A stretch of DNA of 64,000 nucleotides, taken from assembly GCA_965223845.1 (NCBI GenBank), contig CBDCXR010000004.1:864001-928000 (forward strand), written 5' to 3'. A program made the position numbers and the translations under genes. Positions 1-64,000 of this stretch are shown in pieces. This DNA is from Planctomycetota bacterium (GTDB lineage: Bacteria > Planctomycetota > UBA8108 > SXIK01). The notes beneath the pieces were generated by a model that was given only the letters and a program-made list of their open reading frames with translations, was not told where the DNA came from and did no database searches. Within the stretch, counting starts at the first letter, position 1, and every line of letters begins with the position of its first letter.

Positions 1-727
1 CGCGCGCGCGCACAGCTCTGTAGGCCGCGCGGAGATAGTCTTGGGGGAGCTCGATCTGTCCCGCGACGCCGAGCATCGATTCGCCGATGAACGCGGCGAG
101 CGAACGACCGTTCAGCCGCGCCGCGTCATCGGCAAGGCCGACGTCGCGCGCGACGCCCTTCGCGTACTCGACGTCCGCTCGCTCGCCACGAAACTCGCCG
201 CGGTAGCGGCACGGGAGTCGCGTGACGTGCGTGCTCGGCGGGGCTCCTCGTCCGCCAGGTCCGGCGAACTTGTAGTGGCTGACGTCGATCGCAGCCTGTG
301 TGTTTCCGTGGTAAGCCGACTCGATGGCGACGACGTCGCTCCCGCCGGTGTACGTTCGAGCGATACGAAGTGCCAACTCCGTTGCTTCGCTCCCCGAGCA
401 GGTCGGGTACACGACGCTCAATGGATCGGGCAGCAATTGCGCGAGCCGCTCGACGTAGGAAGAGAGCTGCGGATGGAGGTAGCGGGTGTTCGTGTTCAGA
501 ACCGCCGCTTGTTCGCTGATCGCTCGAACGACGTGAGGGTGGCAGTGGCCGACGTGGCACACGTTGTTCACGCAGTCGAGGTAGCGCCGTCCCGTCTCGT
601 CGAAGAGGTAGGCTCCTTCACCGCGGACGATCGTGAGCGGCGTGTCGTACGAGAGACTCAGTCCCCGGCCGAGGTGTTCGCGCCTCTGACGGAGGATCTG
701 ACCGCTCTCACTCAGCTCTCGTGACAT
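1..727 (-). CDS. Class-III PLP-dependent aminotransferase-family protein, AGXT2L/phospho-lyase-like (3' end runs off the window)
   Basis: Not in the ORF track. Manual minus-strand reading from ATG at 727 gives MSRELSESGQILRQRREHLGRGLSLSYDTPLTIVRGEGAYLFDETGRRYLDCVNNVCHVGHCHPHVV...LNTNTRYLH...CSGSEATELALRIAR...AYHGNT, a typical class-III N-terminus. The start overlaps the kinase 3' end. Confidence 0.9.
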   Translation of the reverse strand, partial: MSRELSESGQILRQRREHLGRGLSLSYDTPLTIVRGEGAYLFDETGRRYLDCVNNVCHVGHCHPHVVRAISEQAAVLNTNTRYLHPQLSSYVERLAQLLPDPLSVVYPTCSGSEATELALRIARTYTGGSDVVAIESAYHGNTQAAIDVSHYKFAGPGGRGAPPSTHVTRLPCRYRGEFRGERADVEYAKGVARDVGLADDAARLNGRSLAAFIGESMLGVAGQIELPQDYLRAAYRAVRAR

Positions 728-1799
728 CGATTCGATTCCGAACGGTTTCCTCGACACGACGAAGATCTTCTTCCAGGAGCAACTCGAGGGCTCGGCTCGC
801 CGGCCGCGCGCTGACCGACGCGTACGCATCGTGCGGGCGTCGGACGGCACGCCTCGCAGCGACGGTGAGGCTGATCGCAAGTCGGACCGCGGCGAGCCAA
901 GGTACGAGTCCGGCCTCCTCCGCGGTCAACGGCCACGCGCGAGCGTAGCCCTCCGTCGCGAGTGCGATCGCCTCTCCCGGTCGCGGCGAGCCGAACGTGC
1001 CGTAGGCCGCGGCGACGCCCAGACCGCAGATCGTTTGCGTTCGAACTGCGTCGCCGAAGTCGATCAAGCCACGAATCTCCAGCTCCGGGCGATCCCCGCC
1101 GACGATCATATTGTGCTGGTTCCCGCCGTCGTTGTGGATGATGCTTCGCGGCAAACGCGCGAGACGAGGAACGATGTCCGTCTCGAAGTGTGCGAATACC
1201 GTCTCGACGGCGCGCCGAACGCTTTCGGAGTCGATGTCTCGGGTCCCTTGTCTCGCGGTGAGCGCCTGCGCGAGATCCCACTCGATCGCGCGGTCAGCCC
1301 GCTCGTCGCAGTAGTCGACGAGTGCGCGATCGACTTCGGCGACCGCGTGGCCGATGCTCCGAAGAAGATGCGGGCCGTAGCCGCCGCCGTCGCGATCGAC
1401 GGCATCGAGCAGCTCGCCTTCGACGAAGGAGAGCATCCACGCGATACGCTCGGCACCGGTCGCATCCTGAACGCAAAGGTAACGGTGCCCTCCCAGGGTG
1501 CGGATCGGTCGGGGGTGAGCGATGGCGATCCGCTTCGCCGCGAGGTGGTCGAGCATTCCGATTTGGAGTTCGACGAGCGCCCGAGTCGTGGCGGATGCGT
1601 CACGCATCACTTTGAGGACGTACCGCTCGCCGCGTGAGTCCGCGACGCGAAAGTTGAGGTCGTACTCGCCGTAGAGCGAAATCGCCTCGACGGGATCACC
1701 GAGCCAGTTTCGGCCGAGCTCGAGCGCCGCGTCATCCGTCATGGGGCGACCGGAGGCACCGTTTGGGAGGGAAGCCCCTTGCTCGTTTCGCGGCGGCAT
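708..1799 (-). CDS. APH-family phosphotransferase, hydroxylysine/homoserine kinase type II-like
   Basis: GEYDLNF, YVLK, IIHND..N and GLIDFGD motifs. Start uncertain (1799 or 1742). Confidence 0.85.
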   Translation of the reverse strand: MPPRNEQGASLPNGASGRPMTDDAALELGRNWLGDPVEAISLYGEYDLNFRVADSRGERYVLKVMRDASATTRALVELQIGMLDHLAAKRIAIAHPRPIRTLGGHRYLCVQDATGAERIAWMLSFVEGELLDAVDRDGGGYGPHLLRSIGHAVAEVDRALVDYCDERADRAIEWDLAQALTARQGTRDIDSESVRRAVETVFAHFETDIVPRLARLPRSIIHNDGGNQHNMIVGGDRPELEIRGLIDFGDAVRTQTICGLGVAAAYGTFGSPRPGEAIALATEGYARAWPLTAEEAGLVPWLAAVRLAISLTVAARRAVRRPHDAYASVSARPASRALELLLEEDLRRVEETVRNRIDVTRAE

Positions 1800-1834
1800 C
1801 GGCGTGGGCCACCCGGTCGAGAACTCCGACGCGA

Positions 1835-2617
1835 TCAGGGGCGGACCGTCTCGAGCCACGTTTTCGCCATGAGCGCATGACCCGCCATCGAGGGATGAAC
1901 GCCGTCTCCGGCCCAATAGGCCGCCGGAGCATCGCGCGTTGCTTCATCGAACATCGTTTGGAACGGGACCCAAGTTGCACCGGCGGTTTCGGCGACCCGC
2001 TTGGCCGCTGCTCGCCGCTCATCGAATTCGGGAAACCACTTATCGGTCACCGCGCCACACCGAAGGACGAACGGCTCGCAGACGACGAGGCGAACGTTCG
2101 GGAGCGATTCTTTCGTCCGCCCGAGGAGAGCCGCGAAGCCGCTCTCGTAGTCGGCGACGGTGCCGGCGTACTTGCCGTTCAATTTGTGCCAGATGTCGTT
2201 CACGCCGATGAGGATGCTGAGGACATTCGGCTTCAAGTCGATCGTGTCTTTTAGCCAGCGCTTGTCGAGATCCGGAACGCGGTGGCCGGAGATCCCGCGA
2301 TTGTAGAGCTGGAGCCCGTCCTTCGGCCGGGTGGCGAGGAGCCATCCCGCGATGAACTGCGGGTAACCGCGGCCGAACGCACCGGCGTTGTTGGGACCCG
2401 CGTGACGCCGGTTGCGTCCCGCGTCGGTGATCGAGTCACCCTGAAAGAGGATGACGCTCTTCGCTTTGATCGAGCCGGCATCTTGGGCCGACACGGGAGT
2501 GGGAAACGCGCTCGATGCCGCCCAAAGCGAGCCGGCGGCGAGGGCAGAGGTCACGAGCTCGCGGCGGGAGATCGGTGCGGACGATTGGACGGGAAGGTCG
2601 TCGCTGGAGGTGGTCAT
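1835..2617 (-). CDS. SGNH/GDSL hydrolase with Tat signal
   Basis: FQGDSITD, NRGISG, IGVND and DGVHP blocks; SRRELV twin-arginine N-terminus. Confidence 0.9.
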   Translation of the reverse strand: MTTSSDDLPVQSSAPISRRELVTSALAAGSLWAASSAFPTPVSAQDAGSIKAKSVILFQGDSITDAGRNRRHAGPNNAGAFGRGYPQFIAGWLLATRPKDGLQLYNRGISGHRVPDLDKRWLKDTIDLKPNVLSILIGVNDIWHKLNGKYAGTVADYESGFAALLGRTKESLPNVRLVVCEPFVLRCGAVTDKWFPEFDERRAAAKRVAETAGATWVPFQTMFDEATRDAPAAYWAGDGVHPSMAGHALMAKTWLETVRP

Positions 2618-2728
2618 CTCGGCTGGCTCTCGGTTGGATCGCGGCGCGTGGTCGAGGCTCGCCCGCGCGAGTCGATCGCCGTGCCGCGGCGCCATCGTCG
2701 ACTCGAGTCGGGAGACGGGTCAAGGGAA

Positions 2729-3784
2729 TTAGAGAAGACCGCGGTCGCGGAGCGCCCGCTGGAGACGTGGCTCGACGAGAGCGCGGATCTCCGAGTTTGC
2801 GTATCCGACCCAGCTCACGGCCGAGACGAGATCGAGCGGGGCATCGAGCGTCTCGCCGTTCGGGTCGGCGACGATGACTCCGAGCTCCTCAGCGATGAGA
2901 TGCGTGCAGATGTCGTAGGGGTGGCAGGTGATTCCGAAGTCGAGTCCCTGCGCCCGGGCGAGCTCGCGGACGAGTGGACGAAGATCGGCGACGAACCGGT
3001 CCCGACCCGACATGAGCTCGAAGATCTGTCCGCCGGTCGAAAGGTACTGATCTTCGAAAGAAAAGCTCCGCCGCTCCGTTTCTCTTCCGCGCTGAGTGGC
3101 GTCGCCGCCGTCCGGGAGCGTGCCTCGACCGAGGACGGCTGCGGCGACGTCGTCATCGATCCCGGCGAGCTCGGCCCTCGCACCGGGAATGAACCGCGCG
3201 ATCGACGCGAAACCGTGATCGATTCCGCTCGCGCGCGAGGGCGCGAGCGTGAGCGGCGAACGAGCGCCGGTGAACCGATCCGTCCGTTCGGCCGTCGCAC
3301 CTCGTCCGCGGACGGCCCAGACCGAGTCGAAGAGGTGCTGCTTGACGAGCGGGATCTCCGTCTGGAGCGCGAACGCGAGATCGCGGAGAGAGGTCTCCGA
3401 GCCGCGATTCGGCGCGGCCGCGGTGAGCACCCACGCGCTCCGCTTTTGGTACATGAGACCGCGGGTGCCGTCGATCGGGTCGACGATGATCCGCCAGCGG
3501 GCTGCGCTCTCGTCAGATCCGCGCGGGAGCACGAGGCCACGCGGATCCAAGCCTTCAGCGACCAGCACCACGGGAATCGTGGGGGCGATCTCACGCTCGA
3601 CGTAGTCGACGAGCGCCGCCTCGCCGATCCGGTCGATGCGGTAGATCGTGTCGCCTTCGGTTTCCTCGGCGATCGCCGCGAGATCCTCGCTCGCCTGAGT
3701 CTCGCACGACTCGGTGATCCTCCGCGCGATCTCGAGCTGGAGCGAACGAAGCTTCGGGAGCAAGGTGTCGATGTCGCCTGCCAT
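2729..3784 (-). CDS. Inositol monophosphatase (FIG superfamily) protein
   Basis: IIVDPIDGT and HPYDI motifs; start trimmed to MAGDID. Confidence 0.8.
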   Translation of the reverse strand: MAGDIDTLLPKLRSLQLEIARRITESCETQASEDLAAIAEETEGDTIYRIDRIGEAALVDYVEREIAPTIPVVLVAEGLDPRGLVLPRGSDESAARWRIIVDPIDGTRGLMYQKRSAWVLTAAAPNRGSETSLRDLAFALQTEIPLVKQHLFDSVWAVRGRGATAERTDRFTGARSPLTLAPSRASGIDHGFASIARFIPGARAELAGIDDDVAAAVLGRGTLPDGGDATQRGRETERRSFSFEDQYLSTGGQIFELMSGRDRFVADLRPLVRELARAQGLDFGITCHPYDICTHLIAEELGVIVADPNGETLDAPLDLVSAVSWVGYANSEIRALVEPRLQRALRDRGLL

Positions 3785-3950
3785 GCGCGACTCAGCTTGC
3801 CGAGCGCTCGACGGCACGTCAAGCGAAGGAGCCCGGACGGCTCGCGGCAGCGCGAGACATCCGGGCCGGGTCGCTTCGACGATGATTCGAACGGGGCCTG
3901 CCGGCGCGCGGTGACACGTTCTGGCGCTCCGGCAGGGCTCCGCGAGGACT

Positions 3951-4562
3951 TCAGAACCCCGTCGTTCCGCGAAAATCGAACAGGAAAGAAGTATTGAATC
4001 CTTCGGTCGCGTTGAGTCCGTCGCCGACGTAGATCTGCCGGTGCTGACCACTCGCGTTCGAGAGGATCCCCGTTCCGCCGGTGATCGTCCGCGAGAACCA
4101 GACATTGAAGTCCGCGAGTTCGATCCCTTCCGTCGTGATCGTGTTCTCGCCGGGTTGGTCGGGGTCGAACTCGAAGATCTGCGTCGTCGCGACCACCGCC
4201 CCGGTTGGTGCGTCGCCATCGAGGAGGTGCCAACCGCGGCAGATCCACTTTCCGATGACGCGATCGGGAAACTCCGGGCTGCCGTCGGGAAGAACGCCGC
4301 TCAGCTCGCCGTGCTCGGCGAACGTCCCCCCTGGGTAGAGGTATCCTTCGACGACGAACGGAGTGCCTTTGGCCGGGGCACCGTTGGCGTTCGTCGCACC
4401 TTCGAACGAGAAGCTCGTGCCGTCCATGGCACAGTCGAACTCGAGAACGTGAGGGCCGTTCGGGAGCGCGGCCGAGCTCGTCCGAGCGAACGAGAGGAGG
4501 GCGGCGACGGATAGCGCGAGAGTGGCGGCCACGAGCGTGGACTTGCGTCGAGCGAGGAACAT
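3951..4562 (-). CDS. Secreted hypothetical protein, possibly allene-oxide-cyclase/dirigent-like beta-barrel
   Basis: Signal peptide, GGAG RBS, ITGGTG motif near the C-terminus, beta-rich sequence. Confidence 0.6.
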   Translation of the reverse strand: MFLARRKSTLVAATLALSVAALLSFARTSSAALPNGPHVLEFDCAMDGTSFSFEGATNANGAPAKGTPFVVEGYLYPGGTFAEHGELSGVLPDGSPEFPDRVIGKWICRGWHLLDGDAPTGAVVATTQIFEFDPDQPGENTITTEGIELADFNVWFSRTITGGTGILSNASGQHRQIYVGDGLNATEGFNTSFLFDFRGTTGF

Positions 4563-4764
4563 GGCAAAGTCTCCTTGTCGATAGGCGTCATAGATGGACT
4601 ACGGCAGCGTTGATCGCGGTTCCCCGACGGGCGCCGCACCGGGGGAGTGCGGAAGCTCGTTCGAACGAGCCCCGCACTTAGCGTCGCAACTGCTCTACGA
4701 CGGGTACTGCGGTCGCGGCGTCGTCGAGACAGAGAAAACCGCGATTGGAGAAAGAGGATTAGCG

Positions 4765-6342
4765 ATGCACGAGAACGGTCGAGCGGCCCGGTCGCTCAGT
4801 TGGGGCGTATTCTTCCTTCTCGTGGGATCCGTCGGCTGCTCGCAGCTCACCGGTGCGCGCCGACCGGACGGATCACCGAATCTCGTCCTCATCCTCTGCG
4901 ACGACCACCGCGCCGATGCGATGGGATTCGTCGGCCATCCATTTCTCGAAACGCCCCACATGGATCGGATGGCGCGGGATGGCGTTTACTTCAAAAACGC
5001 CTTTGTTACGACCTCGCTCTGCTCGCCGAGCCGAGCTTCGATTCTCACCGGGCTCTACGCGCACAATCACGGCGTCATCGACAACTATCATCCGGTGCGC
5101 GAGGATCTCGTTTTCTTTCCCGAGCTTCTTCAGTCTGCCGGTTACGAGACCGCCTTCATCGGAAAGTGGCACATGGGCGGCGATCACGATGACCCGCAGC
5201 GCGGATTCGATCACTGGCTCGCGTTCAAAGGACAGGGGACGTACTGGCCGGACGGGCGCGGAACGACGCGCGTCGTTCCTCAAACGCGGTACGACGGCTT
5301 CAATTTGAACGGTGAACGCGTCCCGCAGCGCGGATACATCACCGACGAGCTGACCGACTACGCACTCGAATGGCTCGACGGCCGATCGACCGAGAAACCG
5401 TTCTTTCTGTACGTATCCCACAAGGCTGTTCACTCGGACTTCGTCGCCGCGGATCGCCATCGCGGTCGTTACGCGAGCGAATCACTCGTGCTTCCGGATG
5501 AGTACCGAGCGGAGCCTCCACCGGAGGCGAATCGTCCGGCGTGGCTGCGCAACCAGAGGAACAGCCGCCACGGCGTCGACTTCGGCTACAACCTCGACGG
5601 ATTCGATGTCGAGGCCTACTACCGTCGCTACTGCGAATCCCTGCTCGCGGTCGACGACGGGCTCGGGCGTATCATCGATCGTCTCGCGGAGCGCGGCATG
5701 CTCGAGAACACGATCGTCGTCTACATGGGCGACAACGGGTTTCAATTCGGCGAGCACGGACTCATCGACAAGCGCGTCGCGTACGAGACTTCGATCCGCG
5801 TACCCCTCATCATGCTCGCTCCCGATCGTCTGAAGGCGGGCACGGTCGTCGACGAGGTTGTCGCCAACATCGACGTCGCGCCGACGCTGCTCGCGGCGGC
5901 GGGAATCCGGCCCGACGTGTCGATGGACGGGAGGAGCTTCTGGCCGATCGCCGCCACAGGTGCCCCGGAAGAGCCGTGGCGCGATGTCCTCCTCTACGAG
6001 TACTACTGGGAATGGAACTACCCGCAGACGCCGACGATCCACGCGGTGCGCGGCGAGCGATACAAATTCATTCGGTACCACGGAGTTTGGGATACCGACG
6101 AGTTGTACGACCTCGAGGAGGACCCTCTCGAGATACGAAATCTCATCCGGAGTCCCGAGCACGCGGCGATCGCCCGCCGAATGAAGACCCGCCTCTTCGA
6201 GGTCCTCGAGGAGTCGGGTGGACGCAGCATCCCACTCCTCCCAGATCGCGGGCGGCAGTTCTACTATCGCCATCCGGAGCGGACGCCTCAGGCGCAGTTC
6301 CCGCCGTTTTTCTACGATCGGCCGGCGCCGGTCACTCGTTGA
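4765..6342 (+). CDS. Formylglycine-dependent sulfatase (N-acetylglucosamine-6-sulfatase-like), probable lipoprotein
   Basis: DDHR, CSPSRASILTG, GKWH, GDNG and HGLIDKR motifs; SVGC lipobox-like sequence. Confidence 0.92.
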   Translation: MHENGRAARSLSWGVFFLLVGSVGCSQLTGARRPDGSPNLVLILCDDHRADAMGFVGHPFLETPHMDRMARDGVYFKNAFVTTSLCSPSRASILTGLYAHNHGVIDNYHPVREDLVFFPELLQSAGYETAFIGKWHMGGDHDDPQRGFDHWLAFKGQGTYWPDGRGTTRVVPQTRYDGFNLNGERVPQRGYITDELTDYALEWLDGRSTEKPFFLYVSHKAVHSDFVAADRHRGRYASESLVLPDEYRAEPPPEANRPAWLRNQRNSRHGVDFGYNLDGFDVEAYYRRYCESLLAVDDGLGRIIDRLAERGMLENTIVVYMGDNGFQFGEHGLIDKRVAYETSIRVPLIMLAPDRLKAGTVVDEVVANIDVAPTLLAAAGIRPDVSMDGRSFWPIAATGAPEEPWRDVLLYEYYWEWNYPQTPTIHAVRGERYKFIRYHGVWDTDELYDLEEDPLEIRNLIRSPEHAAIARRMKTRLFEVLEESGGRSIPLLPDRGRQFYYRHPERTPQAQFPPFFYDRPAPVTR

Positions 6343-7648
6343 CGGGCGCCGATTCGGCCTTTTTCGCCGTGGGGGGAGTCTGCCTTCGCTTCGGCTGCGC
6401 ACGCTCCCACTCCGCGCGGGAGACCGGCCGCGTGCGCTGGCGGAAGAGCCAGGTCCCTTTCTTATTTGCGGCGATGATGTCGGTGTGGCCGTCGCCATCG
6501 ACATCCCGCGCGACGACTTGGCGTCCGACGCCGGAATCGTCGTCGACGAGATGCGGCACGAACTCGAGGCCGTCGGGATTCCTCACGAGGCGGAAGTAGT
6601 AGACGACCGCCGGATCGCGCGCGCCGGGATCGGAGCCGTTGTGGGCCCAGTAGCACTTTCCCGTGACGATATCGCGAAGTCCGTCGCCGTCGACGTCCGC
6701 GAGGTCGACCGCGTGGAGCTGCGAGAACGCTAGGCCGTACGGATTCTCCTCGGGCCGCTCACCCATGATCCGGTGTTCGGTGAACACGATCTCGCCGTCC
6801 GCACCGCGCTTCTGCTCGTACCAGCTCAGGCCCCACGCGTGCGCGTGGACACTTGTGATCACATCCGCGTCTCCGTCGCCGTCGACGTCCTCGGTGTAGA
6901 TCTCAGCGCCGGCAGCACCGAACCGAGCGGGATGGTGTGTCCACTCGCGATCCGCTGCGCCCGCTTCGGGCTGCTCCCACCATCCCGTCGGCATCAAGAA
7001 GTCCTTGCGCCCGTCGCCGTTCACATCGCCGATGCCGAGCCCGTGGCTGAACCGATGCCAACGGCCCTTCGCGGACACCGCGGTCCACGTCCACTCCTTC
7101 TCCGGATTCTTCGGATCGGAGCTCGCGTAGCCGAGCCGACCTTCGAACGTGCAGATGAGCTCGGGGCGCCCGTCGCCGGTGAGATCCGCGAAGACCGGAG
7201 CTTCGTTGTCCACTTGGCGAAAGGCGAGCCGCTTCGGCCAGATCTTCCCTTCGGACGAATCGGAGGCACGAGGGTTTTCGTACCAGTGGGCCGGCGTACC
7301 GGGGAGTCCGACGACGAGAACGTCATCCCAACCGTCGCCGTTCACGTCGGCGACGAACGAGAAGAAATTGTTCGAGTAGCCGCGGTCGTTCGGGAACGAG
7401 CGGCCCTCGTAGATCGGGTAGCGCGCGGTGAACTGCGGGCCGGCGAACCAGTGAGGGCCGCAGACGATGTCGAGGCGGCCGTCGCGGTTGAAGTCGCCGA
7501 CGTTCGCACCCTCCGCGTAGTACTCCTCGGTGATTCGGACGCGCTCGAACTCGCGGACGGCGTAAGTCTCGTCCTCAGAGCGAGCGGGGCCCGAGAAGAG
7601 CGAAACAAGAAGCGTGAACGGGATGAAGAGTGTCGGTTTCTGATTCAT
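6332..7648 (-). CDS. Secreted FG-GAP/VCBS repeat beta-propeller protein
   Basis: Signal peptide; repeated DFNRDGRLD, DVNGDGWDD, DVDGDGDAD motifs. Confidence 0.88.
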   Translation of the reverse strand: MNQKPTLFIPFTLLVSLFSGPARSEDETYAVREFERVRITEEYYAEGANVGDFNRDGRLDIVCGPHWFAGPQFTARYPIYEGRSFPNDRGYSNNFFSFVADVNGDGWDDVLVVGLPGTPAHWYENPRASDSSEGKIWPKRLAFRQVDNEAPVFADLTGDGRPELICTFEGRLGYASSDPKNPEKEWTWTAVSAKGRWHRFSHGLGIGDVNGDGRKDFLMPTGWWEQPEAGAADREWTHHPARFGAAGAEIYTEDVDGDGDADVITSVHAHAWGLSWYEQKRGADGEIVFTEHRIMGERPEENPYGLAFSQLHAVDLADVDGDGLRDIVTGKCYWAHNGSDPGARDPAVVYYFRLVRNPDGLEFVPHLVDDDSGVGRQVVARDVDGDGHTDIIAANKKGTWLFRQRTRPVSRAEWERAQPKRRQTPPTAKKAESAPVNE

Positions 7649-7879
7649 GAAGCTTGGACTCTCGATGGGGGGAAGACTTCGTGAATCGAGACCCGCGGCT
7701 GCGCACGCGAGTTTCGGTGCGGAGAAAACCTGCGATCGAGGAGGACATCACGTCAGCCGAGAGAGCGTCCCGACCGATGGTTCGTGTCTTGACCCAGTTT
7801 TTACACGCCGCCGGTAAACGATTCATAGACGAGTGCTTTCTTGGGCGGAGCTCACAACAACTCAACGAGGAGGGAGCCG

Positions 7880-9838
7880 ATGCTCGTTCGCAGCTATTCG
7901 ATGCGTAGTATACTGGTGATCGCAAGTGTGATCTCGGCGTGGATTCCGGCGATGGCGGACCCGGACGGGACGCGCGGAGGCGACAAGTCGAGGCCGCGAC
8001 CTCCGACTCTCGATCTCGACCTCGTCGGTCGCTACGCCAGCGGAATTTTCGACCAGTCAGCGGCGGAGATCGCGGCTCACGACCCCGAGACGCAGCGGCT
8101 CTACATCTCGAATGACGCCGAAGTGCGAGTCGATATCCTCGATTTGGGGAACCCGGAGACTCTCTCCCTTCTCGCTTGGGTGGACCTTTCGCCCTACGGC
8201 GGCGCGCCTTCCCACGTGGCGTTTCACGACGGCCTCGGTGCGGTCGCGGTCTCGGCGGATCCCAAGACGGACCCGGGATTCGTTGTCTTCTTCGACGCCG
8301 ACGGTGTCGTCCTCGGCGACGTCAGTGTCGGCGCGAATCCGGACGCGGCCGTGTTCTCTCCCGACGGCACTAAGATCCTCGTCGCGAACGAAGGTGAGCC
8401 GAACGACGACTACACGGACGACCCCGAGGGGTCGATCAGCATCATCGACGTCACGCCGGGTGCGGGCGCGATCCATCAGGATCACGTCTCGACCGTGAGC
8501 TTCGCCGCGTACAACTCGCAGAAGAGCTCTCTCCGCGCGAAGGGAGTGCGCATCTTCGGCCCCACGGTGACGGACCTCGGTGACGGCAAGTTCGACGTCG
8601 AGCCGGGAGGTGCTTCGGTCGCGCAAGACCTCGAGCCCGAGCACCTCTCGTTCTCGAGCGATTCAGCCTTCGCGTACGTCACTCTGCAGGAGAACAACGC
8701 CGTCGGCGTGGTCGACGTCGAGGCCGCGGAGCTCGTCGCCATCCTTCCGCTCGGCTACAAGCAGCACTTTTTCCAGCCGAATTCCCTCGACGCAAGCGAC
8801 CGTGACGACGCGATCAACATCCGCACCTGGCCGACGCGCGGTATGTATCAGCCCGACTGGATCGCCACCTACGATGTCGACGGTGAGACGTATCTCGTCA
8901 CGGCGAACGAAGGGGATGCTCGCGACTACGACGGATTCAGCGAGGAAGAGCGCGGCGACGACCTCGAGTTCGCGGGGGTCCTCGCGAAGATCCCCGATCT
9001 CCAGGAAAACGAGAACCTCGGTCGTCTGCGCACGACGACGGAGCCCCCGCGCGGAAAGCGAGTCGATCGCGACGGCGACGCTACGTACCGGCAGTTCTAC
9101 TCTTACGGTGCCCGCTCGTTCTCGATCTGGTCGGCGGCGGGCGATCTCGTGTTCGACAGCGGCGATGAGTTCGAGCAGATCCTCGCCGACGAACTCGGTG
9201 ACGACTTCAACTCGAACAACGACGAGAGCCCGTCCGGCGACGCGAGAAGCGACGACAAAGGCCCCGAGCCGGAGGGGGTGATCGTCGCACCTCTCGGCGG
9301 TTCTCAGCTCGCATTCATCGGTCTCGAACGGGTCGGCGGAGTGATCGTCTACGACGTGTCCGACCCCGAAGCGCCGCAGTTCGTCGACTATTTTCACAAC
9401 CGAAACTTTTCCGTCGATTTCGATATCGGCGGCTGCGAGGACTGCGCGGAAGACTGCGGAGACGATTGCGCCGAGGCCTGCGAAGAGTGTCACACCGCGT
9501 GCGAGGAGTGCGCGAATTGTCCCGACGGCGAGGACTGTTCGGAGGCCTGCGCGATCTGCGAGAGCGAATCGTGCGCGACCTACGCGGATTGCGCAGATTG
9601 TACGCCCGAGTGCGCCGCCGTTGCGGACTGCGGGACGGCGTGCACGGACGAGTGCACGACGGAGAAATGTCCGCGCATCGACGACGAAGAGCGCGACCCG
9701 GGTGACCTCGGCCCCGAGGGACTGCTGTTCATCCCCGCGGAGGAGAGTCCCGAAGGGTACGGCTCCCTACTCGTCGTCACGAACGAAGTGAGTGGTTCGA
9801 CTACGGTTTACGAGATCGACGCACGGAAGCGTCGCTAA
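7880..9838 (+). CDS. Choice-of-anchor I family (alkaline phosphatase-associated) beta-propeller protein with Cys-rich insert
   Basis: SAAEI, VANEGEP, DLEPE, LQENNA, MYQPD, TANEGD, YGARSFSIW, RSDDKGPEPEG, FIGLERVGG, GDLGPEG and NEVSG motifs; GAGGAGG RBS before ATG 7880. Confidence 0.88.
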   Translation: MLVRSYSMRSILVIASVISAWIPAMADPDGTRGGDKSRPRPPTLDLDLVGRYASGIFDQSAAEIAAHDPETQRLYISNDAEVRVDILDLGNPETLSLLAWVDLSPYGGAPSHVAFHDGLGAVAVSADPKTDPGFVVFFDADGVVLGDVSVGANPDAAVFSPDGTKILVANEGEPNDDYTDDPEGSISIIDVTPGAGAIHQDHVSTVSFAAYNSQKSSLRAKGVRIFGPTVTDLGDGKFDVEPGGASVAQDLEPEHLSFSSDSAFAYVTLQENNAVGVVDVEAAELVAILPLGYKQHFFQPNSLDASDRDDAINIRTWPTRGMYQPDWIATYDVDGETYLVTANEGDARDYDGFSEEERGDDLEFAGVLAKIPDLQENENLGRLRTTTEPPRGKRVDRDGDATYRQFYSYGARSFSIWSAAGDLVFDSGDEFEQILADELGDDFNSNNDESPSGDARSDDKGPEPEGVIVAPLGGSQLAFIGLERVGGVIVYDVSDPEAPQFVDYFHNRNFSVDFDIGGCEDCAEDCGDDCAEACEECHTACEECANCPDGEDCSEACAICESESCATYADCADCTPECAAVADCGTACTDECTTEKCPRIDDEERDPGDLGPEGLLFIPAEESPEGYGSLLVVTNEVSGSTTVYEIDARKRR

Positions 9839-9849
9839 GCGAGGAGCTC

Positions 9850-9897
9850 GAAATCGGCCGGCGCCGGAAGAGCCAAGTCCCGTCGCCGGTCGATTTC
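9850..9897. terminator. Inverted repeat between convergent genes, possible bidirectional terminator
   Basis: GAAATCGGCCGGCG (9850-9863) pairs with CGCCGGTCGATTTC (9884-9897) with one G-U pair; no strong U-tract. Confidence 0.5.
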
Positions 9898-9910
9898 CAT
9901 CCGCTTCGCT

Positions 9911-12900
9911 CTACCGCACGCCGCACGGCTCGAACACCGCGCAGCTCAGTGAATCTTCCGTCGGATCCTCGCCGCACCGATCGAAGGGGGGCGGAATCGT
10001 CGCGACACCGCCTCCGAAGAGGTAACTGAGGAGCCACACGGCATCGCCGATGTTGATCCGTCCGTTGTCGTCCGCGTCTGCGGACTTGAAGCACGGCGGC
10101 TCGGTGCCGTGCGCGAAGAGGTAGACGAGGCCGTAGACGGCGTCGGAGAGATCCGTCCGGCCATCGCCATTCGAGTCACCGCGCCGGAACGTCGGTCCAG
10201 GCGGCACCTGGCACTCGTCGGGGACCGAATCACCATTCAGGTCGAGGCTCTCCGGTTTCGTCCGGTTCTCGATGAATGCGATTCCCGAGCGAGAGTCCGC
10301 CTGAAACGCGAGTGCAGCGTCCGCGAGTCCGTCGTTCTCGAAATCCGTCAGCCGGATATCTTGACCGCGCAGATCGGCGACGCGCGTAGCCGAACGAAGG
10401 GTGCCGTCGCCGTTTCCTCGGTGGAGAAGCACTCCCGCTTCGCCAGACGATAGAGCGTCGACATTCCCGTCGCCGTCGAAGTCGGCGAGCACCACGCTTT
10501 CGGGAAACGCGCTCGGGTAGCGGACGGGAGGCGCCATCTGGCCGTTCCCCTCGTTGAGGACGACGGTGAGATCGGACGACCGCTGATTGGCCGTGACGAC
10601 GTCGAGGAGACCGTTCTCGTCGACGTCCCCGATCGCTAGGCCCTGCACGCCGGATCCGACGGCGAAGTTGCGCACCGAAACGAACGAGCTCGACTCGTCG
10701 CCGAGGAAGATCGAGAGGTTGTCCGTGATTCCTTGCGAGTTCGCGCTCGCGATATCGTTTCGTCCATCTCCGTTGAAGTCGGCGATGGCCAATGCGATCG
10801 GCGTGGCCCCGGGGCGGAGAATGCGTCCCTCGGAGAAGACACCGTCGGTGTTGATCGCGAGCCGGATCGCCGACTGAATGATCAACGCGGCGTCGAGGTC
10901 GCCGTCCCCGTCGAGGTCGCCGAGCTCGATCCATTGCGCCGAATCATCGACCGGCGTCGCCTTTGCGTCTTCGAAGCGGCCGTTTCCCCGGCCACGTGCG
11001 ACGGCGAGGCCGGACTGCACCCCGAGGACGAGGTCGAGATGGCCGTCCCCGTCCACATCGCCGACGGCGTAGCGAAACACCCACTCGTTCAGGCCGATCG
11101 ACATCGCTACGGCGGGAGCGGCGTCACTCCGGCCCGTCCCGCGAAAGAAGTAGGCCGTAGCGGGATGGTCGGCGATCAGAATGAGGTCCTGGAATCCGTC
11201 CTCGTCGAAATCGCCGACGCGGAGCGGCTGCCAACCGCCCGATGGCGATTCGCGGAGAACGACTCCGCTCAGCCGCTCGCGACCGATCGGGCGCAGCATG
11301 CGTACCGACCCCGGATGCGGAAGCAGCTCGGGCGGAATTTCGTTCGGCGAAAACCCAAACCGATCGGGATTGAAGATCGCCGGCTGATCGCGATCGTAGA
11401 CGGACGCGATGACTTCGATCCCGTCCTCGCTGCCGAGAGAGCGGACATGGATCGAAGTGACCTCTCCCGAGCCGATCTCGTAGAAGCTCGGCGGCGAGAA
11501 GCGATGCTGACCGCGGTTGTAGACCACCCCGGTCGCAGCAACGAACTCTTCGGACGAAGGATCGCGGCTCCAGGTTCCTCCTACGACGATATCGAGGAGT
11601 CCGTCTTCGTTCGCATCCGCGAGGGTGACCTCTTCCGCGCCCATGCCGAGCGCGATGGTGGTGCGCTCGGTGGTGATCTTGTTGTCGACGTTCCAGAGGA
11701 CGAGAGCCGAGGGCCAGAAAGTCTCGGTCGAATAGCCGATGACGACGATGTCCAGGTCGCCGTCATCGTCGAGATCGCCGGTCGAAACTCGGCGCGGCCA
11801 GACCTCGGGCGTCGCGATGCGAACGGCCGTCCCGAACGGACCGGGGGTCGCGCCCGGACGGAGCTGCACTTCGGGATTCTCCTGAATCGCCGTGATGACG
11901 TCGAGCTTTCCATCTCCGTCGAAGTCGACCATGTCGAGGTCACGAAAGCTGAACTCGGCGTGTGGAATCGACACCGTGCGGAGGATGGACTCTCCGTCCG
12001 TGTAGAGAATCTCGATGTTCGAGGGGGGAGACTGCGATCCGAGAACGATCTCGGGGCGGCCGTCGCCATCGACATCGACCAGCTGTGACGCGCGGGTGAC
12101 GTCTTCGCGCTGCACGGACAGCGTTCGCTCGAATCGGCCGTTCCCGAGGCCACGAAGAATGTACAGATGCGCGAAACCGTTTTCGCAATAGCGCGTGCCG
12201 GTGATGACCGCGGCGTCGAGCTTGCCGTCACCGTCGAAGTCGCCAGCGTGGATGTGCTCGGCGTCGGAAAGGCTGTGGACGACTCCGCTCGCGACGAGGT
12301 TTCCCCCGGTGTTCTCCGCGAACAGAACACCTCCGGGATGCGAAGGACAACACGTGCCTCGGAGTGCGACCAACGCGTCGCTGTCACCGTCGCCGTCGAA
12401 GTCTCCGAACGCGATGTCGCTCGCCGCGGTCTCGGTCGAAAAACCGCGGGAGAACGAGAGCTCGAAGCGCGACGCGAGATCGATCGCGTCGTCGACGCCG
12501 TTTTCGTTGCAATCGGCGAGATCGTTCGCGGCGACGTCGCAGTCGTCGGGAATTCCATTCTGGTCGCGATCATTCTCGGCGAGCTCGCACGTATCGAGAA
12601 CGCCGTCCGCATTGCAGTCGGTTTCTCGACCCTCGTTGAGATCGCAGTCGTCGGGAATCCCATTGCCGTTACAGTCGAGCTCGCACGAATCGAGGACTCC
12701 ATTCGAATTGCAGTCCTCGCCGTCTGCGAGCTGGCATGCGTCGAGGCGACCGTCGCCGTCGCAGTCGTCGAATTCGAGCTCGCATTCGTCGGGGATTCCG
12801 TTCGCGTTGCAGTCCTTGCTCGCTCGCACGCGTTGCTGAAAGTCGACGCGCACCTGACTCGAATCCATGCCGAGACCCGCGAGATCCGGCACACCGTCGC

Positions 12901-14095
12901 CGTTGAAATCCGCCAGGCCGCCGAAGCTCGTTTGCACCGGAGTGCGTGCCTCGCTGACGCGTCCGAACTGACGCCCGCCGAGGTTTTCTGCCGTCCAGAC
13001 GACGCCATCGAGATAACAGATTCGGCCGGGGTTCGCGCCGCCGACCTCCGGAAGTCCGTCGCCGTTCATGTCGTGAACGAAAAGACTCGCCGCGTACGCG
13101 TCTTCGAGAGGAAACCGCGTTTCTTCCGTTTCGAACGTCCCGTTGCCGCGACCCCAGTGCACGGCTACGGACTGCCCGCGGGGATCGGGGGCGAGCAGAT
13201 CGAGCGCTCCGTCGCCGTCGACGTCGGCACCCACCAGGGCGAACACGTTTGCTCCGCGTAGCGTGATGCTGCCCTCGACATCGAAGATGCCTTCGCCGTT
13301 GTTCTTTCGGAGTATGGCGCGCTCGGACCGATCGGCGCCAGTCACTACGTCGACATCGCCGTCGCCGTCGAAATCACCGACCGCGGACGCGACTCCGGAA
13401 CTCCGCCCTTGAAGCGATCGAGTGTCGAGGAGGCTGAAGTCTCCTTCGCCGTCGCCCGCGAATGCCCACAAGGTCGTCGACCCTCGTAAGTGCCCGGTGA
13501 CGACGAGATCGAGGCCAGGCTGACCGTTCAATTCGGCGAAGTGGACCGTGAGCGGAGCCGCGCCGATGCCGGAAAGGAGGGTGCGAGCGCGCGTCAGTTC
13601 GGCGCCCGCATCCGAGCGGAGGACGGTGACGCCGGTGCCGAAGATCACGGTTGCCAGATCAGGGTCGCCGTCATTGTCGAAGTCGCCGGAGCTCGACGGC
13701 CCGGCGCGGCCGAAGGCGACCGGAGAAATCAATGCGCGGTGGTGCTCGGTGAACGATCCGTCACCTTTTCCCCGAAGGACGATCGCGCGCACGCCGGTCG
13801 CGTCGCTCGAGGTCGCGACGACGTCCGTCTTACCGTCGACATCGAGGTCGACGGCGTAGGCAGCGTGGAAGAACTGACTGCCTTGGGTGAACACCGACTC
13901 TGAGAACTCGGGCTCGTACGCCGCAAGATCGCAGCTGTCGGGGATTCCGTTGCCATTGCAATCCGGCAGCTGCTCGGCCGCGTCATCGACCCCGTTTTCG
14001 TTGCAGTCGGCCGCTTGGGCGTGGCCCGGAGCGAGGAGGAGAACGGCGGCGAAGGCGACGATCGGCGGAACGAGGGCTCGACGGGTCATTCTCAT
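9911..14095 (-). CDS. Large secreted FG-GAP repeat protein with DCNxNGxxDxC repeats and C-terminal dockerin-like domain (paralog A)
   Basis: Start trimmed to MRMTRR (GAGG RBS, matches paralog B); signal peptide; many GDxDGDGxxD repeats; C-terminal FRRGDSNGDGRTDLSDA...ADADDNGRINIGDA. Confidence 0.88.
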   Translation of the reverse strand: MRMTRRALVPPIVAFAAVLLLAPGHAQAADCNENGVDDAAEQLPDCNGNGIPDSCDLAAYEPEFSESVFTQGSQFFHAAYAVDLDVDGKTDVVATSSDATGVRAIVLRGKGDGSFTEHHRALISPVAFGRAGPSSSGDFDNDGDPDLATVIFGTGVTVLRSDAGAELTRARTLLSGIGAAPLTVHFAELNGQPGLDLVVTGHLRGSTTLWAFAGDGEGDFSLLDTRSLQGRSSGVASAVGDFDGDGDVDVVTGADRSERAILRKNNGEGIFDVEGSITLRGANVFALVGADVDGDGALDLLAPDPRGQSVAVHWGRGNGTFETEETRFPLEDAYAASLFVHDMNGDGLPEVGGANPGRICYLDGVVWTAENLGGRQFGRVSEARTPVQTSFGGLADFNGDGVPDLAGLGMDSSQVRVDFQQRVRASKDCNANGIPDECELEFDDCDGDGRLDACQLADGEDCNSNGVLDSCELDCNGNGIPDDCDLNEGRETDCNADGVLDTCELAENDRDQNGIPDDCDVAANDLADCNENGVDDAIDLASRFELSFSRGFSTETAASDIAFGDFDGDGDSDALVALRGTCCPSHPGGVLFAENTGGNLVASGVVHSLSDAEHIHAGDFDGDGKLDAAVITGTRYCENGFAHLYILRGLGNGRFERTLSVQREDVTRASQLVDVDGDGRPEIVLGSQSPPSNIEILYTDGESILRTVSIPHAEFSFRDLDMVDFDGDGKLDVITAIQENPEVQLRPGATPGPFGTAVRIATPEVWPRRVSTGDLDDDGDLDIVVIGYSTETFWPSALVLWNVDNKITTERTTIALGMGAEEVTLADANEDGLLDIVVGGTWSRDPSSEEFVAATGVVYNRGQHRFSPPSFYEIGSGEVTSIHVRSLGSEDGIEVIASVYDRDQPAIFNPDRFGFSPNEIPPELLPHPGSVRMLRPIGRERLSGVVLRESPSGGWQPLRVGDFDEDGFQDLILIADHPATAYFFRGTGRSDAAPAVAMSIGLNEWVFRYAVGDVDGDGHLDLVLGVQSGLAVARGRGNGRFEDAKATPVDDSAQWIELGDLDGDGDLDAALIIQSAIRLAINTDGVFSEGRILRPGATPIALAIADFNGDGRNDIASANSQGITDNLSIFLGDESSSFVSVRNFAVGSGVQGLAIGDVDENGLLDVVTANQRSSDLTVVLNEGNGQMAPPVRYPSAFPESVVLADFDGDGNVDALSSGEAGVLLHRGNGDGTLRSATRVADLRGQDIRLTDFENDGLADAALAFQADSRSGIAFIENRTKPESLDLNGDSVPDECQVPPGPTFRRGDSNGDGRTDLSDAVYGLVYLFAHGTEPPCFKSADADDNGRINIGDAVWLLSYLFGGGVATIPPPFDRCGEDPTEDSLSCAVFEPCGVR
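12470..12820 (-). repeat. Intragenic block of 7 Cys/Asp-rich DCNxNGxxDxC repeats (paralog A)
   Basis: DCNANGIPDEC, DCDGDGRLDAC, DCNSNGVLDSC, DCNGNGIPDDC, DCNADGVLDTC, DRDQNGIPDDC, DCNENGVDD; coordinates approximate. Confidence 0.8.
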
Positions 14096-14180
14096 ACCTC
14101 TAGATGGTGCGGGAGGGGGCTCTACCCTGACAAGCAGAACTCGCGCGTCGAAATAACGGCAAAACTCCGTCCCACGCCGG
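14093..14180 (-). promoter_or_regulatory. Leader conserved between paralogs A and B (copy A)
   Basis: + strand words AGATGGTGCGGGAG (14102), ACAAGCAGAAC (14130), AACGGC (14155) and CACGCC (14173) recur upstream of paralog B at nearly identical spacing. Confidence 0.6.
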
Positions 14181-14503
14181 CCGCGCTTCGGCGGCGGGAG
14201 GGCCACGAACCTCTGCCTACCTTCGAGGTCCCGGGCGGGCACGGGGGGATGGCACGGTGAGCCAGGAAGAGACCGCACGTCTCGGCTCGGCGCAGGATTC
14301 CGGCCTCGGCCAGGAACGGTTCCTCTCGGACGGCCCTCGCCGTCGCGAACCTTCGCCGATGGCTCTTGAATCGCCGCGAGTTCGCGTCGCCGCGCCGGCC
14401 GAGCTGCCTCCGCCCCCCGACTCCGAACCATGTCCCACGGCGGCGACGAACGAGGCGCGGTCGGCGGTCTTGGTCGCCGACTCTTTATCGCTTCCGGGTC
14501 GAT

Positions 14504-17500
14504 CTACCGCGCGCCGCACGGCGCGAACATCGCGCAATCGAGTCGGTCTTCGGTCGGATCCGACCCGCAATCGTTAAAGGGTGGGGGGATCTCCGCCACG
14601 CCGCCGCCGAAGAGGTAGCCGAGGAGCCAGGTCGCGTCGCCGATGTTGAGCCGACCGTTGTCGTCCGCGTCCGCCGCCTTCGTGCAGGGAGGGGGATCCC
14701 CTCGTGCGAACAGGTACACGAGACCGAAAACCGCGTCCGATAGGTCCGTCCGGCCGTCTGCGTTCGCGTCTCCGCGCAGAAACCGCGGCTCGGCGGGGGC
14801 TTGACACTCGTCGGGGATCCCGTCGTCGTTTCGGTCGAGGCTCGTGCTTCCGGTCCGATTCTCGACGAACGCGATCCCGACGCGCGTGTCGGCCCAGAAC
14901 GGAAGGATCGCGTCCGGCAATCCGTCGTTTTGGAAGTCGGTGATGATGAGATCCTGCCCATCGAGATCGGCGAGCCGTTTCGTCGGGAGAAAGCTGCCAT
15001 CGCCGAGCCCGAGATGGATCGCGAGACCGAACTCACCGTTCGAGAGAGCGTCGAGATCGCCGTCCCCGTCGAAGTCTGCCAGCGCCACTCGGTACGGGTA
15101 CGCCGCCGGGAGGAACATCGGGGGAGTCATAGCGCGGTCTCCGCGGTTGAAGATCACCGCGAGGTTGGACGAGCGGAAGTTGGCCGTAACGGCGTCGAGG
15201 AGACCATCGCCGTCGACGTCGCCCACCGCGAGCGATGAGGCTCCCGAACCGACCGCGAAGCTGCGTACCGATGCAAACGCGCCTTCTGCATCGCCGAAAA
15301 AGATCGATAGGTTGTCGGCGGCCCCTTGGGAATTCACGCTCACGATGTCGTTCCGGCCGTCCGCATCGAGGTCGTGGATCTCCACCCGCGCGGGAGTCGC
15401 TCCGGGTCGCAGGATTCGACCCGCCGAGAAAATGCCTTCGCCGTCGTTGATCGCGATGCGGAGTGCGGCAGCGACGGTCAAGACTGCGTCGATGTCGCCG
15501 TCGGCGTCGAGGTCGCCGAGCACAGCGGCCGTGCTCGCGTCGTCGATGCCGGTGGGCTGCGCCGGATCGAATCGACCGCCGGCGCGTCCGTGCGACACCA
15601 TCAGTCCCGATCGGGTCGCGAAGGCGAGGTCGAGCTGGCCGTCGGCGTTCACGTCACCGGTGTCGAATTGGGGAACGAAGAGCGCCAGTCCCGTCGGAGA
15701 AGAAAGCGGTGAGGCGAACTCGCTCCGACCCGTTCCGCGGAAGAAATGGATCTCTGCCGGCTGATCGGCGACGAGAACGAAATCCGCGATTCCGTCGCGG
15801 TCGAAGTCCCTCGATCGAATCGCCTGCCAGCCGTTCGCGGGGGACGCTCGGAGTACCAGTCCTCCGAGCTTTTCGCGGCCGACCGGACGAAGGACGCGAA
15901 CGGCACCTGGATGCGGGAGAAGATCCTCCGGCAACTCGGGATCGAAGCGCGAAGGATCGAACGCGCCCCAGTAATCCGGATCGTAGACCGCCGCGACCAT
16001 CGCGGACGAACCTGAACCGTCGAGGTCGATCGCTCGCACTGCGCTGACCGAACCTGCGCCCAGCTCGTACTGAGCCGCCGGAGCGAAGCGCCGGTGACCG
16101 CGGTTGTAGCTGATGGTCGCGGCCGCAACAAAATCCTCCGAGGAAGGATTGTGACTCCACGTCCCGGCGGTGATGACGTCGAGGAGACCGTCGCGATTGA
16201 GGTCGCCGAGGGAGAGTCGCTCGGCGCCGGACTCGTGAATGATCTCGGTCCTTCGGGCGGCAACTCTTCCGTCCTCGTTCCACAAGATGAAGATGCCCGT
16301 CGCGGAGTGGCGGTTCGTCGACCGACCGAGAACGACGAGGTCGACGTCACCATCGTCGTCGAGATCGCCCGCCGCGATGTCCCGAAGCCAATTCTCTGGA
16401 ACGGAGACGCGGACGACGGGCCCGAACGAGCCGTTCTCGGTTCCCGGGAGGATTTGAACCTCGGAGGCGGGGTTCATCGCCAGCATCAGATCCGGCCGAT
16501 CGTCCCCGGTGAAGTCCGCGATCGTAAACGCCCAGAGGTCGCCTTCGTACGGGATGGACTTCGACTCGAGAACTTCGTTCCCGTTCGTGAACAGAATCTC
16601 GACTGCGGTCGCGGAGCGATCAAAGCTGAGCACGATCTCAGGCGTTCCGTCGCCATCGATGTCGGTCAATTCTGAGTCGCGGATGGGTCGCTCACGCGGT
16701 GACGAGAGCGACGCCTCGAATCGTCCGTCTCCGAGACCGCGCACGATGTGAACTCCCCAGTTCTCGCTCTCGCATTCTGGGTCGCCGGAGACTACAACCG
16801 CGTCGAGTAGTCCGTCGCCGTTCAATTCGCCGACGTGAACTCTACTCGCTTTGTCGAGATGCTGAACGACTCCGCTCTCGACGAGCATCCCACGCGAGTT
16901 TTCGACGAAGATGAGACTTCCGTTCGCGCTCGGACAGCACGCCCCGTGAGACGCGACGAGGACGTCCGTGTCACCGTCGCCATCGAAGTCGCCGAAGCCG
17001 AGATCCGTCGCGGCCGTGCGGGTGAAAAATCCGCTCGTCGACGACATGCCGAATCGTCGCGCGAGATCGACGGCGTCGTCGACTCCGTTCCCGTTGCAGT
17101 CGGCGAGGTCGTCCGCCGCGAGGTCGCAGTCGTCGGGAATCCCATTCTGATTGCGGTCGTTCTCGGCCAGCTCACAAGAGTCGAGCACGCCGTCTGAATT
17201 GCAGTCGTTATCCGTCCCCGCGACGAGGTCGCAGTCGTCCGGAACGCCGTTTCCGTTGCAGTCGGGCTCGCAGCGATCGAGAATCCCGTTCGCGTTGCAA
17301 TCACCGTCGCCCTCGATCTCGCACTCGTCGAGAACACCGTTTCGGTCGCAGTCGTCGAACTCGAGTTCGCACTCGTCCGGGACGTCGTTCGCGTTGCAGT
17401 CGGAGCTCGCGGGCACGCGACGATGGAGGTCGACGCGAATTTCGCCGGTCTCGCCGTTCACCCCGACGACGTCGGGCAGACCGTCGCCGCTGAAGTCCCC

Positions 17501-18676
17501 GATGCCACCGAACAACGACTGGCCGGCGGTTCGTGCTTCGAAGACTCGACCGAGCTCGCGGTTCCCCGTGTTCTCGATCGTCCAAACGAAGCCGTCGAGG
17601 TAGCAGCTCCGTCCGGGATTGGCCCCGCCGATATCGAGCCGTCCGTCCGCGTTCATATCGTGGACGAAGAACGACGCGACGTACGATTCCGGGATCGCGA
17701 CCGGGTCTCCCGTAGCGTCAAAGGTTCCGTTGCCGCGGCCCCAGGCGACGGCGATCGCCCGTCCGCTCGAGTCGGTAGCGACGAGATCCTCGATTCCGTC
17801 CGCATCGAGATCGGCGCTGCGGAGCGCGCCGGTGTTCAGCCCCGGCAGGGCGAGGTTCGCTTGTTCGCTGAAGCCCCCGGCTCCGTCGTTCTTGACGAGT
17901 CGCGCGACTCCGGTCGTGCTGACGATGACGTCGACGTCTCCATCCTCGTCGAAGTCTCCGGTGATCGATCCGACCACGTTTCTCGTCCCGGGAAGAGGGT
18001 GAGTGCCGAGAACACTGAATTCCCCTTCACCGTCTCCGGAGAAGATCCAGATCGTCGCGCGGCCGGCCGCCATTCCGATCCCGATCAGATCGATGCCGGG
18101 CTCGCCGTCGACGCTGGCCGCGTGAGCCGCGACCGGCACTCCGCCGTCGGGGGGGCGCAGTGATTGGGCGAGCGCCAACTCGCCGTTTCCTTCATTCCGA
18201 ACCACCGCGATCTCCGACCCGATGATCGTGATCGCGAGGTCCGGGTCCGCATCCCCGTCGAAGTCCGCCGCGGTGGGCGTTCCGGCGCGGCCGAAGCCGA
18301 GCGTGGCGATGAGGGCGCGGTGGTGCTCCGTCAACGATCCGTCGCCGCGCCCGCGAAGAACTACCGTGCGGACGCCGGTCAGGTCCGTGGTCGTCGCGAC
18401 TACGTCGAGCTTCCCGTCTCCGTCGAGCTCGATCGCGAACGCCGACTGGAACGTCTGCCGGCCAGCCGTAAGCACCGATTCGGGAAACTCGGGTCGCGAA
18501 CTCGCGAGGTCGCAGTCGTCAGGAATGCCGTTTCCGTTGCAGTCGGGAAGGCCTTCGGTATCGTCGTCGACACCGTTCTCGTTGCAGTCGGCGGCGAGGG
18601 CGAGGCCGCCGAGAACGAGCGCGGCGGAGACGAGGCCGAAGACGCGTCGGTCGATGGGGCGGCGAGTCATTCTCAT
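14504..18676 (-). CDS. Large secreted FG-GAP repeat protein with DCNxNGxxDxC repeats and C-terminal dockerin-like domain (paralog B)
   Basis: Colinear with paralog A along its whole length (e.g. GGANPGRxCYLDG, CCPS, LLPHPG, CGxDPTED). Confidence 0.9.
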   Translation of the reverse strand: MRMTRRPIDRRVFGLVSAALVLGGLALAADCNENGVDDDTEGLPDCNGNGIPDDCDLASSRPEFPESVLTAGRQTFQSAFAIELDGDGKLDVVATTTDLTGVRTVVLRGRGDGSLTEHHRALIATLGFGRAGTPTAADFDGDADPDLAITIIGSEIAVVRNEGNGELALAQSLRPPDGGVPVAAHAASVDGEPGIDLIGIGMAAGRATIWIFSGDGEGEFSVLGTHPLPGTRNVVGSITGDFDEDGDVDVIVSTTGVARLVKNDGAGGFSEQANLALPGLNTGALRSADLDADGIEDLVATDSSGRAIAVAWGRGNGTFDATGDPVAIPESYVASFFVHDMNADGRLDIGGANPGRSCYLDGFVWTIENTGNRELGRVFEARTAGQSLFGGIGDFSGDGLPDVVGVNGETGEIRVDLHRRVPASSDCNANDVPDECELEFDDCDRNGVLDECEIEGDGDCNANGILDRCEPDCNGNGVPDDCDLVAGTDNDCNSDGVLDSCELAENDRNQNGIPDDCDLAADDLADCNGNGVDDAVDLARRFGMSSTSGFFTRTAATDLGFGDFDGDGDTDVLVASHGACCPSANGSLIFVENSRGMLVESGVVQHLDKASRVHVGELNGDGLLDAVVVSGDPECESENWGVHIVRGLGDGRFEASLSSPRERPIRDSELTDIDGDGTPEIVLSFDRSATAVEILFTNGNEVLESKSIPYEGDLWAFTIADFTGDDRPDLMLAMNPASEVQILPGTENGSFGPVVRVSVPENWLRDIAAGDLDDDGDVDLVVLGRSTNRHSATGIFILWNEDGRVAARRTEIIHESGAERLSLGDLNRDGLLDVITAGTWSHNPSSEDFVAAATISYNRGHRRFAPAAQYELGAGSVSAVRAIDLDGSGSSAMVAAVYDPDYWGAFDPSRFDPELPEDLLPHPGAVRVLRPVGREKLGGLVLRASPANGWQAIRSRDFDRDGIADFVLVADQPAEIHFFRGTGRSEFASPLSSPTGLALFVPQFDTGDVNADGQLDLAFATRSGLMVSHGRAGGRFDPAQPTGIDDASTAAVLGDLDADGDIDAVLTVAAALRIAINDGEGIFSAGRILRPGATPARVEIHDLDADGRNDIVSVNSQGAADNLSIFFGDAEGAFASVRSFAVGSGASSLAVGDVDGDGLLDAVTANFRSSNLAVIFNRGDRAMTPPMFLPAAYPYRVALADFDGDGDLDALSNGEFGLAIHLGLGDGSFLPTKRLADLDGQDLIITDFQNDGLPDAILPFWADTRVGIAFVENRTGSTSLDRNDDGIPDECQAPAEPRFLRGDANADGRTDLSDAVFGLVYLFARGDPPPCTKAADADDNGRLNIGDATWLLGYLFGGGVAEIPPPFNDCGSDPTEDRLDCAMFAPCGAR
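17060..17405 (-). repeat. Intragenic block of 7 Cys/Asp-rich DCNxNGxxDxC repeats (paralog B)
   Basis: DCNANDVPDEC through DCNGNGVDD; same count as paralog A; coordinates approximate. Confidence 0.8.
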
Positions 18677-18760
18677 TCCTCAGATGGTGCGGGAGAGCCC
18701 CTATTCCAACAAGCAGAACCCGAGGGAAGAACGAACGGCGGAATGTCGAGTTTCACGCCA
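18674..18760 (-). promoter_or_regulatory. Leader conserved between paralogs A and B (copy B)
   Basis: AGATGGTGCGGGAG (18682), ACAAGCAGAAC (18709), AACGGC (18734), CACGCC (18754). Confidence 0.6.
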
Positions 18761-18879
18761 AGATCGACCCATTCGCCGCGGCAGCGGTTCGCTCGTCCTC
18801 GTCGGCGATATCGCGGGTGTCGAGGCGAACGTTTTGCTACTCTGGGTTGATCTCGAACGAGGGCTTCACGGAGCGTTTT

Positions 18880-20103
18880 ATGGACGGTGACACAGACTTG
18901 AAACGACGACTGGCCGGCGGCCGCCGATTCGCGGTCGCGGCGCTCGCGATCGGTTGCGCCCTCGGCGGCGCTGCGCACCTGGCGGCAGCGCCCGCCGGGG
19001 ACAGCGACGCGATCGGTGGACCCGCGAGGGAGGGCGCGATGCGCATCTACATCGGGACGTATACCGGGGGCAAAAGCGAGGGCATCTACTCCGCTCGATT
19101 CGACCGCGGGACGGGTGAGCTCTCCGGTCTCGAGCTCGTCGCGAAGGCGAAGAACCCGTCATTCCTCGCGCTTCACCCCTCGAAGCCGTTCGTCTACGCA
19201 GTGAATGAACTCGGCTCGTTCGAAGGAGCGAAATCCGGCGCCGTCAGTGCGTTTGCGCGTCGACCCGATGGCCGACTCGAGTTTCTGAACCAGAAGGCGT
19301 CGAGCGGTGGCGCGCCGTGTCACATCGTGACGGACTCGGCCGGAACTCACGTCCTCGTCGCGAACTACACCGGCGGAAACGTCGCGGTGATCGGCATCGA
19401 GGGCGACGGTCGCCTCGGCGAGACGACGTCGGTGAAGAATCACAAGGGCTCGAGCAAGAATCCCGATCGGCAGGAAGGCCCACACGCCCACTCGATTCAC
19501 CTCGACGCCGCCGGTCGGTTCGCGTTCGCCGCAGACCTCGGTCTCGATCAAGTCCTCGTCTATCGTTTCGGTGGCGCCGACGGTTCGCTCGCACCGCACG
19601 ATCCGCCGTTCGCGCGCGTGATGCCGGGCGCGGGTCCGAGACACTTCGCGTTCCATCCGACGTCATCCTACGCCTACGTCATCAATGAGCTCGGCAACAC
19701 GGTGACGGCTTTTCGTTACAACGCGGAACTCGGCACCCTCGAGACAATCCACAGCATCTCGACGCTGCCGCGCGAGTTCAGCGGCACGAGCTACACCGCC
19801 GAAGTGCTCGTCCATCCCTCCGGCAAGTTTCTCTACGGATCGAATCGCGGCCATGACAGCATCGCCGTCTTCGCGATCGATTCGCCGACGGGACGTCTCA
19901 GCGCGCTCGAGCACGAGCCGACGGGCGGGAAGACGCCCCGCAATTTTGGCATCGATCCGGCCGGGAATTTCCTCCTCGCCGCGAATCAAGCGTCGGATTC
20001 GATCGTCGTCTTTCGCATCGACGCGGAGACCGGGAAGCTCGAGCCGACGGGTCACCGGCTCGATGTTCCGACTCCCGTCTGCGTGAAGTTTATCGCCGAG
20101 TGA
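18880..20103 (+). CDS. pgl: Lactonase family 7-bladed beta-propeller (6-phosphogluconolactonase YbhE/YkgB-like), exported
   Basis: YIGTYT, NPSFL, GAPCH, VANY, QEGPHAH, ADLGLD, GPRH, SNRGHDSI and PRNF motifs; N-terminal signal-like segment. Confidence 0.88.
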   Translation: MDGDTDLKRRLAGGRRFAVAALAIGCALGGAAHLAAAPAGDSDAIGGPAREGAMRIYIGTYTGGKSEGIYSARFDRGTGELSGLELVAKAKNPSFLALHPSKPFVYAVNELGSFEGAKSGAVSAFARRPDGRLEFLNQKASSGGAPCHIVTDSAGTHVLVANYTGGNVAVIGIEGDGRLGETTSVKNHKGSSKNPDRQEGPHAHSIHLDAAGRFAFAADLGLDQVLVYRFGGADGSLAPHDPPFARVMPGAGPRHFAFHPTSSYAYVINELGNTVTAFRYNAELGTLETIHSISTLPREFSGTSYTAEVLVHPSGKFLYGSNRGHDSIAVFAIDSPTGRLSALEHEPTGGKTPRNFGIDPAGNFLLAANQASDSIVVFRIDAETGKLEPTGHRLDVPTPVCVKFIAE

Positions 20104-20210
20104 CTCCGCCCGCAGGTGTCCCGAAGAAACGCGCCGCGCGGAACCTTCACCGCCGTCAATTCGTTTCTCGCGTAGAGAATAGTCGCACTCAGAAGAACGA
20201 AAGGACAAAC

Positions 20211-22442
20211 ATGGGCACCCGGTCTGCGTGGTCTCGCGTCGCGCGAAGTGCGCTACTGATCCCGGTTTTCGCCTTCCTCGGCGGTGAATCAGCGCTCGAG
20301 GCGTCGCCGCCGATCCGTGTTCTCGTCTGGGATGAGCAACAGCCACGGCAAAAGCGGGCGTACCCGAACTTCTTGGGGGCGGAGATCGCGGCTCAGCTCG
20401 CGAAGAGCGAAGAGTTCTCCGTCAAGACCGCACGACTCGACGACCCCGGCCACGGGATCTCCCCGGCGACTCTCCAGGAGGCGGACGTTCTCATCTGGTG
20501 GGGGCACGTGCGCCAGCACGAGATCTCCGCGGCGGAAGGGCGCGAGATCGTCGATCGCGTCGAGCGCGGCGAGCTCGCGTTGATCGTCCTCCATTCGGCC
20601 CACTGGAGCGTTCCGTTCATGGAGGCGATGGAGAGAATCGCCGCGCAGGACGCGCTGGACCGCCTCCCCGAGAGCGAGCGCGCGACGGCGACGCTGCGGT
20701 TTCTCGGCGAGCGGGTCCGGAAGAAGCTCGCGCCGCGACATCGTGGGACGCTGATGTCGCAGTATCGGCGCGGGGACGACGGGAAGCTCGAGATTCTCCT
20801 CGAACGTCCGACGTGCGTGTTTCCGCGTTGCTGCGATCCAGCCGAACCGTCTACGGTGCGGACGCTCCTGCCGGATCACCCGATCGCGGCGGGCGTTCCT
20901 CGTCGATTCGTCATTCCGCAGACCGAGATGTACGACGAGCCGTTCCACGTCCCCGCGCCGGACAAGGTGATTTTCGAGGAGAGCTGGGAGGACGGAGAGC
21001 ATTTTCGGAGCGGCGCGCTCTGGCGTCTCGGTCGCGGTCAGGTGTTCTATTTCCGCCCGGGGCACGAGACCTACCCGGTGTTTTTCGAGAAGCCCGTTCT
21101 CCGTATCGTCGAGAACGCCGCGCGCTGGCTCGGTGACGGGGTACGCGCAGCTCGAGCGGGTCCGCAGCCGTCGGCACTCGACCGCGTGCTCGTGTTTTCG
21201 AAAACTTCTTGGTATCGCCACCCGGAGATTCCGGCGGTGAACGAGTGGCTCGTCGAACTCGGGAAAGAGCACGACTTCGCGGTCGACGTGACCGAAGACG
21301 CCAATGCGATCACGGCGGAGAATCTGGCGCGGTATCAGTCGGTCGTGCTCAACAGCACGACGGACATCGGCAAGTCACTCGACGATGCGCAGAAAGCGGC
21401 GTTCATCGCGTGGTTCCGCTCCGGTGGGAGCATCGTCGGCCTCCACGCCGCCGCGGTGCACCACGGGACGTGGCCGTGGTTCGAGACCCTGCTCGGTACG
21501 GATTTCTCCGCGGATTCGAAACGCTCGCTGGCGCGTGTCTTTGTTTCTCCGGCCGGCGAAGTCCATCCCGCGACGGCCGGACTCGGGACCGTGGTCTGGC
21601 TCGAGGAGGAGTGGAACTCGTTTACGAAGAGTGTGCGCGGCCTCCCGGGAGTCTCCGTGCTCCTCTCGCTCGACGAGACGACGTACGATCCCGTTCGCCC
21701 TTACTTCAAAGCGCGCAATCAGAAGCCGATGGGGGATGACCATCCGATCGCGTGGATCCGGGAATTCGAGGGCGGTAGACTCTTCTACACGGGCATCGGG
21801 CACGATACCCGCATCCTCCGCAGCGAGTTTGGCACTCGACACGTCCTCGAAGCGCTGCGATGGGCGGCCGGTCCGGCGAATCAACGCGGGAGCGCAGGGA
21901 GAACGGCAGTGAACGAAGATTCGGGTGGTGGGAAGACGGAGCTCGCGACGTTCGGCGCGGGCTGCTTCTGGTGCATCGAGGCTGTACTTGAGCAACTGGA
22001 CGGCGTGGAGGACGTCGTCTCCGGTTACATGGGCGGTAAAGTCGCAAACCCGACCTACGAACAGATCTGCACCGGCCGCACCGGGCACGCCGAGGTCGTC
22101 CAGGTAAAGTTCTCACCGGAGAAGATCAGCTACGACGATCTCCTCACGATGTTTTGGAAGCTGCACGATCCCACGACTCTCAATCGGCAGGGAGCGGACG
22201 TCGGTACTCAGTACCGCTCGGCGATCTTCTATCACTCGGAGGAACAGCAGAAAGCCGCGCGAGCGTCGAAGGCGAAGGCGGCAAAGTACTTTTCCGACCC
22301 GATCGTCACGGAGATCACGGCTGCGAGTCCGTTCTACGCGGCGGAGAAGTACCACCAGGATTACTACCGCCTCAACAAGAACCAGCCCTATTGCCGCTTC
22401 GTCATCGTCCCTAAGCTCGACAAGCTGGGACTCGAAAGATAG
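20211..22442 (+). CDS. msrA: Exported fusion protein: ThuA-like domain + second ThuA-like domain + peptide-methionine (S)-S-oxide reductase MsrA
   Basis: DVLIWWGH, LHSAH, EMYDEPF and YFRPGHE (ThuA 1); VLVFSKT, GLHAA, HPIAW and FYTGIGH (ThuA 2); FGAGCFWC, GHAEVV, HDPTTLNRQGAD and QYRSAIF (MsrA); single open frame. Confidence 0.85.
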   Translation: MGTRSAWSRVARSALLIPVFAFLGGESALEASPPIRVLVWDEQQPRQKRAYPNFLGAEIAAQLAKSEEFSVKTARLDDPGHGISPATLQEADVLIWWGHVRQHEISAAEGREIVDRVERGELALIVLHSAHWSVPFMEAMERIAAQDALDRLPESERATATLRFLGERVRKKLAPRHRGTLMSQYRRGDDGKLEILLERPTCVFPRCCDPAEPSTVRTLLPDHPIAAGVPRRFVIPQTEMYDEPFHVPAPDKVIFEESWEDGEHFRSGALWRLGRGQVFYFRPGHETYPVFFEKPVLRIVENAARWLGDGVRAARAGPQPSALDRVLVFSKTSWYRHPEIPAVNEWLVELGKEHDFAVDVTEDANAITAENLARYQSVVLNSTTDIGKSLDDAQKAAFIAWFRSGGSIVGLHAAAVHHGTWPWFETLLGTDFSADSKRSLARVFVSPAGEVHPATAGLGTVVWLEEEWNSFTKSVRGLPGVSVLLSLDETTYDPVRPYFKARNQKPMGDDHPIAWIREFEGGRLFYTGIGHDTRILRSEFGTRHVLEALRWAAGPANQRGSAGRTAVNEDSGGGKTELATFGAGCFWCIEAVLEQLDGVEDVVSGYMGGKVANPTYEQICTGRTGHAEVVQVKFSPEKISYDDLLTMFWKLHDPTTLNRQGADVGTQYRSAIFYHSEEQQKAARASKAKAAKYFSDPIVTEITAASPFYAAEKYHQDYYRLNKNQPYCRFVIVPKLDKLGLER

Positions 22443-22457
22443 CGGCGAGCCGACGAC

Positions 22458-23474
22458 TCAAACCGTCGCGAGTGCGGGTTCGACGAGGGTCTCCGACGTG
22501 CGGATGAAATCTTCCTCGCGTGCGAGGAAGGCGTCGACCATGCGCGGGTCGAAGTGAGTTCCGCGGCCCTCCTCGATGATCGCGCGTGCTACGTCGTGCG
22601 TGAACGCGTCTTTGTAAACTCTCTTGGACGTGAGAGCGTCGTAGACGTCAGCGATGGCGACGATGCGACCGGCGACCGGAATGGCATCGCCGGCGAGCCC
22701 CTCCGGATAGCCCTTCCCGTCGAAGTGCTCGTGGTGCGAAGCTGCGATGTCGCGTGCGACGCGGAGAAAGTCGGCGCCCGGATGCTCGCTCAAGGCGGCA
22801 TCGAGAGTCTGCGCGCCGTGCGTCGTGTGCGACTTCATGATCTCGAACTCTCGATCGGAGAGCCGGCCCGGTTTGAGGAGGACGAAGTCGGGAATCGCGA
22901 TCTTGCCGATGTCGTGAAGCGGACTCGCGAGATAGATGAGGCGACAGTACGCTTCCGTAACGACGTCTCTGAAGTCCGGGTGCGAGGACACTTCCTTCGA
23001 GAGGATGTACGAGTACTCCCGGACTCGCTCGAGATGGGTTCCGGTGTCGGTGTCTCGCGATTCGGCAAGTTTCGCCATCGCGAAGATCGTGAGGTCGCGA
23101 GTTTCGAGCGCGAGGATGCGTTCCCCGGTTCGGACGCGCAGGGAGAGTTCGGTCGGATCGAACGGTTTTCCGACGAAATCGTCCGCGCCGGCGGAGAGCC
23201 CCTCGACGACGTCCTCCGGTCGCTGATGGCTCGTGAGGAGGATCAGATAGATGTAGCCGGGGAACTGACCGGTACGCACTTGGCGGCAGAGCTCGATTCC
23301 GTTGAGCTCCGGCATCTCCCAGTCGGAGATGACGAGACGACAGCGTCCGGAGCGAAGGATTTCGAGCGCCGAGCGGCCGTTGTAGGCCTGCTCCGTTTCG
23401 TAGCCGGAGTGCTCGAGCGCGTTGCAGATCATGTCGACGGTCATTTCGTCGTCGTCGACAACTAGGATCCTCAT
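22458..23474 (-). CDS. Response regulator with HD-GYP c-di-GMP phosphodiesterase domain (RpfG-like)
   Basis: REC domain (ILVVDD, SDWEMP, KPF); [17 protein letters not shown] and ADVYDAL motifs; ATGA overlap with the upstream kinase. Confidence 0.93.
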
Positions 23475-26398
23475 CGTTTTGCTCCGGTCGAATCGAGCTC
23501 GCCCGAAGGCTCCTCGAGTTGAGCAAAGGCGGTCGGCAAGTGGTCGACGCAGCGCTTGAACTCGGTCTGCACCTGGTCCAGAGCCGTCGCGGCTTCGTCG
23601 GCATTGTCGTTTCGGCTGTGATTCTCGAGCGATGCGGCGAAGTCGCGCAGGCACGGGGCCGAAATGCTCGCGGCGGCACCCTTGATCGAGTGGGCGTCTC
23701 GCGCGACGTTGTCGAAGTTGCCGTCGGCGACGTGTTGAGAGAGAGACTTCACGGATTCGGCGACCTTGACTTCGAACTTTTCGAGAACCTTGCGGCAGAA
23801 GGATCGATCCTTCATGCAGCGTTGAAACAGTTCGTGGAGCTCGATCGGGGGGGACGGCGGCGGCGTCGCGACGTCGCCGAATTCGTCGTCGGTTTCCGAA
23901 AACGTTTCGTCGACAACGAGAGAGGCTTCCTCTCTATCGGCTCTGCGGGAGGAAACCTCAACGAACTCGTCGTCGCGGAGATCGGGGTTCCGGCGGAGGA
24001 GGACGGATTCGACGACCTCGAGGAGGATCTCCTGATCGATCGGCTTGCTGACGTAGCGGTCCATTCCGGCGCTGAGGCAGAGCTCGCGATCTCCCCTGAT
24101 CGCGTTCGCCGTGAGAGCCACGATCGGGAGGCGTTCTCCGTCTTCTCGGTTGTCGGTCGGAACTTCGCCCCGAGCTTCGGCGGAGCGAATCGTGCGCGTC
24201 GCCTCGAATCCGTCCATTTCCGGCATCTGGCAATCCATGAACACCAGGTCGTACGGATTTGCGAGCACGGCTTGGACGGCTTCGATCCCGTTCGTGGCGA
24301 CGTCGCAGGTATAGCCAGAGTTGCGGAAGATCCCGCGAGCGACGAGTTGGTTCACCTCCTGGTCTTCGACGAGAAGGATTCGGAATCGACGTCGAGCCTC
24401 GCGGCGGGCGTTCGGAGCGTTTCGGCGGAAGCTGCCGAGTCGTCCGATCTTCGGCGGTGATTTCGCCAGTGTGGTGGCCCGGCGTAGAGCCTCGAACAGA
24501 TCTGACTCGCGGAGCGGCTTGCTCAGACGCGCGACGATCCCGAGGTCCCGAGCCGACTGCTTCGCCGCTTCATCGTCGACGGAAGTGAGAAGGATCACTC
24601 GCGTCGAGGCGGTTGCCGGGGTCTTGCGAATCTCCCGCGCCACCTCGAGGCCGTCCATTTCGGGCATCTGTCGGTCGAGGAGGGCGAGTCGGAATGGCTC
24701 GCCTCGGGACGCCGCGGCGCGCAAGTGTTCCAGTCCCTCGGCGCCGGACTCCACCGCGACCGGTTCCATCGACCAGGAGCGGAGCTGCGCCGACAGAATC
24801 TCGCGATTCGTTGCATTATCGTCCACGACGATCACCGGCAGGCCCTCGAGCTCGCCGTGCGGCTCCCCGGCCGCCTCCGTACCGTCGGCGGTCGCACTGT
24901 CGGTTCCACGCTCCAGCGAGAGATCGAACCAGAAGCGCGACCCTCGCCCTTCGACGCTTTCGACGCCGATCGAACCGCCCATCAGGGTGATGATTCGCTT
25001 CGAGATCGCCAGTCCGAGTCCAGTACCACCGTAGCGCCGGGTCATGGAAGCGTCGACTTGATGAAACGACTGGAACAGGGCGTCGACGCGTTGTTCGGGG
25101 ATTCCGATCCCCGTGTCGCTGACCTCGCAGTGTAGCTTGACTTCCTTCTCGTCGACGGATTCCGCGCGGACTTTGACGACGACCTCGCCCTCCTCCGTGA
25201 ACTTCACGGCGTTGTTCACGAGGTTGGCGAACACCTGCCGGATGCGGTCTCGATCGCCAATCAGAATCTTGGGGACCTCGGGCGCCACATAGCAAACGAG
25301 CTCAACGTTTCTCTCGGCAGTCTGCTTCGAAAACGACGCCGTGACATCTTCCACGAGGCAGCGAAAGGGGAACGGGATGGACTCGAACTCCATCTTGCCG
25401 GCTTCGATCTTCGAGAAGTCGAGGATGTCATTCAGAAGCTTCATGAGCGAGTCGGCCGACGACATCGCAATCTGCGCGTAGCGCTGTTGCTTCGGCGTGA
25501 GGGACGTCCGAAGGAGGAGCTGGACCATGCCGAGGACTCCGTTCATCGGCGTGCGGATCTCGTGGCTCATGCTGGCGAGAAACTCGCTCTTCGCGCGGTT
25601 GGCGGCCTCCGCGGCGTCCTTCGCCAACTCCAGCTCGCAAGTGCGATCCCCGATCTGTGACTGGAGTGTCGCGCTGAACTCGCGGAGCTCGCGATCGCGA
25701 TCCTGTACGGCTTGCCGCATGGTCTCGAACCCCGCCGCGAGGTTGCCCAGCTCATCGCTGCGTGAATCCTCGATCGGGTGGTCGAAGTCGTTGTGTGAAA
25801 TGCGGAGCGCAGCTTCGGAGAGCCGATCCAAGCGCCGAGTCCAGGAGCCGATGAGGAGGAGGATGATCGGGGCCACGACGAGCGTCGTGACGGTGAGCAT
25901 GAACACCGTGTGAATCGCGAAATCCCGCTGGGCCGCGTGCACGGGCTCTAGCGAGATGCCGGCGACGACTCGGCCGAGAGATTCACGCCTCGGCTTCGGG
26001 CCCGTCGAGAGGGTGGCGGGACCGCCGGTTTCGACGAGCGAGTTGCCGATGACGACTTCGTCGCGCGTGGTTTCCGGACTTCGTTCGAACCGGTCCCAGA
26101 GCGTAGGACTCTGCGTGGCTCGATTGACCAACTGGTCTTCCGAATCGTATACCGCGACGAAGAGTACATGCTCTTCGTCGGAGTAGCGCTCGAGGATCCG
26201 GTCGATCTCGTCGATGTCTCCGACCGAAAGCGGGAGCTCGCACATGCGCGCAACGCTGTTGGCGAGCGAGTCGACGAGTCGACCCTGGTGACTCTCGATG
26301 ACGCGATACGCCCGTCGAACGACGATCGTCGACATCAGCACGAGCGAAGCCGTGACGATGAGTAGCACCAGAAAAAGAGCTTTCTGTCGTAGGTTCAT
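23471..26398 (-). CDS. Hybrid sensor histidine kinase (TM-sensor-TM-HAMP-HisKA-HATPase-REC-REC-Hpt)
   Basis: [33 protein letters not shown]; two receivers (LLDRQMP, FMDCQMP); AHSIKGAA Hpt. Confidence 0.93.
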
Positions 26399-26405
26399 AG
26401 ACGAC

Positions 26406-27374
26406 TCAGCGGTTGCCGGTGACCCGGAATGCCGCCTCTTTGAGCACCTTCGGAGGGAGCTTGATCCTCAAGCGGTCCGCGACGATTTCATTGACGCCGT
26501 ACGCGAGCTTCGCCTGCCGGTGGGGGAGCTCTTTGGGCTCGGACGAAGACGGGTGCTCGGCGAGCGCCCTATGACAGAGATCGGCGAGAACCTCGCCCTG
26601 ACTGGCGGGGTCGACTCCGACTCCGATCAGCGCGCCGGCCTTGACCGAGGGGGCCGAGAATCCGAAGACCGGGATGCTGTTTCGTACGCTTTGAAGAAGA
26701 AGCGCGCGGAAGGAGGCGAGGGTGATGACGTCCTCGTCGTGCGCGGTCCAGATGATATCGGGCCGACGGCGGATCAGCGCCTGGATCGCCGGCGCGACGT
26801 TGTCATGAACGTCGATGTCCTCGGCGAGAAGCTTCCAGTTTTTCGGAAGCGCGTTCCGAAGCCGTTCGACGATCGATCGACTCGGTGCTGAGGATCGACG
26901 GTAAAGTACGCCGACGCGCTTTGTTGTCGGAAGCGCCGTCGCGATGAGCTCGACGCGAGCCTCGATGGCCGTATCGGTACTGACTCCGAAGGTCTTCGGC
27001 CGCTCGGTGAGTCCGCGACGCTCCGGAGCTGCGACGAGGCAGTAGCCGAGGCGAGCCTCGTCGTCGAGGCGGTCGCGCAGTGCGACCGCGGCGCCGGTGC
27101 CGATCGCGACGTGAAGGGTATTCTCTGCCGCTTTTCCCAGCTCTGCCTCCTCGCTCTCGAGTGCGTCGGCGAGGATGGTCCTCGATGAGTGGCCGTGCTC
27201 ATCCAATTTCGCGCGAAGTCGTTGGTGCGCGATCTTGTAGGGGAGCGCTCGACTCGTCTGGACGATCACTACATCCCCGGCGTGGACGGGTCTCGCGACG
27301 AGACACCACGCCGCGAGTACGGCAAACATCCAGAGCCGCGGTCGCGTCCGCGAAATCGCCACAACGCCCCCCAT
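26406..27374 (-). CDS. Periplasmic ABC-type substrate-binding-like protein (no transporter adjacent)
   Basis: Signal peptide; VAIG, KRVGVLY, IPVFGFS..VKAGAL and N..A..L.I.LP patterns typical of the ABC_sub_bind family. Confidence 0.7.
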
Positions 27375-29509
27375 TACAGGCGCAACCGAAATTGAACGAA
27401 GACGGTTCGGCCGGGCGTCTCGTGAGAGCTGAACGCTCCGATCTGCTGCACGGAAAGAGCGGTTTCGTCGAACAGGTCATGGACGCCCACCGTCAGATCA
27501 AGGCGATCGTCGGCGAGTCGTTTGGTTACGGCGAGATCGACGCGGTGGAAATCGGAAACGCTCGCCCCTGAGCTTCCACTGTCTCGGTTCGTACGCGAGG
27601 TGTACTTGTAGTGGGCCGACGCCGAGAACCCGTGGGGAAGCGCCCATTGAACGCCGAGTCCGACCTTGTTTTTAGCGGGACGGAATCCACGCACGCTCTG
27701 GTCGGTCGCGTCGGGCGAAAAGTTGTTGTGAGCGTACCACGCCGAGATGAAGAGATCGCGCAGGCGGTACTCGAGCTCGACTTCACCACCGAAGGCATCG
27801 CCGCCGTTGATATTGTCGAACACGGCGAGGACGCGACCGAGTCCCAGCGGATCGGGGAGGTCGGCGAAACCGATCAAATCTTCGTAGCGCTGGTAGTAGA
27901 GGTTGACCCGTGCGGTGAGATCCGGCGTCAGCGCCCCCGAGTAGCCGGTCTCGAGCGAGTAAACCTCTTCGTGATCGAGGTCGTCGGACTCGAAGAGCTG
28001 GACACCGAAGGAGCCGGGCGGAAGCGGAGGACTCGGCAGCGGGAGGCGTTGGATTCTAGCCTCGCGCACTCCGAAGAGCGGCGCTCGAAACGCCTTCGCC
28101 GCCCCGATCCGCAACCGGTGGTTCTGCTCGTCGTCGACGGCGTAGAGAACCGAGACGCGGCCGGACCAATCGACCTTTGTTCCCGAGTACCAATCGGCTC
28201 TGAGCTGCGTCTCGAGAGCGAGGTCATCGTCGTCGGTCAGCTGCCAGCGGTGGATGCCGAAGATCCCGGCCCAAAACTCGTTTTCGGTACCGCGGTCGAG
28301 AAAGTCCTGGGGCTGTTCGAGGCCGTGCTCGATGTGGACCCAACGTGCGTTTCCGCCGACGGTGAGATGATGCGGGGAGAGTTCGAGATCGACCTGTGCC
28401 TCGAGATCGTTCTCGTACTCCTCGAATCCCCAGATCGACGGCCGGGAGACATCGGCGAAGTTGCCGAACCACTGAACGTAGCCCGTCCAATCGTCGGCCT
28501 CGCGCGTCATGCGAGCGTGTAGCCGAGCGACATCGATTCGCTCGTCGTCACGGGGATCGCCCAGCATCGGGAAGCCGGCGATTTCGAAGTCACCGCGTTC
28601 GACGTGAGCGAACGCCGCGCCGAAATCGAGCGTGTCGCGATCGTTCACCTCGTAGAGGAGCTTCGAGCTGAGACGCCAGTCTTCGCTGAAGTCACGAGAC
28701 GAAAAGTCGTCGTGCGAGATCGCTTCGTCGGACGATTCTCGCGATTCGTATCCTGCCGACACGGACCACGCCCAACGGCCGTTCACTCCCGCCCAGCGCG
28801 AATTCGTGAGAATGTCGCCGAACTCGGTCACGCGGGTGAGTGTGCTCAGGCCGGTCGTTTCACGTGGCGCCTTCGTGATGATGTTGATGACGCCGTTCAG
28901 TGCGTTCGGACCCCACGCCGCGCCGCCCGGCCCGCGGACGATTTCGATTTGGGCGATGTCGTCGGGAAAAATCGGAAGGCGGAAGAAGTCGACGCCACCG
29001 TACGTCGCAGAGGTCGCGTTACGGCCGTCGATGAGGACGAGAGTCCGATCGGAGAACTGGTGGTGGAGGCCGCGGACGCCGAGCGCGACGTTATTGCGAT
29101 CGGTCGCGAGGACGTCGACTCCCGGGGTGAACTGAAGGATTTCCGGAACGGTCGAGAGGCCGGATTCCCGGATCGTCGACGCGTCGACGATCCCGATGGC
29201 GAGCGAGGACTCGGCGCGCCGCTGCTCCTTTCGAGAGGCGCTGACGACGACCGGGATGGGCTCGAAGAGGAGGAGCTCCTCGCTCCCGAACGAGGTATCG
29301 AGGGCGTCGTTGCCGAGGGGAGAGGCATCGCTCGTCTCGGCCTTTCCGGCCAGAAGATCGGAGCCGTCGGCGTCGTTGACGAGAAGCGCGAGCGATCGCT
29401 CCTGCGCGCAGATGACGCCAGTAGCGAAAACCAGATGCGCCAGAAGCAACGTACAGCGAAGCGGAGAGCGCTCGCCTCCGCGAACGGTGGTGCGGGACGG
29501 ATGGGCCAT
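27374..29509 (-). CDS. TonB-dependent receptor
   Basis: Plug motifs VVSASR, PEILQFTPGV, GVRG, TLVLIDGR, IEIVRGPG.A.WG.NALNGVINIITK; C-terminal PGRTVFVQFRLRL beta-signal. Confidence 0.92.
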   Translation of the reverse strand: MAHPSRTTVRGGERSPLRCTLLLAHLVFATGVICAQERSLALLVNDADGSDLLAGKAETSDASPLGNDALDTSFGSEELLLFEPIPVVVSASRKEQRRAESSLAIGIVDASTIRESGLSTVPEILQFTPGVDVLATDRNNVALGVRGLHHQFSDRTLVLIDGRNATSATYGGVDFFRLPIFPDDIAQIEIVRGPGGAAWGPNALNGVINIITKAPRETTGLSTLTRVTEFGDILTNSRWAGVNGRWAWSVSAGYESRESSDEAISHDDFSSRDFSEDWRLSSKLLYEVNDRDTLDFGAAFAHVERGDFEIAGFPMLGDPRDDERIDVARLHARMTREADDWTGYVQWFGNFADVSRPSIWGFEEYENDLEAQVDLELSPHHLTVGGNARWVHIEHGLEQPQDFLDRGTENEFWAGIFGIHRWQLTDDDDLALETQLRADWYSGTKVDWSGRVSVLYAVDDEQNHRLRIGAAKAFRAPLFGVREARIQRLPLPSPPLPPGSFGVQLFESDDLDHEEVYSLETGYSGALTPDLTARVNLYYQRYEDLIGFADLPDPLGLGRVLAVFDNINGGDAFGGEVELEYRLRDLFISAWYAHNNFSPDATDQSVRGFRPAKNKVGLGVQWALPHGFSASAHYKYTSRTNRDSGSSGASVSDFHRVDLAVTKRLADDRLDLTVGVHDLFDETALSVQQIGAFSSHETPGRTVFVQFRLRL

Positions 29510-29586
29510 GGCGGAGAACACTGGGGGGAGAGGATCGGCCTCGTCCGCGAGCGGACGGAGGGCACGAGAAGTGAAACCGGACGCGG

Positions 29587-30003
29587 TCAGGCCGAGGCGC
29601 TCTCGGTCTCGTTCACGTCGTTTCTGGTTCGCTTGCCCCAGAATTCTTCGATCTTCGCGAGCAGCTCGTCGTGGTTGAACGGCTTCGTAACGTAGTCGTC
29701 CGCGCCCGCCTCGAGACCGGCCTTCCGCTCCTCGGCCATAGCCTTCCCCGAGACGAATATGATCGTCGTGTCGGCGTGCTCCGGTTGCGCGCGGAGCTGA
29801 CGACAGACTTCGAAACCGTCGAGGTGCGGCATCATCACGTCGAGAAGAATCACGTCCGGCTTGATTTGCGGAACCTGCTCGAGTGCCTCCTGCCCGGACG
29901 CGGCCGTCCAGATCTCGAACTCTTCGAGGAGCTCTTCGAGGATCATGCGATTGCGCGGTTCGTCGTCGACGATGAGGATGCGCGGTGAATCTTGGGACAC
30001 CAT
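29587..30003 (-). CDS. Single-domain response regulator receiver
   Basis: ILIVDD, LLDVMMP, ADDYVTKPF. Confidence 0.9.
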   Translation of the reverse strand: MVSQDSPRILIVDDEPRNRMILEELLEEFEIWTAASGQEALEQVPQIKPDVILLDVMMPHLDGFEVCRQLRAQPEHADTTIIFVSGKAMAEERKAGLEAGADDYVTKPFNHDELLAKIEEFWGKRTRNDVNETESASA

Positions 30004-30006
30004 GGT

Positions 30007-31875
30007 TCAGTCAGTCTCCACTGTGCTCGTGGACTCCTGCGCTTCGACGGAAGCTGCGACCGTTTCGTTGGTCGGCGTCACTTTGGCCGCGGCTCGGGGT
30101 TGCATGCGCGGAATCGAGAACGTAAAGATCGCTCCACCACCCGGACGGTTGGCCGCGCGAATCCAACCGTGGTGCGCGTCCACGATCTCCTTACAGATCG
30201 ACAATCCGAGGCCGGTTCCCCCAGCCCCGGAATCGGTCTTCTGGCTTTGGGCGAACGGATCGAAGATCGTCTCGATCTCTTCCTCGGGGATTCCGAATCC
30301 CTCGTCGGAAACCGAGAGCTCGATACTCGGCCGTACTTCGTCGTCGACGTCGATGCTTCCTTCCGAAAAGGACATCGTGATCGTTCGCTCGGGATCGGTG
30401 AACTTGACCGCGTTCGAAAGAAGGTTCCGTGCGACTTGTGCGATGCGGAACGAGTCGAAATCGGCTTCGGTACTGAACGCCGCCGGAAGCACGGCGGTGC
30501 GCAGGTTCTTTTTTCGGATCAAGGGGTCGAGCTCGGAGAGCACCGATTGAAGGACCGTTTGGAGGTTTCCGGCCCTCATCGTGTAGGTCATCTTTCCGGC
30601 CTGTGCCTTCGAGAGATCGAGAAGGTTGTTGAGGAGCTGCATCAGGTTCTCACCGCTGGATCGAATCTCACGGAAGTACCCGAGCAGTCGGTCCTTCGAG
30701 GCTTTCTCGATCTTTTTCACACCGAACTCTGCGAAGCTCAGAACCGCGTGCATCGGCGTTCGCAGCTCGTGCGACATATTTGCGAGGAAGCGAGACTTCG
30801 CCCGCGCGGCCGCCTGCGCCTCCTCCATGCTTTCGCGAAGCTCGCGGGTTCGCCGGGCCACTTTCTCTTCGATAATTCGATTGGTCGCCTCGAGCTCTTC
30901 GTTCTTCCGGCGCACTTCGTCGCGCGACTTCTTGAGGAGAAGGACCATATTGCTGAGCTGCGAATTGGTCTCCTCGAGGTCGGTGATATCGTCGAACGTC
31001 GTCAGCGTGCCGCGCGACCGCCCTGACTCGTCGGGGATCGGGGAGCTGTTGACGACGTATCTACGGGTCGGACCGTCCTTGTGCCGCAGCGACAACTGAG
31101 CACCGCGCATGGTACGCCCGGACTCGAAGGCTTCGTCCCACGGGTACTTCGTCGCCCCGGGGGTTGCGTGAACCCAAGGAAGCGTCGCGAGGGATTGTCC
31201 GATGAGTGAGTTCGGAGATTGGCCGAGTTGCTCAGCGATCGCCGAGTTCGCGAGCACGATCAAGCCGCGCTCGTCCATGAGCACGACCCCTTCGACTAGG
31301 GTGTCGAGTGCGTAGCGCACACGCCCGGGAACGACCGAGGACGGATCGAGTTGCCGCAGAGTCTTGCGGATGAACTGAAAATAACAGAAGAAACCGACGA
31401 GTCCGACGAAGCCCATGGTGCGAATGATCGGACGGCTGAGCAGTCCTTGAAGCCCCTCAGGAAAGAGCGCCGAGAACTGCACCTCAACAGCGCCCCAGCG
31501 ATTGGGGCCCTTGAAGATCGGAACTTGCGCGTGAGTCGAGGTCGATCGCTCGGTGTCGTCGTTCGTCCATACCTCCTCGTGGGCGCCGGCCTTGGCGAGG
31601 ATGGTTCCGTCTGCGGTGCGCATCGCCGCCGAGAGCACGTCTTCATTCCGGCGGACGAGCGTCTGCATCGTTCGCTGGATCGCTTCGGTGTCTCCGCGCG
31701 AGATCGCCGACGAGAACTGGACCGCGAGCGATTCGCACAGCTTCTTCCTCGCGTCGAGTAGGACGTTCGCGGGATTCGGAATCACTCCGACGACGTCACC
31801 GACGACGATGATGCTCGCCGTGAGGAGCGCGAGTCCGAGGCTCAGGCGGAACGCGGGCGTGAGAAAGAAACGCAT
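30007..31875 (-). CDS. Membrane sensor histidine kinase with periplasmic domain and PAS
   Basis: Two TM segments, PAS (ALDTLVEGVVLMD...TFDDIT), FLANMSHELRTP, NAVKFT, DEGFG, GGTGLGL; start trimmed to MRFFLTP. Confidence 0.92.
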   Translation of the reverse strand: MRFFLTPAFRLSLGLALLTASIIVVGDVVGVIPNPANVLLDARKKLCESLAVQFSSAISRGDTEAIQRTMQTLVRRNEDVLSAAMRTADGTILAKAGAHEEVWTNDDTERSTSTHAQVPIFKGPNRWGAVEVQFSALFPEGLQGLLSRPIIRTMGFVGLVGFFCYFQFIRKTLRQLDPSSVVPGRVRYALDTLVEGVVLMDERGLIVLANSAIAEQLGQSPNSLIGQSLATLPWVHATPGATKYPWDEAFESGRTMRGAQLSLRHKDGPTRRYVVNSSPIPDESGRSRGTLTTFDDITDLEETNSQLSNMVLLLKKSRDEVRRKNEELEATNRIIEEKVARRTRELRESMEEAQAAARAKSRFLANMSHELRTPMHAVLSFAEFGVKKIEKASKDRLLGYFREIRSSGENLMQLLNNLLDLSKAQAGKMTYTMRAGNLQTVLQSVLSELDPLIRKKNLRTAVLPAAFSTEADFDSFRIAQVARNLLSNAVKFTDPERTITMSFSEGSIDVDDEVRPSIELSVSDEGFGIPEEEIETIFDPFAQSQKTDSGAGGTGLGLSICKEIVDAHHGWIRAANRPGGGAIFTFSIPRMQPRAAAKVTPTNETVAASVEAQESTSTVETD

Positions 31876-32302
31876 GGAGGGGGATTCGGTAGTCGGGGGG
31901 GACTGATCGCCCGTTTCGCTCCACCGGAGCGACCGATTCTCGGGTCGATCCCGGCGCAGAAATCGAGAGTCCGCGGGAGCGGACGAACGGGAGGGTCTCT
32001 CTATTCCATCGTTCGGTCGAGCTGTCGTCTGATCGGATGAATCCAAAAAGGACGATATCGGTAGCTCGTCGCTCGCAGACCACCGTCTCGGACCGGACTG
32101 CTTCCCGTCTTCGGCGGTGAGGTTCTGTCAAGAACTTGTCCAGCGGTGCCGAGTACATCCCTACCCATCGCTCGAGACGCACGGGGTCGGCGTCTGGCGC
32201 GCGGAGATTCCGCGATCGAGCTCTCTCCCTCACGCACCTTCGCGATTCGTACGCGCTCGGCGACCGCCGGGCGACTCGCGCACACGAAACGGAGTCTCCC
32301 GA

Positions 32303-32554
32303 ATGGGTTCCATCTACGTTCAAGACCCTTCTCCGAGCGCCGGTCTACGACCCGTCTCCGACCGGATCGCGGGACTCTGCCGCGCGGTTTCCGACGAGCG
32401 GATGTTCCTCGTCGTCAGCGAAGACGAGGAGGGACTCGATCCCCCGGTGATCGTCGAGGCGATTCTCACTCAGGACGGAGTCGTCGTGCGGTCGCATGCC
32501 GTCGACGTCTCGGACGAGTTCGACCTCGAGGATCCTTCCCTCGACGCGAACTGA
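32303..32554 (+). CDS. Small acidic hypothetical protein (83 aa)
   Basis: MGSIYVQD...DEFDLEDPSLDAN; genome-typical codons (GTC, GAC, GAG); ends 19 nt before the next gene; weak RBS. Confidence 0.45.
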   Translation: MGSIYVQDPSPSAGLRPVSDRIAGLCRAVSDERMFLVVSEDEEGLDPPVIVEAILTQDGVVVRSHAVDVSDEFDLEDPSLDAN

Positions 32555-32573
32555 AGCCGGAGTCATTCATCCC

Positions 32574-34070
32574 ATGGATCCGACGCCATCTGCCGCTCCC
32601 GAAGCGACCGAAGGGGCGACCTCGACCGTCGCTGCTTCGACTCATCCGGCTACTGCGGCAACGGCGGTCGCCGCGAACGCAGCCGCCATGTCGGCGCGCC
32701 TGAAGGCCGTGCTGTCGCTTTTGGCGACCTCACTTCAGCACGAACGTTTCGAGGCTGCGATCACCGCGTTCGTCACCGATCTCGCGATCCGAACGCGATG
32801 CGATCGAGTGAGTCTCGGCTTCGTGCACCGCCGGCAGGTTCGCATTCGCGCGATGTCACACACGGCGCACTTCGTGAAGAACGCCGGGCTCGTCCAGGCA
32901 GTCGAGTCGGCGATGGAAGAAAGCATCGACCAGGAAGCGACCGTCAACTTTCCTGCCGCAGCCGAAGCGGAGGGGACGGCGTTCCGCATCACGCGTCTTC
33001 ACGATGAGCTCGGTCGCCGGTACGGCTCGAGCTCGATCTGCTCGATTCCGTTTTTCATGAACGGCGAGCTCCTCGGTGTGCTCACTCTCGAGCGCTCCGC
33101 CGCGCCGCCGTTCGACACGGAGATCATCGAGCTTCTCGAAGCGGCGATGAACATGGCCGGGCCGCTCCTCCACCTCAAGCGACGCGAGGAGATGACTCTC
33201 ATCGGCCGGTCGGTCGAATCGACGCGTTGGCTCCTCGGCCGAACGCTCGGACCGGGGCATCTCAAGTGGAAGATCGCTTGCCTCCTCGTCGCCGGGCTGA
33301 CCGTCTTTCTCTGCTTCGCGAAGGCCGAGTACAAAATCGCTTCGCGTGCGATCGTCGAGGGGGCGATCCAGCAGGCTGCGGTCGCACCGTTCGACGGCTA
33401 CATCAAGTCGGCCCGGTTCCGCGCCGGCGACGTCGTCGAGTCGGGACAGGTGCTCTGCGAGCTGGACGATCGAGAGTACCGGCTCGAGCATCTCAAGTGG
33501 AAGAGCAAGCACGAGCAGATGTCGAAGCAGCACCAGCAAGCCTTGGCGCAGCTCGACGCCGCTCAGATCAAGATCATCGCCGCTCAAATCGAACAAGCTC
33601 AGGCCCAGATTCATCTGACCGAAGCCCACCTCGAGCGCACGCAGATCGAAGCTCCGTTCCCGGGAGTCGTCGTCGCGGGCGATCTCAGCCAGTCGATCGG
33701 CGCTCCCGTCCAGCGGGGAGACGTGCTCTTCGAGATCGCTCCGCTCGATCGTTATCGGCTCGTTCTGCACGTCGACGAACGCGATATCGGCGAAGTGGCG
33801 CTCGGACAGTCCGGCGACATCGTGCTGGCCGCGCTGCCGGGTGAACCGCACCCCTTCGTCGTCGAGAAGGTGACGCCGATCTCGTCGACTGCCGACGGGC
33901 TCAACTACTTCCGAGTCGAGGCGTCTCTCTCAGGCCGCGCCGACGCACGCGTCCGCCCGGGCATGGAGGGCGTGGCGAAGGTTCGGCTCGACCGCCGGCA
34001 CCTCGTGTGGATCTGGACGCACAAAACGATCGACTGGGTGCGGATCACGCTTTGGCACTGGCTGCCCTAG
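32574..34070 (+). CDS. GAF-domain + HlyD/membrane-fusion adaptor protein
   Basis: GAF (CDRVSLG, AMEESIDQ, SIPF..NGELLGVLTLE), TM helix, lipoyl halves (APFDGYI...GDVVESGQVL; APFPGVV...GDVLFEI), coiled coil, RPGMEG. Confidence 0.88.
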   Translation: MDPTPSAAPEATEGATSTVAASTHPATAATAVAANAAAMSARLKAVLSLLATSLQHERFEAAITAFVTDLAIRTRCDRVSLGFVHRRQVRIRAMSHTAHFVKNAGLVQAVESAMEESIDQEATVNFPAAAEAEGTAFRITRLHDELGRRYGSSSICSIPFFMNGELLGVLTLERSAAPPFDTEIIELLEAAMNMAGPLLHLKRREEMTLIGRSVESTRWLLGRTLGPGHLKWKIACLLVAGLTVFLCFAKAEYKIASRAIVEGAIQQAAVAPFDGYIKSARFRAGDVVESGQVLCELDDREYRLEHLKWKSKHEQMSKQHQQALAQLDAAQIKIIAAQIEQAQAQIHLTEAHLERTQIEAPFPGVVVAGDLSQSIGAPVQRGDVLFEIAPLDRYRLVLHVDERDIGEVALGQSGDIVLAALPGEPHPFVVEKVTPISSTADGLNYFRVEASLSGRADARVRPGMEGVAKVRLDRRHLVWIWTHKTIDWVRITLWHWLP

Positions 34071-34109
34071 CTGCCGCCTCGACCGGCGACGCGAAGGAGA
34101 GGATCGAAC

Positions 34110-36257
34110 TTGAACGATCGATGGCTCAGCTCGTCCTGGTACCGGGTCGCCCGGCTGACGCCGAAGCTCCGCACGCAGGCGAGGATCCACCGTCACCTCT
34201 ATCGCGGGGAGCCTGCGTACATCCTGCAAAACGAAGCGAGCGGGCGTCACTACCGTTTCGACGCCGCGACCTACGAGTTGCTCGCGCTCTTCGATGGCCG
34301 ACGCACCGTCGAAGAGGCATGGGAGCTCGCGTGTGAACGCCTGGGCGACGACGCGCCCACCCAAGACCGATGCATCCGGCTCCTCTCTCAGCTTCACGCT
34401 GCCGATGTCCTGCAGTGTGACGTCCCGCCGGACGCACTCGAGGTCGTCGGACGCGGCGATCGCGGTCGCCATCGGGCCACGCTGCATCGGTGGGCGAATC
34501 CGTTCAGCGTGCGCGTACCGCTGTTCGATCCGGACGCTCTTCTCCGCCGCCTTCTTCCCGCCGTGCGACCGCTCTTCAGTCGGTACGCGTTCGTCCTCTG
34601 GCTCGTGGTCGTGCTGTGGGCGATCGGCCTCGCGACTTTCCACTGGGCGGAGCTGACCCACAACATCGCGGACCGCGTCCTTTCCTGGGAAGGACTCGCG
34701 ATCCTCGCGGCGGCGTTCGTCGCACTCAAGATCGTCCACGAATTCGCGCACGCGTTCGCCGTCAAGGTGTTTGGCGGCGAGGTCCACGACATGGGGATCA
34801 TGTTCCTCGTGTTCGCGCCGATTCCGTATGTCGATGCCTCGGCATCGACGGCGTTCCGCTCGCGGCGCCGTCGATTCATCGTCGGCGCGGCGGGGATGAT
34901 GGCAGAGCTCGGAATCGCGTCCGTCGCTCTCGCCTTTTGGACGTACGCCGAGCCGGGCCTCGCGCGCAGCCTCGCTTTCGGAATCGTGCTCGTCGCGGGA
35001 GTTTCGACGTTCTTCTTCAATGCGAATCCCCTGATTCGATTCGACGGCTACTACATGCTCTGCGACGCGCTCGAGATTCCGAACCTCAACTCGAGGGGAC
35101 GCGAGTATCTCGTCTATCTCGTCGAGCGCTACGCATTCGGTGTGCGCGGTCTCGAGACAAACGCGAACACGTGGTCGGAACGCTTTTGGTACGTCGGGTA
35201 CTCGATCACCTCTTGGATCTACCGCTTTTTCCTCTACGCCGCGATCCTGGTCTTCGTCGCCGGAAAGTTCTTCTACATCGGAACGGCGCTCGCACTCTGG
35301 GGGGTGGGAACGTGGCTCGTTGTCCCCGCAGTCCGTCTCTGTCGCTACCTCCAGACTCAGCCGCGCATCGCCGCAGTTCGTCGTCGGGCGGTCATCGTGA
35401 GCGGCGCGGCCGTGCTTTTCGTCATCGGAGCGACATGCTGGACTCGAGCTCCCCTCCGCACGACGACCGAAGGAGTCGTGTGGGTGCCGGAGGAGGCGAT
35501 CGTCCGCGCGAACGCGAGCGGGTTCGTCGCAAAGATCGTCGCGAAGCCCGGCACGCGCGTCGAGAAGGGAGACCCGATCTTCGTGTGCGAGGACCCGACG
35601 ATCGACTTTCGCATCGCCCTCCTCGAAGCCGAATTGAGCGAATATCGCGCGCGGCGCGAGGGTGTGTGGGGAGTGGATCAGGTCGCCGCAAAGATGTACG
35701 ACGAAGAGATCGCCTTCCGGGAGAAGCGGCTCGCGCGTGAACGCGAGCGGCGGCGCGATCTCACCGTGCGGAGCCGCGCGGCCGGAATCGTCGTCGTCCC
35801 GCGAGCCGAGGATCTGCCGGGACGGTTCGCACGTCAGGGAGAGGTGCTCGCACACGTTCTCGACGAATCCACACCGACGATCCGCGCGGTGGTTTCGGAG
35901 GATCATATCGACCTCGTGCGATCGGCTATGGGGCGGGTCGAAGTCCAGCTCGCCGGAGGAATCGCCGAGCCGATGGAGGCGAAGGTGGCGCGAGAGATTC
36001 CCGCGGCGAGCCGCGAGCTACCGAGCACCGTCCTCGGGCTCGAAGGCGGAGGGACGATCGCGACGGATCCGCGCGACGAGAGGGGCGTTCAGTCGTTCGA
36101 GCAATATTTTCAGATCGAGCTCGCGCTTCTCGGGACGAAACCCGGACTCAACATCGGCCGGCGCGCGTTCGTGCGGTTCGACCACGGTTCCGAGCCGCTC
36201 GCCGTCCGTTGGTACCGAAGTGTTCGGCGCCTCTTCCTCCGCCATCTGGGCACTTGA
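34110..36257 (+). CDS. PqqD/RRE-like domain + M50 intramembrane metallopeptidase + HlyD-like adaptor fusion
   Basis: N-terminal FDGRRTVEEAW...LLSQL; HEFAH zinc motif; NANPLIRFDGYY (NxxPxxxxDG); C-terminal lipoyl/coiled-coil adaptor. TTG start with AAGGAG upstream. Confidence 0.88.
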   Translation: MNDRWLSSSWYRVARLTPKLRTQARIHRHLYRGEPAYILQNEASGRHYRFDAATYELLALFDGRRTVEEAWELACERLGDDAPTQDRCIRLLSQLHAADVLQCDVPPDALEVVGRGDRGRHRATLHRWANPFSVRVPLFDPDALLRRLLPAVRPLFSRYAFVLWLVVVLWAIGLATFHWAELTHNIADRVLSWEGLAILAAAFVALKIVHEFAHAFAVKVFGGEVHDMGIMFLVFAPIPYVDASASTAFRSRRRRFIVGAAGMMAELGIASVALAFWTYAEPGLARSLAFGIVLVAGVSTFFFNANPLIRFDGYYMLCDALEIPNLNSRGREYLVYLVERYAFGVRGLETNANTWSERFWYVGYSITSWIYRFFLYAAILVFVAGKFFYIGTALALWGVGTWLVVPAVRLCRYLQTQPRIAAVRRRAVIVSGAAVLFVIGATCWTRAPLRTTTEGVVWVPEEAIVRANASGFVAKIVAKPGTRVEKGDPIFVCEDPTIDFRIALLEAELSEYRARREGVWGVDQVAAKMYDEEIAFREKRLARERERRRDLTVRSRAAGIVVVPRAEDLPGRFARQGEVLAHVLDESTPTIRAVVSEDHIDLVRSAMGRVEVQLAGGIAEPMEAKVAREIPAASRELPSTVLGLEGGGTIATDPRDERGVQSFEQYFQIELALLGTKPGLNIGRRAFVRFDHGSEPLAVRWYRSVRRLFLRHLGT

Positions 36258-36267
36258 GGTCCGAGCG

Positions 36268-38268
36268 ATGTCCGATCGCGTGATCATGCGCCTCCGATCC
36301 GCGGAGGCGACCCGTTTCGCCCGCGATGAGATTAGGCCGGGTGCCCGACTCGAGTGGTCGCAGCTCGTACGCTCGCGCGCTTCGGGTCGTCGGCCTCAGG
36401 GAAGGGGAGCCGCTCGATTCCTCCGCGCCGTAGCCGCCTCGGAGCGTGTAGCGCGCGACCTCGACGACGAGACGCTCGCCCGCGAAGCGAGACGCCTGCG
36501 CGAAGTCCTGCGCCGACGCGGCATAGCACGCGACAGCGCCGCGCTTTCCTTCGGGCTCGTCCGCGCCGCCGCCGAGCGTACGATTCGCCAGCGGCACTAC
36601 GATGTCCAGGTTCTCGGCGGTTGGACTCTCCTCCAAGGTCGCATCGCAGAGATGGAGACCGGCGAGGGGAAGACGCTCACCGCGACTCTAGCGGGCGGCA
36701 CGGCTGCGCTCGCGGGAATCTCCGTCCACGTCATCACGGTCAACGACTATCTGGCGCGCCGCGACGCCGAGGCGATGGGGCCGATCTACCGCGCACTCGG
36801 TCTGACGGTGGGCGTCATCGTCGCCGGGATGGAGCCGGCGGAGCGTCGGCGAGCGTACGCATGCGACGTAACCTACTGCACAAACAAAGAGATCGTGTTC
36901 GACTACCTGCGGGACTGCGTGGCGTCGCGGCGCGCGGCGAGCCCACTTCACGAGAAAGTCGAATCACTCGCGCGCGGCGGAGCGGCCTCACGGCTCATCG
37001 CCTCGGGACTTCAGTTCGCAATCGTCGACGAAGCTGACAGCGTCCTCGTCGACGACGCGAAGACGCCGCTCATTCTCTCCGAAACGGTGCCGAATCACCG
37101 CGAGCGCGAAGTCTACTCGACCGCGATCGACATCGCGCGACAGCTCAGTGAGGGTTCCGACTATCGCGTCGATCGAAAGCTCCGAAGCGTCGTACTGACT
37201 TCACGCGGTTCACGGCGCGTTGAGCGGTTCGTCGATGCGATTCCTCGAGGTCGCAGGGGGATTTGGATGCACCGCCGCCAGCGGAGCGAGCTCATCGCGC
37301 AGGCCCTCGCGGCGGTCCACCTCTACGAACGAGACAAGCACTACCTCGTCCGTGAGGACGAGATCGACATCATCGACGAATACACCGGAAGAACTCTTCC
37401 CGATCGCGCCTGGGAGCACGGGCTTCACCAGGCGATCGAGGCGAAGGAAGGATGCCCACTGAGTTCGGAGCGACAACCGATCGCTCGGCTGACGTACCAG
37501 CGCTTCTTTCGGCGGTACACATGGCTTTCGGGAATGACCGGAACCGCGCAGGAAGTCGCCGGTGAGCTCGCCGGCGTCTACGACGTCGTCACCGTGCGCG
37601 TTCCGACCCACCAACCCGTCCGTCGCGAGTCGAGGGGAGTGCGCGTATTCAGGACCGCGGAGGAGAAGTGGGAGGCCGTCGTCGGCCGCATTCAAGAGAT
37701 GCGCGAGCGTCTGCGCCCCGTCCTCGTCGGAACTCGGTTTCTTTCGGACTCGGAGCACTTGAGCGCACTCCTCAAGGCGGCCGCGATCCCGCATCAGGTG
37801 CTGAATGCGAACTGCCACGAGGATGAAGCCGAGATCGTCGCCCGGGCGGGCGAGCTCGAGAGGGTGACCGTTGCGACGAACATGGCCGGACGGGGAACGG
37901 ACATTCGGCTTCCCGGTGACGTGGTGGTTCGCGGGGGACTCCACGTGATCGCCGCGGACGTCAACGAAGCCCGCCGGATCGACCGCCAGCTCTACGGCCG
38001 CGGGGGCCGCCAAGGGGATCCAGGGACCTTCGAGGGGATCTTCTCGCTCGAAGATGAATTGATCCGCACCTACGCCTCGGGGTGGGCTCGGTGGCTCGCC
38101 GCCAAAGCCGGTCGGCTCGGTGAGCCGATCCATCGATTGGCGGGGGAGTGGATCGTGCGGGAAGCGCAAACTCGCTGCGAGCGACACCACCGGCGCATCC
38201 GTCGGAACATGCTGCAGCGGGAAGGAGATTTGGAGACGACACTCGCGTTCGCCGGAGCGGGCGAGTGA
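36268..38268 (+). CDS. Secondary SecA-like ATPase (SecA_DEAD paralog, 666 aa, C-terminally truncated)
   Basis: EMETGEGKT, VHVITVNDYLARRD, FDYLRD, IVDEAD, LHQAIEAKE, GMTGT, PVLVGT, VATNMAGRGTDI and RRIDRQLYGRGGRQGDPG; ends shortly after the start of the helical scaffold. Confidence 0.92.
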   Translation: MSDRVIMRLRSAEATRFARDEIRPGARLEWSQLVRSRASGRRPQGRGAARFLRAVAASERVARDLDDETLAREARRLREVLRRRGIARDSAALSFGLVRAAAERTIRQRHYDVQVLGGWTLLQGRIAEMETGEGKTLTATLAGGTAALAGISVHVITVNDYLARRDAEAMGPIYRALGLTVGVIVAGMEPAERRRAYACDVTYCTNKEIVFDYLRDCVASRRAASPLHEKVESLARGGAASRLIASGLQFAIVDEADSVLVDDAKTPLILSETVPNHREREVYSTAIDIARQLSEGSDYRVDRKLRSVVLTSRGSRRVERFVDAIPRGRRGIWMHRRQRSELIAQALAAVHLYERDKHYLVREDEIDIIDEYTGRTLPDRAWEHGLHQAIEAKEGCPLSSERQPIARLTYQRFFRRYTWLSGMTGTAQEVAGELAGVYDVVTVRVPTHQPVRRESRGVRVFRTAEEKWEAVVGRIQEMRERLRPVLVGTRFLSDSEHLSALLKAAAIPHQVLNANCHEDEAEIVARAGELERVTVATNMAGRGTDIRLPGDVVVRGGLHVIAADVNEARRIDRQLYGRGGRQGDPGTFEGIFSLEDELIRTYASGWARWLAAKAGRLGEPIHRLAGEWIVREAQTRCERHHRRIRRNMLQREGDLETTLAFAGAGE

Positions 38269-38316
38269 GAGTCCTTCGCCGAGAAACTCTCGGCTAGAGT
38301 CGAGGAGCACCGGATC

Positions 38317-39162
38317 ATGAAGAAACGAACCCTCATCGTCGCGGCGGTCCTGATGACCGCAGCGTTTCTCCCTGCGAACGAGCCGAACGGAGAACCGGAG
38401 GCTTCGCGTCCCGTCCGGATCGAGGCGTTCGAGGGGCTCATCGAGGCGAATCGCATCCTGAAGCTCGGATCGTCTGTCGACGGAGTGATCAGCGAAGTCC
38501 GGGTCGAGCGCGGAGATCTCGTCAAAGCCGGAGATGTGATCGCCCAGCTCGACACTCGCGTGGAGAAAGCCGAAGTGGCTCTCGCGAAGGCGCGCGCCGA
38601 GTCGGAAGGTGCCCTCAAGAAAAGGAAGGCGCGACTCGCATTCGGCCGGAGTAAGTACAAGAACGATCTCGAGCTCCACCGGACTGGGATTCTCTCGGAC
38701 GAACTGCTCGATCAAAGCCGCACCGAGCTCGCTCTCGCGGAGGCGGAGTTCATCGAAGCGGAGGAAACCGCACAGCTCGCTCAGCTCGCGTACAAGCAAG
38801 CGCTCGCCGCTCTCGAATTGCGCACGATTCGGAGTCCCGTCGACGCCGTCGTCGTCGAACGGTACCTCTCGCCCGGGGAGACGGTGACGCGTCAGTCGCA
38901 GTCGCACATCGTCCAGCTCGCCCAGGTCGATCCCCTCAAGGTGGAGATCATCCTTCCGGCGCTCATGTTCGGAAACGTCAAGGCCGGCGATCGAGCGACG
39001 GTCCGCACTCAGTTCGAGCCGAATCGCTCCTACCCGGCCGAAGTGGTTCAAGTCGACCGCGTCGTCGACGCTGCGAGTGGAACGTTCCGTGTTCGGCTTC
39101 GCATGGACAACCCGAACAACGAAGTGCCGTCCGGGCTCAAGTGCTCGGTGCTGCTCGACTGA
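38317..39162 (+). CDS. RND-type periplasmic adaptor (membrane fusion protein)
   Basis: N-terminal hydrophobic segment; VERGDLVKAGDVIAQLD, IRSPVDAVV, VVDAASGTF, SGLKC. Confidence 0.9.
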   Translation: MKKRTLIVAAVLMTAAFLPANEPNGEPEASRPVRIEAFEGLIEANRILKLGSSVDGVISEVRVERGDLVKAGDVIAQLDTRVEKAEVALAKARAESEGALKKRKARLAFGRSKYKNDLELHRTGILSDELLDQSRTELALAEAEFIEAEETAQLAQLAYKQALAALELRTIRSPVDAVVVERYLSPGETVTRQSQSHIVQLAQVDPLKVEIILPALMFGNVKAGDRATVRTQFEPNRSYPAEVVQVDRVVDAASGTFRVRLRMDNPNNEVPSGLKCSVLLD

Positions 39163-39167
39163 GCGGG

Positions 39168-40004
39168 TCAGTCGACCGGCGCCGATGCGGATTCCGCCTC
39201 ACTCGAGGGCGTCGGCGCCGGATGCTTCCCGTCGACATCGCGATCGGGATCCCGCTTCTCTTTGCGCTCGGCGAGAGTCGCGAGATGGAGTCGGGCCACG
39301 TGCCACATGTACCGGGGGCCGTAGCCGGCTCTCGGCGCCCAGCGATTGCGCGTCGCGCGGCGGAGGTGCGCTTTCGCCGCCGGAATACGGTTTTCCGTCG
39401 ACGCGAGGAGCCCGGCGTAGAGCTCGCCGTAGAAGCGCTGCTTCTCGCGTTCGGCCGGCGCGAGATCCGCCGCTTCGATCCCGCGGAGGAGTGCCTCCGC
39501 GCTGAGCTTACCCTGGAACATGCGGTACACCTCGGGTAGCGGTGCTCGATCGGGCTTCTCGTAGTCGATCAGGCGCTTCCGCGCCTTCTCGATTCCCTCC
39601 ACCCGCGCTTGCGCTAGAAAGCGCCAGATTCCGTTCTCGCGATCGACAGTGTCGAACTCGTGGTAGAGGCCGAACTGGGCGGCAGACTCTCGAAAGCGCT
39701 CGCAATAGTACTGGGCGATTCCCCGGCGCCAGTGAGATCGCGCGGCCGCGGGGCGGAGGCGCACCATCGCCTCGTAGTCGTCCAGCGCGGCGCGAAACTT
39801 GCCGGAGAAGAAGTGAACGTCGCCGCGTCGAGAGTAAAGATCGACGCGCTCGGGTTCGCGTTCTATCGCCGCGGAAAGGGCGGCGATGCGCTCGGCGAGC
39901 TGTGCCTTATCGACCGCGCTCGACGCGTCCGGCGGTGGACGATCCTCGGCGATCGCGGGAGCGGCGAGCGCACCCGCGAGGACCGCCGTGAAAATGTGTC
40001 GCAC
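39168..40004 (-). CDS. Exported TPR protein (NlpI-like)
   Basis: Signal peptide; YSRRGDVHF, WRRGIAQYY, ENGIW, FYGELY.GL, YMWHVARLH. Confidence 0.75.
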   Translation of the reverse strand: MRHIFTAVLAGALAAPAIAEDRPPPDASSAVDKAQLAERIAALSAAIEREPERVDLYSRRGDVHFFSGKFRAALDDYEAMVRLRPAAARSHWRRGIAQYYCERFRESAAQFGLYHEFDTVDRENGIWRFLAQARVEGIEKARKRLIDYEKPDRAPLPEVYRMFQGKLSAEALLRGIEAADLAPAEREKQRFYGELYAGLLASTENRIPAAKAHLRRATRNRWAPRAGYGPRYMWHVARLHLATLAERKEKRDPDRDVDGKHPAPTPSSEAESASAPVD

Positions 40005-40076
40005 ATTCGTCTCCTGTCGGATTTGCGCTGGGCTCTTTAGGGCGCTCTGCCCGTTCCCGCAACCGAACTGCAGACG

Positions 40077-41375
40077 TCAGGACTGCGACCGCTGAATCAG
40101 CATCCCCGCGGCGACGGTTTGGTTCGTGAACGGATCGATGAGCACGATACTCCCCGTTATGCGGTTCTTGCGATAAGAATCGACGAAGAGGGGAGAGGAG
40201 GCCCGGATCGACACGCGGCCGATTTCGTTGAGTCCGAGTTCGAGATCGCCCTCGACCTTGTGCGTCGTATTGATGTTCACCTTGTAGAGGACCTCGCGCA
40301 GTATGCACTGGACCTCTTTCGTCGTGTGGCGGAGGACGTACTTCTTCCCGACGTCGAGCTTTGCGCGCTCGGAGAACCAGCACACCATCGCCTCGAGGTC
40401 CTGCGTCGTCTCCGGCGAGTTGTGTGGCTTCACGATCATGTCGCCGCGGCTGATATCGAGCTCGTCGGTGAGCGTGATCGCTACGGACATCGGGGCGAAC
40501 GCCTCCTCGAGATCGTCCTCCAAGGAGTGGATTCCCTTCACGTGGGTCGTAAATCCCGAAGGAAGCACCATCACCTCGTCGCCGCGGCGAAAGACGCCGC
40601 CCGCGACGCGCCCCGCGAAGCCGCGGAAGTCGTGGTACTCGTCGGCGTGCGGGCGGATCACCCACTGCACGGGGAAGCGCGCGTCGACGTGCTTGTGCAC
40701 GCCGCCGACGTAGACGGTTTCGAGTGTGTAGAGAAGGGACGTGCCCTTGTACCAGGGCATGCGCTCCGATGTCTCGACGACGTTGTCACCGTGGAGCGCG
40801 CTGATCGGGATGAAGGTGATGCCGGGGATGTCGAGCCGTGAGACCCACTCTTTGTAGTCGGCAACGATGCGATCGAACACCTCCTCGTCGAAGTCGACGA
40901 GATCCATCTTATTCACGCACACGATCACGTGCGGAATGCCGAGGAGGTGCGCGATGAACGAGTGGCGCTTCGTCTGCTCGAGGATGCCCTTTCGGGCGTC
41001 GACGAGGATGATCGCGAGATCGGCCGTCGAGGCGCCCGTCACCATGTTGCGAGTGTATTGCTCGTGGCCGGGAGTGTCCGCGATGATGAACTTCCGACGC
41101 GGCGTCGCGAAGTAGCGGTAGGCGACGTCGATGGTGATCCCCTGCTCCCTCTCCGCGCGCAGCCCGTCGGTGAGGAGAGCGAGATTGACGTGCTCATCGC
41201 CGCGCTGCGAGCTCGAGCGCTCGATGGCTTCGAGCTGATCCTCGAAGATCTGCTTCGAGTCGTAGAGGAGCCGTCCGATGAGCGTGCTCTTTCCGTCGTC
41301 GACGCTCCCCGCCGTGGTGAAGCGGAGGAGGTCCATGTCGAGGTAGCTTTGGCTGGTTTCGTCGGCTGCAGTCAT
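40077..41375 (-). CDS. cysN: Sulfate adenylyltransferase subunit 1 (GTPase)
   Basis: GSVDDGKSTLIGRL, EREQGITIDVAYRYF, DTPGH, NKMD; no fused APS kinase domain. Confidence 0.96.
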   Translation of the reverse strand: MTAADETSQSYLDMDLLRFTTAGSVDDGKSTLIGRLLYDSKQIFEDQLEAIERSSSQRGDEHVNLALLTDGLRAEREQGITIDVAYRYFATPRRKFIIADTPGHEQYTRNMVTGASTADLAIILVDARKGILEQTKRHSFIAHLLGIPHVIVCVNKMDLVDFDEEVFDRIVADYKEWVSRLDIPGITFIPISALHGDNVVETSERMPWYKGTSLLYTLETVYVGGVHKHVDARFPVQWVIRPHADEYHDFRGFAGRVAGGVFRRGDEVMVLPSGFTTHVKGIHSLEDDLEEAFAPMSVAITLTDELDISRGDMIVKPHNSPETTQDLEAMVCWFSERAKLDVGKKYVLRHTTKEVQCILREVLYKVNINTTHKVEGDLELGLNEIGRVSIRASSPLFVDSYRKNRITGSIVLIDPFTNQTVAAGMLIQRSQS

Positions 41376-41398
41376 CGTGGCGTCAACTTTCGGCGCGC

Positions 41399-42304
41399 TC
41401 AAAAATAGCCTTCCTTTTTTCGATCCTCCATCGCGGTCTCCGACCGCTTGTCGTCGGCTCGACCTCCCCGCTCCGTGACGCGAGCGGCCGCGATCTCGCG
41501 GATGATGTCTTGAACCGACTGCGCGTCCGACTCGACCGCTCCGGTGCACGTCATGTCACCGATCGTGCGGAACCGGATCGTGCGCCGCGTGACCTCCTCA
41601 CCGTTCCTAAGCTGAATGTACGGCGAATTCGCCAGCAGCGTGCCGCCGCGGTCGACGACGTCTCGCTCGTGCGCGAAGTAGATCTCGGGAATGTCGAGCT
41701 TCTCGAGCGCGATGTACTGCCACACGTCCATCTCCGTCCAGTTGCTGAGCGGAAACACGCGGAAGTGCTCACCGATCTGCTTTCGGCCGTTGAAGAGATT
41801 CCACAGCTCTGGCCGCTGATTCTTCGGGTCCCACTGGCCGAATTCGTCGCGCGCCGAAAAGAACCGCTCTTTCGCGCGAGCCTTTTCCTCGTCGCGTCGC
41901 GCCCCGCCGAGCGCGGCGTCGAACTGGAACTCTTCGATCGCGTCGAGGAGCGTCGTCGTCTGGAGTCGATTGCGGCTCGCGTTCGGGCCGCGTTCCTCGG
42001 CGACTCGGCCGCGATCGATCGACTCCTGCACGGTGCGCACGACGAGGTTCGCGCCGATGTCCGCCGCCAGGCGATTCCGAAACTCGAGCGTCTCCGGGAA
42101 GTTGTGGCCCGTGTCGACGTGAAGAAGCGGGAAGGGAAGACGGGCCGGCCAGAACGCCTTCTGCGCGAGCCGGACCATCACGATCGAGTCCTTGCCGCCC
42201 GAGAACATCAGCGTGGGTTTCTCGAACTGGGCGGCCGTCTCGCGGATGACGAAGATGGCCTCCGCCTCGAGATGCTGGAGGTGAGTGAGGTGATAAGCGG
42301 GCAT
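41399..42304 (-). CDS. cysD: Sulfate adenylyltransferase subunit 2
   Basis: FSGGKDS, GARRDEEKARAKER, WDPKNQRPELW, MEDRKKEGYF. Confidence 0.97.
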   Translation of the reverse strand: MPAYHLTHLQHLEAEAIFVIRETAAQFEKPTLMFSGGKDSIVMVRLAQKAFWPARLPFPLLHVDTGHNFPETLEFRNRLAADIGANLVVRTVQESIDRGRVAEERGPNASRNRLQTTTLLDAIEEFQFDAALGGARRDEEKARAKERFFSARDEFGQWDPKNQRPELWNLFNGRKQIGEHFRVFPLSNWTEMDVWQYIALEKLDIPEIYFAHERDVVDRGGTLLANSPYIQLRNGEEVTRRTIRFRTIGDMTCTGAVESDAQSVQDIIREIAAARVTERGGRADDKRSETAMEDRKKEGYF

Positions 42305-42425
42305 GGTCGAAGCGGCGGCTGGGATCCTGGTCGTAATGAGCTGGTCTTAATGAGGACGGGCGCGCTGTGGCCGCGCTCGCGACGCGCCGGCGGCGTTTTC
42401 TATGGATCGGCTGTTCGCGCGCGTT

Positions 42426-43034
42426 TCAGTGGGACTCCGTCGGACGGATCGTTCCGATGACGTGACGGTAGAGTCTCTCCAGCGAATCGGCCGGCGTTTC
42501 TTCCGCTGTGTGCAGAGTCAGCGCGTCGTCTTCCGGCGCGGGCGGCTCGAATCCCGAATCCTTTCCGGTAAAATTCGCGACCTTGCCCGCCGCCGCTTTC
42601 GCGTAGAGACCTTTTACGTCGCGCTCCGCGCAGACCTCGAACGGACAGTCGACGAAGATCTCCATGAAGTCTTCGCCGATCGTCTCGCGGGCGAGGCTCC
42701 GCATGGACCGAGATGGGGTGATGAACGACGCGAGCGTGACGATTCCGCACTCGACGAAGAGCTTGGCGACCTCTGCGACGCGCCGGATGTTCTCCCGACG
42801 GTCCTCGTCGGAGAACCCGAGGTTCGCATTGAGTCCCGTTCGCACGTTGTCGCCGTCGAGAAGCATCGTCGTCACTCCGTCGGAGTGAAGCTTCCTCTCG
42901 AGCGAGCATGCGAGTGTGCTCTTCCCGGAGCCGGAGAGTCCGTAAAGCCACACCACGGCGGCGTGCTGACCGAGTCGAGACTCTTTCTCAGCTCGTGTGA
43001 GGGTGCGATCGAAGATCGGGTAGAGATCGTTCAC
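42426..43034 (-). CDS. cysC: Adenylyl-sulfate kinase
   Basis: [35 protein letters not shown]. Confidence 0.96.
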
Positions 43035-43510
43035 GAAGCTCGCGGTGGGGCAGCGGATTGGCGCTCGGGAATTCGGCGGCGTCGACGACGCCTCTTATCG
43101 GACGGCGTCGCCGAGCACAGAATCCCCCATCCAGCCACGGGCGAAGGGTGAAGTCAACGGCGGACGATCGGGGTACGCCGGAGGTGAACTCGGGGGACAC
43201 CAGGCCGCGGCGCGAGCCGGAATCCAGCGCGGGAGATCGGCTTCGTGTATACTCTTCGGAACCACTCGCGGGCGCGCCGGGGAGTCGACCCGCGGCGCGG
43301 AGAGGAGCCTCGGGCCGGCTGGCCCCCCGAGAATCGGCCGGAAGCCGCGGCGTTCGTCGTCCTGTGCCGCCGCCTCGACGAAAGCCCTCCGCGCGAGGGC
43401 CGTCGACTCTCCTCGCCGCGCCGTGGACGGTGAGTCCGCCCCGGGCCGCGATCGATGCCGGAAACTCCCCGCGCTGCGGGATCCGGCGAGAACGAACGAC
43501 CATAGCTTAC

Positions 43511-46500
43511 ATGTCTCGATTCAAGCACCAGAACCACCCGCTCGTCTCCCTCCTCGAGGAGCGCATCCTCGTCCTCGACGGCGCGACGGGGACGATGATC
43601 CAGTCCTACGGTCTCGGCGAGTCCGACTTTCGCGGCGAGCGCTTCGCCGAGCACACGACGGACCTTCAGGGGAACAACGATCTCCTGTGTCTCACCCGTC
43701 CCGACGTCGTCGAAGAGGTGCACCGCGCGTATCTGCGTGCGGGAGCGGATCTGATCTCGACGAACACCTTCAACGGCACTCGCATCTCGCAGGCCGACTA
43801 CGGTCTCGAGGAGGAAGCGTACGCGCTCAATCGAGCGGCGGCCGAGATCGCCCGCCGGGCGGTCGAGGCGGCAACCGCCGAGACTCCGCGGCAGCCGCGC
43901 TTCGTCGTCGGCGCGATGGGCCCGACGAATAAGACACTCTCGGTCTCTCCCGACGTAAATCGCCCGGGATACCGCGACGGCAGCTGGCAGGAGCTCGTCG
44001 ACGCATACGTCGAGCAGGCTCGCGGACTCCTCGACGGCGGTGTCGACGTCCTCATGGTCGAGACGGTATTCGATACTCTGAACGCGAAGGCGGCGCTCTT
44101 CGGACTCGCGAACCTACTCGCCGAGCGCGGCGAGTCCGTCCCGATCATGGTCTCCGGTACGATCGTCGACAAGAGCGGAAGAACGCTCTCGGGCCAGACG
44201 ACCGAAGCCTTCTGGACGTCGGTCGCGTCGTCGCGGCCCATCGCAGTCGGACTCAACTGCGCCCTCGGCGCCGATCTCCTCCGACCCTACGCGATGGAGC
44301 TGTCGCGCGTCGCGGACACCTTCGTCTCCTGCCACCCGAACGCCGGCCTCCCAAACGAGATGGGCGGGTACGACCAGAGCCCCGAGCACATGGCCGGGAT
44401 CCTCGAGGAGTTCGCGCGCGACGGGCTCCTCAATCTCGTCGGCGGATGCTGCGGGACGACTCCCGAGCACATCGCGGCGATTCGAGACGCAGTGTCGGCC
44501 TTCCCGCCGCGGCGCGTTCCCGATCGGTCCGTGTGCATGCGGCTGAGTGGACTCGAGCCCTTCTCGATCACGGAGCGGACGAATTTCGTCAACGTCGGCG
44601 AACGGACGAACATCGCGGGATCCCGTAAGTTCGCCAAGCTGATCCTCGCCGGGGACTACGAAAGCGCGGTTGAGATCGCCCGCGAGCAGGTCGAGAACGG
44701 CGCGCAGATCATCGATGTCAATATGGACGAGGGCCTCCTCGACGCCGTCGAGGCCATGCGGACCTTCCTCAATCTCATCGCTGTCGAGCCGGAGATCGCC
44801 CGTGTTCCGGTGATGATCGACTCCTCCGACTGGGCGGTCATCGAGGCCGGCCTCCAGTGCGTGCAGGGGAAGGCGATCGTCAACTCGATCAGCCTCAAGG
44901 AGGGCGCGGAGGAGTTCCGGCGGCGCGCGCGCGAAATCCTCGCCTTCGGCGCGGCGGTGGTCGTGATGGCGTTCGATGAGAAGGGACAGGCGGAGACCTG
45001 CGAGCGCAAGGTCGAGATCTGCACGCGCTCGTATCGCATCCTCGTCGACGAGGTGGGGTTTCCGCCGGAGGACATCATCTTCGATCCGAACATTCTGACC
45101 GTGGCGACCGGCATCGAAGAGCACAACCGGTTCGCCGTCCACTTCATCGAAGCGACGCGTGAGATCAAGCGCACGCTGCCCCACGCGCTCGTCTCCGGGG
45201 GTGTGAGCAACATCTCGTTTTCGTTTCGCGGGAACAACGTCGTTCGCGAGGCGATGCACTCCGCGTTCCTCTACCATGCGATCGCGGCCGGGCTCGATCT
45301 CGGAATCGTGAACGCCGGCCAGCTCGCGGTCTACGAGGAGCTGCCGGCGGATCTTCTGCAGCACGTCGAGGACGTTCTCTTCGATCGCCGCCCCGACGCC
45401 ACGGAGCGCCTCGTCGAGCTCGCGGAGACCGTGCGCGGGAATGGAAAGAAGGCCGTTGCCGACGAGAGCTGGCGCGAGGAGTCGGTGGAGGAACGGCTGA
45501 AGCACGCGCTGATCAAGGGGATCGTCGATCACATCGACGCCGACACGGAGGAGGCCCGCGTGAAGTACGGACGGCCTCTCGCCGTCATCGAGGGGCCGCT
45601 CATGGACGGGATGAACGTCGTCGGCGACCTCTTCGGCTCAGGCCAGATGTTTCTTCCGCAAGTGGTGAAGAGCGCGCGCGTCATGAAAAAGGCCGTCGCG
45701 TATCTCCTCCCCTACATGGAGGCGGAGAAGGAAGCCAGCGGCGTCGACAGCTCGGGCCGCGTGCTCCTCGCGACGGTGAAGGGGGATGTCCATGACATCG
45801 GGAAGAACATCGTCGGCGTCGTGCTTCAGTGCAACAACTACGAAGTGATCGACCTCGGCGTCATGGTGCCTGCCCACGAGATTCTGGCTGCGGCGAGAGA
45901 GCACCGGGCCGACGTCATCGGTCTCAGCGGGCTGATCACGCCGTCCCTCCACGAGATGGTGCACGTCGCTCGCGAGATGGAGCGCGAGTCGTTCCGAGCA
46001 CCGCTCCTCATCGGGGGCGCGACGACGTCGCGGACGCACACCGCGGTCAAGGTCGCACCGGAGTATTCGGCGGCAACCGTGTACGTCGTCGATGCCTCGC
46101 GCGCGGTGGGAGTCGTCGGCAATCTCCTCAGCGAAAACCTCCGCGATGGCTTCGTCGACCAGGTCGCACGCGAGTACGACAAGGTTCGCACAGACTACGC
46201 GCAGCGAGACGGTCCGAGTCTTCTTCCGCTCGAAGAAGCACGGCGGAACGCGTTCCAGCCCGATCGCGAGACCGCGGACGTCGTTCGACCGATGAAGCTC
46301 GGGGTGACGGTGCTCGACGACTACCCTCTCGCGGAGCTCGTCGAGCGAATCGATTGGAGTCCGTTCTTCACCGCCTGGGAGCTGCCGGGCAATTATCCGA
46401 AGGTGCTCGACGACCCGCGGCGAGGCGAGGAGGCGCGGAAGCTGTTTCGCGACGCGGAGGCGTTTCTCGAGCGCGTCGTCGCCGAGAGCTCGATCCGCGC

Positions 46501-47191
46501 ACGCGGCGTCGTCGGCCTCTTTCCCGCGAACTCGAGCGGGGACGACATCGAGATCTACGCGGATGAGGAGCGCTCGAGCCTTCTCGCTACGTTCCGAACC
46601 CTCCGGCAGCAGAAGCGGGTCGACGGGAAGCCGCGCTACGCCCTCGCCGATTTCGTTCTGCCGCCGTCGACGGGTTTCATCGATTACGTCGGCTGCTTCG
46701 CCGTGACGGCCGGCTGCGGCGTCGACGAGCTCGTCGCGTTCTACGAGCGCGATCACGACGATTACCACGCGATTCTCGTCAAGGCGATCGCCGACCGGCT
46801 CGCCGAGGCGTTCGCCGAACGGCTCCACGAGCGAGTTCGACGAGAGTTTTGGGGGTACGCTCGCGACGAGCGGCTCTCCAACGAGGATCTGATTCGCTGC
46901 CGCTATCGCGGAATTCGTCCAGCACCCGGCTACCCGGCCTGTCCCGACCACACCGAGAAGCGCGTCCTCTGGAACCTGATCGAAGTCGAGAAGCACACCG
47001 GAATCCGGCTCACCGAGAGCTGCGCGATGTTACCCGCCGCGTCGGTGAGCGGTCTCTACTTCGCGCACCCGGAAGCGCGTTACTTCGGCCTCGGCCGCAT
47101 CGGACGCGATCAGGTCGAAGACTACGCCGAGCGGAAGGGGATGAGCGTCGAAACGGTGGAGAACTGGCTCGCGCCTTCGCTCGCCTACTGA
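43511..47191 (+). CDS. metH: Cobalamin-dependent methionine synthase
   Basis: [45 protein letters not shown]; start trimmed to MSRFKH. Confidence 0.97.
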
Positions 47192-47193
47192 GC

Positions 47194-47233
47194 GAAGCCC
47201 TCCCCCGTGGAGATCGGCCCGGAGGAGGGCTTC
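47194..47233. terminator. Hairpin between convergent genes
   Basis: GAAGCCCTCC (47194-47203) pairs with GGAGGGCTTC (47224-47233); no U-tract. Confidence 0.45.
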
Positions 47234-47292
47234 CGCGTGAGCGCCGAATCGGTGCCCCGGCCTAGCCCCAAGGCGCACAGACCGAGTCGGCG

Positions 47293-48273
47293 CTAACTCC
47301 GCACGCGCCAGACGTTGTTTTTCGGCGACTTCTGATCCGGAACCACCTCGAGGTTCACGGTCGCGGCCGCTCCGGCTTCGACCTTCACCTTGAGCAACAG
47401 GGGGCGCCGCTTTGTTCCCGGCGCGAGCGCTTCGTGCCAGAGCTCGAGGTCGTACTCGCCCGGCGGGACATTGACGAGACGATAGCTCCCGACCGCGTCC
47501 GTAACGTCGAACAGGTCGTGATCGAACACCTGGACGTGACCCGTCATCCACGGATGGATGTCGCACTTGAGGAGCGCCCACCCGGGCTTGCGCACGCCGC
47601 CGGTGATCTTGCCGCCGGCGCGGATCGCGTTGTTGAAGGGACGCTTCCACGTCGGGAAAACGGAGCGCGCGTTGTGGAGCATGGGGTCGCCGTTTGTGAT
47701 CTCGATCGTCGACCCTACGGTCGTCGCGACGACGTGAGGTTTGAACACGCAGTCCTTATTGTCGATGACGACCTTGCGCGGCTTCGCCTTCTCGGGCGGC
47801 TTATAGCCCGCGACGGCGATGACGACGTTCTTGAGCTCGCTCGCCTTCGAAACGAGAACTCTCTCGTCCTTCGCCTTCGGTCCGCAGTGCGCGTGATCCT
47901 TCTCGGGAATGAGCGGCAGCGGTCGTCGCGGCGGGGGTTCGCCGGCGAGAAAGACTTTTCCCGCGATCGCCCCCAGCTTCGGGTCCTGAGGCGGGTAGAT
48001 CTTCTTGAGCTTCGCTTCCGCGTCCGAGATCGCCTTCTCTGCCTCCGGAGGCGTGGTCTTCTCCCCGGAATCGACCGTCTTCTTCGATTTCTCGCCGTCG
48101 TCCACGACGCGGAGACCGGACGGTGGGGACGGCGGGGTCTTGTCGGCGTCCTGCGCTGCTGCGTTCACCGGATCGCCGTCCGGCACCGGAGGATTCGCGG
48201 AGGATATGGAGGCGACCGAGATCGTCGCGATCGCGGTGCCGACGAGAACGATGCCGACGAGTGTGAGCTTCAC
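47293..48273 (-). CDS. Exported cupredoxin-like / carboxypeptidase-regulatory-like domain protein
   Basis: AAGGAG RBS and GTG start; CVFKPHV, NGDPMLHN, KCDIHPWM, VPPGEY..ELWHE. Confidence 0.75.
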   Translation of the reverse strand: MKLTLVGIVLVGTAIATISVASISSANPPVPDGDPVNAAAQDADKTPPSPPSGLRVVDDGEKSKKTVDSGEKTTPPEAEKAISDAEAKLKKIYPPQDPKLGAIAGKVFLAGEPPPRRPLPLIPEKDHAHCGPKAKDERVLVSKASELKNVVIAVAGYKPPEKAKPRKVVIDNKDCVFKPHVVATTVGSTIEITNGDPMLHNARSVFPTWKRPFNNAIRAGGKITGGVRKPGWALLKCDIHPWMTGHVQVFDHDLFDVTDAVGSYRLVNVPPGEYDLELWHEALAPGTKRRPLLLKVKVEAGAAATVNLEVVPDQKSPKNNVWRVRS

Positions 48274-48454
48274 TGAGATCTCCTTCGAAAGTCTGGCTGC
48301 ACCCTTCGCCTCGAGGGGACGAACCGTTGGACGACGGCGGAGCGGCGATGATTCACCGCGGAGACCGTGCGGCCGAATCGGCCGTCTCATGGCGGCATAA
48401 ACCAGCTATTTTACCACAGTTCGAAATCCTCCTCCACGGCGTGAGCGGGGCGCG

Positions 48455-49612
48455 CTACCGGCCCGCAGGCTCCGTCCGGAGCAAGCGACCCACGCCCTCC
48501 GCGAGCGCGTGCAGCCACGACTCCTCGCGGGCGGACTCCCGCTCGAGGACGTGGCGGTACTCGGGCTGGAGCTCGAGCGCACGGCGGAGCGCCGCGAGCG
48601 CTCCGTCTCGATCGCCGGCTCCAGCGAGAACCTCGCCCGCGCGAAAGTGCGCGTGAGCTCGCGCCGGAAACCGTCCGAGCCATGATTCGAGAGTGCGGCG
48701 CGCGGTCGCGGCTTGTCCGGCGGCGAATTCGAGGCGCGCCTGCTCGAGCTGGAGGTCCGCCCACTCGGGATAGCGATCGAGAGCGCGCGCGAGCTCCTTC
48801 GCTCCCTCCGCCGGCCGACCGCTTCTCGCAATCCGGCGGGCGCGCGCGAGCGGGCTGCGCCCGAGTCGAAGGTCGACGAGTCGCCGCAGCTCCTCGATCG
48901 GGCGATCGTCCTCTTCGACGCGGAGATCGACGTAGCGATCGTCGTACCGGCCGTAGCCACCGCCGGCGCGAGCCACGCGGATCGCCGCCGACTGTCTCCC
49001 GCGGGCGTCGCCGCCGGCGGCCTGTCCCGCTTCGAGAGCGCGCAGCAGCCGCTCGGCGAGCTCGCCGCTCGAAGTCTCGAACGCGCGCGCCATCGCGTCG
49101 ACCGTGGCCCGGCTGACGAGGAGGTTTCCCTGAACGGAATAGTGCGTCCCACGGCGATGCCCCGCCCAGGCATGGCAGCCGTCACCGGTAAACACCGCGG
49201 CCCTTCCCTTCGCGTCGACGATCGCGGCTTGGCGAAGGTCGCGTCGGGGGTCCGCGCCGGTGAGTTGCGCGAGTACGTCGGCCGGGGCCGAACCTCGGCG
49301 CAGGAGCTCGAGTCCGCGAGGTCCGTAGGTCGTATTCGCGTAAGACTGAGTGGCGATCGCGCCCACTCCCGCCTCGACCCACGGGACGACCGCTCCGACG
49401 CCGAAAAACCGCGACTGAACGGCGACGCCGAGGTCACCGGTCTTCGGATCGAAACCGACGATCGAAAACGTCGACGGCGGAGACTCTAGCTCGTGGAAAG
49501 CGGCGTTGGCCGATGTTCGATCGGTGGAATCGAGAGTGCCGCAGCTCGACGCGAAGAGGAGTGCGATCGCGAGGACGCTCACGAACGTCGGGAAGTGCGA
49601 GGTGGATGGCAT
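48455..49612 (-). CDS. DUF1028 (Ntn-hydrolase-like) lipoprotein with C-terminal TPRs
   Basis: FASSC lipobox-like sequence; TFSIV, GVAVQS, GAIATQ, QGNLL, GGDARGRQSAA, DLRV. Confidence 0.88.
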   Translation of the reverse strand: MPSTSHFPTFVSVLAIALLFASSCGTLDSTDRTSANAAFHELESPPSTFSIVGFDPKTGDLGVAVQSRFFGVGAVVPWVEAGVGAIATQSYANTTYGPRGLELLRRGSAPADVLAQLTGADPRRDLRQAAIVDAKGRAAVFTGDGCHAWAGHRRGTHYSVQGNLLVSRATVDAMARAFETSSGELAERLLRALEAGQAAGGDARGRQSAAIRVARAGGGYGRYDDRYVDLRVEEDDRPIEELRRLVDLRLGRSPLARARRIARSGRPAEGAKELARALDRYPEWADLQLEQARLEFAAGQAATARRTLESWLGRFPARAHAHFRAGEVLAGAGDRDGALAALRRALELQPEYRHVLERESAREESWLHALAEGVGRLLRTEPAGR

Positions 49613-49750
49613 GAGAATCGACTCACTCGGGGGGACGGGTCGGCGTTCGGATTCGAGTGCGAAGCGGATATTGTAGGCCTGCCGGTCGATTCGGGCGAAC
49701 AGGAGCTTCGGCCGGGAGGTCGGTCCGCGCGACGGAGATGGCGACGAGGC

Positions 49751-50650
49751 ATGAACGTTGGCGAAGGGCTTCTCGCCGCCTGGCTCGACGGACGGCGCGC
49801 ACAGGCGATTCTCGCCGCGGCGGGGGACGGCGGCGCGAACGCGCTCCGCGTCTCGCTCGACCTCGGCCGAACGTGGGTCGAGGCCGAGGTCGAACGGGAC
49901 GAGTGGCGCGCCGAGGGAAGAAGATTTCCCGTGGCGCCCCTCGCGGAGCTCGCTCGGCATCCCCGGACTGTCTTCCGGGCCGTGTCCGGCGGCCGAGATT
50001 GGGAACCGGTCCGAGCGTATGGAGATCGCTTCTACCAGCTCGTCGCGACGGACGAAGCGCCGACGATCGAGATCGACGGCGTTCAGATGCACCGGACGAA
50101 GGGAATCGGGCCGTTCGGCGCGGCCGCACAGTTCGTCCGCGCCGTTGTTCGGCCCGGAGACCGCGTGCTGGATACTTGCGGGGGCCTCGGGTACACCGCG
50201 CTCCACGCGCTCGAAATGGGCGCCGCGCGCGTCGCTTCGTACGAAATCAGCGAGGAGGTTCTCGATCTTCGGCAGAACAACCCTTGGTCTCGCGCAGGCG
50301 ACGCGGTCGCTGAAACGCTGTCGCTTACGCGCGGGGACGTATTCCGCGCCCTCGCTCGCGCCGCCCCGGGCGAGTTCCACGCCGTCGTCCACGATCCTCC
50401 GCGCCCGAGCTTCGCTCCGGAGCTCTATTCGGGCGCGTTCTACCTCCGACTTCACTCGGCGCTCGCGCCGGGCGGGCGACTCTTCCACTACACCGGGGCG
50501 CCCTACGCGCGGCGGCGAGGGGATTCGTTCGTCCGAAACGTGGTGGACGAGTTGACCCGCGTCGGGTTTTCCGTCGAACTCCGCGCGGATCTTCAGGGCG
50601 TCGTCGCGGTTCGACGTGCGGCACGCAACTCGCCGGGAGATCGACGGTGA
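49751..50650 (+). CDS. SAM-dependent methyltransferase, COG2521-like
   Basis: PTIEIDGVQMHR, VLDTCGGLGYTA, NPWS, HDPPR, GELYS-like (PELYS), FHYTG.P. Confidence 0.82.
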   Translation: MNVGEGLLAAWLDGRRAQAILAAAGDGGANALRVSLDLGRTWVEAEVERDEWRAEGRRFPVAPLAELARHPRTVFRAVSGGRDWEPVRAYGDRFYQLVATDEAPTIEIDGVQMHRTKGIGPFGAAAQFVRAVVRPGDRVLDTCGGLGYTALHALEMGAARVASYEISEEVLDLRQNNPWSRAGDAVAETLSLTRGDVFRALARAAPGEFHAVVHDPPRPSFAPELYSGAFYLRLHSALAPGGRLFHYTGAPYARRRGDSFVRNVVDELTRVGFSVELRADLQGVVAVRRAARNSPGDRR

Positions 50651-51681
50651 TGCGCGAAGTCACCGCGCTTCCGCGACCGACCGGCGCCGTGTTCGCGCGG
50701 GCGTCGGTCGCCGAGTACCTTGCGGTTCTCTGGCCGCATCGTTCGCGACGAGTCATCGACGACCTATTCGCGCACGGGCGAATCCGGAGTGGGGGGCGTC
50801 CGGTATCGCCGCGCTCGATTTGCGGCTCGCTCGGGGACCTCGAGCTAGTCGGAGCCGCGAGTGAGTTGCCGGTGATGTTCGATCCCCCGGCGGCGGAGTC
50901 TCAACCACCGGCGGCAGACGCGATCGAGTTCGGTCTCCGCATTGTGCACGAGGACGAGCGACTCGTCGCCGTCGCCAAGCCCGAGGGCCTCCCGGTGGTC
51001 CCGGACCGTACCGGAGGACCCGAGAGTGTCCTCGCCGCGCTCACCCGCCGCGAGCTTGCCGCTCGGCGCGAACGCTCTCCCGCGGAGATGATTCGCTTTC
51101 GGGTCGTCCATCGCCTCGATCGCTGGACGAGCGGGATCGTTCTCCTCGCGAAGTCGCTGGCGGCCGAGAGGCGGCTCGCGTCCGACTTCGAGCACCGGCG
51201 GGTCCGCAAAGTCTACGCCGCCGTCCTCGCCGGGCGCGTCGCAGCCGCGCGGATCACGGTCCGCGTTCCCATCGGTCCGGGCCGGAAGGGAAAGATGCGA
51301 CCGCGGACGGTCGCGCACGGCGGGAAGGACGCGCAGACGACCTTCGACGTGGTCGAGCGCTGGACGGAGGCGACGCTCGTTCGCGCGTACCCGAGGACCG
51401 GGAGGCAGCATCAGATCCGAGTGCACGCCCGGTCGATCGAGCACCCGCTCGCGGTCGACCCCCTCTACTCGCCCGCCTCACGCACTACTGAGCTCGCCGA
51501 GTGTTCTCACCTCACTCTGCACGCCGAGCGGTACACGCTGTCGCCCGACTGGACGGAGCCGCGCGACTTTCGCGCGCCGTGGCCGGCTTCGTTCAAGGCG
51601 GTCGTCGATCGCCTGCGCGAAGGGAATCACTCTTCGAGGAGATCGGGCTCCGGTTCCGCGGGCCGAGACCTCGAGAAGTAG
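50650..51681 (+). CDS. RluA-family pseudouridine synthase
   Basis: KPEGL, VHRLDRWTSG, TGRQHQIRVH, D.LY and LHA motifs; start overlaps the methyltransferase stop. Confidence 0.9.
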   Translation: MREVTALPRPTGAVFARASVAEYLAVLWPHRSRRVIDDLFAHGRIRSGGRPVSPRSICGSLGDLELVGAASELPVMFDPPAAESQPPAADAIEFGLRIVHEDERLVAVAKPEGLPVVPDRTGGPESVLAALTRRELAARRERSPAEMIRFRVVHRLDRWTSGIVLLAKSLAAERRLASDFEHRRVRKVYAAVLAGRVAAARITVRVPIGPGRKGKMRPRTVAHGGKDAQTTFDVVERWTEATLVRAYPRTGRQHQIRVHARSIEHPLAVDPLYSPASRTTELAECSHLTLHAERYTLSPDWTEPRDFRAPWPASFKAVVDRLREGNHSSRRSGSGSAGRDLEK

Positions 51682-52124
51682 TGACTGACATCCCAGTCGT
51701 CGTCGGACGCCGCGGTTGCTGACCCGTCGGCTTCGTCCGGCGGAGTTTCTCCTCGGCTCGGCTCGACCTCCGCGCCCGTCCCTTCGGAGTCGATCGAGCT
51801 CGCGCGCTCGTCCCCGCCGGGAGCTCGATTTTCGGACGGACGGAGCGCGTTCGCGTCGCGGATTCCCTCGCGAACCTCGTCGAGATACGCGCGCCGGAGA
51901 GCTTCGTACTCCTCGGCCGAGAGATCGTCGACACCCGGTTCTCGTCCCTCGACGACGTCCCGGTGGATCTGCGTGAGGTAGGGGATGCACCAACCACATC
52001 CGGTGCCCGCGCCGAAGCACTCCGAGATCTGCGACGCTCGCCGGGGACGCTCGCGGCGGACGTAGTTGACGATCTTTCGCTTCGGGATGTGAAAGCAGTA
52101 GCAGAGGGTCTCGTCCGGTTCCAT
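51627..52124 (-). CDS. BFD-like [2Fe-2S]-binding protein with acidic C-terminal tail
   Basis: LCYCF...AGTGCGWC (CxC...CxxC). Confidence 0.8.
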   Translation of the reverse strand: MEPDETLCYCFHIPKRKIVNYVRRERPRRASQISECFGAGTGCGWCIPYLTQIHRDVVEGREPGVDDLSAEEYEALRRAYLDEVREGIRDANALRPSENRAPGGDERASSIDSEGTGAEVEPSRGETPPDEADGSATAASDDDWDVSHYFSRSRPAEPEPDLLEE

Positions 52125-52314
52125 ACGGAGATGATATCGGTGTCCGGCCCGAGTTCCTGTGCGGAGGGCCGAGAATTCGTTCGTCGAGCGGGGGAGCGAT
52201 CGACGATTCCAAGAGCTGCCGTAGTTTGCCGGAGCCCCGATCGCGGGAGCATCGGGTCGAAGGCGCGTTCGCTCAGTTGAAGCTGGTGCGGATTCGACGC
52301 GCCGGCGCGGAGAC

Positions 52315-53577
52315 CTAATCCGGCTGCCATTCGCCCCGGGCGACCGCGGGCACGAAGTCGTCGAGCCCCGGCGGCGGGAACTCGAGAACGCGCTTTTCCT
52401 CGGCGGACTGGTAGCACGCCATCAAAGTCCGGACGACCTCGAGGCCGTCGTGCCACGTCTCGTCGGGCATGCGGCCCGCTCGGAAGCACTCGACCATGTG
52501 GCGATTCTCCGCTTCGTAGCCGTAGTACGCGGGCTCGGAGGCGAGAACGGGACTCAGACCTTGTTCGGCGTTCTGTTTCTCGACGAGGTCTTCCCCGGCG
52601 TCACCGCTCACCTCCCGGCTGAAGAACACTTTGAGGTCGGTTTCGAGCGAATTGATCGACATCGCGTACTCCGGGCCGAGCAACTCGAAGCTGAGGCGAA
52701 GTCCCGAGCCGACGAAACTCCACGACGTGCTCGCTTCGAGAATCAGCTCGTTGCCGTCGCCATCCTCGTAGGTGAGGTTCGCCCGTGCGAAGTCCTCGGC
52801 GGGCGCTCGCGCGTAGTCGATGCCGGACATGGCGCGACTCAGGCGACTCGCGTAGCGCTCGCGCCGCCACTTGAGGACGGCGATGGTCGCGTTCACGCTC
52901 TTCAGCCGGATCGAGTCGCGCGGCTGACTCGGGTCGGTGAGAAGCAGTCGACCCGCTTCGACGGAGTGGCACAGCATGTCGTTGAGTACGCCGCCGCCCT
53001 GCCGGGTTCCGTCCCAAAACCACGGATTGTGCGGACCCGAGTGCTCTTCGGCGGTCCGCGCGAGGTAAGGCCGGCCCGCGATCGCGGCGCCGCGCCGCCA
53101 GACGATCTCGCGCCCGCGAACCACCGACGGAGCGAAGACCTGGTTCTCGAGGTAGCCGTGGGGAAGTCCCGACGCGCCGGCGAGGTCGACCATGGCGCGG
53201 GCTTCCTTGACGTTGCGGCCGAGAGGCTTTTCGCAGGCGATCCCCTTGAGCTCCGCGTCCCCGGCACGGTGTGCCGCGAAGATCTCCTCGGCGTTCTCGA
53301 GACGCTTGTGGTTCGGGCCGACGATCCAAATCGCGTCGATCTCTGGAGCGCACGCGAGCTCGTGGAGTGACGGAAAGGCCCGACAACGCGCGCCGGCCGG
53401 CGACGTTCCTACGCCGAGGTCCACGGCGTATTGTGCCGTCGCCGCGGCGTGGTCGGCGTTCGGGCTCCAAATCCCGATGACGTCAGCGTTGCGCACGCCG
53501 ACGAAGCTCTCGAGATGGAAGCGCGTCATGAAGCCGCTCCCGACGATTCCGACGCCGAGCCGATTCGCCTCGCTCAT
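52315..53577 (-). CDS. Gfo/Idh/MocA oxidoreductase
   Basis: GIVGSG, CEKPL, GGGVLNDM..H; AAGGAG RBS before MSEANR. Confidence 0.88.
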   Translation of the reverse strand: MSEANRLGVGIVGSGFMTRFHLESFVGVRNADVIGIWSPNADHAAATAQYAVDLGVGTSPAGARCRAFPSLHELACAPEIDAIWIVGPNHKRLENAEEIFAAHRAGDAELKGIACEKPLGRNVKEARAMVDLAGASGLPHGYLENQVFAPSVVRGREIVWRRGAAIAGRPYLARTAEEHSGPHNPWFWDGTRQGGGVLNDMLCHSVEAGRLLLTDPSQPRDSIRLKSVNATIAVLKWRRERYASRLSRAMSGIDYARAPAEDFARANLTYEDGDGNELILEASTSWSFVGSGLRLSFELLGPEYAMSINSLETDLKVFFSREVSGDAGEDLVEKQNAEQGLSPVLASEPAYYGYEAENRHMVECFRAGRMPDETWHDGLEVVRTLMACYQSAEEKRVLEFPPPGLDDFVPAVARGEWQPD

Positions 53578-54014
53578 CCTGGTCTCCTTCTCAAGGGTTC
53601 GACCGTCCGCTCGCAGAGGGAGGTCGAGAGGTCGCTTCATTCTTTACCGGAGCGCAGCGCGATGTGCTCCCGCACCGGGCGCGTCGCGACCGCGGTTCTT
53701 CGTGCGCCTCGGTGCCGCTTTCCCGTTGTGGCCGATCAAGGATCCGTTCACCCTAAGGTTGCCAACCCAGCCGCAAGAAACGCGCTCGCTCGGTGAAGAA
53801 CACCGCCCGCAGATCGTGGGCCGTTCCGCTAATCTTCACCTGCGACGAATACGCTCCGCTGCGCGAAACCGCACGAAATCGCCGCTCGGAAGGCACTCTT
53901 CGCCGTTCCGGCTCGCCCTTTTTTGCAACGTATAGGTCCACTCTCTCCGATATCGCGAGGGAGTCACCGGGGCGGCGACGACGAAGCTCCCTATTCTCTA
54001 CGGAACCTGCCCGC

Positions 54015-55235
54015 ATGAAAGTCCTCACGCTCACGAAAGAATTTCCACCGCACGTCTACGGGGGCGCTGGCGTCCACGTCGAGCATCTCACCGCGGCGCT
54101 CGCGCGGCGTATGAACGTAGACGTTCGCTGTTTCGGCGATCAAACCGTCGATCGCGCGGACGGAGTGCCCGCGGTGCGCGGATTCCCGTCGCCGCTCGAG
54201 CTTGGCGACACGGATGAGCGCGCCCGCCCGGCCTTCGATGCCCTAGCCCGCGGGCTCCGGATGGCGGCTGCACCGACCGATGCGGACATCGTCCACTGCC
54301 ACACCTGGTACTCCATGGCGGCGGGGATCTGGGCGAAAACGGTCGCGGGGATCCCCCTCGTCGTCACCACCCACTCGCTCGAGCCGATGCGTCCGTGGAA
54401 GGAGGAGCAGCTCGGACCCGGTTACCGACTCTCGAGCTGGATCGAGAAGCTCGCGGTCGAATCGGCCGACGCGGTGATCGCGGTCTCCGACGGAACGCGG
54501 CGGGAAGTCCTCGAGTGCTACGACGTCGCGCCGGATCGGGTGAAGGTGATTCATAACGGGATCGATCTCGACGTGTACCGTCGCACGGATCCCGCGCCGG
54601 CACTCGCCCGCTACGGACTCCCCGCCGATCGACCCTACGTTCTCTTCGTCGGACGGATCACGAAGCAGAAGGGCGTTGTCCATCTCGTTCATGCGATGCG
54701 GCACGTCGCCGGCGACGTCGATGTCGTCTTTTGCGCGGGGGCGCCCGACACGCCCGAGATCGCCGCCGACATGGAGCGCGCCGTACGCGAGCTCCAATCG
54801 AAGCGCGAAGGCGTTCACTGGATTCGGGAGATGGTTCCCGTTCCGGACCTCGTTCGACTCTACAGCGGCGCCACTCTCTTCGTATGCCCGTCGATCTACG
54901 AGCCGTTCGGAATCATCAACCTCGAGGCGATGGCGACCGGTTGCCCAGTCGTCGCGAGTGCGGTGGGCGGAATCCCGGAGGTCGTCGTCGACGGCGAAAC
55001 GGGGCTGCTCGTTCCGCTCGAGAGCCGGAGGAACGACTTCGAGCCGGTCGACCCCGACCGGTTCGCGCGCGATCTCGCCGCCGCCGTCGACCGACTCGCG
55101 GCCGACGCCGCGCTGCGAACGTCCATGGCCGAAGCGAGCCGGCGCCGCGTCGAAGAGCTCTTTTCCTGGGACCGCATCGCCGAGCAGACGAAAGCGCTCT
55201 ACGAATCGCTCGTCGTCGATCGCGTCTCGGCGTGA
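54015..55235 (+). CDS. glgA: GT4 glycosyltransferase, actinobacterial-type GlgA/GlgM (alpha-maltose-1-phosphate synthase-like)
   Basis: EFPPHVYGGAGVHV, HCHTWY, HSLEPMRPWKEEQLG, FVGRITKQKG, YEPFGIINLEAM. Confidence 0.88.
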   Translation: MKVLTLTKEFPPHVYGGAGVHVEHLTAALARRMNVDVRCFGDQTVDRADGVPAVRGFPSPLELGDTDERARPAFDALARGLRMAAAPTDADIVHCHTWYSMAAGIWAKTVAGIPLVVTTHSLEPMRPWKEEQLGPGYRLSSWIEKLAVESADAVIAVSDGTRREVLECYDVAPDRVKVIHNGIDLDVYRRTDPAPALARYGLPADRPYVLFVGRITKQKGVVHLVHAMRHVAGDVDVVFCAGAPDTPEIAADMERAVRELQSKREGVHWIREMVPVPDLVRLYSGATLFVCPSIYEPFGIINLEAMATGCPVVASAVGGIPEVVVDGETGLLVPLESRRNDFEPVDPDRFARDLAAAVDRLAADAALRTSMAEASRRRVEELFSWDRIAEQTKALYESLVVDRVSA

Positions 55236-55286
55236 GTGCGGACCGCGACCGCGGCGGGCGACGGGAGCGGTAGCCCGGTTCGAGCG

Positions 55287-56564
55287 CTACTCGACGGGCG
55301 ACCAGTCCGGCTGCGGTTTCGCGTCGACGCGCGTCGGTCGTCCGCCGCGAATCGCCTCGATCCGCGTCTCAGCGGCGCGGACTTCTTCCGCGTTCGTGAG
55401 GGCGGTGAATTCGACGGTGAGTGCTCGGCGATCACCGCCGGCTAGCTTCGGCGTTCGACCTTGCGAGCGTTCGAACTTTCGCAGATTGGGAAAGTTCGTC
55501 CCGGGCTCGATCCCCGTCACGTAGCCGTCTGGATGCGTGTTCTTCCACACCGTGAGAAACGGAAGCTCGGCGACGGCGAACCGAAGCGTCGTGCCGCGGT
55601 CGCCGGCACGGTTCTTGAGGAGAACCTCGGTCTTCCCCTCACCGTCGGAGTAGAGCTCGAGGAAATACACCTGCTCGGTGTATCCCTTCGTCGGCCCGAG
55701 GTACGAATCCCAAGCGTCGACGCCCTCTGCGGCGCGCGGATCCCTCGGCGCGACGCGTGCTGCCGGCGCGACGACTCTCGCGCCCTTCTCGAGGAGCGGC
55801 GCGCCGTAGTTTGCGTGATAGAGCATCTGAAACTCTTGCGGCTCGTGCGAAAGATTGACGATGACGTCGCGGATCGTGAGGGTCCGCGATCCCGCGACGG
55901 TCGAGATCGACGTCTCCATGCGCAGCTGAGTCCCGTACATCATCGTCTCGTCGACGACGCCCTTCACCGTGATCGTGCGAGGGCTCTCCTCCGACACTTC
56001 GACGCCGACGAAGCGCGCGGGAACGTAGCTGATCTTGCCGTGGAGGCTGAGCTGCACGGGGACCGGTGCGCCCGTGTTGCTCGGCACGATGTCCTCGCCG
56101 GGAGCTCCGTTCGACGCGAGCCCGCAGCGACACATCCAGGCGCCGAATCCCTCGAGCCAGCCGAGTCCGCCGCGGCTGTCGAGCTGCACGTACTGCGGAT
56201 GGACGATCTCCTTCACCGGTGAGTCCCAGGCTAGGCTGACGTCACCCGCGCGTGCGTCCCAGACATCCATGCCGCGAGTCGGTATGACGGTGAACGACAG
56301 CTCGCCGTTGTCGACGACGACGCGATCGACGCCCTCCTGACGTCCGCCGTGGAGAACATCCTTCCGCACACTCCAGGACCCGGCGGCATCGCCGGCCGTG
56401 CGCGCATCGAGAGACCAGTGGGCGAGCCGGATGTTCTTTTCGACGTCGATGAGAGTTGCCATGGTCGAGGGGCGCGGAGTCGTGGGCTCGGGAGAGGCGG
56501 AAGCGAGTCGGAAGAGTGTGACGAGAATCGCCGCGGCGATCGCGGCCGACGCCGTGTACCTCAT
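55287..56564 (-). CDS. DUF4432 / aldose 1-epimerase-like protein, with N-terminal signal-like segment
   Basis: LHGGRQEGV, PTRGM, GWLEGF, CGL, LHG, LYHANYG, GIEPGT. Confidence 0.82.
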   Translation of the reverse strand: MRYTASAAIAAAILVTLFRLASASPEPTTPRPSTMATLIDVEKNIRLAHWSLDARTAGDAAGSWSVRKDVLHGGRQEGVDRVVVDNGELSFTVIPTRGMDVWDARAGDVSLAWDSPVKEIVHPQYVQLDSRGGLGWLEGFGAWMCRCGLASNGAPGEDIVPSNTGAPVPVQLSLHGKISYVPARFVGVEVSEESPRTITVKGVVDETMMYGTQLRMETSISTVAGSRTLTIRDVIVNLSHEPQEFQMLYHANYGAPLLEKGARVVAPAARVAPRDPRAAEGVDAWDSYLGPTKGYTEQVYFLELYSDGEGKTEVLLKNRAGDRGTTLRFAVAELPFLTVWKNTHPDGYVTGIEPGTNFPNLRKFERSQGRTPKLAGGDRRALTVEFTALTNAEEVRAAETRIEAIRGGRPTRVDAKPQPDWSPVE

Positions 56565-56789
56565 GCGCAGGTTCCTTTTCTTTCGGATGCGACAAATCGT
56601 CCGCGAAATCGTCGCGGCGCGGGCGGCGGCGATTCGGGTGGACGTAGGCGATGGGGAAGAGATAATACCGATTCCGCGGGCGGCCATTGTAGCGGCGGTG
56701 ACCTCGACGCCCGAAAAGAAAGCCGATCTGCCGCTCCCTGCCGTCGGCGCAACTAGCGGGTTCGTTCTTCTTCGTCCAGTGTATCAGTC

Positions 56790-57626
56790 ATGGCAAACAG
56801 TGATTCCCTCCGGGGAGTGAAGTCCGTCGTCGCGGTTGCGAGCGGGAAGGGCGGAGTCGGCAAGTCGACAACGGCCGTGAATCTCGCGCTCGCGCTCAAG
56901 GCGAAGGGTGAGGCGGTGGGTCTTCTCGACGCCGACGTCTACGGGCCGAGTGCGCAGATGATGCTCGGGATCCGTGATCGTCCGCTGGTCACACCGGAGA
57001 AGATGCTCGTTCCGGTCGAAGCCCACGGGCTCAAAGTGATTTCGATGGCGCTCCTCCAAGATCCCGACAAGCCGGTGATCTGGCGAGGCCCCATGGTGCA
57101 CGGGCTTCTCCGCCAGTTCATCCGCGACGTCGATTGGGGCGAGCTCGACACACTGGTCCTCGATCTGCCGCCCGGAACGGGAGATGCGCAGCTCTCGATC
57201 TCTCAGGAGTGCTCGATCACGGGCGCCGTGATCGTGACGACCCCGCAGGAGGTCAGCCTCATCGATGCGAAAAAGGGATTGAAGACCTTTCGACAGCTCA
57301 AGGTTCCCGTGCTGGGGATCGTCGAGAACATGAGCTACTTCGTCTGCGAGAAATGCGGACACCGCGCGGAGATCTTCCGCCACGGCGGCGCGCGGAAGGC
57401 TTGCGAAGAGCTCGAGGTCGATCTCCTCGGCGAGATCCCGCTCGACCCGCGCGTCGTTCTGGGCGGGGACAGCGGTGAGCCGATCGTCGTTCGAGACGCG
57501 GAGTCTCCGGCGGCGGCGGCGTACCGAGAGTTCGCCGAGCGCGTACGCGCGCAACTCGATCGCGCGGCGGGCGAAGACGTGCCGTCCCAGCCGCCGATCA
57601 TGCCGGGTCGCATCGAGTGGGAATGA
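56790..57626 (+). CDS. mrp: Mrp/ApbC/NBP35 Fe-S cluster carrier ATPase
   Basis: SGKGGVGKST, DADVYGPS, WRGPM, DLPPGTGD, ENMSYFVCEKC. Confidence 0.93.
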   Translation: MANSDSLRGVKSVVAVASGKGGVGKSTTAVNLALALKAKGEAVGLLDADVYGPSAQMMLGIRDRPLVTPEKMLVPVEAHGLKVISMALLQDPDKPVIWRGPMVHGLLRQFIRDVDWGELDTLVLDLPPGTGDAQLSISQECSITGAVIVTTPQEVSLIDAKKGLKTFRQLKVPVLGIVENMSYFVCEKCGHRAEIFRHGGARKACEELEVDLLGEIPLDPRVVLGGDSGEPIVVRDAESPAAAAYREFAERVRAQLDRAAGEDVPSQPPIMPGRIEWE

Positions 57627-57949
57627 ACTCGTCGCGCGGACTGGAACCCGATCCGGCGACCACTCCGAGCGAGATTCGCCAGTCCGGCCCCGCCGAGCTC
57701 GAGATCGTATGGCGAGACGGCCACCGGAGCGTTTATCCCGTCGCGTTTCTTCGGCGTTCCTGTCCGTGTGCCGCGTGCGTCGACGAATGGACGGGCGAGC
57801 AGATTCTCCGGCCGGATCAAGTCCCCGACGAAGTGAAGCCCGTCACCATCGAGCCGACGGGCAACTACGCGATTCAGATTCGCTGGAGCGACGGACACTC
57901 GAGCGGGATCTACACCTTCGAGTTTTTGCGCGGCCTCACGCCGCAGTAG
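57623..57949 (+). CDS. DUF971 (GBBH N-terminal-like) protein
   Basis: W.DGH, LRRSCPCAAC, GNYAIQIRWSDGHSSGIY; ATGA overlap with mrp. Confidence 0.9.
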   Translation: MNSSRGLEPDPATTPSEIRQSGPAELEIVWRDGHRSVYPVAFLRRSCPCAACVDEWTGEQILRPDQVPDEVKPVTIEPTGNYAIQIRWSDGHSSGIYTFEFLRGLTPQ

Positions 57950-58299
57950 CTCGGGCCGGTCCCGGAACAAGTGTCGCGAACCCGAACCGGTGCACCGCTT
58001 TTGAGCGATTCCCCCGCTGTCCAGCCAGTGGACGGTTCCGATATCGAGATTCCCCGGCGCCGGCGGCGATTCCCGAACAGTGGCCCCAGGCTCCCGGCCG
58101 AAGGAGGGTGATGCGGCGGACCCGGAGATTCAGCGTGTCGATTCGCCCGGCCGAACCACGAAGTCCCGGCATTCCCGTTGAATGCGTGGCGCGGTCACGG
58201 CGTCTTCTGGGATGGACCGTGGGCGAGCCGCCCGTCGCCTCTGCCGTCGCAATCCGCGGGAGGCGGCACCCATGCTTTTGTAGGGAGGAGACAGTCGTC

Positions 58300-59766
58300 A
58301 TGACGCACAGAATCGAATCGAGTGGGACGCGCGCACGGCTGCGCGCACTCATTGCAGCGTGTGCGGTGGGGACCGCGCTTGGCTGCGGTGGTCCGGAGAG
58401 AGCGCCGCGCCAACCCATCACGGGCGTGGATCGACCCGCGGAGGAGCGCGCGCCGAATCCGCACGACGAACCGGCCGCGGAGCCGGAAGAAGACGAGGAC
58501 GAGACCGAAGGATCCGAGACGTCCGCGCTTCGACCCGGAGCACCGGGCTCCGCTCCGCCCTCGACGGACACGGTCGTTCGCGGCGATCTGATCGCGGCAT
58601 TCTCAGCGCAAGTTGCGAGCGCGCAGCAGAGCGCGCCGGGTCCGGTTGCAGTGTTTTGGCCTCTCTCGCCGGATCCGCTACGGCCGGGAGTCCGGCACGT
58701 GAACGGACTCGGCGAGCGCGTTGCACGCGAAATCGCGGACGGACTTCGCGCCGAAGGGATTTCCCCGCTCGCGGGCGCGGCGCTCCGAAACGACATTCAA
58801 GCGGCGAATCGATGCCTCCACCATCTGCGCGATGTTGACGACGTGTTCTGGATCGCGCAGCGACTCGGAGTCGAGTACGTCGTCTACGGGACGATCAGCG
58901 TTCGGAACTACAACAAGCTGAGTCGTGATACGCGGATGGAGTTCCGCCTCCACTGTAAGCGACTGAACGACAACATCGACGTCGCGCGACTTCAGCGGAG
59001 CTTCACTTGGGGGGAGCGCCTCCGCGACTACTACCGCGACTACCAGCATCCGTCGGAGATCCGAATCGGGATCGCGGCGGCCCCGTGCACGAACTCCGCG
59101 AGTGCGGAGGCGACGTACTTGATGAGTCTTCTCACTCGGCGAGTGATTTCCCAGTCGGGTCGCGCACTCGCCGGGAAGCGGCTTCTCGTCGAACCGACTG
59201 CGATCCGTAGTGCGAGTCAGACGTCGGCGGAAGTCGCGGCGCAGCTCGCGGCGGTGGGGCGTGCCTACGCCGCCGCACTCCAGCGTGCGGCCGACGCGAA
59301 CGCGAAGGATCCGCGCGGCGAAGCGCTCGGGAGTGGCCCGGTCACGATCCTCGGCACGGAGCACGCGACGCTCGGTAGTGCGGTCGACGCCGCGCAGGCG
59401 GCCGTTCTCCGGAGCGGCGCGACGCCACCCCTCGAGCTCGCGGTCGATCTGTCACGCGCGCTCGGCGAAAGCCTGACTCGTTTCGGTGAGTCGATGGAAG
59501 TCATCACCGAGGATCCGCAGCGGGCCTCGATTTTCGCGCTCTTGCGCTCGGGCGACGACGCGAACGACACCGTGGCGAGTTACGAGACGTCGGTCGCGCG
59601 GGCGCGAGGCGCAGACTTCCTCGTCCGAAGCACCCTCCGTCCCTACCTCGGCACGTATCAACTCCGCCTGATGCTGATCGACAGCCAGAGCGGAAAAGTG
59701 CATTCCGAGGTGATCAGCTTCGACGAGCAATTCAAAGCGGATCTCGACGCCGTTACCGCTGGTTGA
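58300..59766 (+). CDS. Hypothetical lipoprotein, possibly two FlgO/CsgG-like alpha/beta domains
   Basis: GGAGGAG RBS, TALGC lipobox, acidic linker; LGVEYVVYGTI and GADFLVRSTL...LRLMLIDSQSGKV patterns. Confidence 0.65.
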   Translation: MTHRIESSGTRARLRALIAACAVGTALGCGGPERAPRQPITGVDRPAEERAPNPHDEPAAEPEEDEDETEGSETSALRPGAPGSAPPSTDTVVRGDLIAAFSAQVASAQQSAPGPVAVFWPLSPDPLRPGVRHVNGLGERVAREIADGLRAEGISPLAGAALRNDIQAANRCLHHLRDVDDVFWIAQRLGVEYVVYGTISVRNYNKLSRDTRMEFRLHCKRLNDNIDVARLQRSFTWGERLRDYYRDYQHPSEIRIGIAAAPCTNSASAEATYLMSLLTRRVISQSGRALAGKRLLVEPTAIRSASQTSAEVAAQLAAVGRAYAAALQRAADANAKDPRGEALGSGPVTILGTEHATLGSAVDAAQAAVLRSGATPPLELAVDLSRALGESLTRFGESMEVITEDPQRASIFALLRSGDDANDTVASYETSVARARGADFLVRSTLRPYLGTYQLRLMLIDSQSGKVHSEVISFDEQFKADLDAVTAG

Positions 59767-59801
59767 AGCGGTTTCGCGACAACTCTGAAGAGGAAAAATC
59801 A

Positions 59802-60398
59802 ATGAATCGAATCCATCTCTACGCCGCGCTCGGCTGTGCGGTCCTCGCGTTCGGTTGCCGGACTCCGGAAGGTCGCATCATGGGCGACGAGGAAGAAGGC
59901 TACGTCGGGAACCGCGCCGCCGGTTCGTCGACGTACGACCGACTGATCGAGGGAGCCGTCGCGAAGATCCTCGATCGGACGGCAGCGGCACACGCAGGCA
60001 CGGGGGATCTGCGCGTTGCATTCTTGGGCGTCGAGAACAAGTCGCGCGAGGCCCTCGGCGACTTTCACGATCAGATCTACCAGTTCATCGATACCTCGAT
60101 CAACACGTCGGAGCGGTTTCGAACGATCAGCAGTCGCTTCGTCGAAGCGGCGCTGCGCGAGACGCGGATCAAATCCGACCAGCTTTTCATTCCGCAGCAT
60201 CGACGTGCGTTCGCGCAGACGCTCGAGGCGAGCGGTCACCCGGTCGAGGCGCTTCTCTTCGCGACGTTGACGTCCGGGACGACGCGCGGCGAGGGAGTGC
60301 GCCAGGTGGACTACGCACTCACTATGGAGCTCGTCGACATCCAGACGGGCGACAACCAGAAGGAGAGCGTCCGCCTGCGCAAGGCGTACACTCGCTGA
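59802..60398 (+). CDS. LpoB-like lipoprotein (penicillin-binding protein activator family)
   Basis: LAFGC lipobox; VENKSRE, YALTMELVDIQTG. Confidence 0.7.
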   Translation: MNRIHLYAALGCAVLAFGCRTPEGRIMGDEEEGYVGNRAAGSSTYDRLIEGAVAKILDRTAAAHAGTGDLRVAFLGVENKSREALGDFHDQIYQFIDTSINTSERFRTISSRFVEAALRETRIKSDQLFIPQHRRAFAQTLEASGHPVEALLFATLTSGTTRGEGVRQVDYALTMELVDIQTGDNQKESVRLRKAYTR

Positions 60399-60416
60399 TC
60401 GAGGCTCGATCCATCC

Positions 60417-61889
60417 GTGCCCGTTCGAGGGAGCAACGCGACGACCTCCGTCCTCCGCGCGAGTGTGTGCGTGAGCAGTGGGAGAACACGTCTCGACGCG
60501 GTGCGGTCGGGGACGTGTGCCGTGACGCTCGCAGCGGTTCTCGCTCTGAGCGGCTGCGCGACCTACTTCGAGCGAGTCGCGGAGGCGCGCTACGCCTGGC
60601 GTCAAGGGGATTACCGTTTCGCGGATGAGGAGCTCCGGCGAGTCGCCTCGGAGGACGACGACTCCGCGCACCTCTATCGCCTCGAGCGCGCGGTGGTGCA
60701 GCTCTGCCTCGGGCGTCCAGACGTCGCGGAAGAGCTCCTCAGCGAGGGGCTCGCCGGGCTAGACGAGCGGTACTCGAGCTCGTTTGTGGACTCCGTCGGA
60801 GCGATGCTCCTCGACGATCGCTCGCTCGAATACGGGGGCGAGGACTACGAGCATGTGATCGGTCGCGCACTGCTCGCCGTCGCCAACTTGATGGCCGGAG
60901 GACGCGACGTGGCCGCCTACGCGAACGCGGTCATCGAAAAGCAGCTCGAGATCATGGACGCGTATGAGGATCACGAAGGGACGAAACCGAAGCTCGCGTA
61001 CAAGCTCGTTCCGTTCGGAGTCTACCTGCGGGCGATTCTGGCCGAGGAGTCTCCGCTGAAGACCGATGTCGCCCGTCGCGAGTTCGCTCGGTTCGCCGAG
61101 CTCCAGCCCGACTTCCCGTACGCCGAGGCGGACATCGATCGCGTCGAGAATGGGATTCATTCGGCGCCCGGAAACGGCGTGATCCACGTGATCGCTCTCG
61201 TCGGAACTGGCCCCACCAAGGTGGAGACCGAGGAGCCGGTGAGCGGCGCGGCGCTCGCGATCGCGCAGTACATTTGGGCGATCTACCGCCGGCGCGTCGT
61301 TCTTCCGAACATCACGGCGGTGGTCATCCCCACGCTCGCGTTTCACCGCGACAATCCGACTGCCGTTCAAGTGAGCCTGAACGGCGATGACGCCGGCATC
61401 ACGGCCACGGCGACGGACGTCGACGCCATCGCGCGCGAGCAGTTTGTGGTGATGCGCGATGCCGTCATCGCGCGGGCAGTGCTTCGCCGGGCGATCAAGA
61501 TCGCGGCGGTCGAGGGGACGAAGGAAGCGGTCAATCGTGAGCGCGATCCCGTCATCGATCTCTTTCTCTCGATCTTCGGTCTCATCTGGACCGGCGCGGA
61601 GCGCGCCGACACGCGGGGCTGGTCGTTTCTTCCGTCTAAGTTTCAGGTGCTCCGCGTCGAGGCTCCCGCGGGAGATCACGAGCTGAGCTTTCAGCCGCTC
61701 CGCGGGCAGAATCCCGTGGGTCGTGTGCCGTCCGTGCGTGTGCGCGTGCGCGACGGCTTCAACTCCTACGTCGTCGTGCAGGTCCCGTCACAGTGGGGGG
61801 GACCGCAGCCACTCACCTCGGAGCCGGTCGAGGACCCCGGCGTCGAGTCACCATCCGAATCGGTCCCTGCTGCGGAGGTTCAGCCATGA
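60417..61889 (+). CDS. COG3014-family lipoprotein (helical N-terminus, beta C-terminus)
   Basis: ALSGC lipobox; YGGEDYE, G.GP.K and ERADTRGWSFLP motifs; start uncertain. Confidence 0.75.
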   Translation: MPVRGSNATTSVLRASVCVSSGRTRLDAVRSGTCAVTLAAVLALSGCATYFERVAEARYAWRQGDYRFADEELRRVASEDDDSAHLYRLERAVVQLCLGRPDVAEELLSEGLAGLDERYSSSFVDSVGAMLLDDRSLEYGGEDYEHVIGRALLAVANLMAGGRDVAAYANAVIEKQLEIMDAYEDHEGTKPKLAYKLVPFGVYLRAILAEESPLKTDVARREFARFAELQPDFPYAEADIDRVENGIHSAPGNGVIHVIALVGTGPTKVETEEPVSGAALAIAQYIWAIYRRRVVLPNITAVVIPTLAFHRDNPTAVQVSLNGDDAGITATATDVDAIAREQFVVMRDAVIARAVLRRAIKIAAVEGTKEAVNRERDPVIDLFLSIFGLIWTGAERADTRGWSFLPSKFQVLRVEAPAGDHELSFQPLRGQNPVGRVPSVRVRVRDGFNSYVVVQVPSQWGGPQPLTSEPVEDPGVESPSESVPAAEVQP

Positions 61890-62215
61890 ATCGGTCTCTC
61901 GCCCGCTCGCTCGTCTCGACGAGCGCTCTCATCGCCCTCGCTTTCGGCGCGACGGCTTGTGTATCGAACCGCCACCACGGTCAGGACACTCCGCGCGTGA
62001 CGCGTGTCGTAACCGTGCCGGCCGGCGCCACGCTGCGCCACGTCGATCTCAATCGCGAGTGGATTACTCCCTGCGATCTCACGGACGAGTCCTTCGACAT
62101 CGACGAGGAGATCGTCGTCGAGAAAGAAGGATTTCGCACGTGGGCGGGGACTCTCGAGGAACTGCCACAGATCAGTCTCGGGACGTACCAACTAAAGCTC
62201 GTGCCCGTACCGTGA
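61886..62215 (+). CDS. Small lipoprotein, PEGA-like
   Basis: ATAC lipobox; TVPAGA, TPC, VEKEGF; ATGA overlap with the previous gene. Confidence 0.65.
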   Translation: MNRSLARSLVSTSALIALAFGATACVSNRHHGQDTPRVTRVVTVPAGATLRHVDLNREWITPCDLTDESFDIDEEIVVEKEGFRTWAGTLEELPQISLGTYQLKLVPVP

Positions 62216-62409
62216 ACAGCCGGGACGATCTCGAACGGCGTTCACGCACACGACGAGACTGAGTTGAAGATGGGCTTCGTGCCCTTCGTGGTGAAATCCT
62301 CTTCCACGAAGGAAGGACGAGCCATAGATCCACAAATCCGCTACCATGCCCCCCTTTCGCGCTCGGTTCGGCGCGATGCGAGGCCATCGACATCGGGAGA
62401 CCGGGATCC

Positions 62410-63471
62410 ATGAGCTCTGAGCCGCTCGGAATCGCGATCATCGGCTGCGGGATGATCAGCGAGTTTCAATCGAAAGCGATCGAAGCACTGCCGGAAGCGA
62501 AGCTCATCGGCTACTACGACACGGTTTCCGACATGGCCGCGAAGCGCGCCGAACAGTTCGGCGCTCGGGCCTTCGATTCGGTCGCAGCGCTCGCCGAGGA
62601 TCCCGAAGTCGGCGCAGTTTCGATCTGTACCCCGAGCGGCGCCCACCTGGAGCCGGCGCTCACGGTGGCGGGGGCGGGAAAGCACCTCATGATCGAGAAG
62701 CCGCTCGAAATCACGACCGAGCGCATCGATCAAATCATCGCGGCGTGCCAGAAGAGCGGCGTGACGCTCGGCGCGATCTTTCCCCGCCGGTTTCAGGAAC
62801 CGAGCCGCATCCTCAAACGCGCCATCGACGACGGTCGCTTCGGGACGATTTCGCTCGCCGACGTCTACATCAAGTGGTATCGCACGCAGGAATACTACGA
62901 CCGGGGCGGGTGGCGTGGAACGTGGAAGCTCGACGGCGGCGGCGCGCTCATGAACCAGGGAATCCACGGCATCGATCTTCTCCAGTGGCTCATGGGAGGC
63001 GTGGCCGAGGTCGTCGCGCACACCGCTACGCTCTCGCACGAAAACATCGAAGTCGAGGACGTCGCGACGGCGAGCGTTCGTTTTCGCTCAGGTGCTCTAG
63101 GAGTCATCGAAGGGACGACGGGGAGCTGGCCCGGAGCAAAAATCCGTGTCGAGATCGGCGGATCAAAGGGGAGTGCGGTCCTCGAGGACGAAATCATCGT
63201 TCAGTGGACGTTCCAGGACGAGCGACCCGAAGACGAAGAGATCCGGGCCGAGTACGGACCGCGTGAGGGGCTCTCTGGAGGAGGTGCGAGCGACCCGAGC
63301 GCGATCGACTTCGAGGGCCACCGTCGCCAGTTCGAAGACTTCGCACGCGCGATCCGCGACGGCCGCCGCCCGTTCTGCGACGGCGTCGAAGCGCGAGCGG
63401 CGGTCGAGGTGATCACGGGGATCTACCGCTCCGCGAAGGCGAAGCGGTTCGTCGCCATCGGATCGAGCTGA
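62410..63471 (+). CDS. Gfo/Idh/MocA oxidoreductase
   Basis: IIGCG, CTPSGAH, IEKPL, WRGTWKLDGGGALMNQGIH. Confidence 0.92.
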   Translation: MSSEPLGIAIIGCGMISEFQSKAIEALPEAKLIGYYDTVSDMAAKRAEQFGARAFDSVAALAEDPEVGAVSICTPSGAHLEPALTVAGAGKHLMIEKPLEITTERIDQIIAACQKSGVTLGAIFPRRFQEPSRILKRAIDDGRFGTISLADVYIKWYRTQEYYDRGGWRGTWKLDGGGALMNQGIHGIDLLQWLMGGVAEVVAHTATLSHENIEVEDVATASVRFRSGALGVIEGTTGSWPGAKIRVEIGGSKGSAVLEDEIIVQWTFQDERPEDEEIRAEYGPREGLSGGGASDPSAIDFEGHRRQFEDFARAIRDGRRPFCDGVEARAAVEVITGIYRSAKAKRFVAIGSS

Positions 63472-63489
63472 TCGGAGCGACCGCGTTCC

Positions 63490-64000
63490 CTACCGAGCGC
63501 ACGCGCCGAGATCGTCGGTTGTCGGATCGGTGCCGGCGCGAGGAAACGGCGGAGCGGGCGGCGCCCCGCGCGCGAAGGTGTACTCGAGGAGCGCGATCGC
63601 ATCGCGGAGGCGGAGCTCGCCGTCGTCATCGACGTCGCCCGAATCGGGACAGCGGAGTGGTCGACCGGCGAACAACGCACGCAGGATCGCGATCGCGTCG
63701 GAGACAGTGAGTCGAGCGTCGCGGTCGGTATCGCCGCGGACGAACGACTCCGGACCGACGCCGGCTCGGAGAGAGATGGAATCCACCCCGACGACTTCTC
63801 CCCGAGAGTCGAGGGCGGTCGCTCGAATGGCGTGCTCGCCGGGTTCGAGCCGGATCTCTGCGCGCCAGCGAAGTGCGTGCGACGCGCCGAGCGTCACCGA
63901 AGCGGCGATCGGCTCTTCGCCCGAGTGGAGCACCACGGCGTCGACTTCGAGGGGCGCGATCCCGCCGAGGCGAATCGGCTCTCCAGCCTCGAGTTCGTCC
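63490..64000 (-). CDS. C-terminal part of a protein ending in an Ig-like and a dockerin-like domain (start lies outside the window)
   Basis: LEPGEHAIRATALD, then FVRGDTDRDARLTVSDA...GDVDDDGELRLRDA...PPFPRAGTDPTTDDLGAC. Confidence 0.8.
   Translation of the reverse strand, partial: DELEAGEPIRLGGIAPLEVDAVVLHSGEEPIAASVTLGASHALRWRAEIRLEPGEHAIRATALDSRGEVVGVDSISLRAGVGPESFVRGDTDRDARLTVSDAIAILRALFAGRPLRCPDSGDVDDDGELRLRDAIALLEYTFARGAPPAPPFPRAGTDPTTDDLGACAR

Follow-up and report, generated by a model that had tools for sequence, protein, structure and literature searches.

A four-gene operon with a truncated SecA paralogue and an M50 protease-adaptor fusion as a candidate export machine for LEPR-XLL-tagged giant proteins in a planctomycete

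The genome of a Planctomycetota bacterium carries a four-gene operon that belongs to the secondary SecA_DEAD module and that we propose, with a probability of about 0.55, to form the core, in inner membrane and periplasm, of a machine dedicated to the processing and export of LEPR-XLL-tagged proteins. The operon itself is genuine and its gene set is widespread across phyla. Neither the module nor the assignment of roles within it is new, as both have been known since the computer analysis of Kamneva, Poudel and Ward (PLoS One 2015; PMC4452313), whose main text describes the module with Planctomycetes among its phyla, proposes that SecA_DEAD is the ATPase and that M50, as the membrane part, takes the place of the ABC transporter, and gives the order GAF, M50, SecA_DEAD, HlyD for META1p2402-2399 of M. 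extorquens AM1. On this source, the statement in an earlier, sequence-only reading of the locus that secondary SecA_DEAD proteins had been reported beside genes related to type I secretion was accurate. The current study adds the point at which the SecA paralogue is truncated, the conservation of the M50 motifs, a survey of homologous loci, the co-occurrence of the module with LEPR-XLL proteins and a predicted client encoded at a distance.

The operon lies in a window of 64,000 nucleotides (C4:864001-928000), the whole stretch of DNA analysed, in whose numbering positions are given unless they are prefixed by the contig, C4. Its four genes, all on the plus strand, encode a GAF-TM-HlyD adaptor of 524 aa (g1; 32496-34070), a fusion of a PqqD/RRE-like domain, an M50 domain of the site-2-protease type and an HlyD domain, of 715 aa and with a TTG start (g2; 34110-36257), a short SecA paralogue of 666 aa (g3; 36268-38268) and a free periplasmic adaptor, or MFP, of 281 aa with a hydrophobic N-terminus (g4; 38317-39162). 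The coordinates, the intergenic gaps of 39, 10 and 48 nt and the Pfam assignments agree with the earlier description of four co-directional, tightly spaced genes of these domain types, and with its count of three membrane-fusion modules, HlyD_3 being above cut-off in g1, g2 and g4. The operon start had been placed at 32303, which has to be corrected: this position is the ATG of an 83-codon ORF (32303-32554) in a frame other than that of g1 and without a Pfam family, and the GAF-HlyD gene begins at 32496, with similarity to its homologues starting at 32697. Canonical type I secretion needs an ABC ATPase, an MFP and TolC. The window had been said to lack an ABC ATPase, an RND pump and TolC, and indeed no ABC_tran, ACR_tran or OEP match falls inside it; the 58 ABC_tran (PF00005), 14 ACR_tran and 18 OEP matches of the genome all lie outside. 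There is one copy of the module in the genome. A divergent two-component gene cluster adjoins the operon. A histidine kinase beside g1 is a possible but doubtful conserved partner: kinase ORFs recur in 11 loci, though at varied positions, cluster on generic domains and lie directly upstream in G021 only.

The two proteins at the ends of the operon are adaptors. In g1, a GAF domain (residues 86-221, nt 32751-33158; Pfam GAF 1.5e-08) is followed by a single hydrophobic span found by hydropathy scan (residues 256-279, nt 33261-33332) and a periplasmic HlyD/MFP part (residues ~290-503, nt 33363-34004; HlyD_3 1.9e-18, HlyD_D23 2.7e-15). Against the NCBIfam RND_mfp model with its cut-off of 94.9 bits, g1 falls short at 85.9 bits and g4 passes at 127.3 bits; g4 also matches HlyD_3 (6.6e-20), HlyD_D23 (2.3e-17) and Biotin_lipoyl_2 (7.6e-10). 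The type_I_hlyD model TIGR01843 reaches scores of 60.7 and 40.1 bits in the operon, far under its cut-off of 208.65.

The fusion protein g2 was modelled confidently by AlphaFold2 (pLDDT 83.7). The model has an N-terminal beta3-alpha3 domain at residues ~21-100 (nt 34170-34409; strands 24-31, 34-41 and 47-50, helices 52-59, 67-81 and 85-97), a helical membrane core at residues ~151-446, and an MFP domain at residues 446-715 (nt 35445-36254), for which Pfam HlyD_3 is above cut-off (1.4e-07, 32.6 bits). A Foldseek search with the whole model returned adaptor proteins alone, the C-terminal part resembling MexA, MacA and AcrA at about 1e-10. The Pfam scores for PqqD (18.5 bits, E 0.0026, cut-off 23.4) and Peptidase_M50 (21.8 bits, E 1.3e-4, cut-off 27.2) are both under threshold, and the M50 assignment therefore rests on motifs and model. 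The core contains a zinc motif, HEFAH, at residues 210-214 (nt 34737-34751) and the motif NANPLIRFDG at residues 304-313 (nt 35019-35048); we take HExxH together with a third zinc ligand of the NxxPxxxxDG type, each in a membrane helix of its own, to be the hallmark of M50. HExxH is present in 69/69 homologues of at least 650 aa, the NxNPLxxxDG motif is conserved too, and H210, E211, H214, N304, N306, P307 and D312 are each at least 95% conserved among 67 aligned homologues. In addition, the NCBIfam model daptide_HExxH (NF041824) matches residues 21-407 (1.9e-46, 159 bits), below its equivalog cut-off of 300. This match, the conservation of both motifs and the confident model support the Pfam calls made below cut-off, and indicate that the predicted zinc-binding motifs of g2 are intact and that, by sequence, the protein is a relative of the daptide M50 protease and not a member of that family.

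In g3, Pfam recognises SecA_DEAD (1.2e-98), SecA_PP_bind (2.7e-28) and P-loop_SecA (9.2e-53), so the protein comprises NBD1, the PPXD, NBD2 and a stub of the scaffold helix, within which its C-terminus falls. The motifs GEGKT (Walker A, residue 132, nt 36661-36675), DEAD (residue 254, nt 37027-37038) and GRGTD (residue 541, nt 37888-37902) are present, and among 66 paralogue ORFs of 600-760 aa they recur as GEGKT in 55, DE[AV]D in 64 and GRGTD in 60. The genome has a separate full-length secA, as the earlier reading required for its proposal: a 1006-aa ORF with SecA_SW and SEC-C, the genome holding two PF07517 matches in all. Identity between g3 and this SecA is 43% over 619 residues, the alignment stopping at residue 736 of the longer protein; the alignment with T. 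maritima SecA likewise reaches residue 646 of 822-871 and no further. The housekeeping models TIGR00963 and PRK12904 score g3 at 597.9 bits (cut-off 800) and 619.1 bits (cut-off 814).

Homologues of g3, at 42-57% identity, occur in 80 loci of many phyla. The proposal that the genes of the operon travel together is borne out: in the 64 loci with enough flanking sequence, the M50 fusion immediately precedes the SecA paralogue in 62 and a GAF-HlyD gene lies upstream of the M50 gene in 60. The g4 homologue is less fixed in position. Of the 59 loci whose downstream flank reaches 2.5 kb or more, 34 carry it on the same strand at no more than 400 nt, 14 carry it on the opposite strand at up to 2 kb, 4 have it elsewhere in the locus, and in 7 none was found. 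As had been expected, ABC ATPases are no consistent part of these loci; ABC-like ORFs, defined by a Walker A and an LSGGQ-type signature, occur in 3/80, are 240-379 aa long and in at least two of the three cases sit kilobases away from the module. TolC-like ORFs were found in 5/80 loci by a search that is insensitive. The 18 OEP matches of our genome fall in about ten ORFs, one of them an orphan, and this orphan (C4:6263198-6264986) is the best match of module-adjacent TolC-like ORFs from three loci. A DUF3467 gene is the fifth gene in 44/57 loci, and most non-planctomycete loci have DUF3467 and a giant repeat protein upstream; DUF3467 was not found in this genome, and therefore the machine may differ between lineages. 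The idea of DUF3467 as a SecB-like chaperone found no support: its AlphaFold2 model is poor (pLDDT 63.1; four strands and a helix), Foldseek gave no match at E <=0.001, the best Z of VIA-align was 3.4, a profile search of the PDB gave 0 matches, hhalign against four SecB sequences gave a probability of 0.4, and the ESM Atlas gave nothing above 0.79.

The identity of the cargo is suggested by the giant proteins that accompany the module. The earlier proposal to look for giant repeat proteins proved the informative one. In 33 of the 42 loci with enough flank, an ORF of at least 900 aa ends upstream of g1 at a distance of no more than 2.5 kb, with Cadherin_4, Big_9, PKD and RTX (HemolysinCabind) domains among these ORFs. 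In the LEPR-XLL tag, a short leader of basic character precedes L-E-x-L-E-P-R-x-L-L-S-A-D. The tag is placed right at the N-terminus, has no long hydrophobic core, and is modelled by NCBIfam NF012209, a 24-position N-terminal motif with a cut-off of 17 bits (NF012211 being a tandem-repeat family). In four genomes, seven of the eight SecA paralogues have a LEPR-XLL ORF of 4,673-13,956 codons on the same strand within 6 kb, and one has no such gene nearby. In a set of 41 relatives, the genomes in which LEPR-XLL was found and those with a strong M50 fusion are the same 7. Of 201 genomes sampled across the phylum, 21/55 M50-positive versus 0/146 M50-negative ones have LEPR-XLL, and a sample of 151 genomes from the order of G042 has it in 18/30 versus 1/121, the sole M50-negative exception being a 23-codon frame at E 2e-4; these counts overstate the support, because related genomes are not independent. 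No LEPR-XLL match was found in 14 control genomes. Strong M50-fusion genomes without a LEPR-XLL match number 4/23 in the phylum sample and 3/21 in the order sample, at a threshold for the strong tier that was set after the data had been seen. Taken with the flanking genes, the co-occurrence suggests that the cargo of the module is likely the class of N-terminally LEPR-XLL-tagged proteins.

In the genome studied here, the predicted client is an ORF of 11,600 codons (C4:6358265-6393067), the longest of the genome and its only LEPR-XLL protein found (NF012209, 29.5 and 33.7 bits), whose motif starts 12 codons past an ATG. It lies 5.4 Mb from the operon among unrelated housekeeping genes, a lack of linkage that speaks against the pairing. 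In G003, a genome of the same family, a LEPR-XLL ORF of 8,711 codons is divergently transcribed 2.5 kb from g1 and shares 43% identity over 731 residues with our giant. Two other candidate signals or cargoes were rejected. A pair of FG-GAP giants encoded in the window (9911-18676, minus strand) is separated from the operon by 14 kb and is on the opposite strand, and the only LEPR-XLL match of the genome is elsewhere; and a shared C-terminal signal of module-adjacent giants is disfavoured, as the last 250 residues cluster in 20/43 of them, yet through motifs that are short and lineage-specific and offer no handle for searching this genome. A predicted complex pairing residues 1-150 of g2 with a LEPR-XLL tag of 60 residues had a score of 0.18 and a mark of 0.32, and weighs neither for nor against binding. 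Our literature search found nothing linking LEPR-XLL, DUF3467 or giant adhesins to the module, and the terms PqqD, DUF3467, cadherin and adhesin are absent from the main text of PMC4452313, both statements applying outside its supplements, which may list more neighbours.

We propose a series of linked steps. The cytoplasmic PqqD/RRE-like domain of g2 would capture the LEPR-XLL tag, which the M50 site-2-protease core of the same protein would clip; the truncated SecA would push the client, driven by ATP, from its N- to its C-terminus; and the adaptor domains of g1, g2 and g4 would form a periplasmic duct leading to a TolC-type channel whose gene lies outside the operon. Binding of a small ligand by the GAF domain of g1 may gate the machine, and the client in this genome would be the 11,600-codon LEPR-XLL ORF. 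We know of no M50 protease that acts as a channel. The arrangement already put forward in the sequence-only reading, in which the SecA paralogue supplies the drive, the M50 domain serves as conduit or leader peptidase and a ring of adaptors docks on a distantly encoded TolC, is a conjecture about function, as is export itself, which we infer; the main text of Kamneva et al. 2015 reports no transport or cleavage by the module, and our literature search found no later work on it. In its fullest form, the proposal is a tentative one to which we give slightly less than even odds: a distinct, ABC-independent secretion system, in which a truncated SecA threads clients N-terminus first through an M50/adaptor assembly to a TolC-type channel, with the LEPR-XLL tag selecting the clients and being removed by M50, and with a single client of 11,600 residues here.

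It is also conceivable, if unlikely, that the module recognises, clips or anchors the tag at the inner membrane, in the manner of a sorting or retention system, and does nothing further. The giant would then leave the cell by another route, for example an ABC-type type I system acting C-terminus first, and SecA would work as an unfoldase or holdase. RTX repeats are typical of cargo that leaves C-terminus first through classical ABC-type type I systems. Such repeats (HemolysinCabind) occur in some module-adjacent giants, and C-terminal RTX and serralysin domains have been described in a LEPR-XLL giant of Vibrio (PMC10868602). The intact M50 catalytic motifs, the lack of an obvious pore-forming subunit in the module and the 58 ABC_tran matches elsewhere in the genome are also in line with such a restricted role. 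Three MFP domains per module are, however, hard to account for without a duct spanning the periplasm, the ABC-like ORFs of the homologous loci are rare and all small, and g3 retains its entire polypeptide clamp, the PPXD (residues ~280-391, nt 37105-37440), all of which argues against such a restricted role.

Alternatively, the short SecA could drive the housekeeping SecYEG for a subset of proteins in the manner of SecA2, with the adaptors passing the clients on. Gram-positive SecA2-type systems do export large adhesins, and in 15 loci a TpsB gene and a giant gene with a TPS domain, whose products use Sec, lie just downstream of the module. The scores of g3 on SecA2 models, 430-534 bits, point in the same direction, yet every one of these models is far from its cut-off (TIGR03714, 464.8 of 930 bits; TIGR04221, 445.8 of 725; TIGR04397, 534.2 of 1085; NF012136, 429.9 of 1100). 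Furthermore, Pfam finds neither SecA_SW nor SEC-C in g3, and the protein presumably lacks, among other parts, the wing, the two-helix finger and the tail that binds SecB, of which we take the finger and the wing to be the parts that engage SecY. The tag lacks a Sec-type hydrophobic core and the constant partner of g3 is an M50-adaptor fusion instead of SecY2, which makes this accessory Sec pathway improbable.

Smaller still is the chance that the operon matures and exports a small ribosomal peptide, with PqqD/RRE and M50 acting as a leader peptidase in the style of daptide clusters and the adaptors as the exit. The daptide protease match and the weak PqqD match of g2 would fit, whereas 159 bits is far under the cut-off of 300; what recurs beside the module is DUF3467 and giant proteins, and clustering of nearby ORFs of at least 100 aa brought up no recurrent family resembling a precursor or a modifying enzyme; the module co-occurs with LEPR-XLL proteins; and a SecA-type polypeptide motor would be unexpected for a short peptide. 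Least probable of all is a role in signalling by regulated intramembrane proteolysis, or as an accessory of small-molecule efflux, without protein export, since it would suit the mostly signalling function of site-2 proteases, the GAF sensor domain of g1 and the adjoining two-component cluster, but there is no sigma/anti-sigma pair nearby and no pump gene in the window, and such a role would not account for the close association with a SecA motor and with LEPR-XLL proteins.

If the proposed export machine for LEPR-XLL proteins is real, Gram-negative bacteria of many phyla possess a SecA-type-driven route, resembling a tripartite pump, for some of the largest proteins known, and the tag and the machine form a pair of sorting signal and apparatus comparable to those of the numbered secretion systems. 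The current annotation of such genes, 'preprotein translocase subunit SecA' and 'HlyD family secretion protein', masks that they form one system, and a short, recognisable N-terminal tag opens a family of unknown function to direct experiments.

Several known systems resemble the operon in part. Closest is the secondary SecA_DEAD module, with which it shares the four proteins and their order, the presence of a canonical SecA besides and the lack of an ABC transporter; the main text of the paper on that module (PMC4452313) names no cargo, whereas here there is a candidate cargo, with its gene at a great distance from the operon. Type I systems such as HlyB-HlyD-TolC and LapBCE likewise combine HlyD/MFP-type adaptors with, in our case, a probable distant TolC and giant repeat proteins as the likely cargo, and peptidase-containing ABC exporters similarly have a leader peptidase fused to the inner-membrane component. 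The operon differs from them in having no ABC transporter and a SecA-type ATPase, an M50 metalloprotease in place of C39, a predicted signal that is N-terminal and not C-terminal, and three different adaptor proteins rather than one. The SecA2 systems, both the Gram-positive SecA2/SecY2 and the mycobacterial SecA2, also have a second SecA beside the housekeeping one and special, often very large, surface-protein clients; in contrast to these, g3 breaks off within the scaffold helix, has no adjacent SecY2 and is partnered by adaptors and an M50 protease. Finally, the RRE-dependent M50 leader peptidases of RiPP clusters (the daptide protease NF041824; YydH/LiaK) have an N-terminal recognition-type domain, as g2 putatively does, leading into a HExxH intramembrane protease, whereas g2 is fused to a periplasmic adaptor, is partnered by a SecA motor, and belongs to an operon whose likely substrates are proteins ranging in length from hundreds of residues to over 10,000.

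Four genes of the genome under study (7.9 Mb, about 65% G+C; the window is C4:864001-928000 of G000) lie head to tail on the forward strand, separated by 39, 10 and 48 nt. The first, g1 (32496-34070), encodes a GAF domain, one hydrophobic span and then HlyD, a periplasmic adaptor family; g2 (34110-36257) encodes weak PqqD and weak Peptidase_M50 matches followed by HlyD; g3 (36268-38268) encodes SecA_DEAD with an inserted preprotein cross-linking domain and then a second P-loop domain; and g4 (38317-39162) encodes an efflux-type periplasmic adaptor above the RND_mfp cut-off. These Pfam and NCBIfam architectures bear out the four-gene description of the sequence-only reading (GAF-HlyD, PqqD-M50-HlyD, SecA-like protein and adaptor), except for its start coordinate. 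Position 32303 is the ATG of an 83-codon ORF (32303-32554, forward strand) that lies in another frame, overlaps the start of g1, has no Pfam family and is unlikely to be a gene; g1 resembles its homologues only from 32697 onwards. About 190 additional N-terminal residues without a Pfam match precede the GAF domain in three g1 homologues scanned, which are proteobacterial or unclassified (L016:1712-3646, L041:5772-7700 and L073:5825-7693), and are missing from g1 of the window and of the relative G021 (L097). The absence of an ABC ATPase, an RND pump and TolC from the window was confirmed, as none of the ABC_tran, ACR_tran or OEP (TolC-type) matches of the genome falls inside it. The divergent neighbour of the operon is a PAS histidine kinase (30007-32046), which together with a response regulator (29587-30003), a TonB-plug outer-membrane protein (27374-29521), an ABC_sub_bind protein (26406-27374) and a hybrid kinase with Hpt (23471-26398), all on the minus strand, makes up a signalling cluster (23471-32046). 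The convergent neighbour is a TPR gene (39168-40004, minus strand). Simple scans of the operon found no promoter-like site, and terminator-like sites at a frequency not above that of shuffled sequence. A PAS kinase (L097:311-2107) is located immediately 5' of g1 on the same strand in G021; the kinase may be a regulator of the module.

The gene set is conserved well beyond this genome. Using g3 as the query, we fetched 80 loci (42-57% identity) from Planctomycetia, Scalinduaceae, Desulfobulbaceae, Syntrophaceae, Geobacteraceae, Burkholderiales, Neisseriaceae, Magnetococcales, Thermodesulfovibrionia, Deferribacteres and other taxa. Where at least 4.2 kb of upstream sequence was available, the M50 fusion lies directly upstream of the SecA paralogue on the same strand in 62 of 64 loci, and the GAF-HlyD gene is upstream as well in 60 of the 64 (exceptions L033, L067, L076 and L078). 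The small adaptor is found downstream on the same strand in 34 of the 59 loci with at least 2.5 kb of downstream sequence, on the opposite strand within 2 kb in 14 and at another site of the locus in 4; the remaining 7 gave no match. ABC-like ORFs, which combine Walker A with an LSGGQ-type signature, were seen in 3/80 loci and TolC-like ORFs in 5/80 by phmmer, an insensitive search; clustering joined three more ORFs to one of the five. All three outcomes that the sequence-only reading had named as counting against it are thus ruled out: an ABC ATPase is not a consistent member of homologous loci, the genes do co-occur, and g3 is not the only SecA of the genome, which also encodes a separate 1006-residue protein with the SecA wing-and-scaffold domain (residues 707-931) and a SEC-C zinc motif. 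Clustering of all ORFs of at least 100 aa in the loci identified recurrent neighbours. A DUF3467 protein (about 110 aa; Pfam 2.8e-24 to 8.8e-26; 48% mean column identity across 26 sequences) is encoded on the strand of g1, no more than 1.5 kb upstream of it, in 44 of the 57 loci with enough flank (for example L016:1361-1693 and L073:5513-5815), and is a fifth gene of the module in those 44; 3 more loci have it at another position. DUF3467 has no match in G000 (91.7% completeness) or in the planctomycete relatives examined, and nothing of the kind lies next to this operon. No support was found for DUF3467 as a SecB-like protein. Large ORFs are also frequent beside the module: in 33 of 42 loci, an ORF of at least 900 aa has its end no more than 2.5 kb upstream of g1. 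Most of them extend past the fetched stretch, and examples carry Cadherin_4, Big_9, PKD, He_PIG, Laminin_G_3 or RTX repeats. Directly downstream of g4, 15 loci of Neisseriaceae, Zoogloea, Comamonadaceae and Magnetococcales (within L072-L092, e.g. L073:12625-21836) have a TpsB-type gene (POTRA_2 plus ShlB), and in 14 of them a TPS-domain protein longer than 2,300 residues is encoded there too. We found no usable C-terminal signal common to the very long module-adjacent proteins (giants); short motifs near their C-termini (L023-L087) are lineage-specific and not common to different lineages.

The g2 protein matches the NCBIfam daptide intramembrane metalloprotease over residues 21-407 (1.9e-46; 159 bits, cut-off 300), and its motifs HEFAH (210-214) and NANPLIRFDG (304-313) are conserved: all 69 homologues of at least 650 aa have HExxH, and conservation reaches 95% or more at H210, E211, H214, N304, N306, P307 and D312. 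The conservation of these zinc motifs suggests that the protease is probably active rather than a dead scaffold. In an AlphaFold2 model (pLDDT 83.7, built from 28 sequences), the N-terminus of g2 (24-97) has the beta3-alpha3 layout of PqqD-like recognition elements, the middle is a helical membrane core with a beta-hairpin following the HExxH helix, and the C-terminal part matches MexA, MacA and AcrA in Foldseek at about 1e-10. More distant M50-HlyD fusions (31-32% identity) occur without an adjoining SecA gene at G021:C222:2405-4483 and in the relative G037 (L098, on C77), where a GAF-HlyD gene adjoins the fusion and a PilZ-domain gene adjoins the GAF-HlyD gene. The g3 protein has 666 residues and shares 43% identity with the genome's own long SecA across 619 residues, the alignment ending at residue 736 of that protein; its alignment to solved SecA structures, the T. 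maritima chains of 822-871 residues, stops at about residue 646. By these endpoints, g3 retains the two nucleotide-binding domains and the polypeptide clamp, and its scaffold helix is cut off after the first turns. It has no SecA_SW or SEC-C match, and the absent part would comprise the helical wing, the SecY-entering two-helix finger and the tail that binds SecB. The ATPase motifs GEGKT, DEAD and GRGTD are all present in g3, and in 55, 64 and 60, respectively, of 66 homologues (ORFs of 600-760 aa, drawn from the window and the 80 loci). Its best 120 database matches, called 'preprotein translocase subunit SecA' where named, have 573-714 residues, mostly 663; on these lengths, the shortness of g3 is a family trait. 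In G003, a relative of the same family, a much diverged gene (L093:17775-19499, forward strand, 575 aa; SecA_DEAD match only, 100.6 bits; 27-31% identity to the window paralogue) occupies the SecA position beside well-preserved g1, g2 and g4.

The distribution of the LEPR-XLL tag points to the probable clients of this module. NCBIfam NF012209 (cut-off 17 bits) has a single match in G000 (33.7 bits), close to the beginning of the genome's longest ORF, an 11,600-codon frame (C4:6358265-6393067, forward strand; L110, L111) in which the tag is followed by DUF7948/SBBP-like and tandem-95 repeats, and which is flanked by unrelated housekeeping genes. The window itself encodes, on the minus strand, two FG-GAP repeat proteins of about 1,400-1,500 aa (9911-14431 and 14504-18676) and a third, smaller one (6332-7648); they are not linked to the operon, the only LEPR-XLL match being elsewhere. 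Among G000 and its 40 nearest relatives, LEPR-XLL is present in G000, G003, G007, G012, G013, G016 and G021, exactly those with a strong M50 fusion (E 1e-207 or better); it is absent from G037, which has only the distant M50-HlyD/GAF-HlyD pair without a SecA gene, and from 14 control genomes. Seven of eight SecA paralogues, in four genomes that supplied loci to the survey, have a same-strand LEPR-XLL ORF of 4,673-13,956 codons no more than 6 kb away. In the one-contig genome G003, an 8,711-codon LEPR-XLL ORF starts 2.5 kb from g1, divergently; it is 43% identical to the G000 giant over 731 residues and the tags share 14 of 15 residues, so that giant and module are neighbours in G003 and separated in G000. 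G000 is valuable as a case of one machine and one client. With M50-positive defined as a match to our M50-fusion alignment (A4) at E 1e-50 or better, the tag occurs in 21 of 55 M50-positive and 0 of 146 M50-negative genomes of the phylum (201 genomes, drawn evenly), and in 18 of 30 and 1 of 121, respectively, in the order of G042 (L041, Ramlibacter paludis; 151 genomes), the sole match in an M50-negative genome being a 23-codon frame at E 2e-4. Divided at E 1e-150, a boundary chosen after the data were seen, 19/23 strong and 2/32 weaker M50 genomes of the phylum carry the tag, as do 18/21 and 0/9 in the order of G042. Weaker M50-fusion matches, of the kind seen in G037 and G021, are common (32/201 and 9/151 genomes). 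Because the sampled genomes are related, the support is weaker than these counts suggest; the pattern nevertheless recurs in two distant lineages and has a patchy distribution inside genera (e.g. 1/10 in genus g5). We put the probability of a functional link between the module and LEPR-XLL proteins at about 0.8.

The tag itself, in 14 aligned N-termini from several lineages, consists of a short, strongly basic leader and then L-E-x-L-E-P-R-x-L-L-S-A-D, in which E, E, R, L, L, S and D never vary; the aligned N-termini contain no long hydrophobic stretch like that of a Sec signal peptide. In the G000 giant, an ATG is 12 codons ahead of the motif. Many tagged ORFs of the planctomycete sample have lengths between a few hundred and 2,000 codons, with the caveat that contig fragmentation may have truncated short frames, and a single genome can have as many as 14 matches; this indicates that the tag is the mark of a class of clients and not of giants alone.

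The data show a conserved gene set, intact ATPase and protease motifs, a SecA lacking a SecA_SW or SEC-C match, three adaptor domains, no ABC partner and genomic coupling to LEPR-XLL proteins. We propose that the RRE-like domain of g2 would bind the tag and its M50 core would cut it, that the short SecA would push the chain N-terminus first, that the adaptors of g1, g2 and g4 would form a periplasmic duct to a TolC-type channel, and that the GAF domain would regulate the machine. With an N-terminal signal and an N-to-C motor, export could start before the 11,600-residue chain is complete. We consider this mechanism, taken in full, slightly favoured. The main alternative is that the module merely processes or retains the N-terminus and that export uses another system; the RTX repeats of some giants, also reported in PMC10868602, speak for it, and we regard it as unlikely. 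For the proposed export through an adaptor duct, a candidate channel, offered as a lead only, is an orphan OEP of the TolC family (595 aa; C4:6263198-6264986, forward strand; L124:7199-8986), flanked by parB and an M28-PDZ peptidase gene and lacking a pump or adaptor gene in its vicinity. Within G000, the module-adjacent TolC-like ORFs of L014, L019 and L054 match this gene best.

The gene set is already known. Kamneva, Poudel and Ward (PLoS One 2015, PMC4452313) describe three proteins with HlyD, weak Peptidase_M50 and GAF domains in the conserved neighbourhood of secondary SecA_DEAD genes, propose SecA_DEAD as the ATPase and the M50 protein as possibly a membrane pore replacing an ABC transporter, and state the function to be unknown. 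Methylobacterium extorquens AM1 (META1p2399-2402) is a carrier named by these authors, and Ramlibacter paludis, Vogesella mureinivorans and Zoogloea are among the cultured carriers in our 80 loci. The mechanism offered by the sequence-only reading is reasonable, but identical to the hypothesis of that paper. The terms PqqD, DUF3467, cadherin and adhesin are absent from its main text, and our literature search found no later experimental work on the module and no description of its pairing with LEPR-XLL, a tag that two papers mention only as an aside. We therefore assign the operon with very high confidence to the module of Kamneva et al., and the value of the find lies in a testable pairing of that module with the LEPR-XLL tag.
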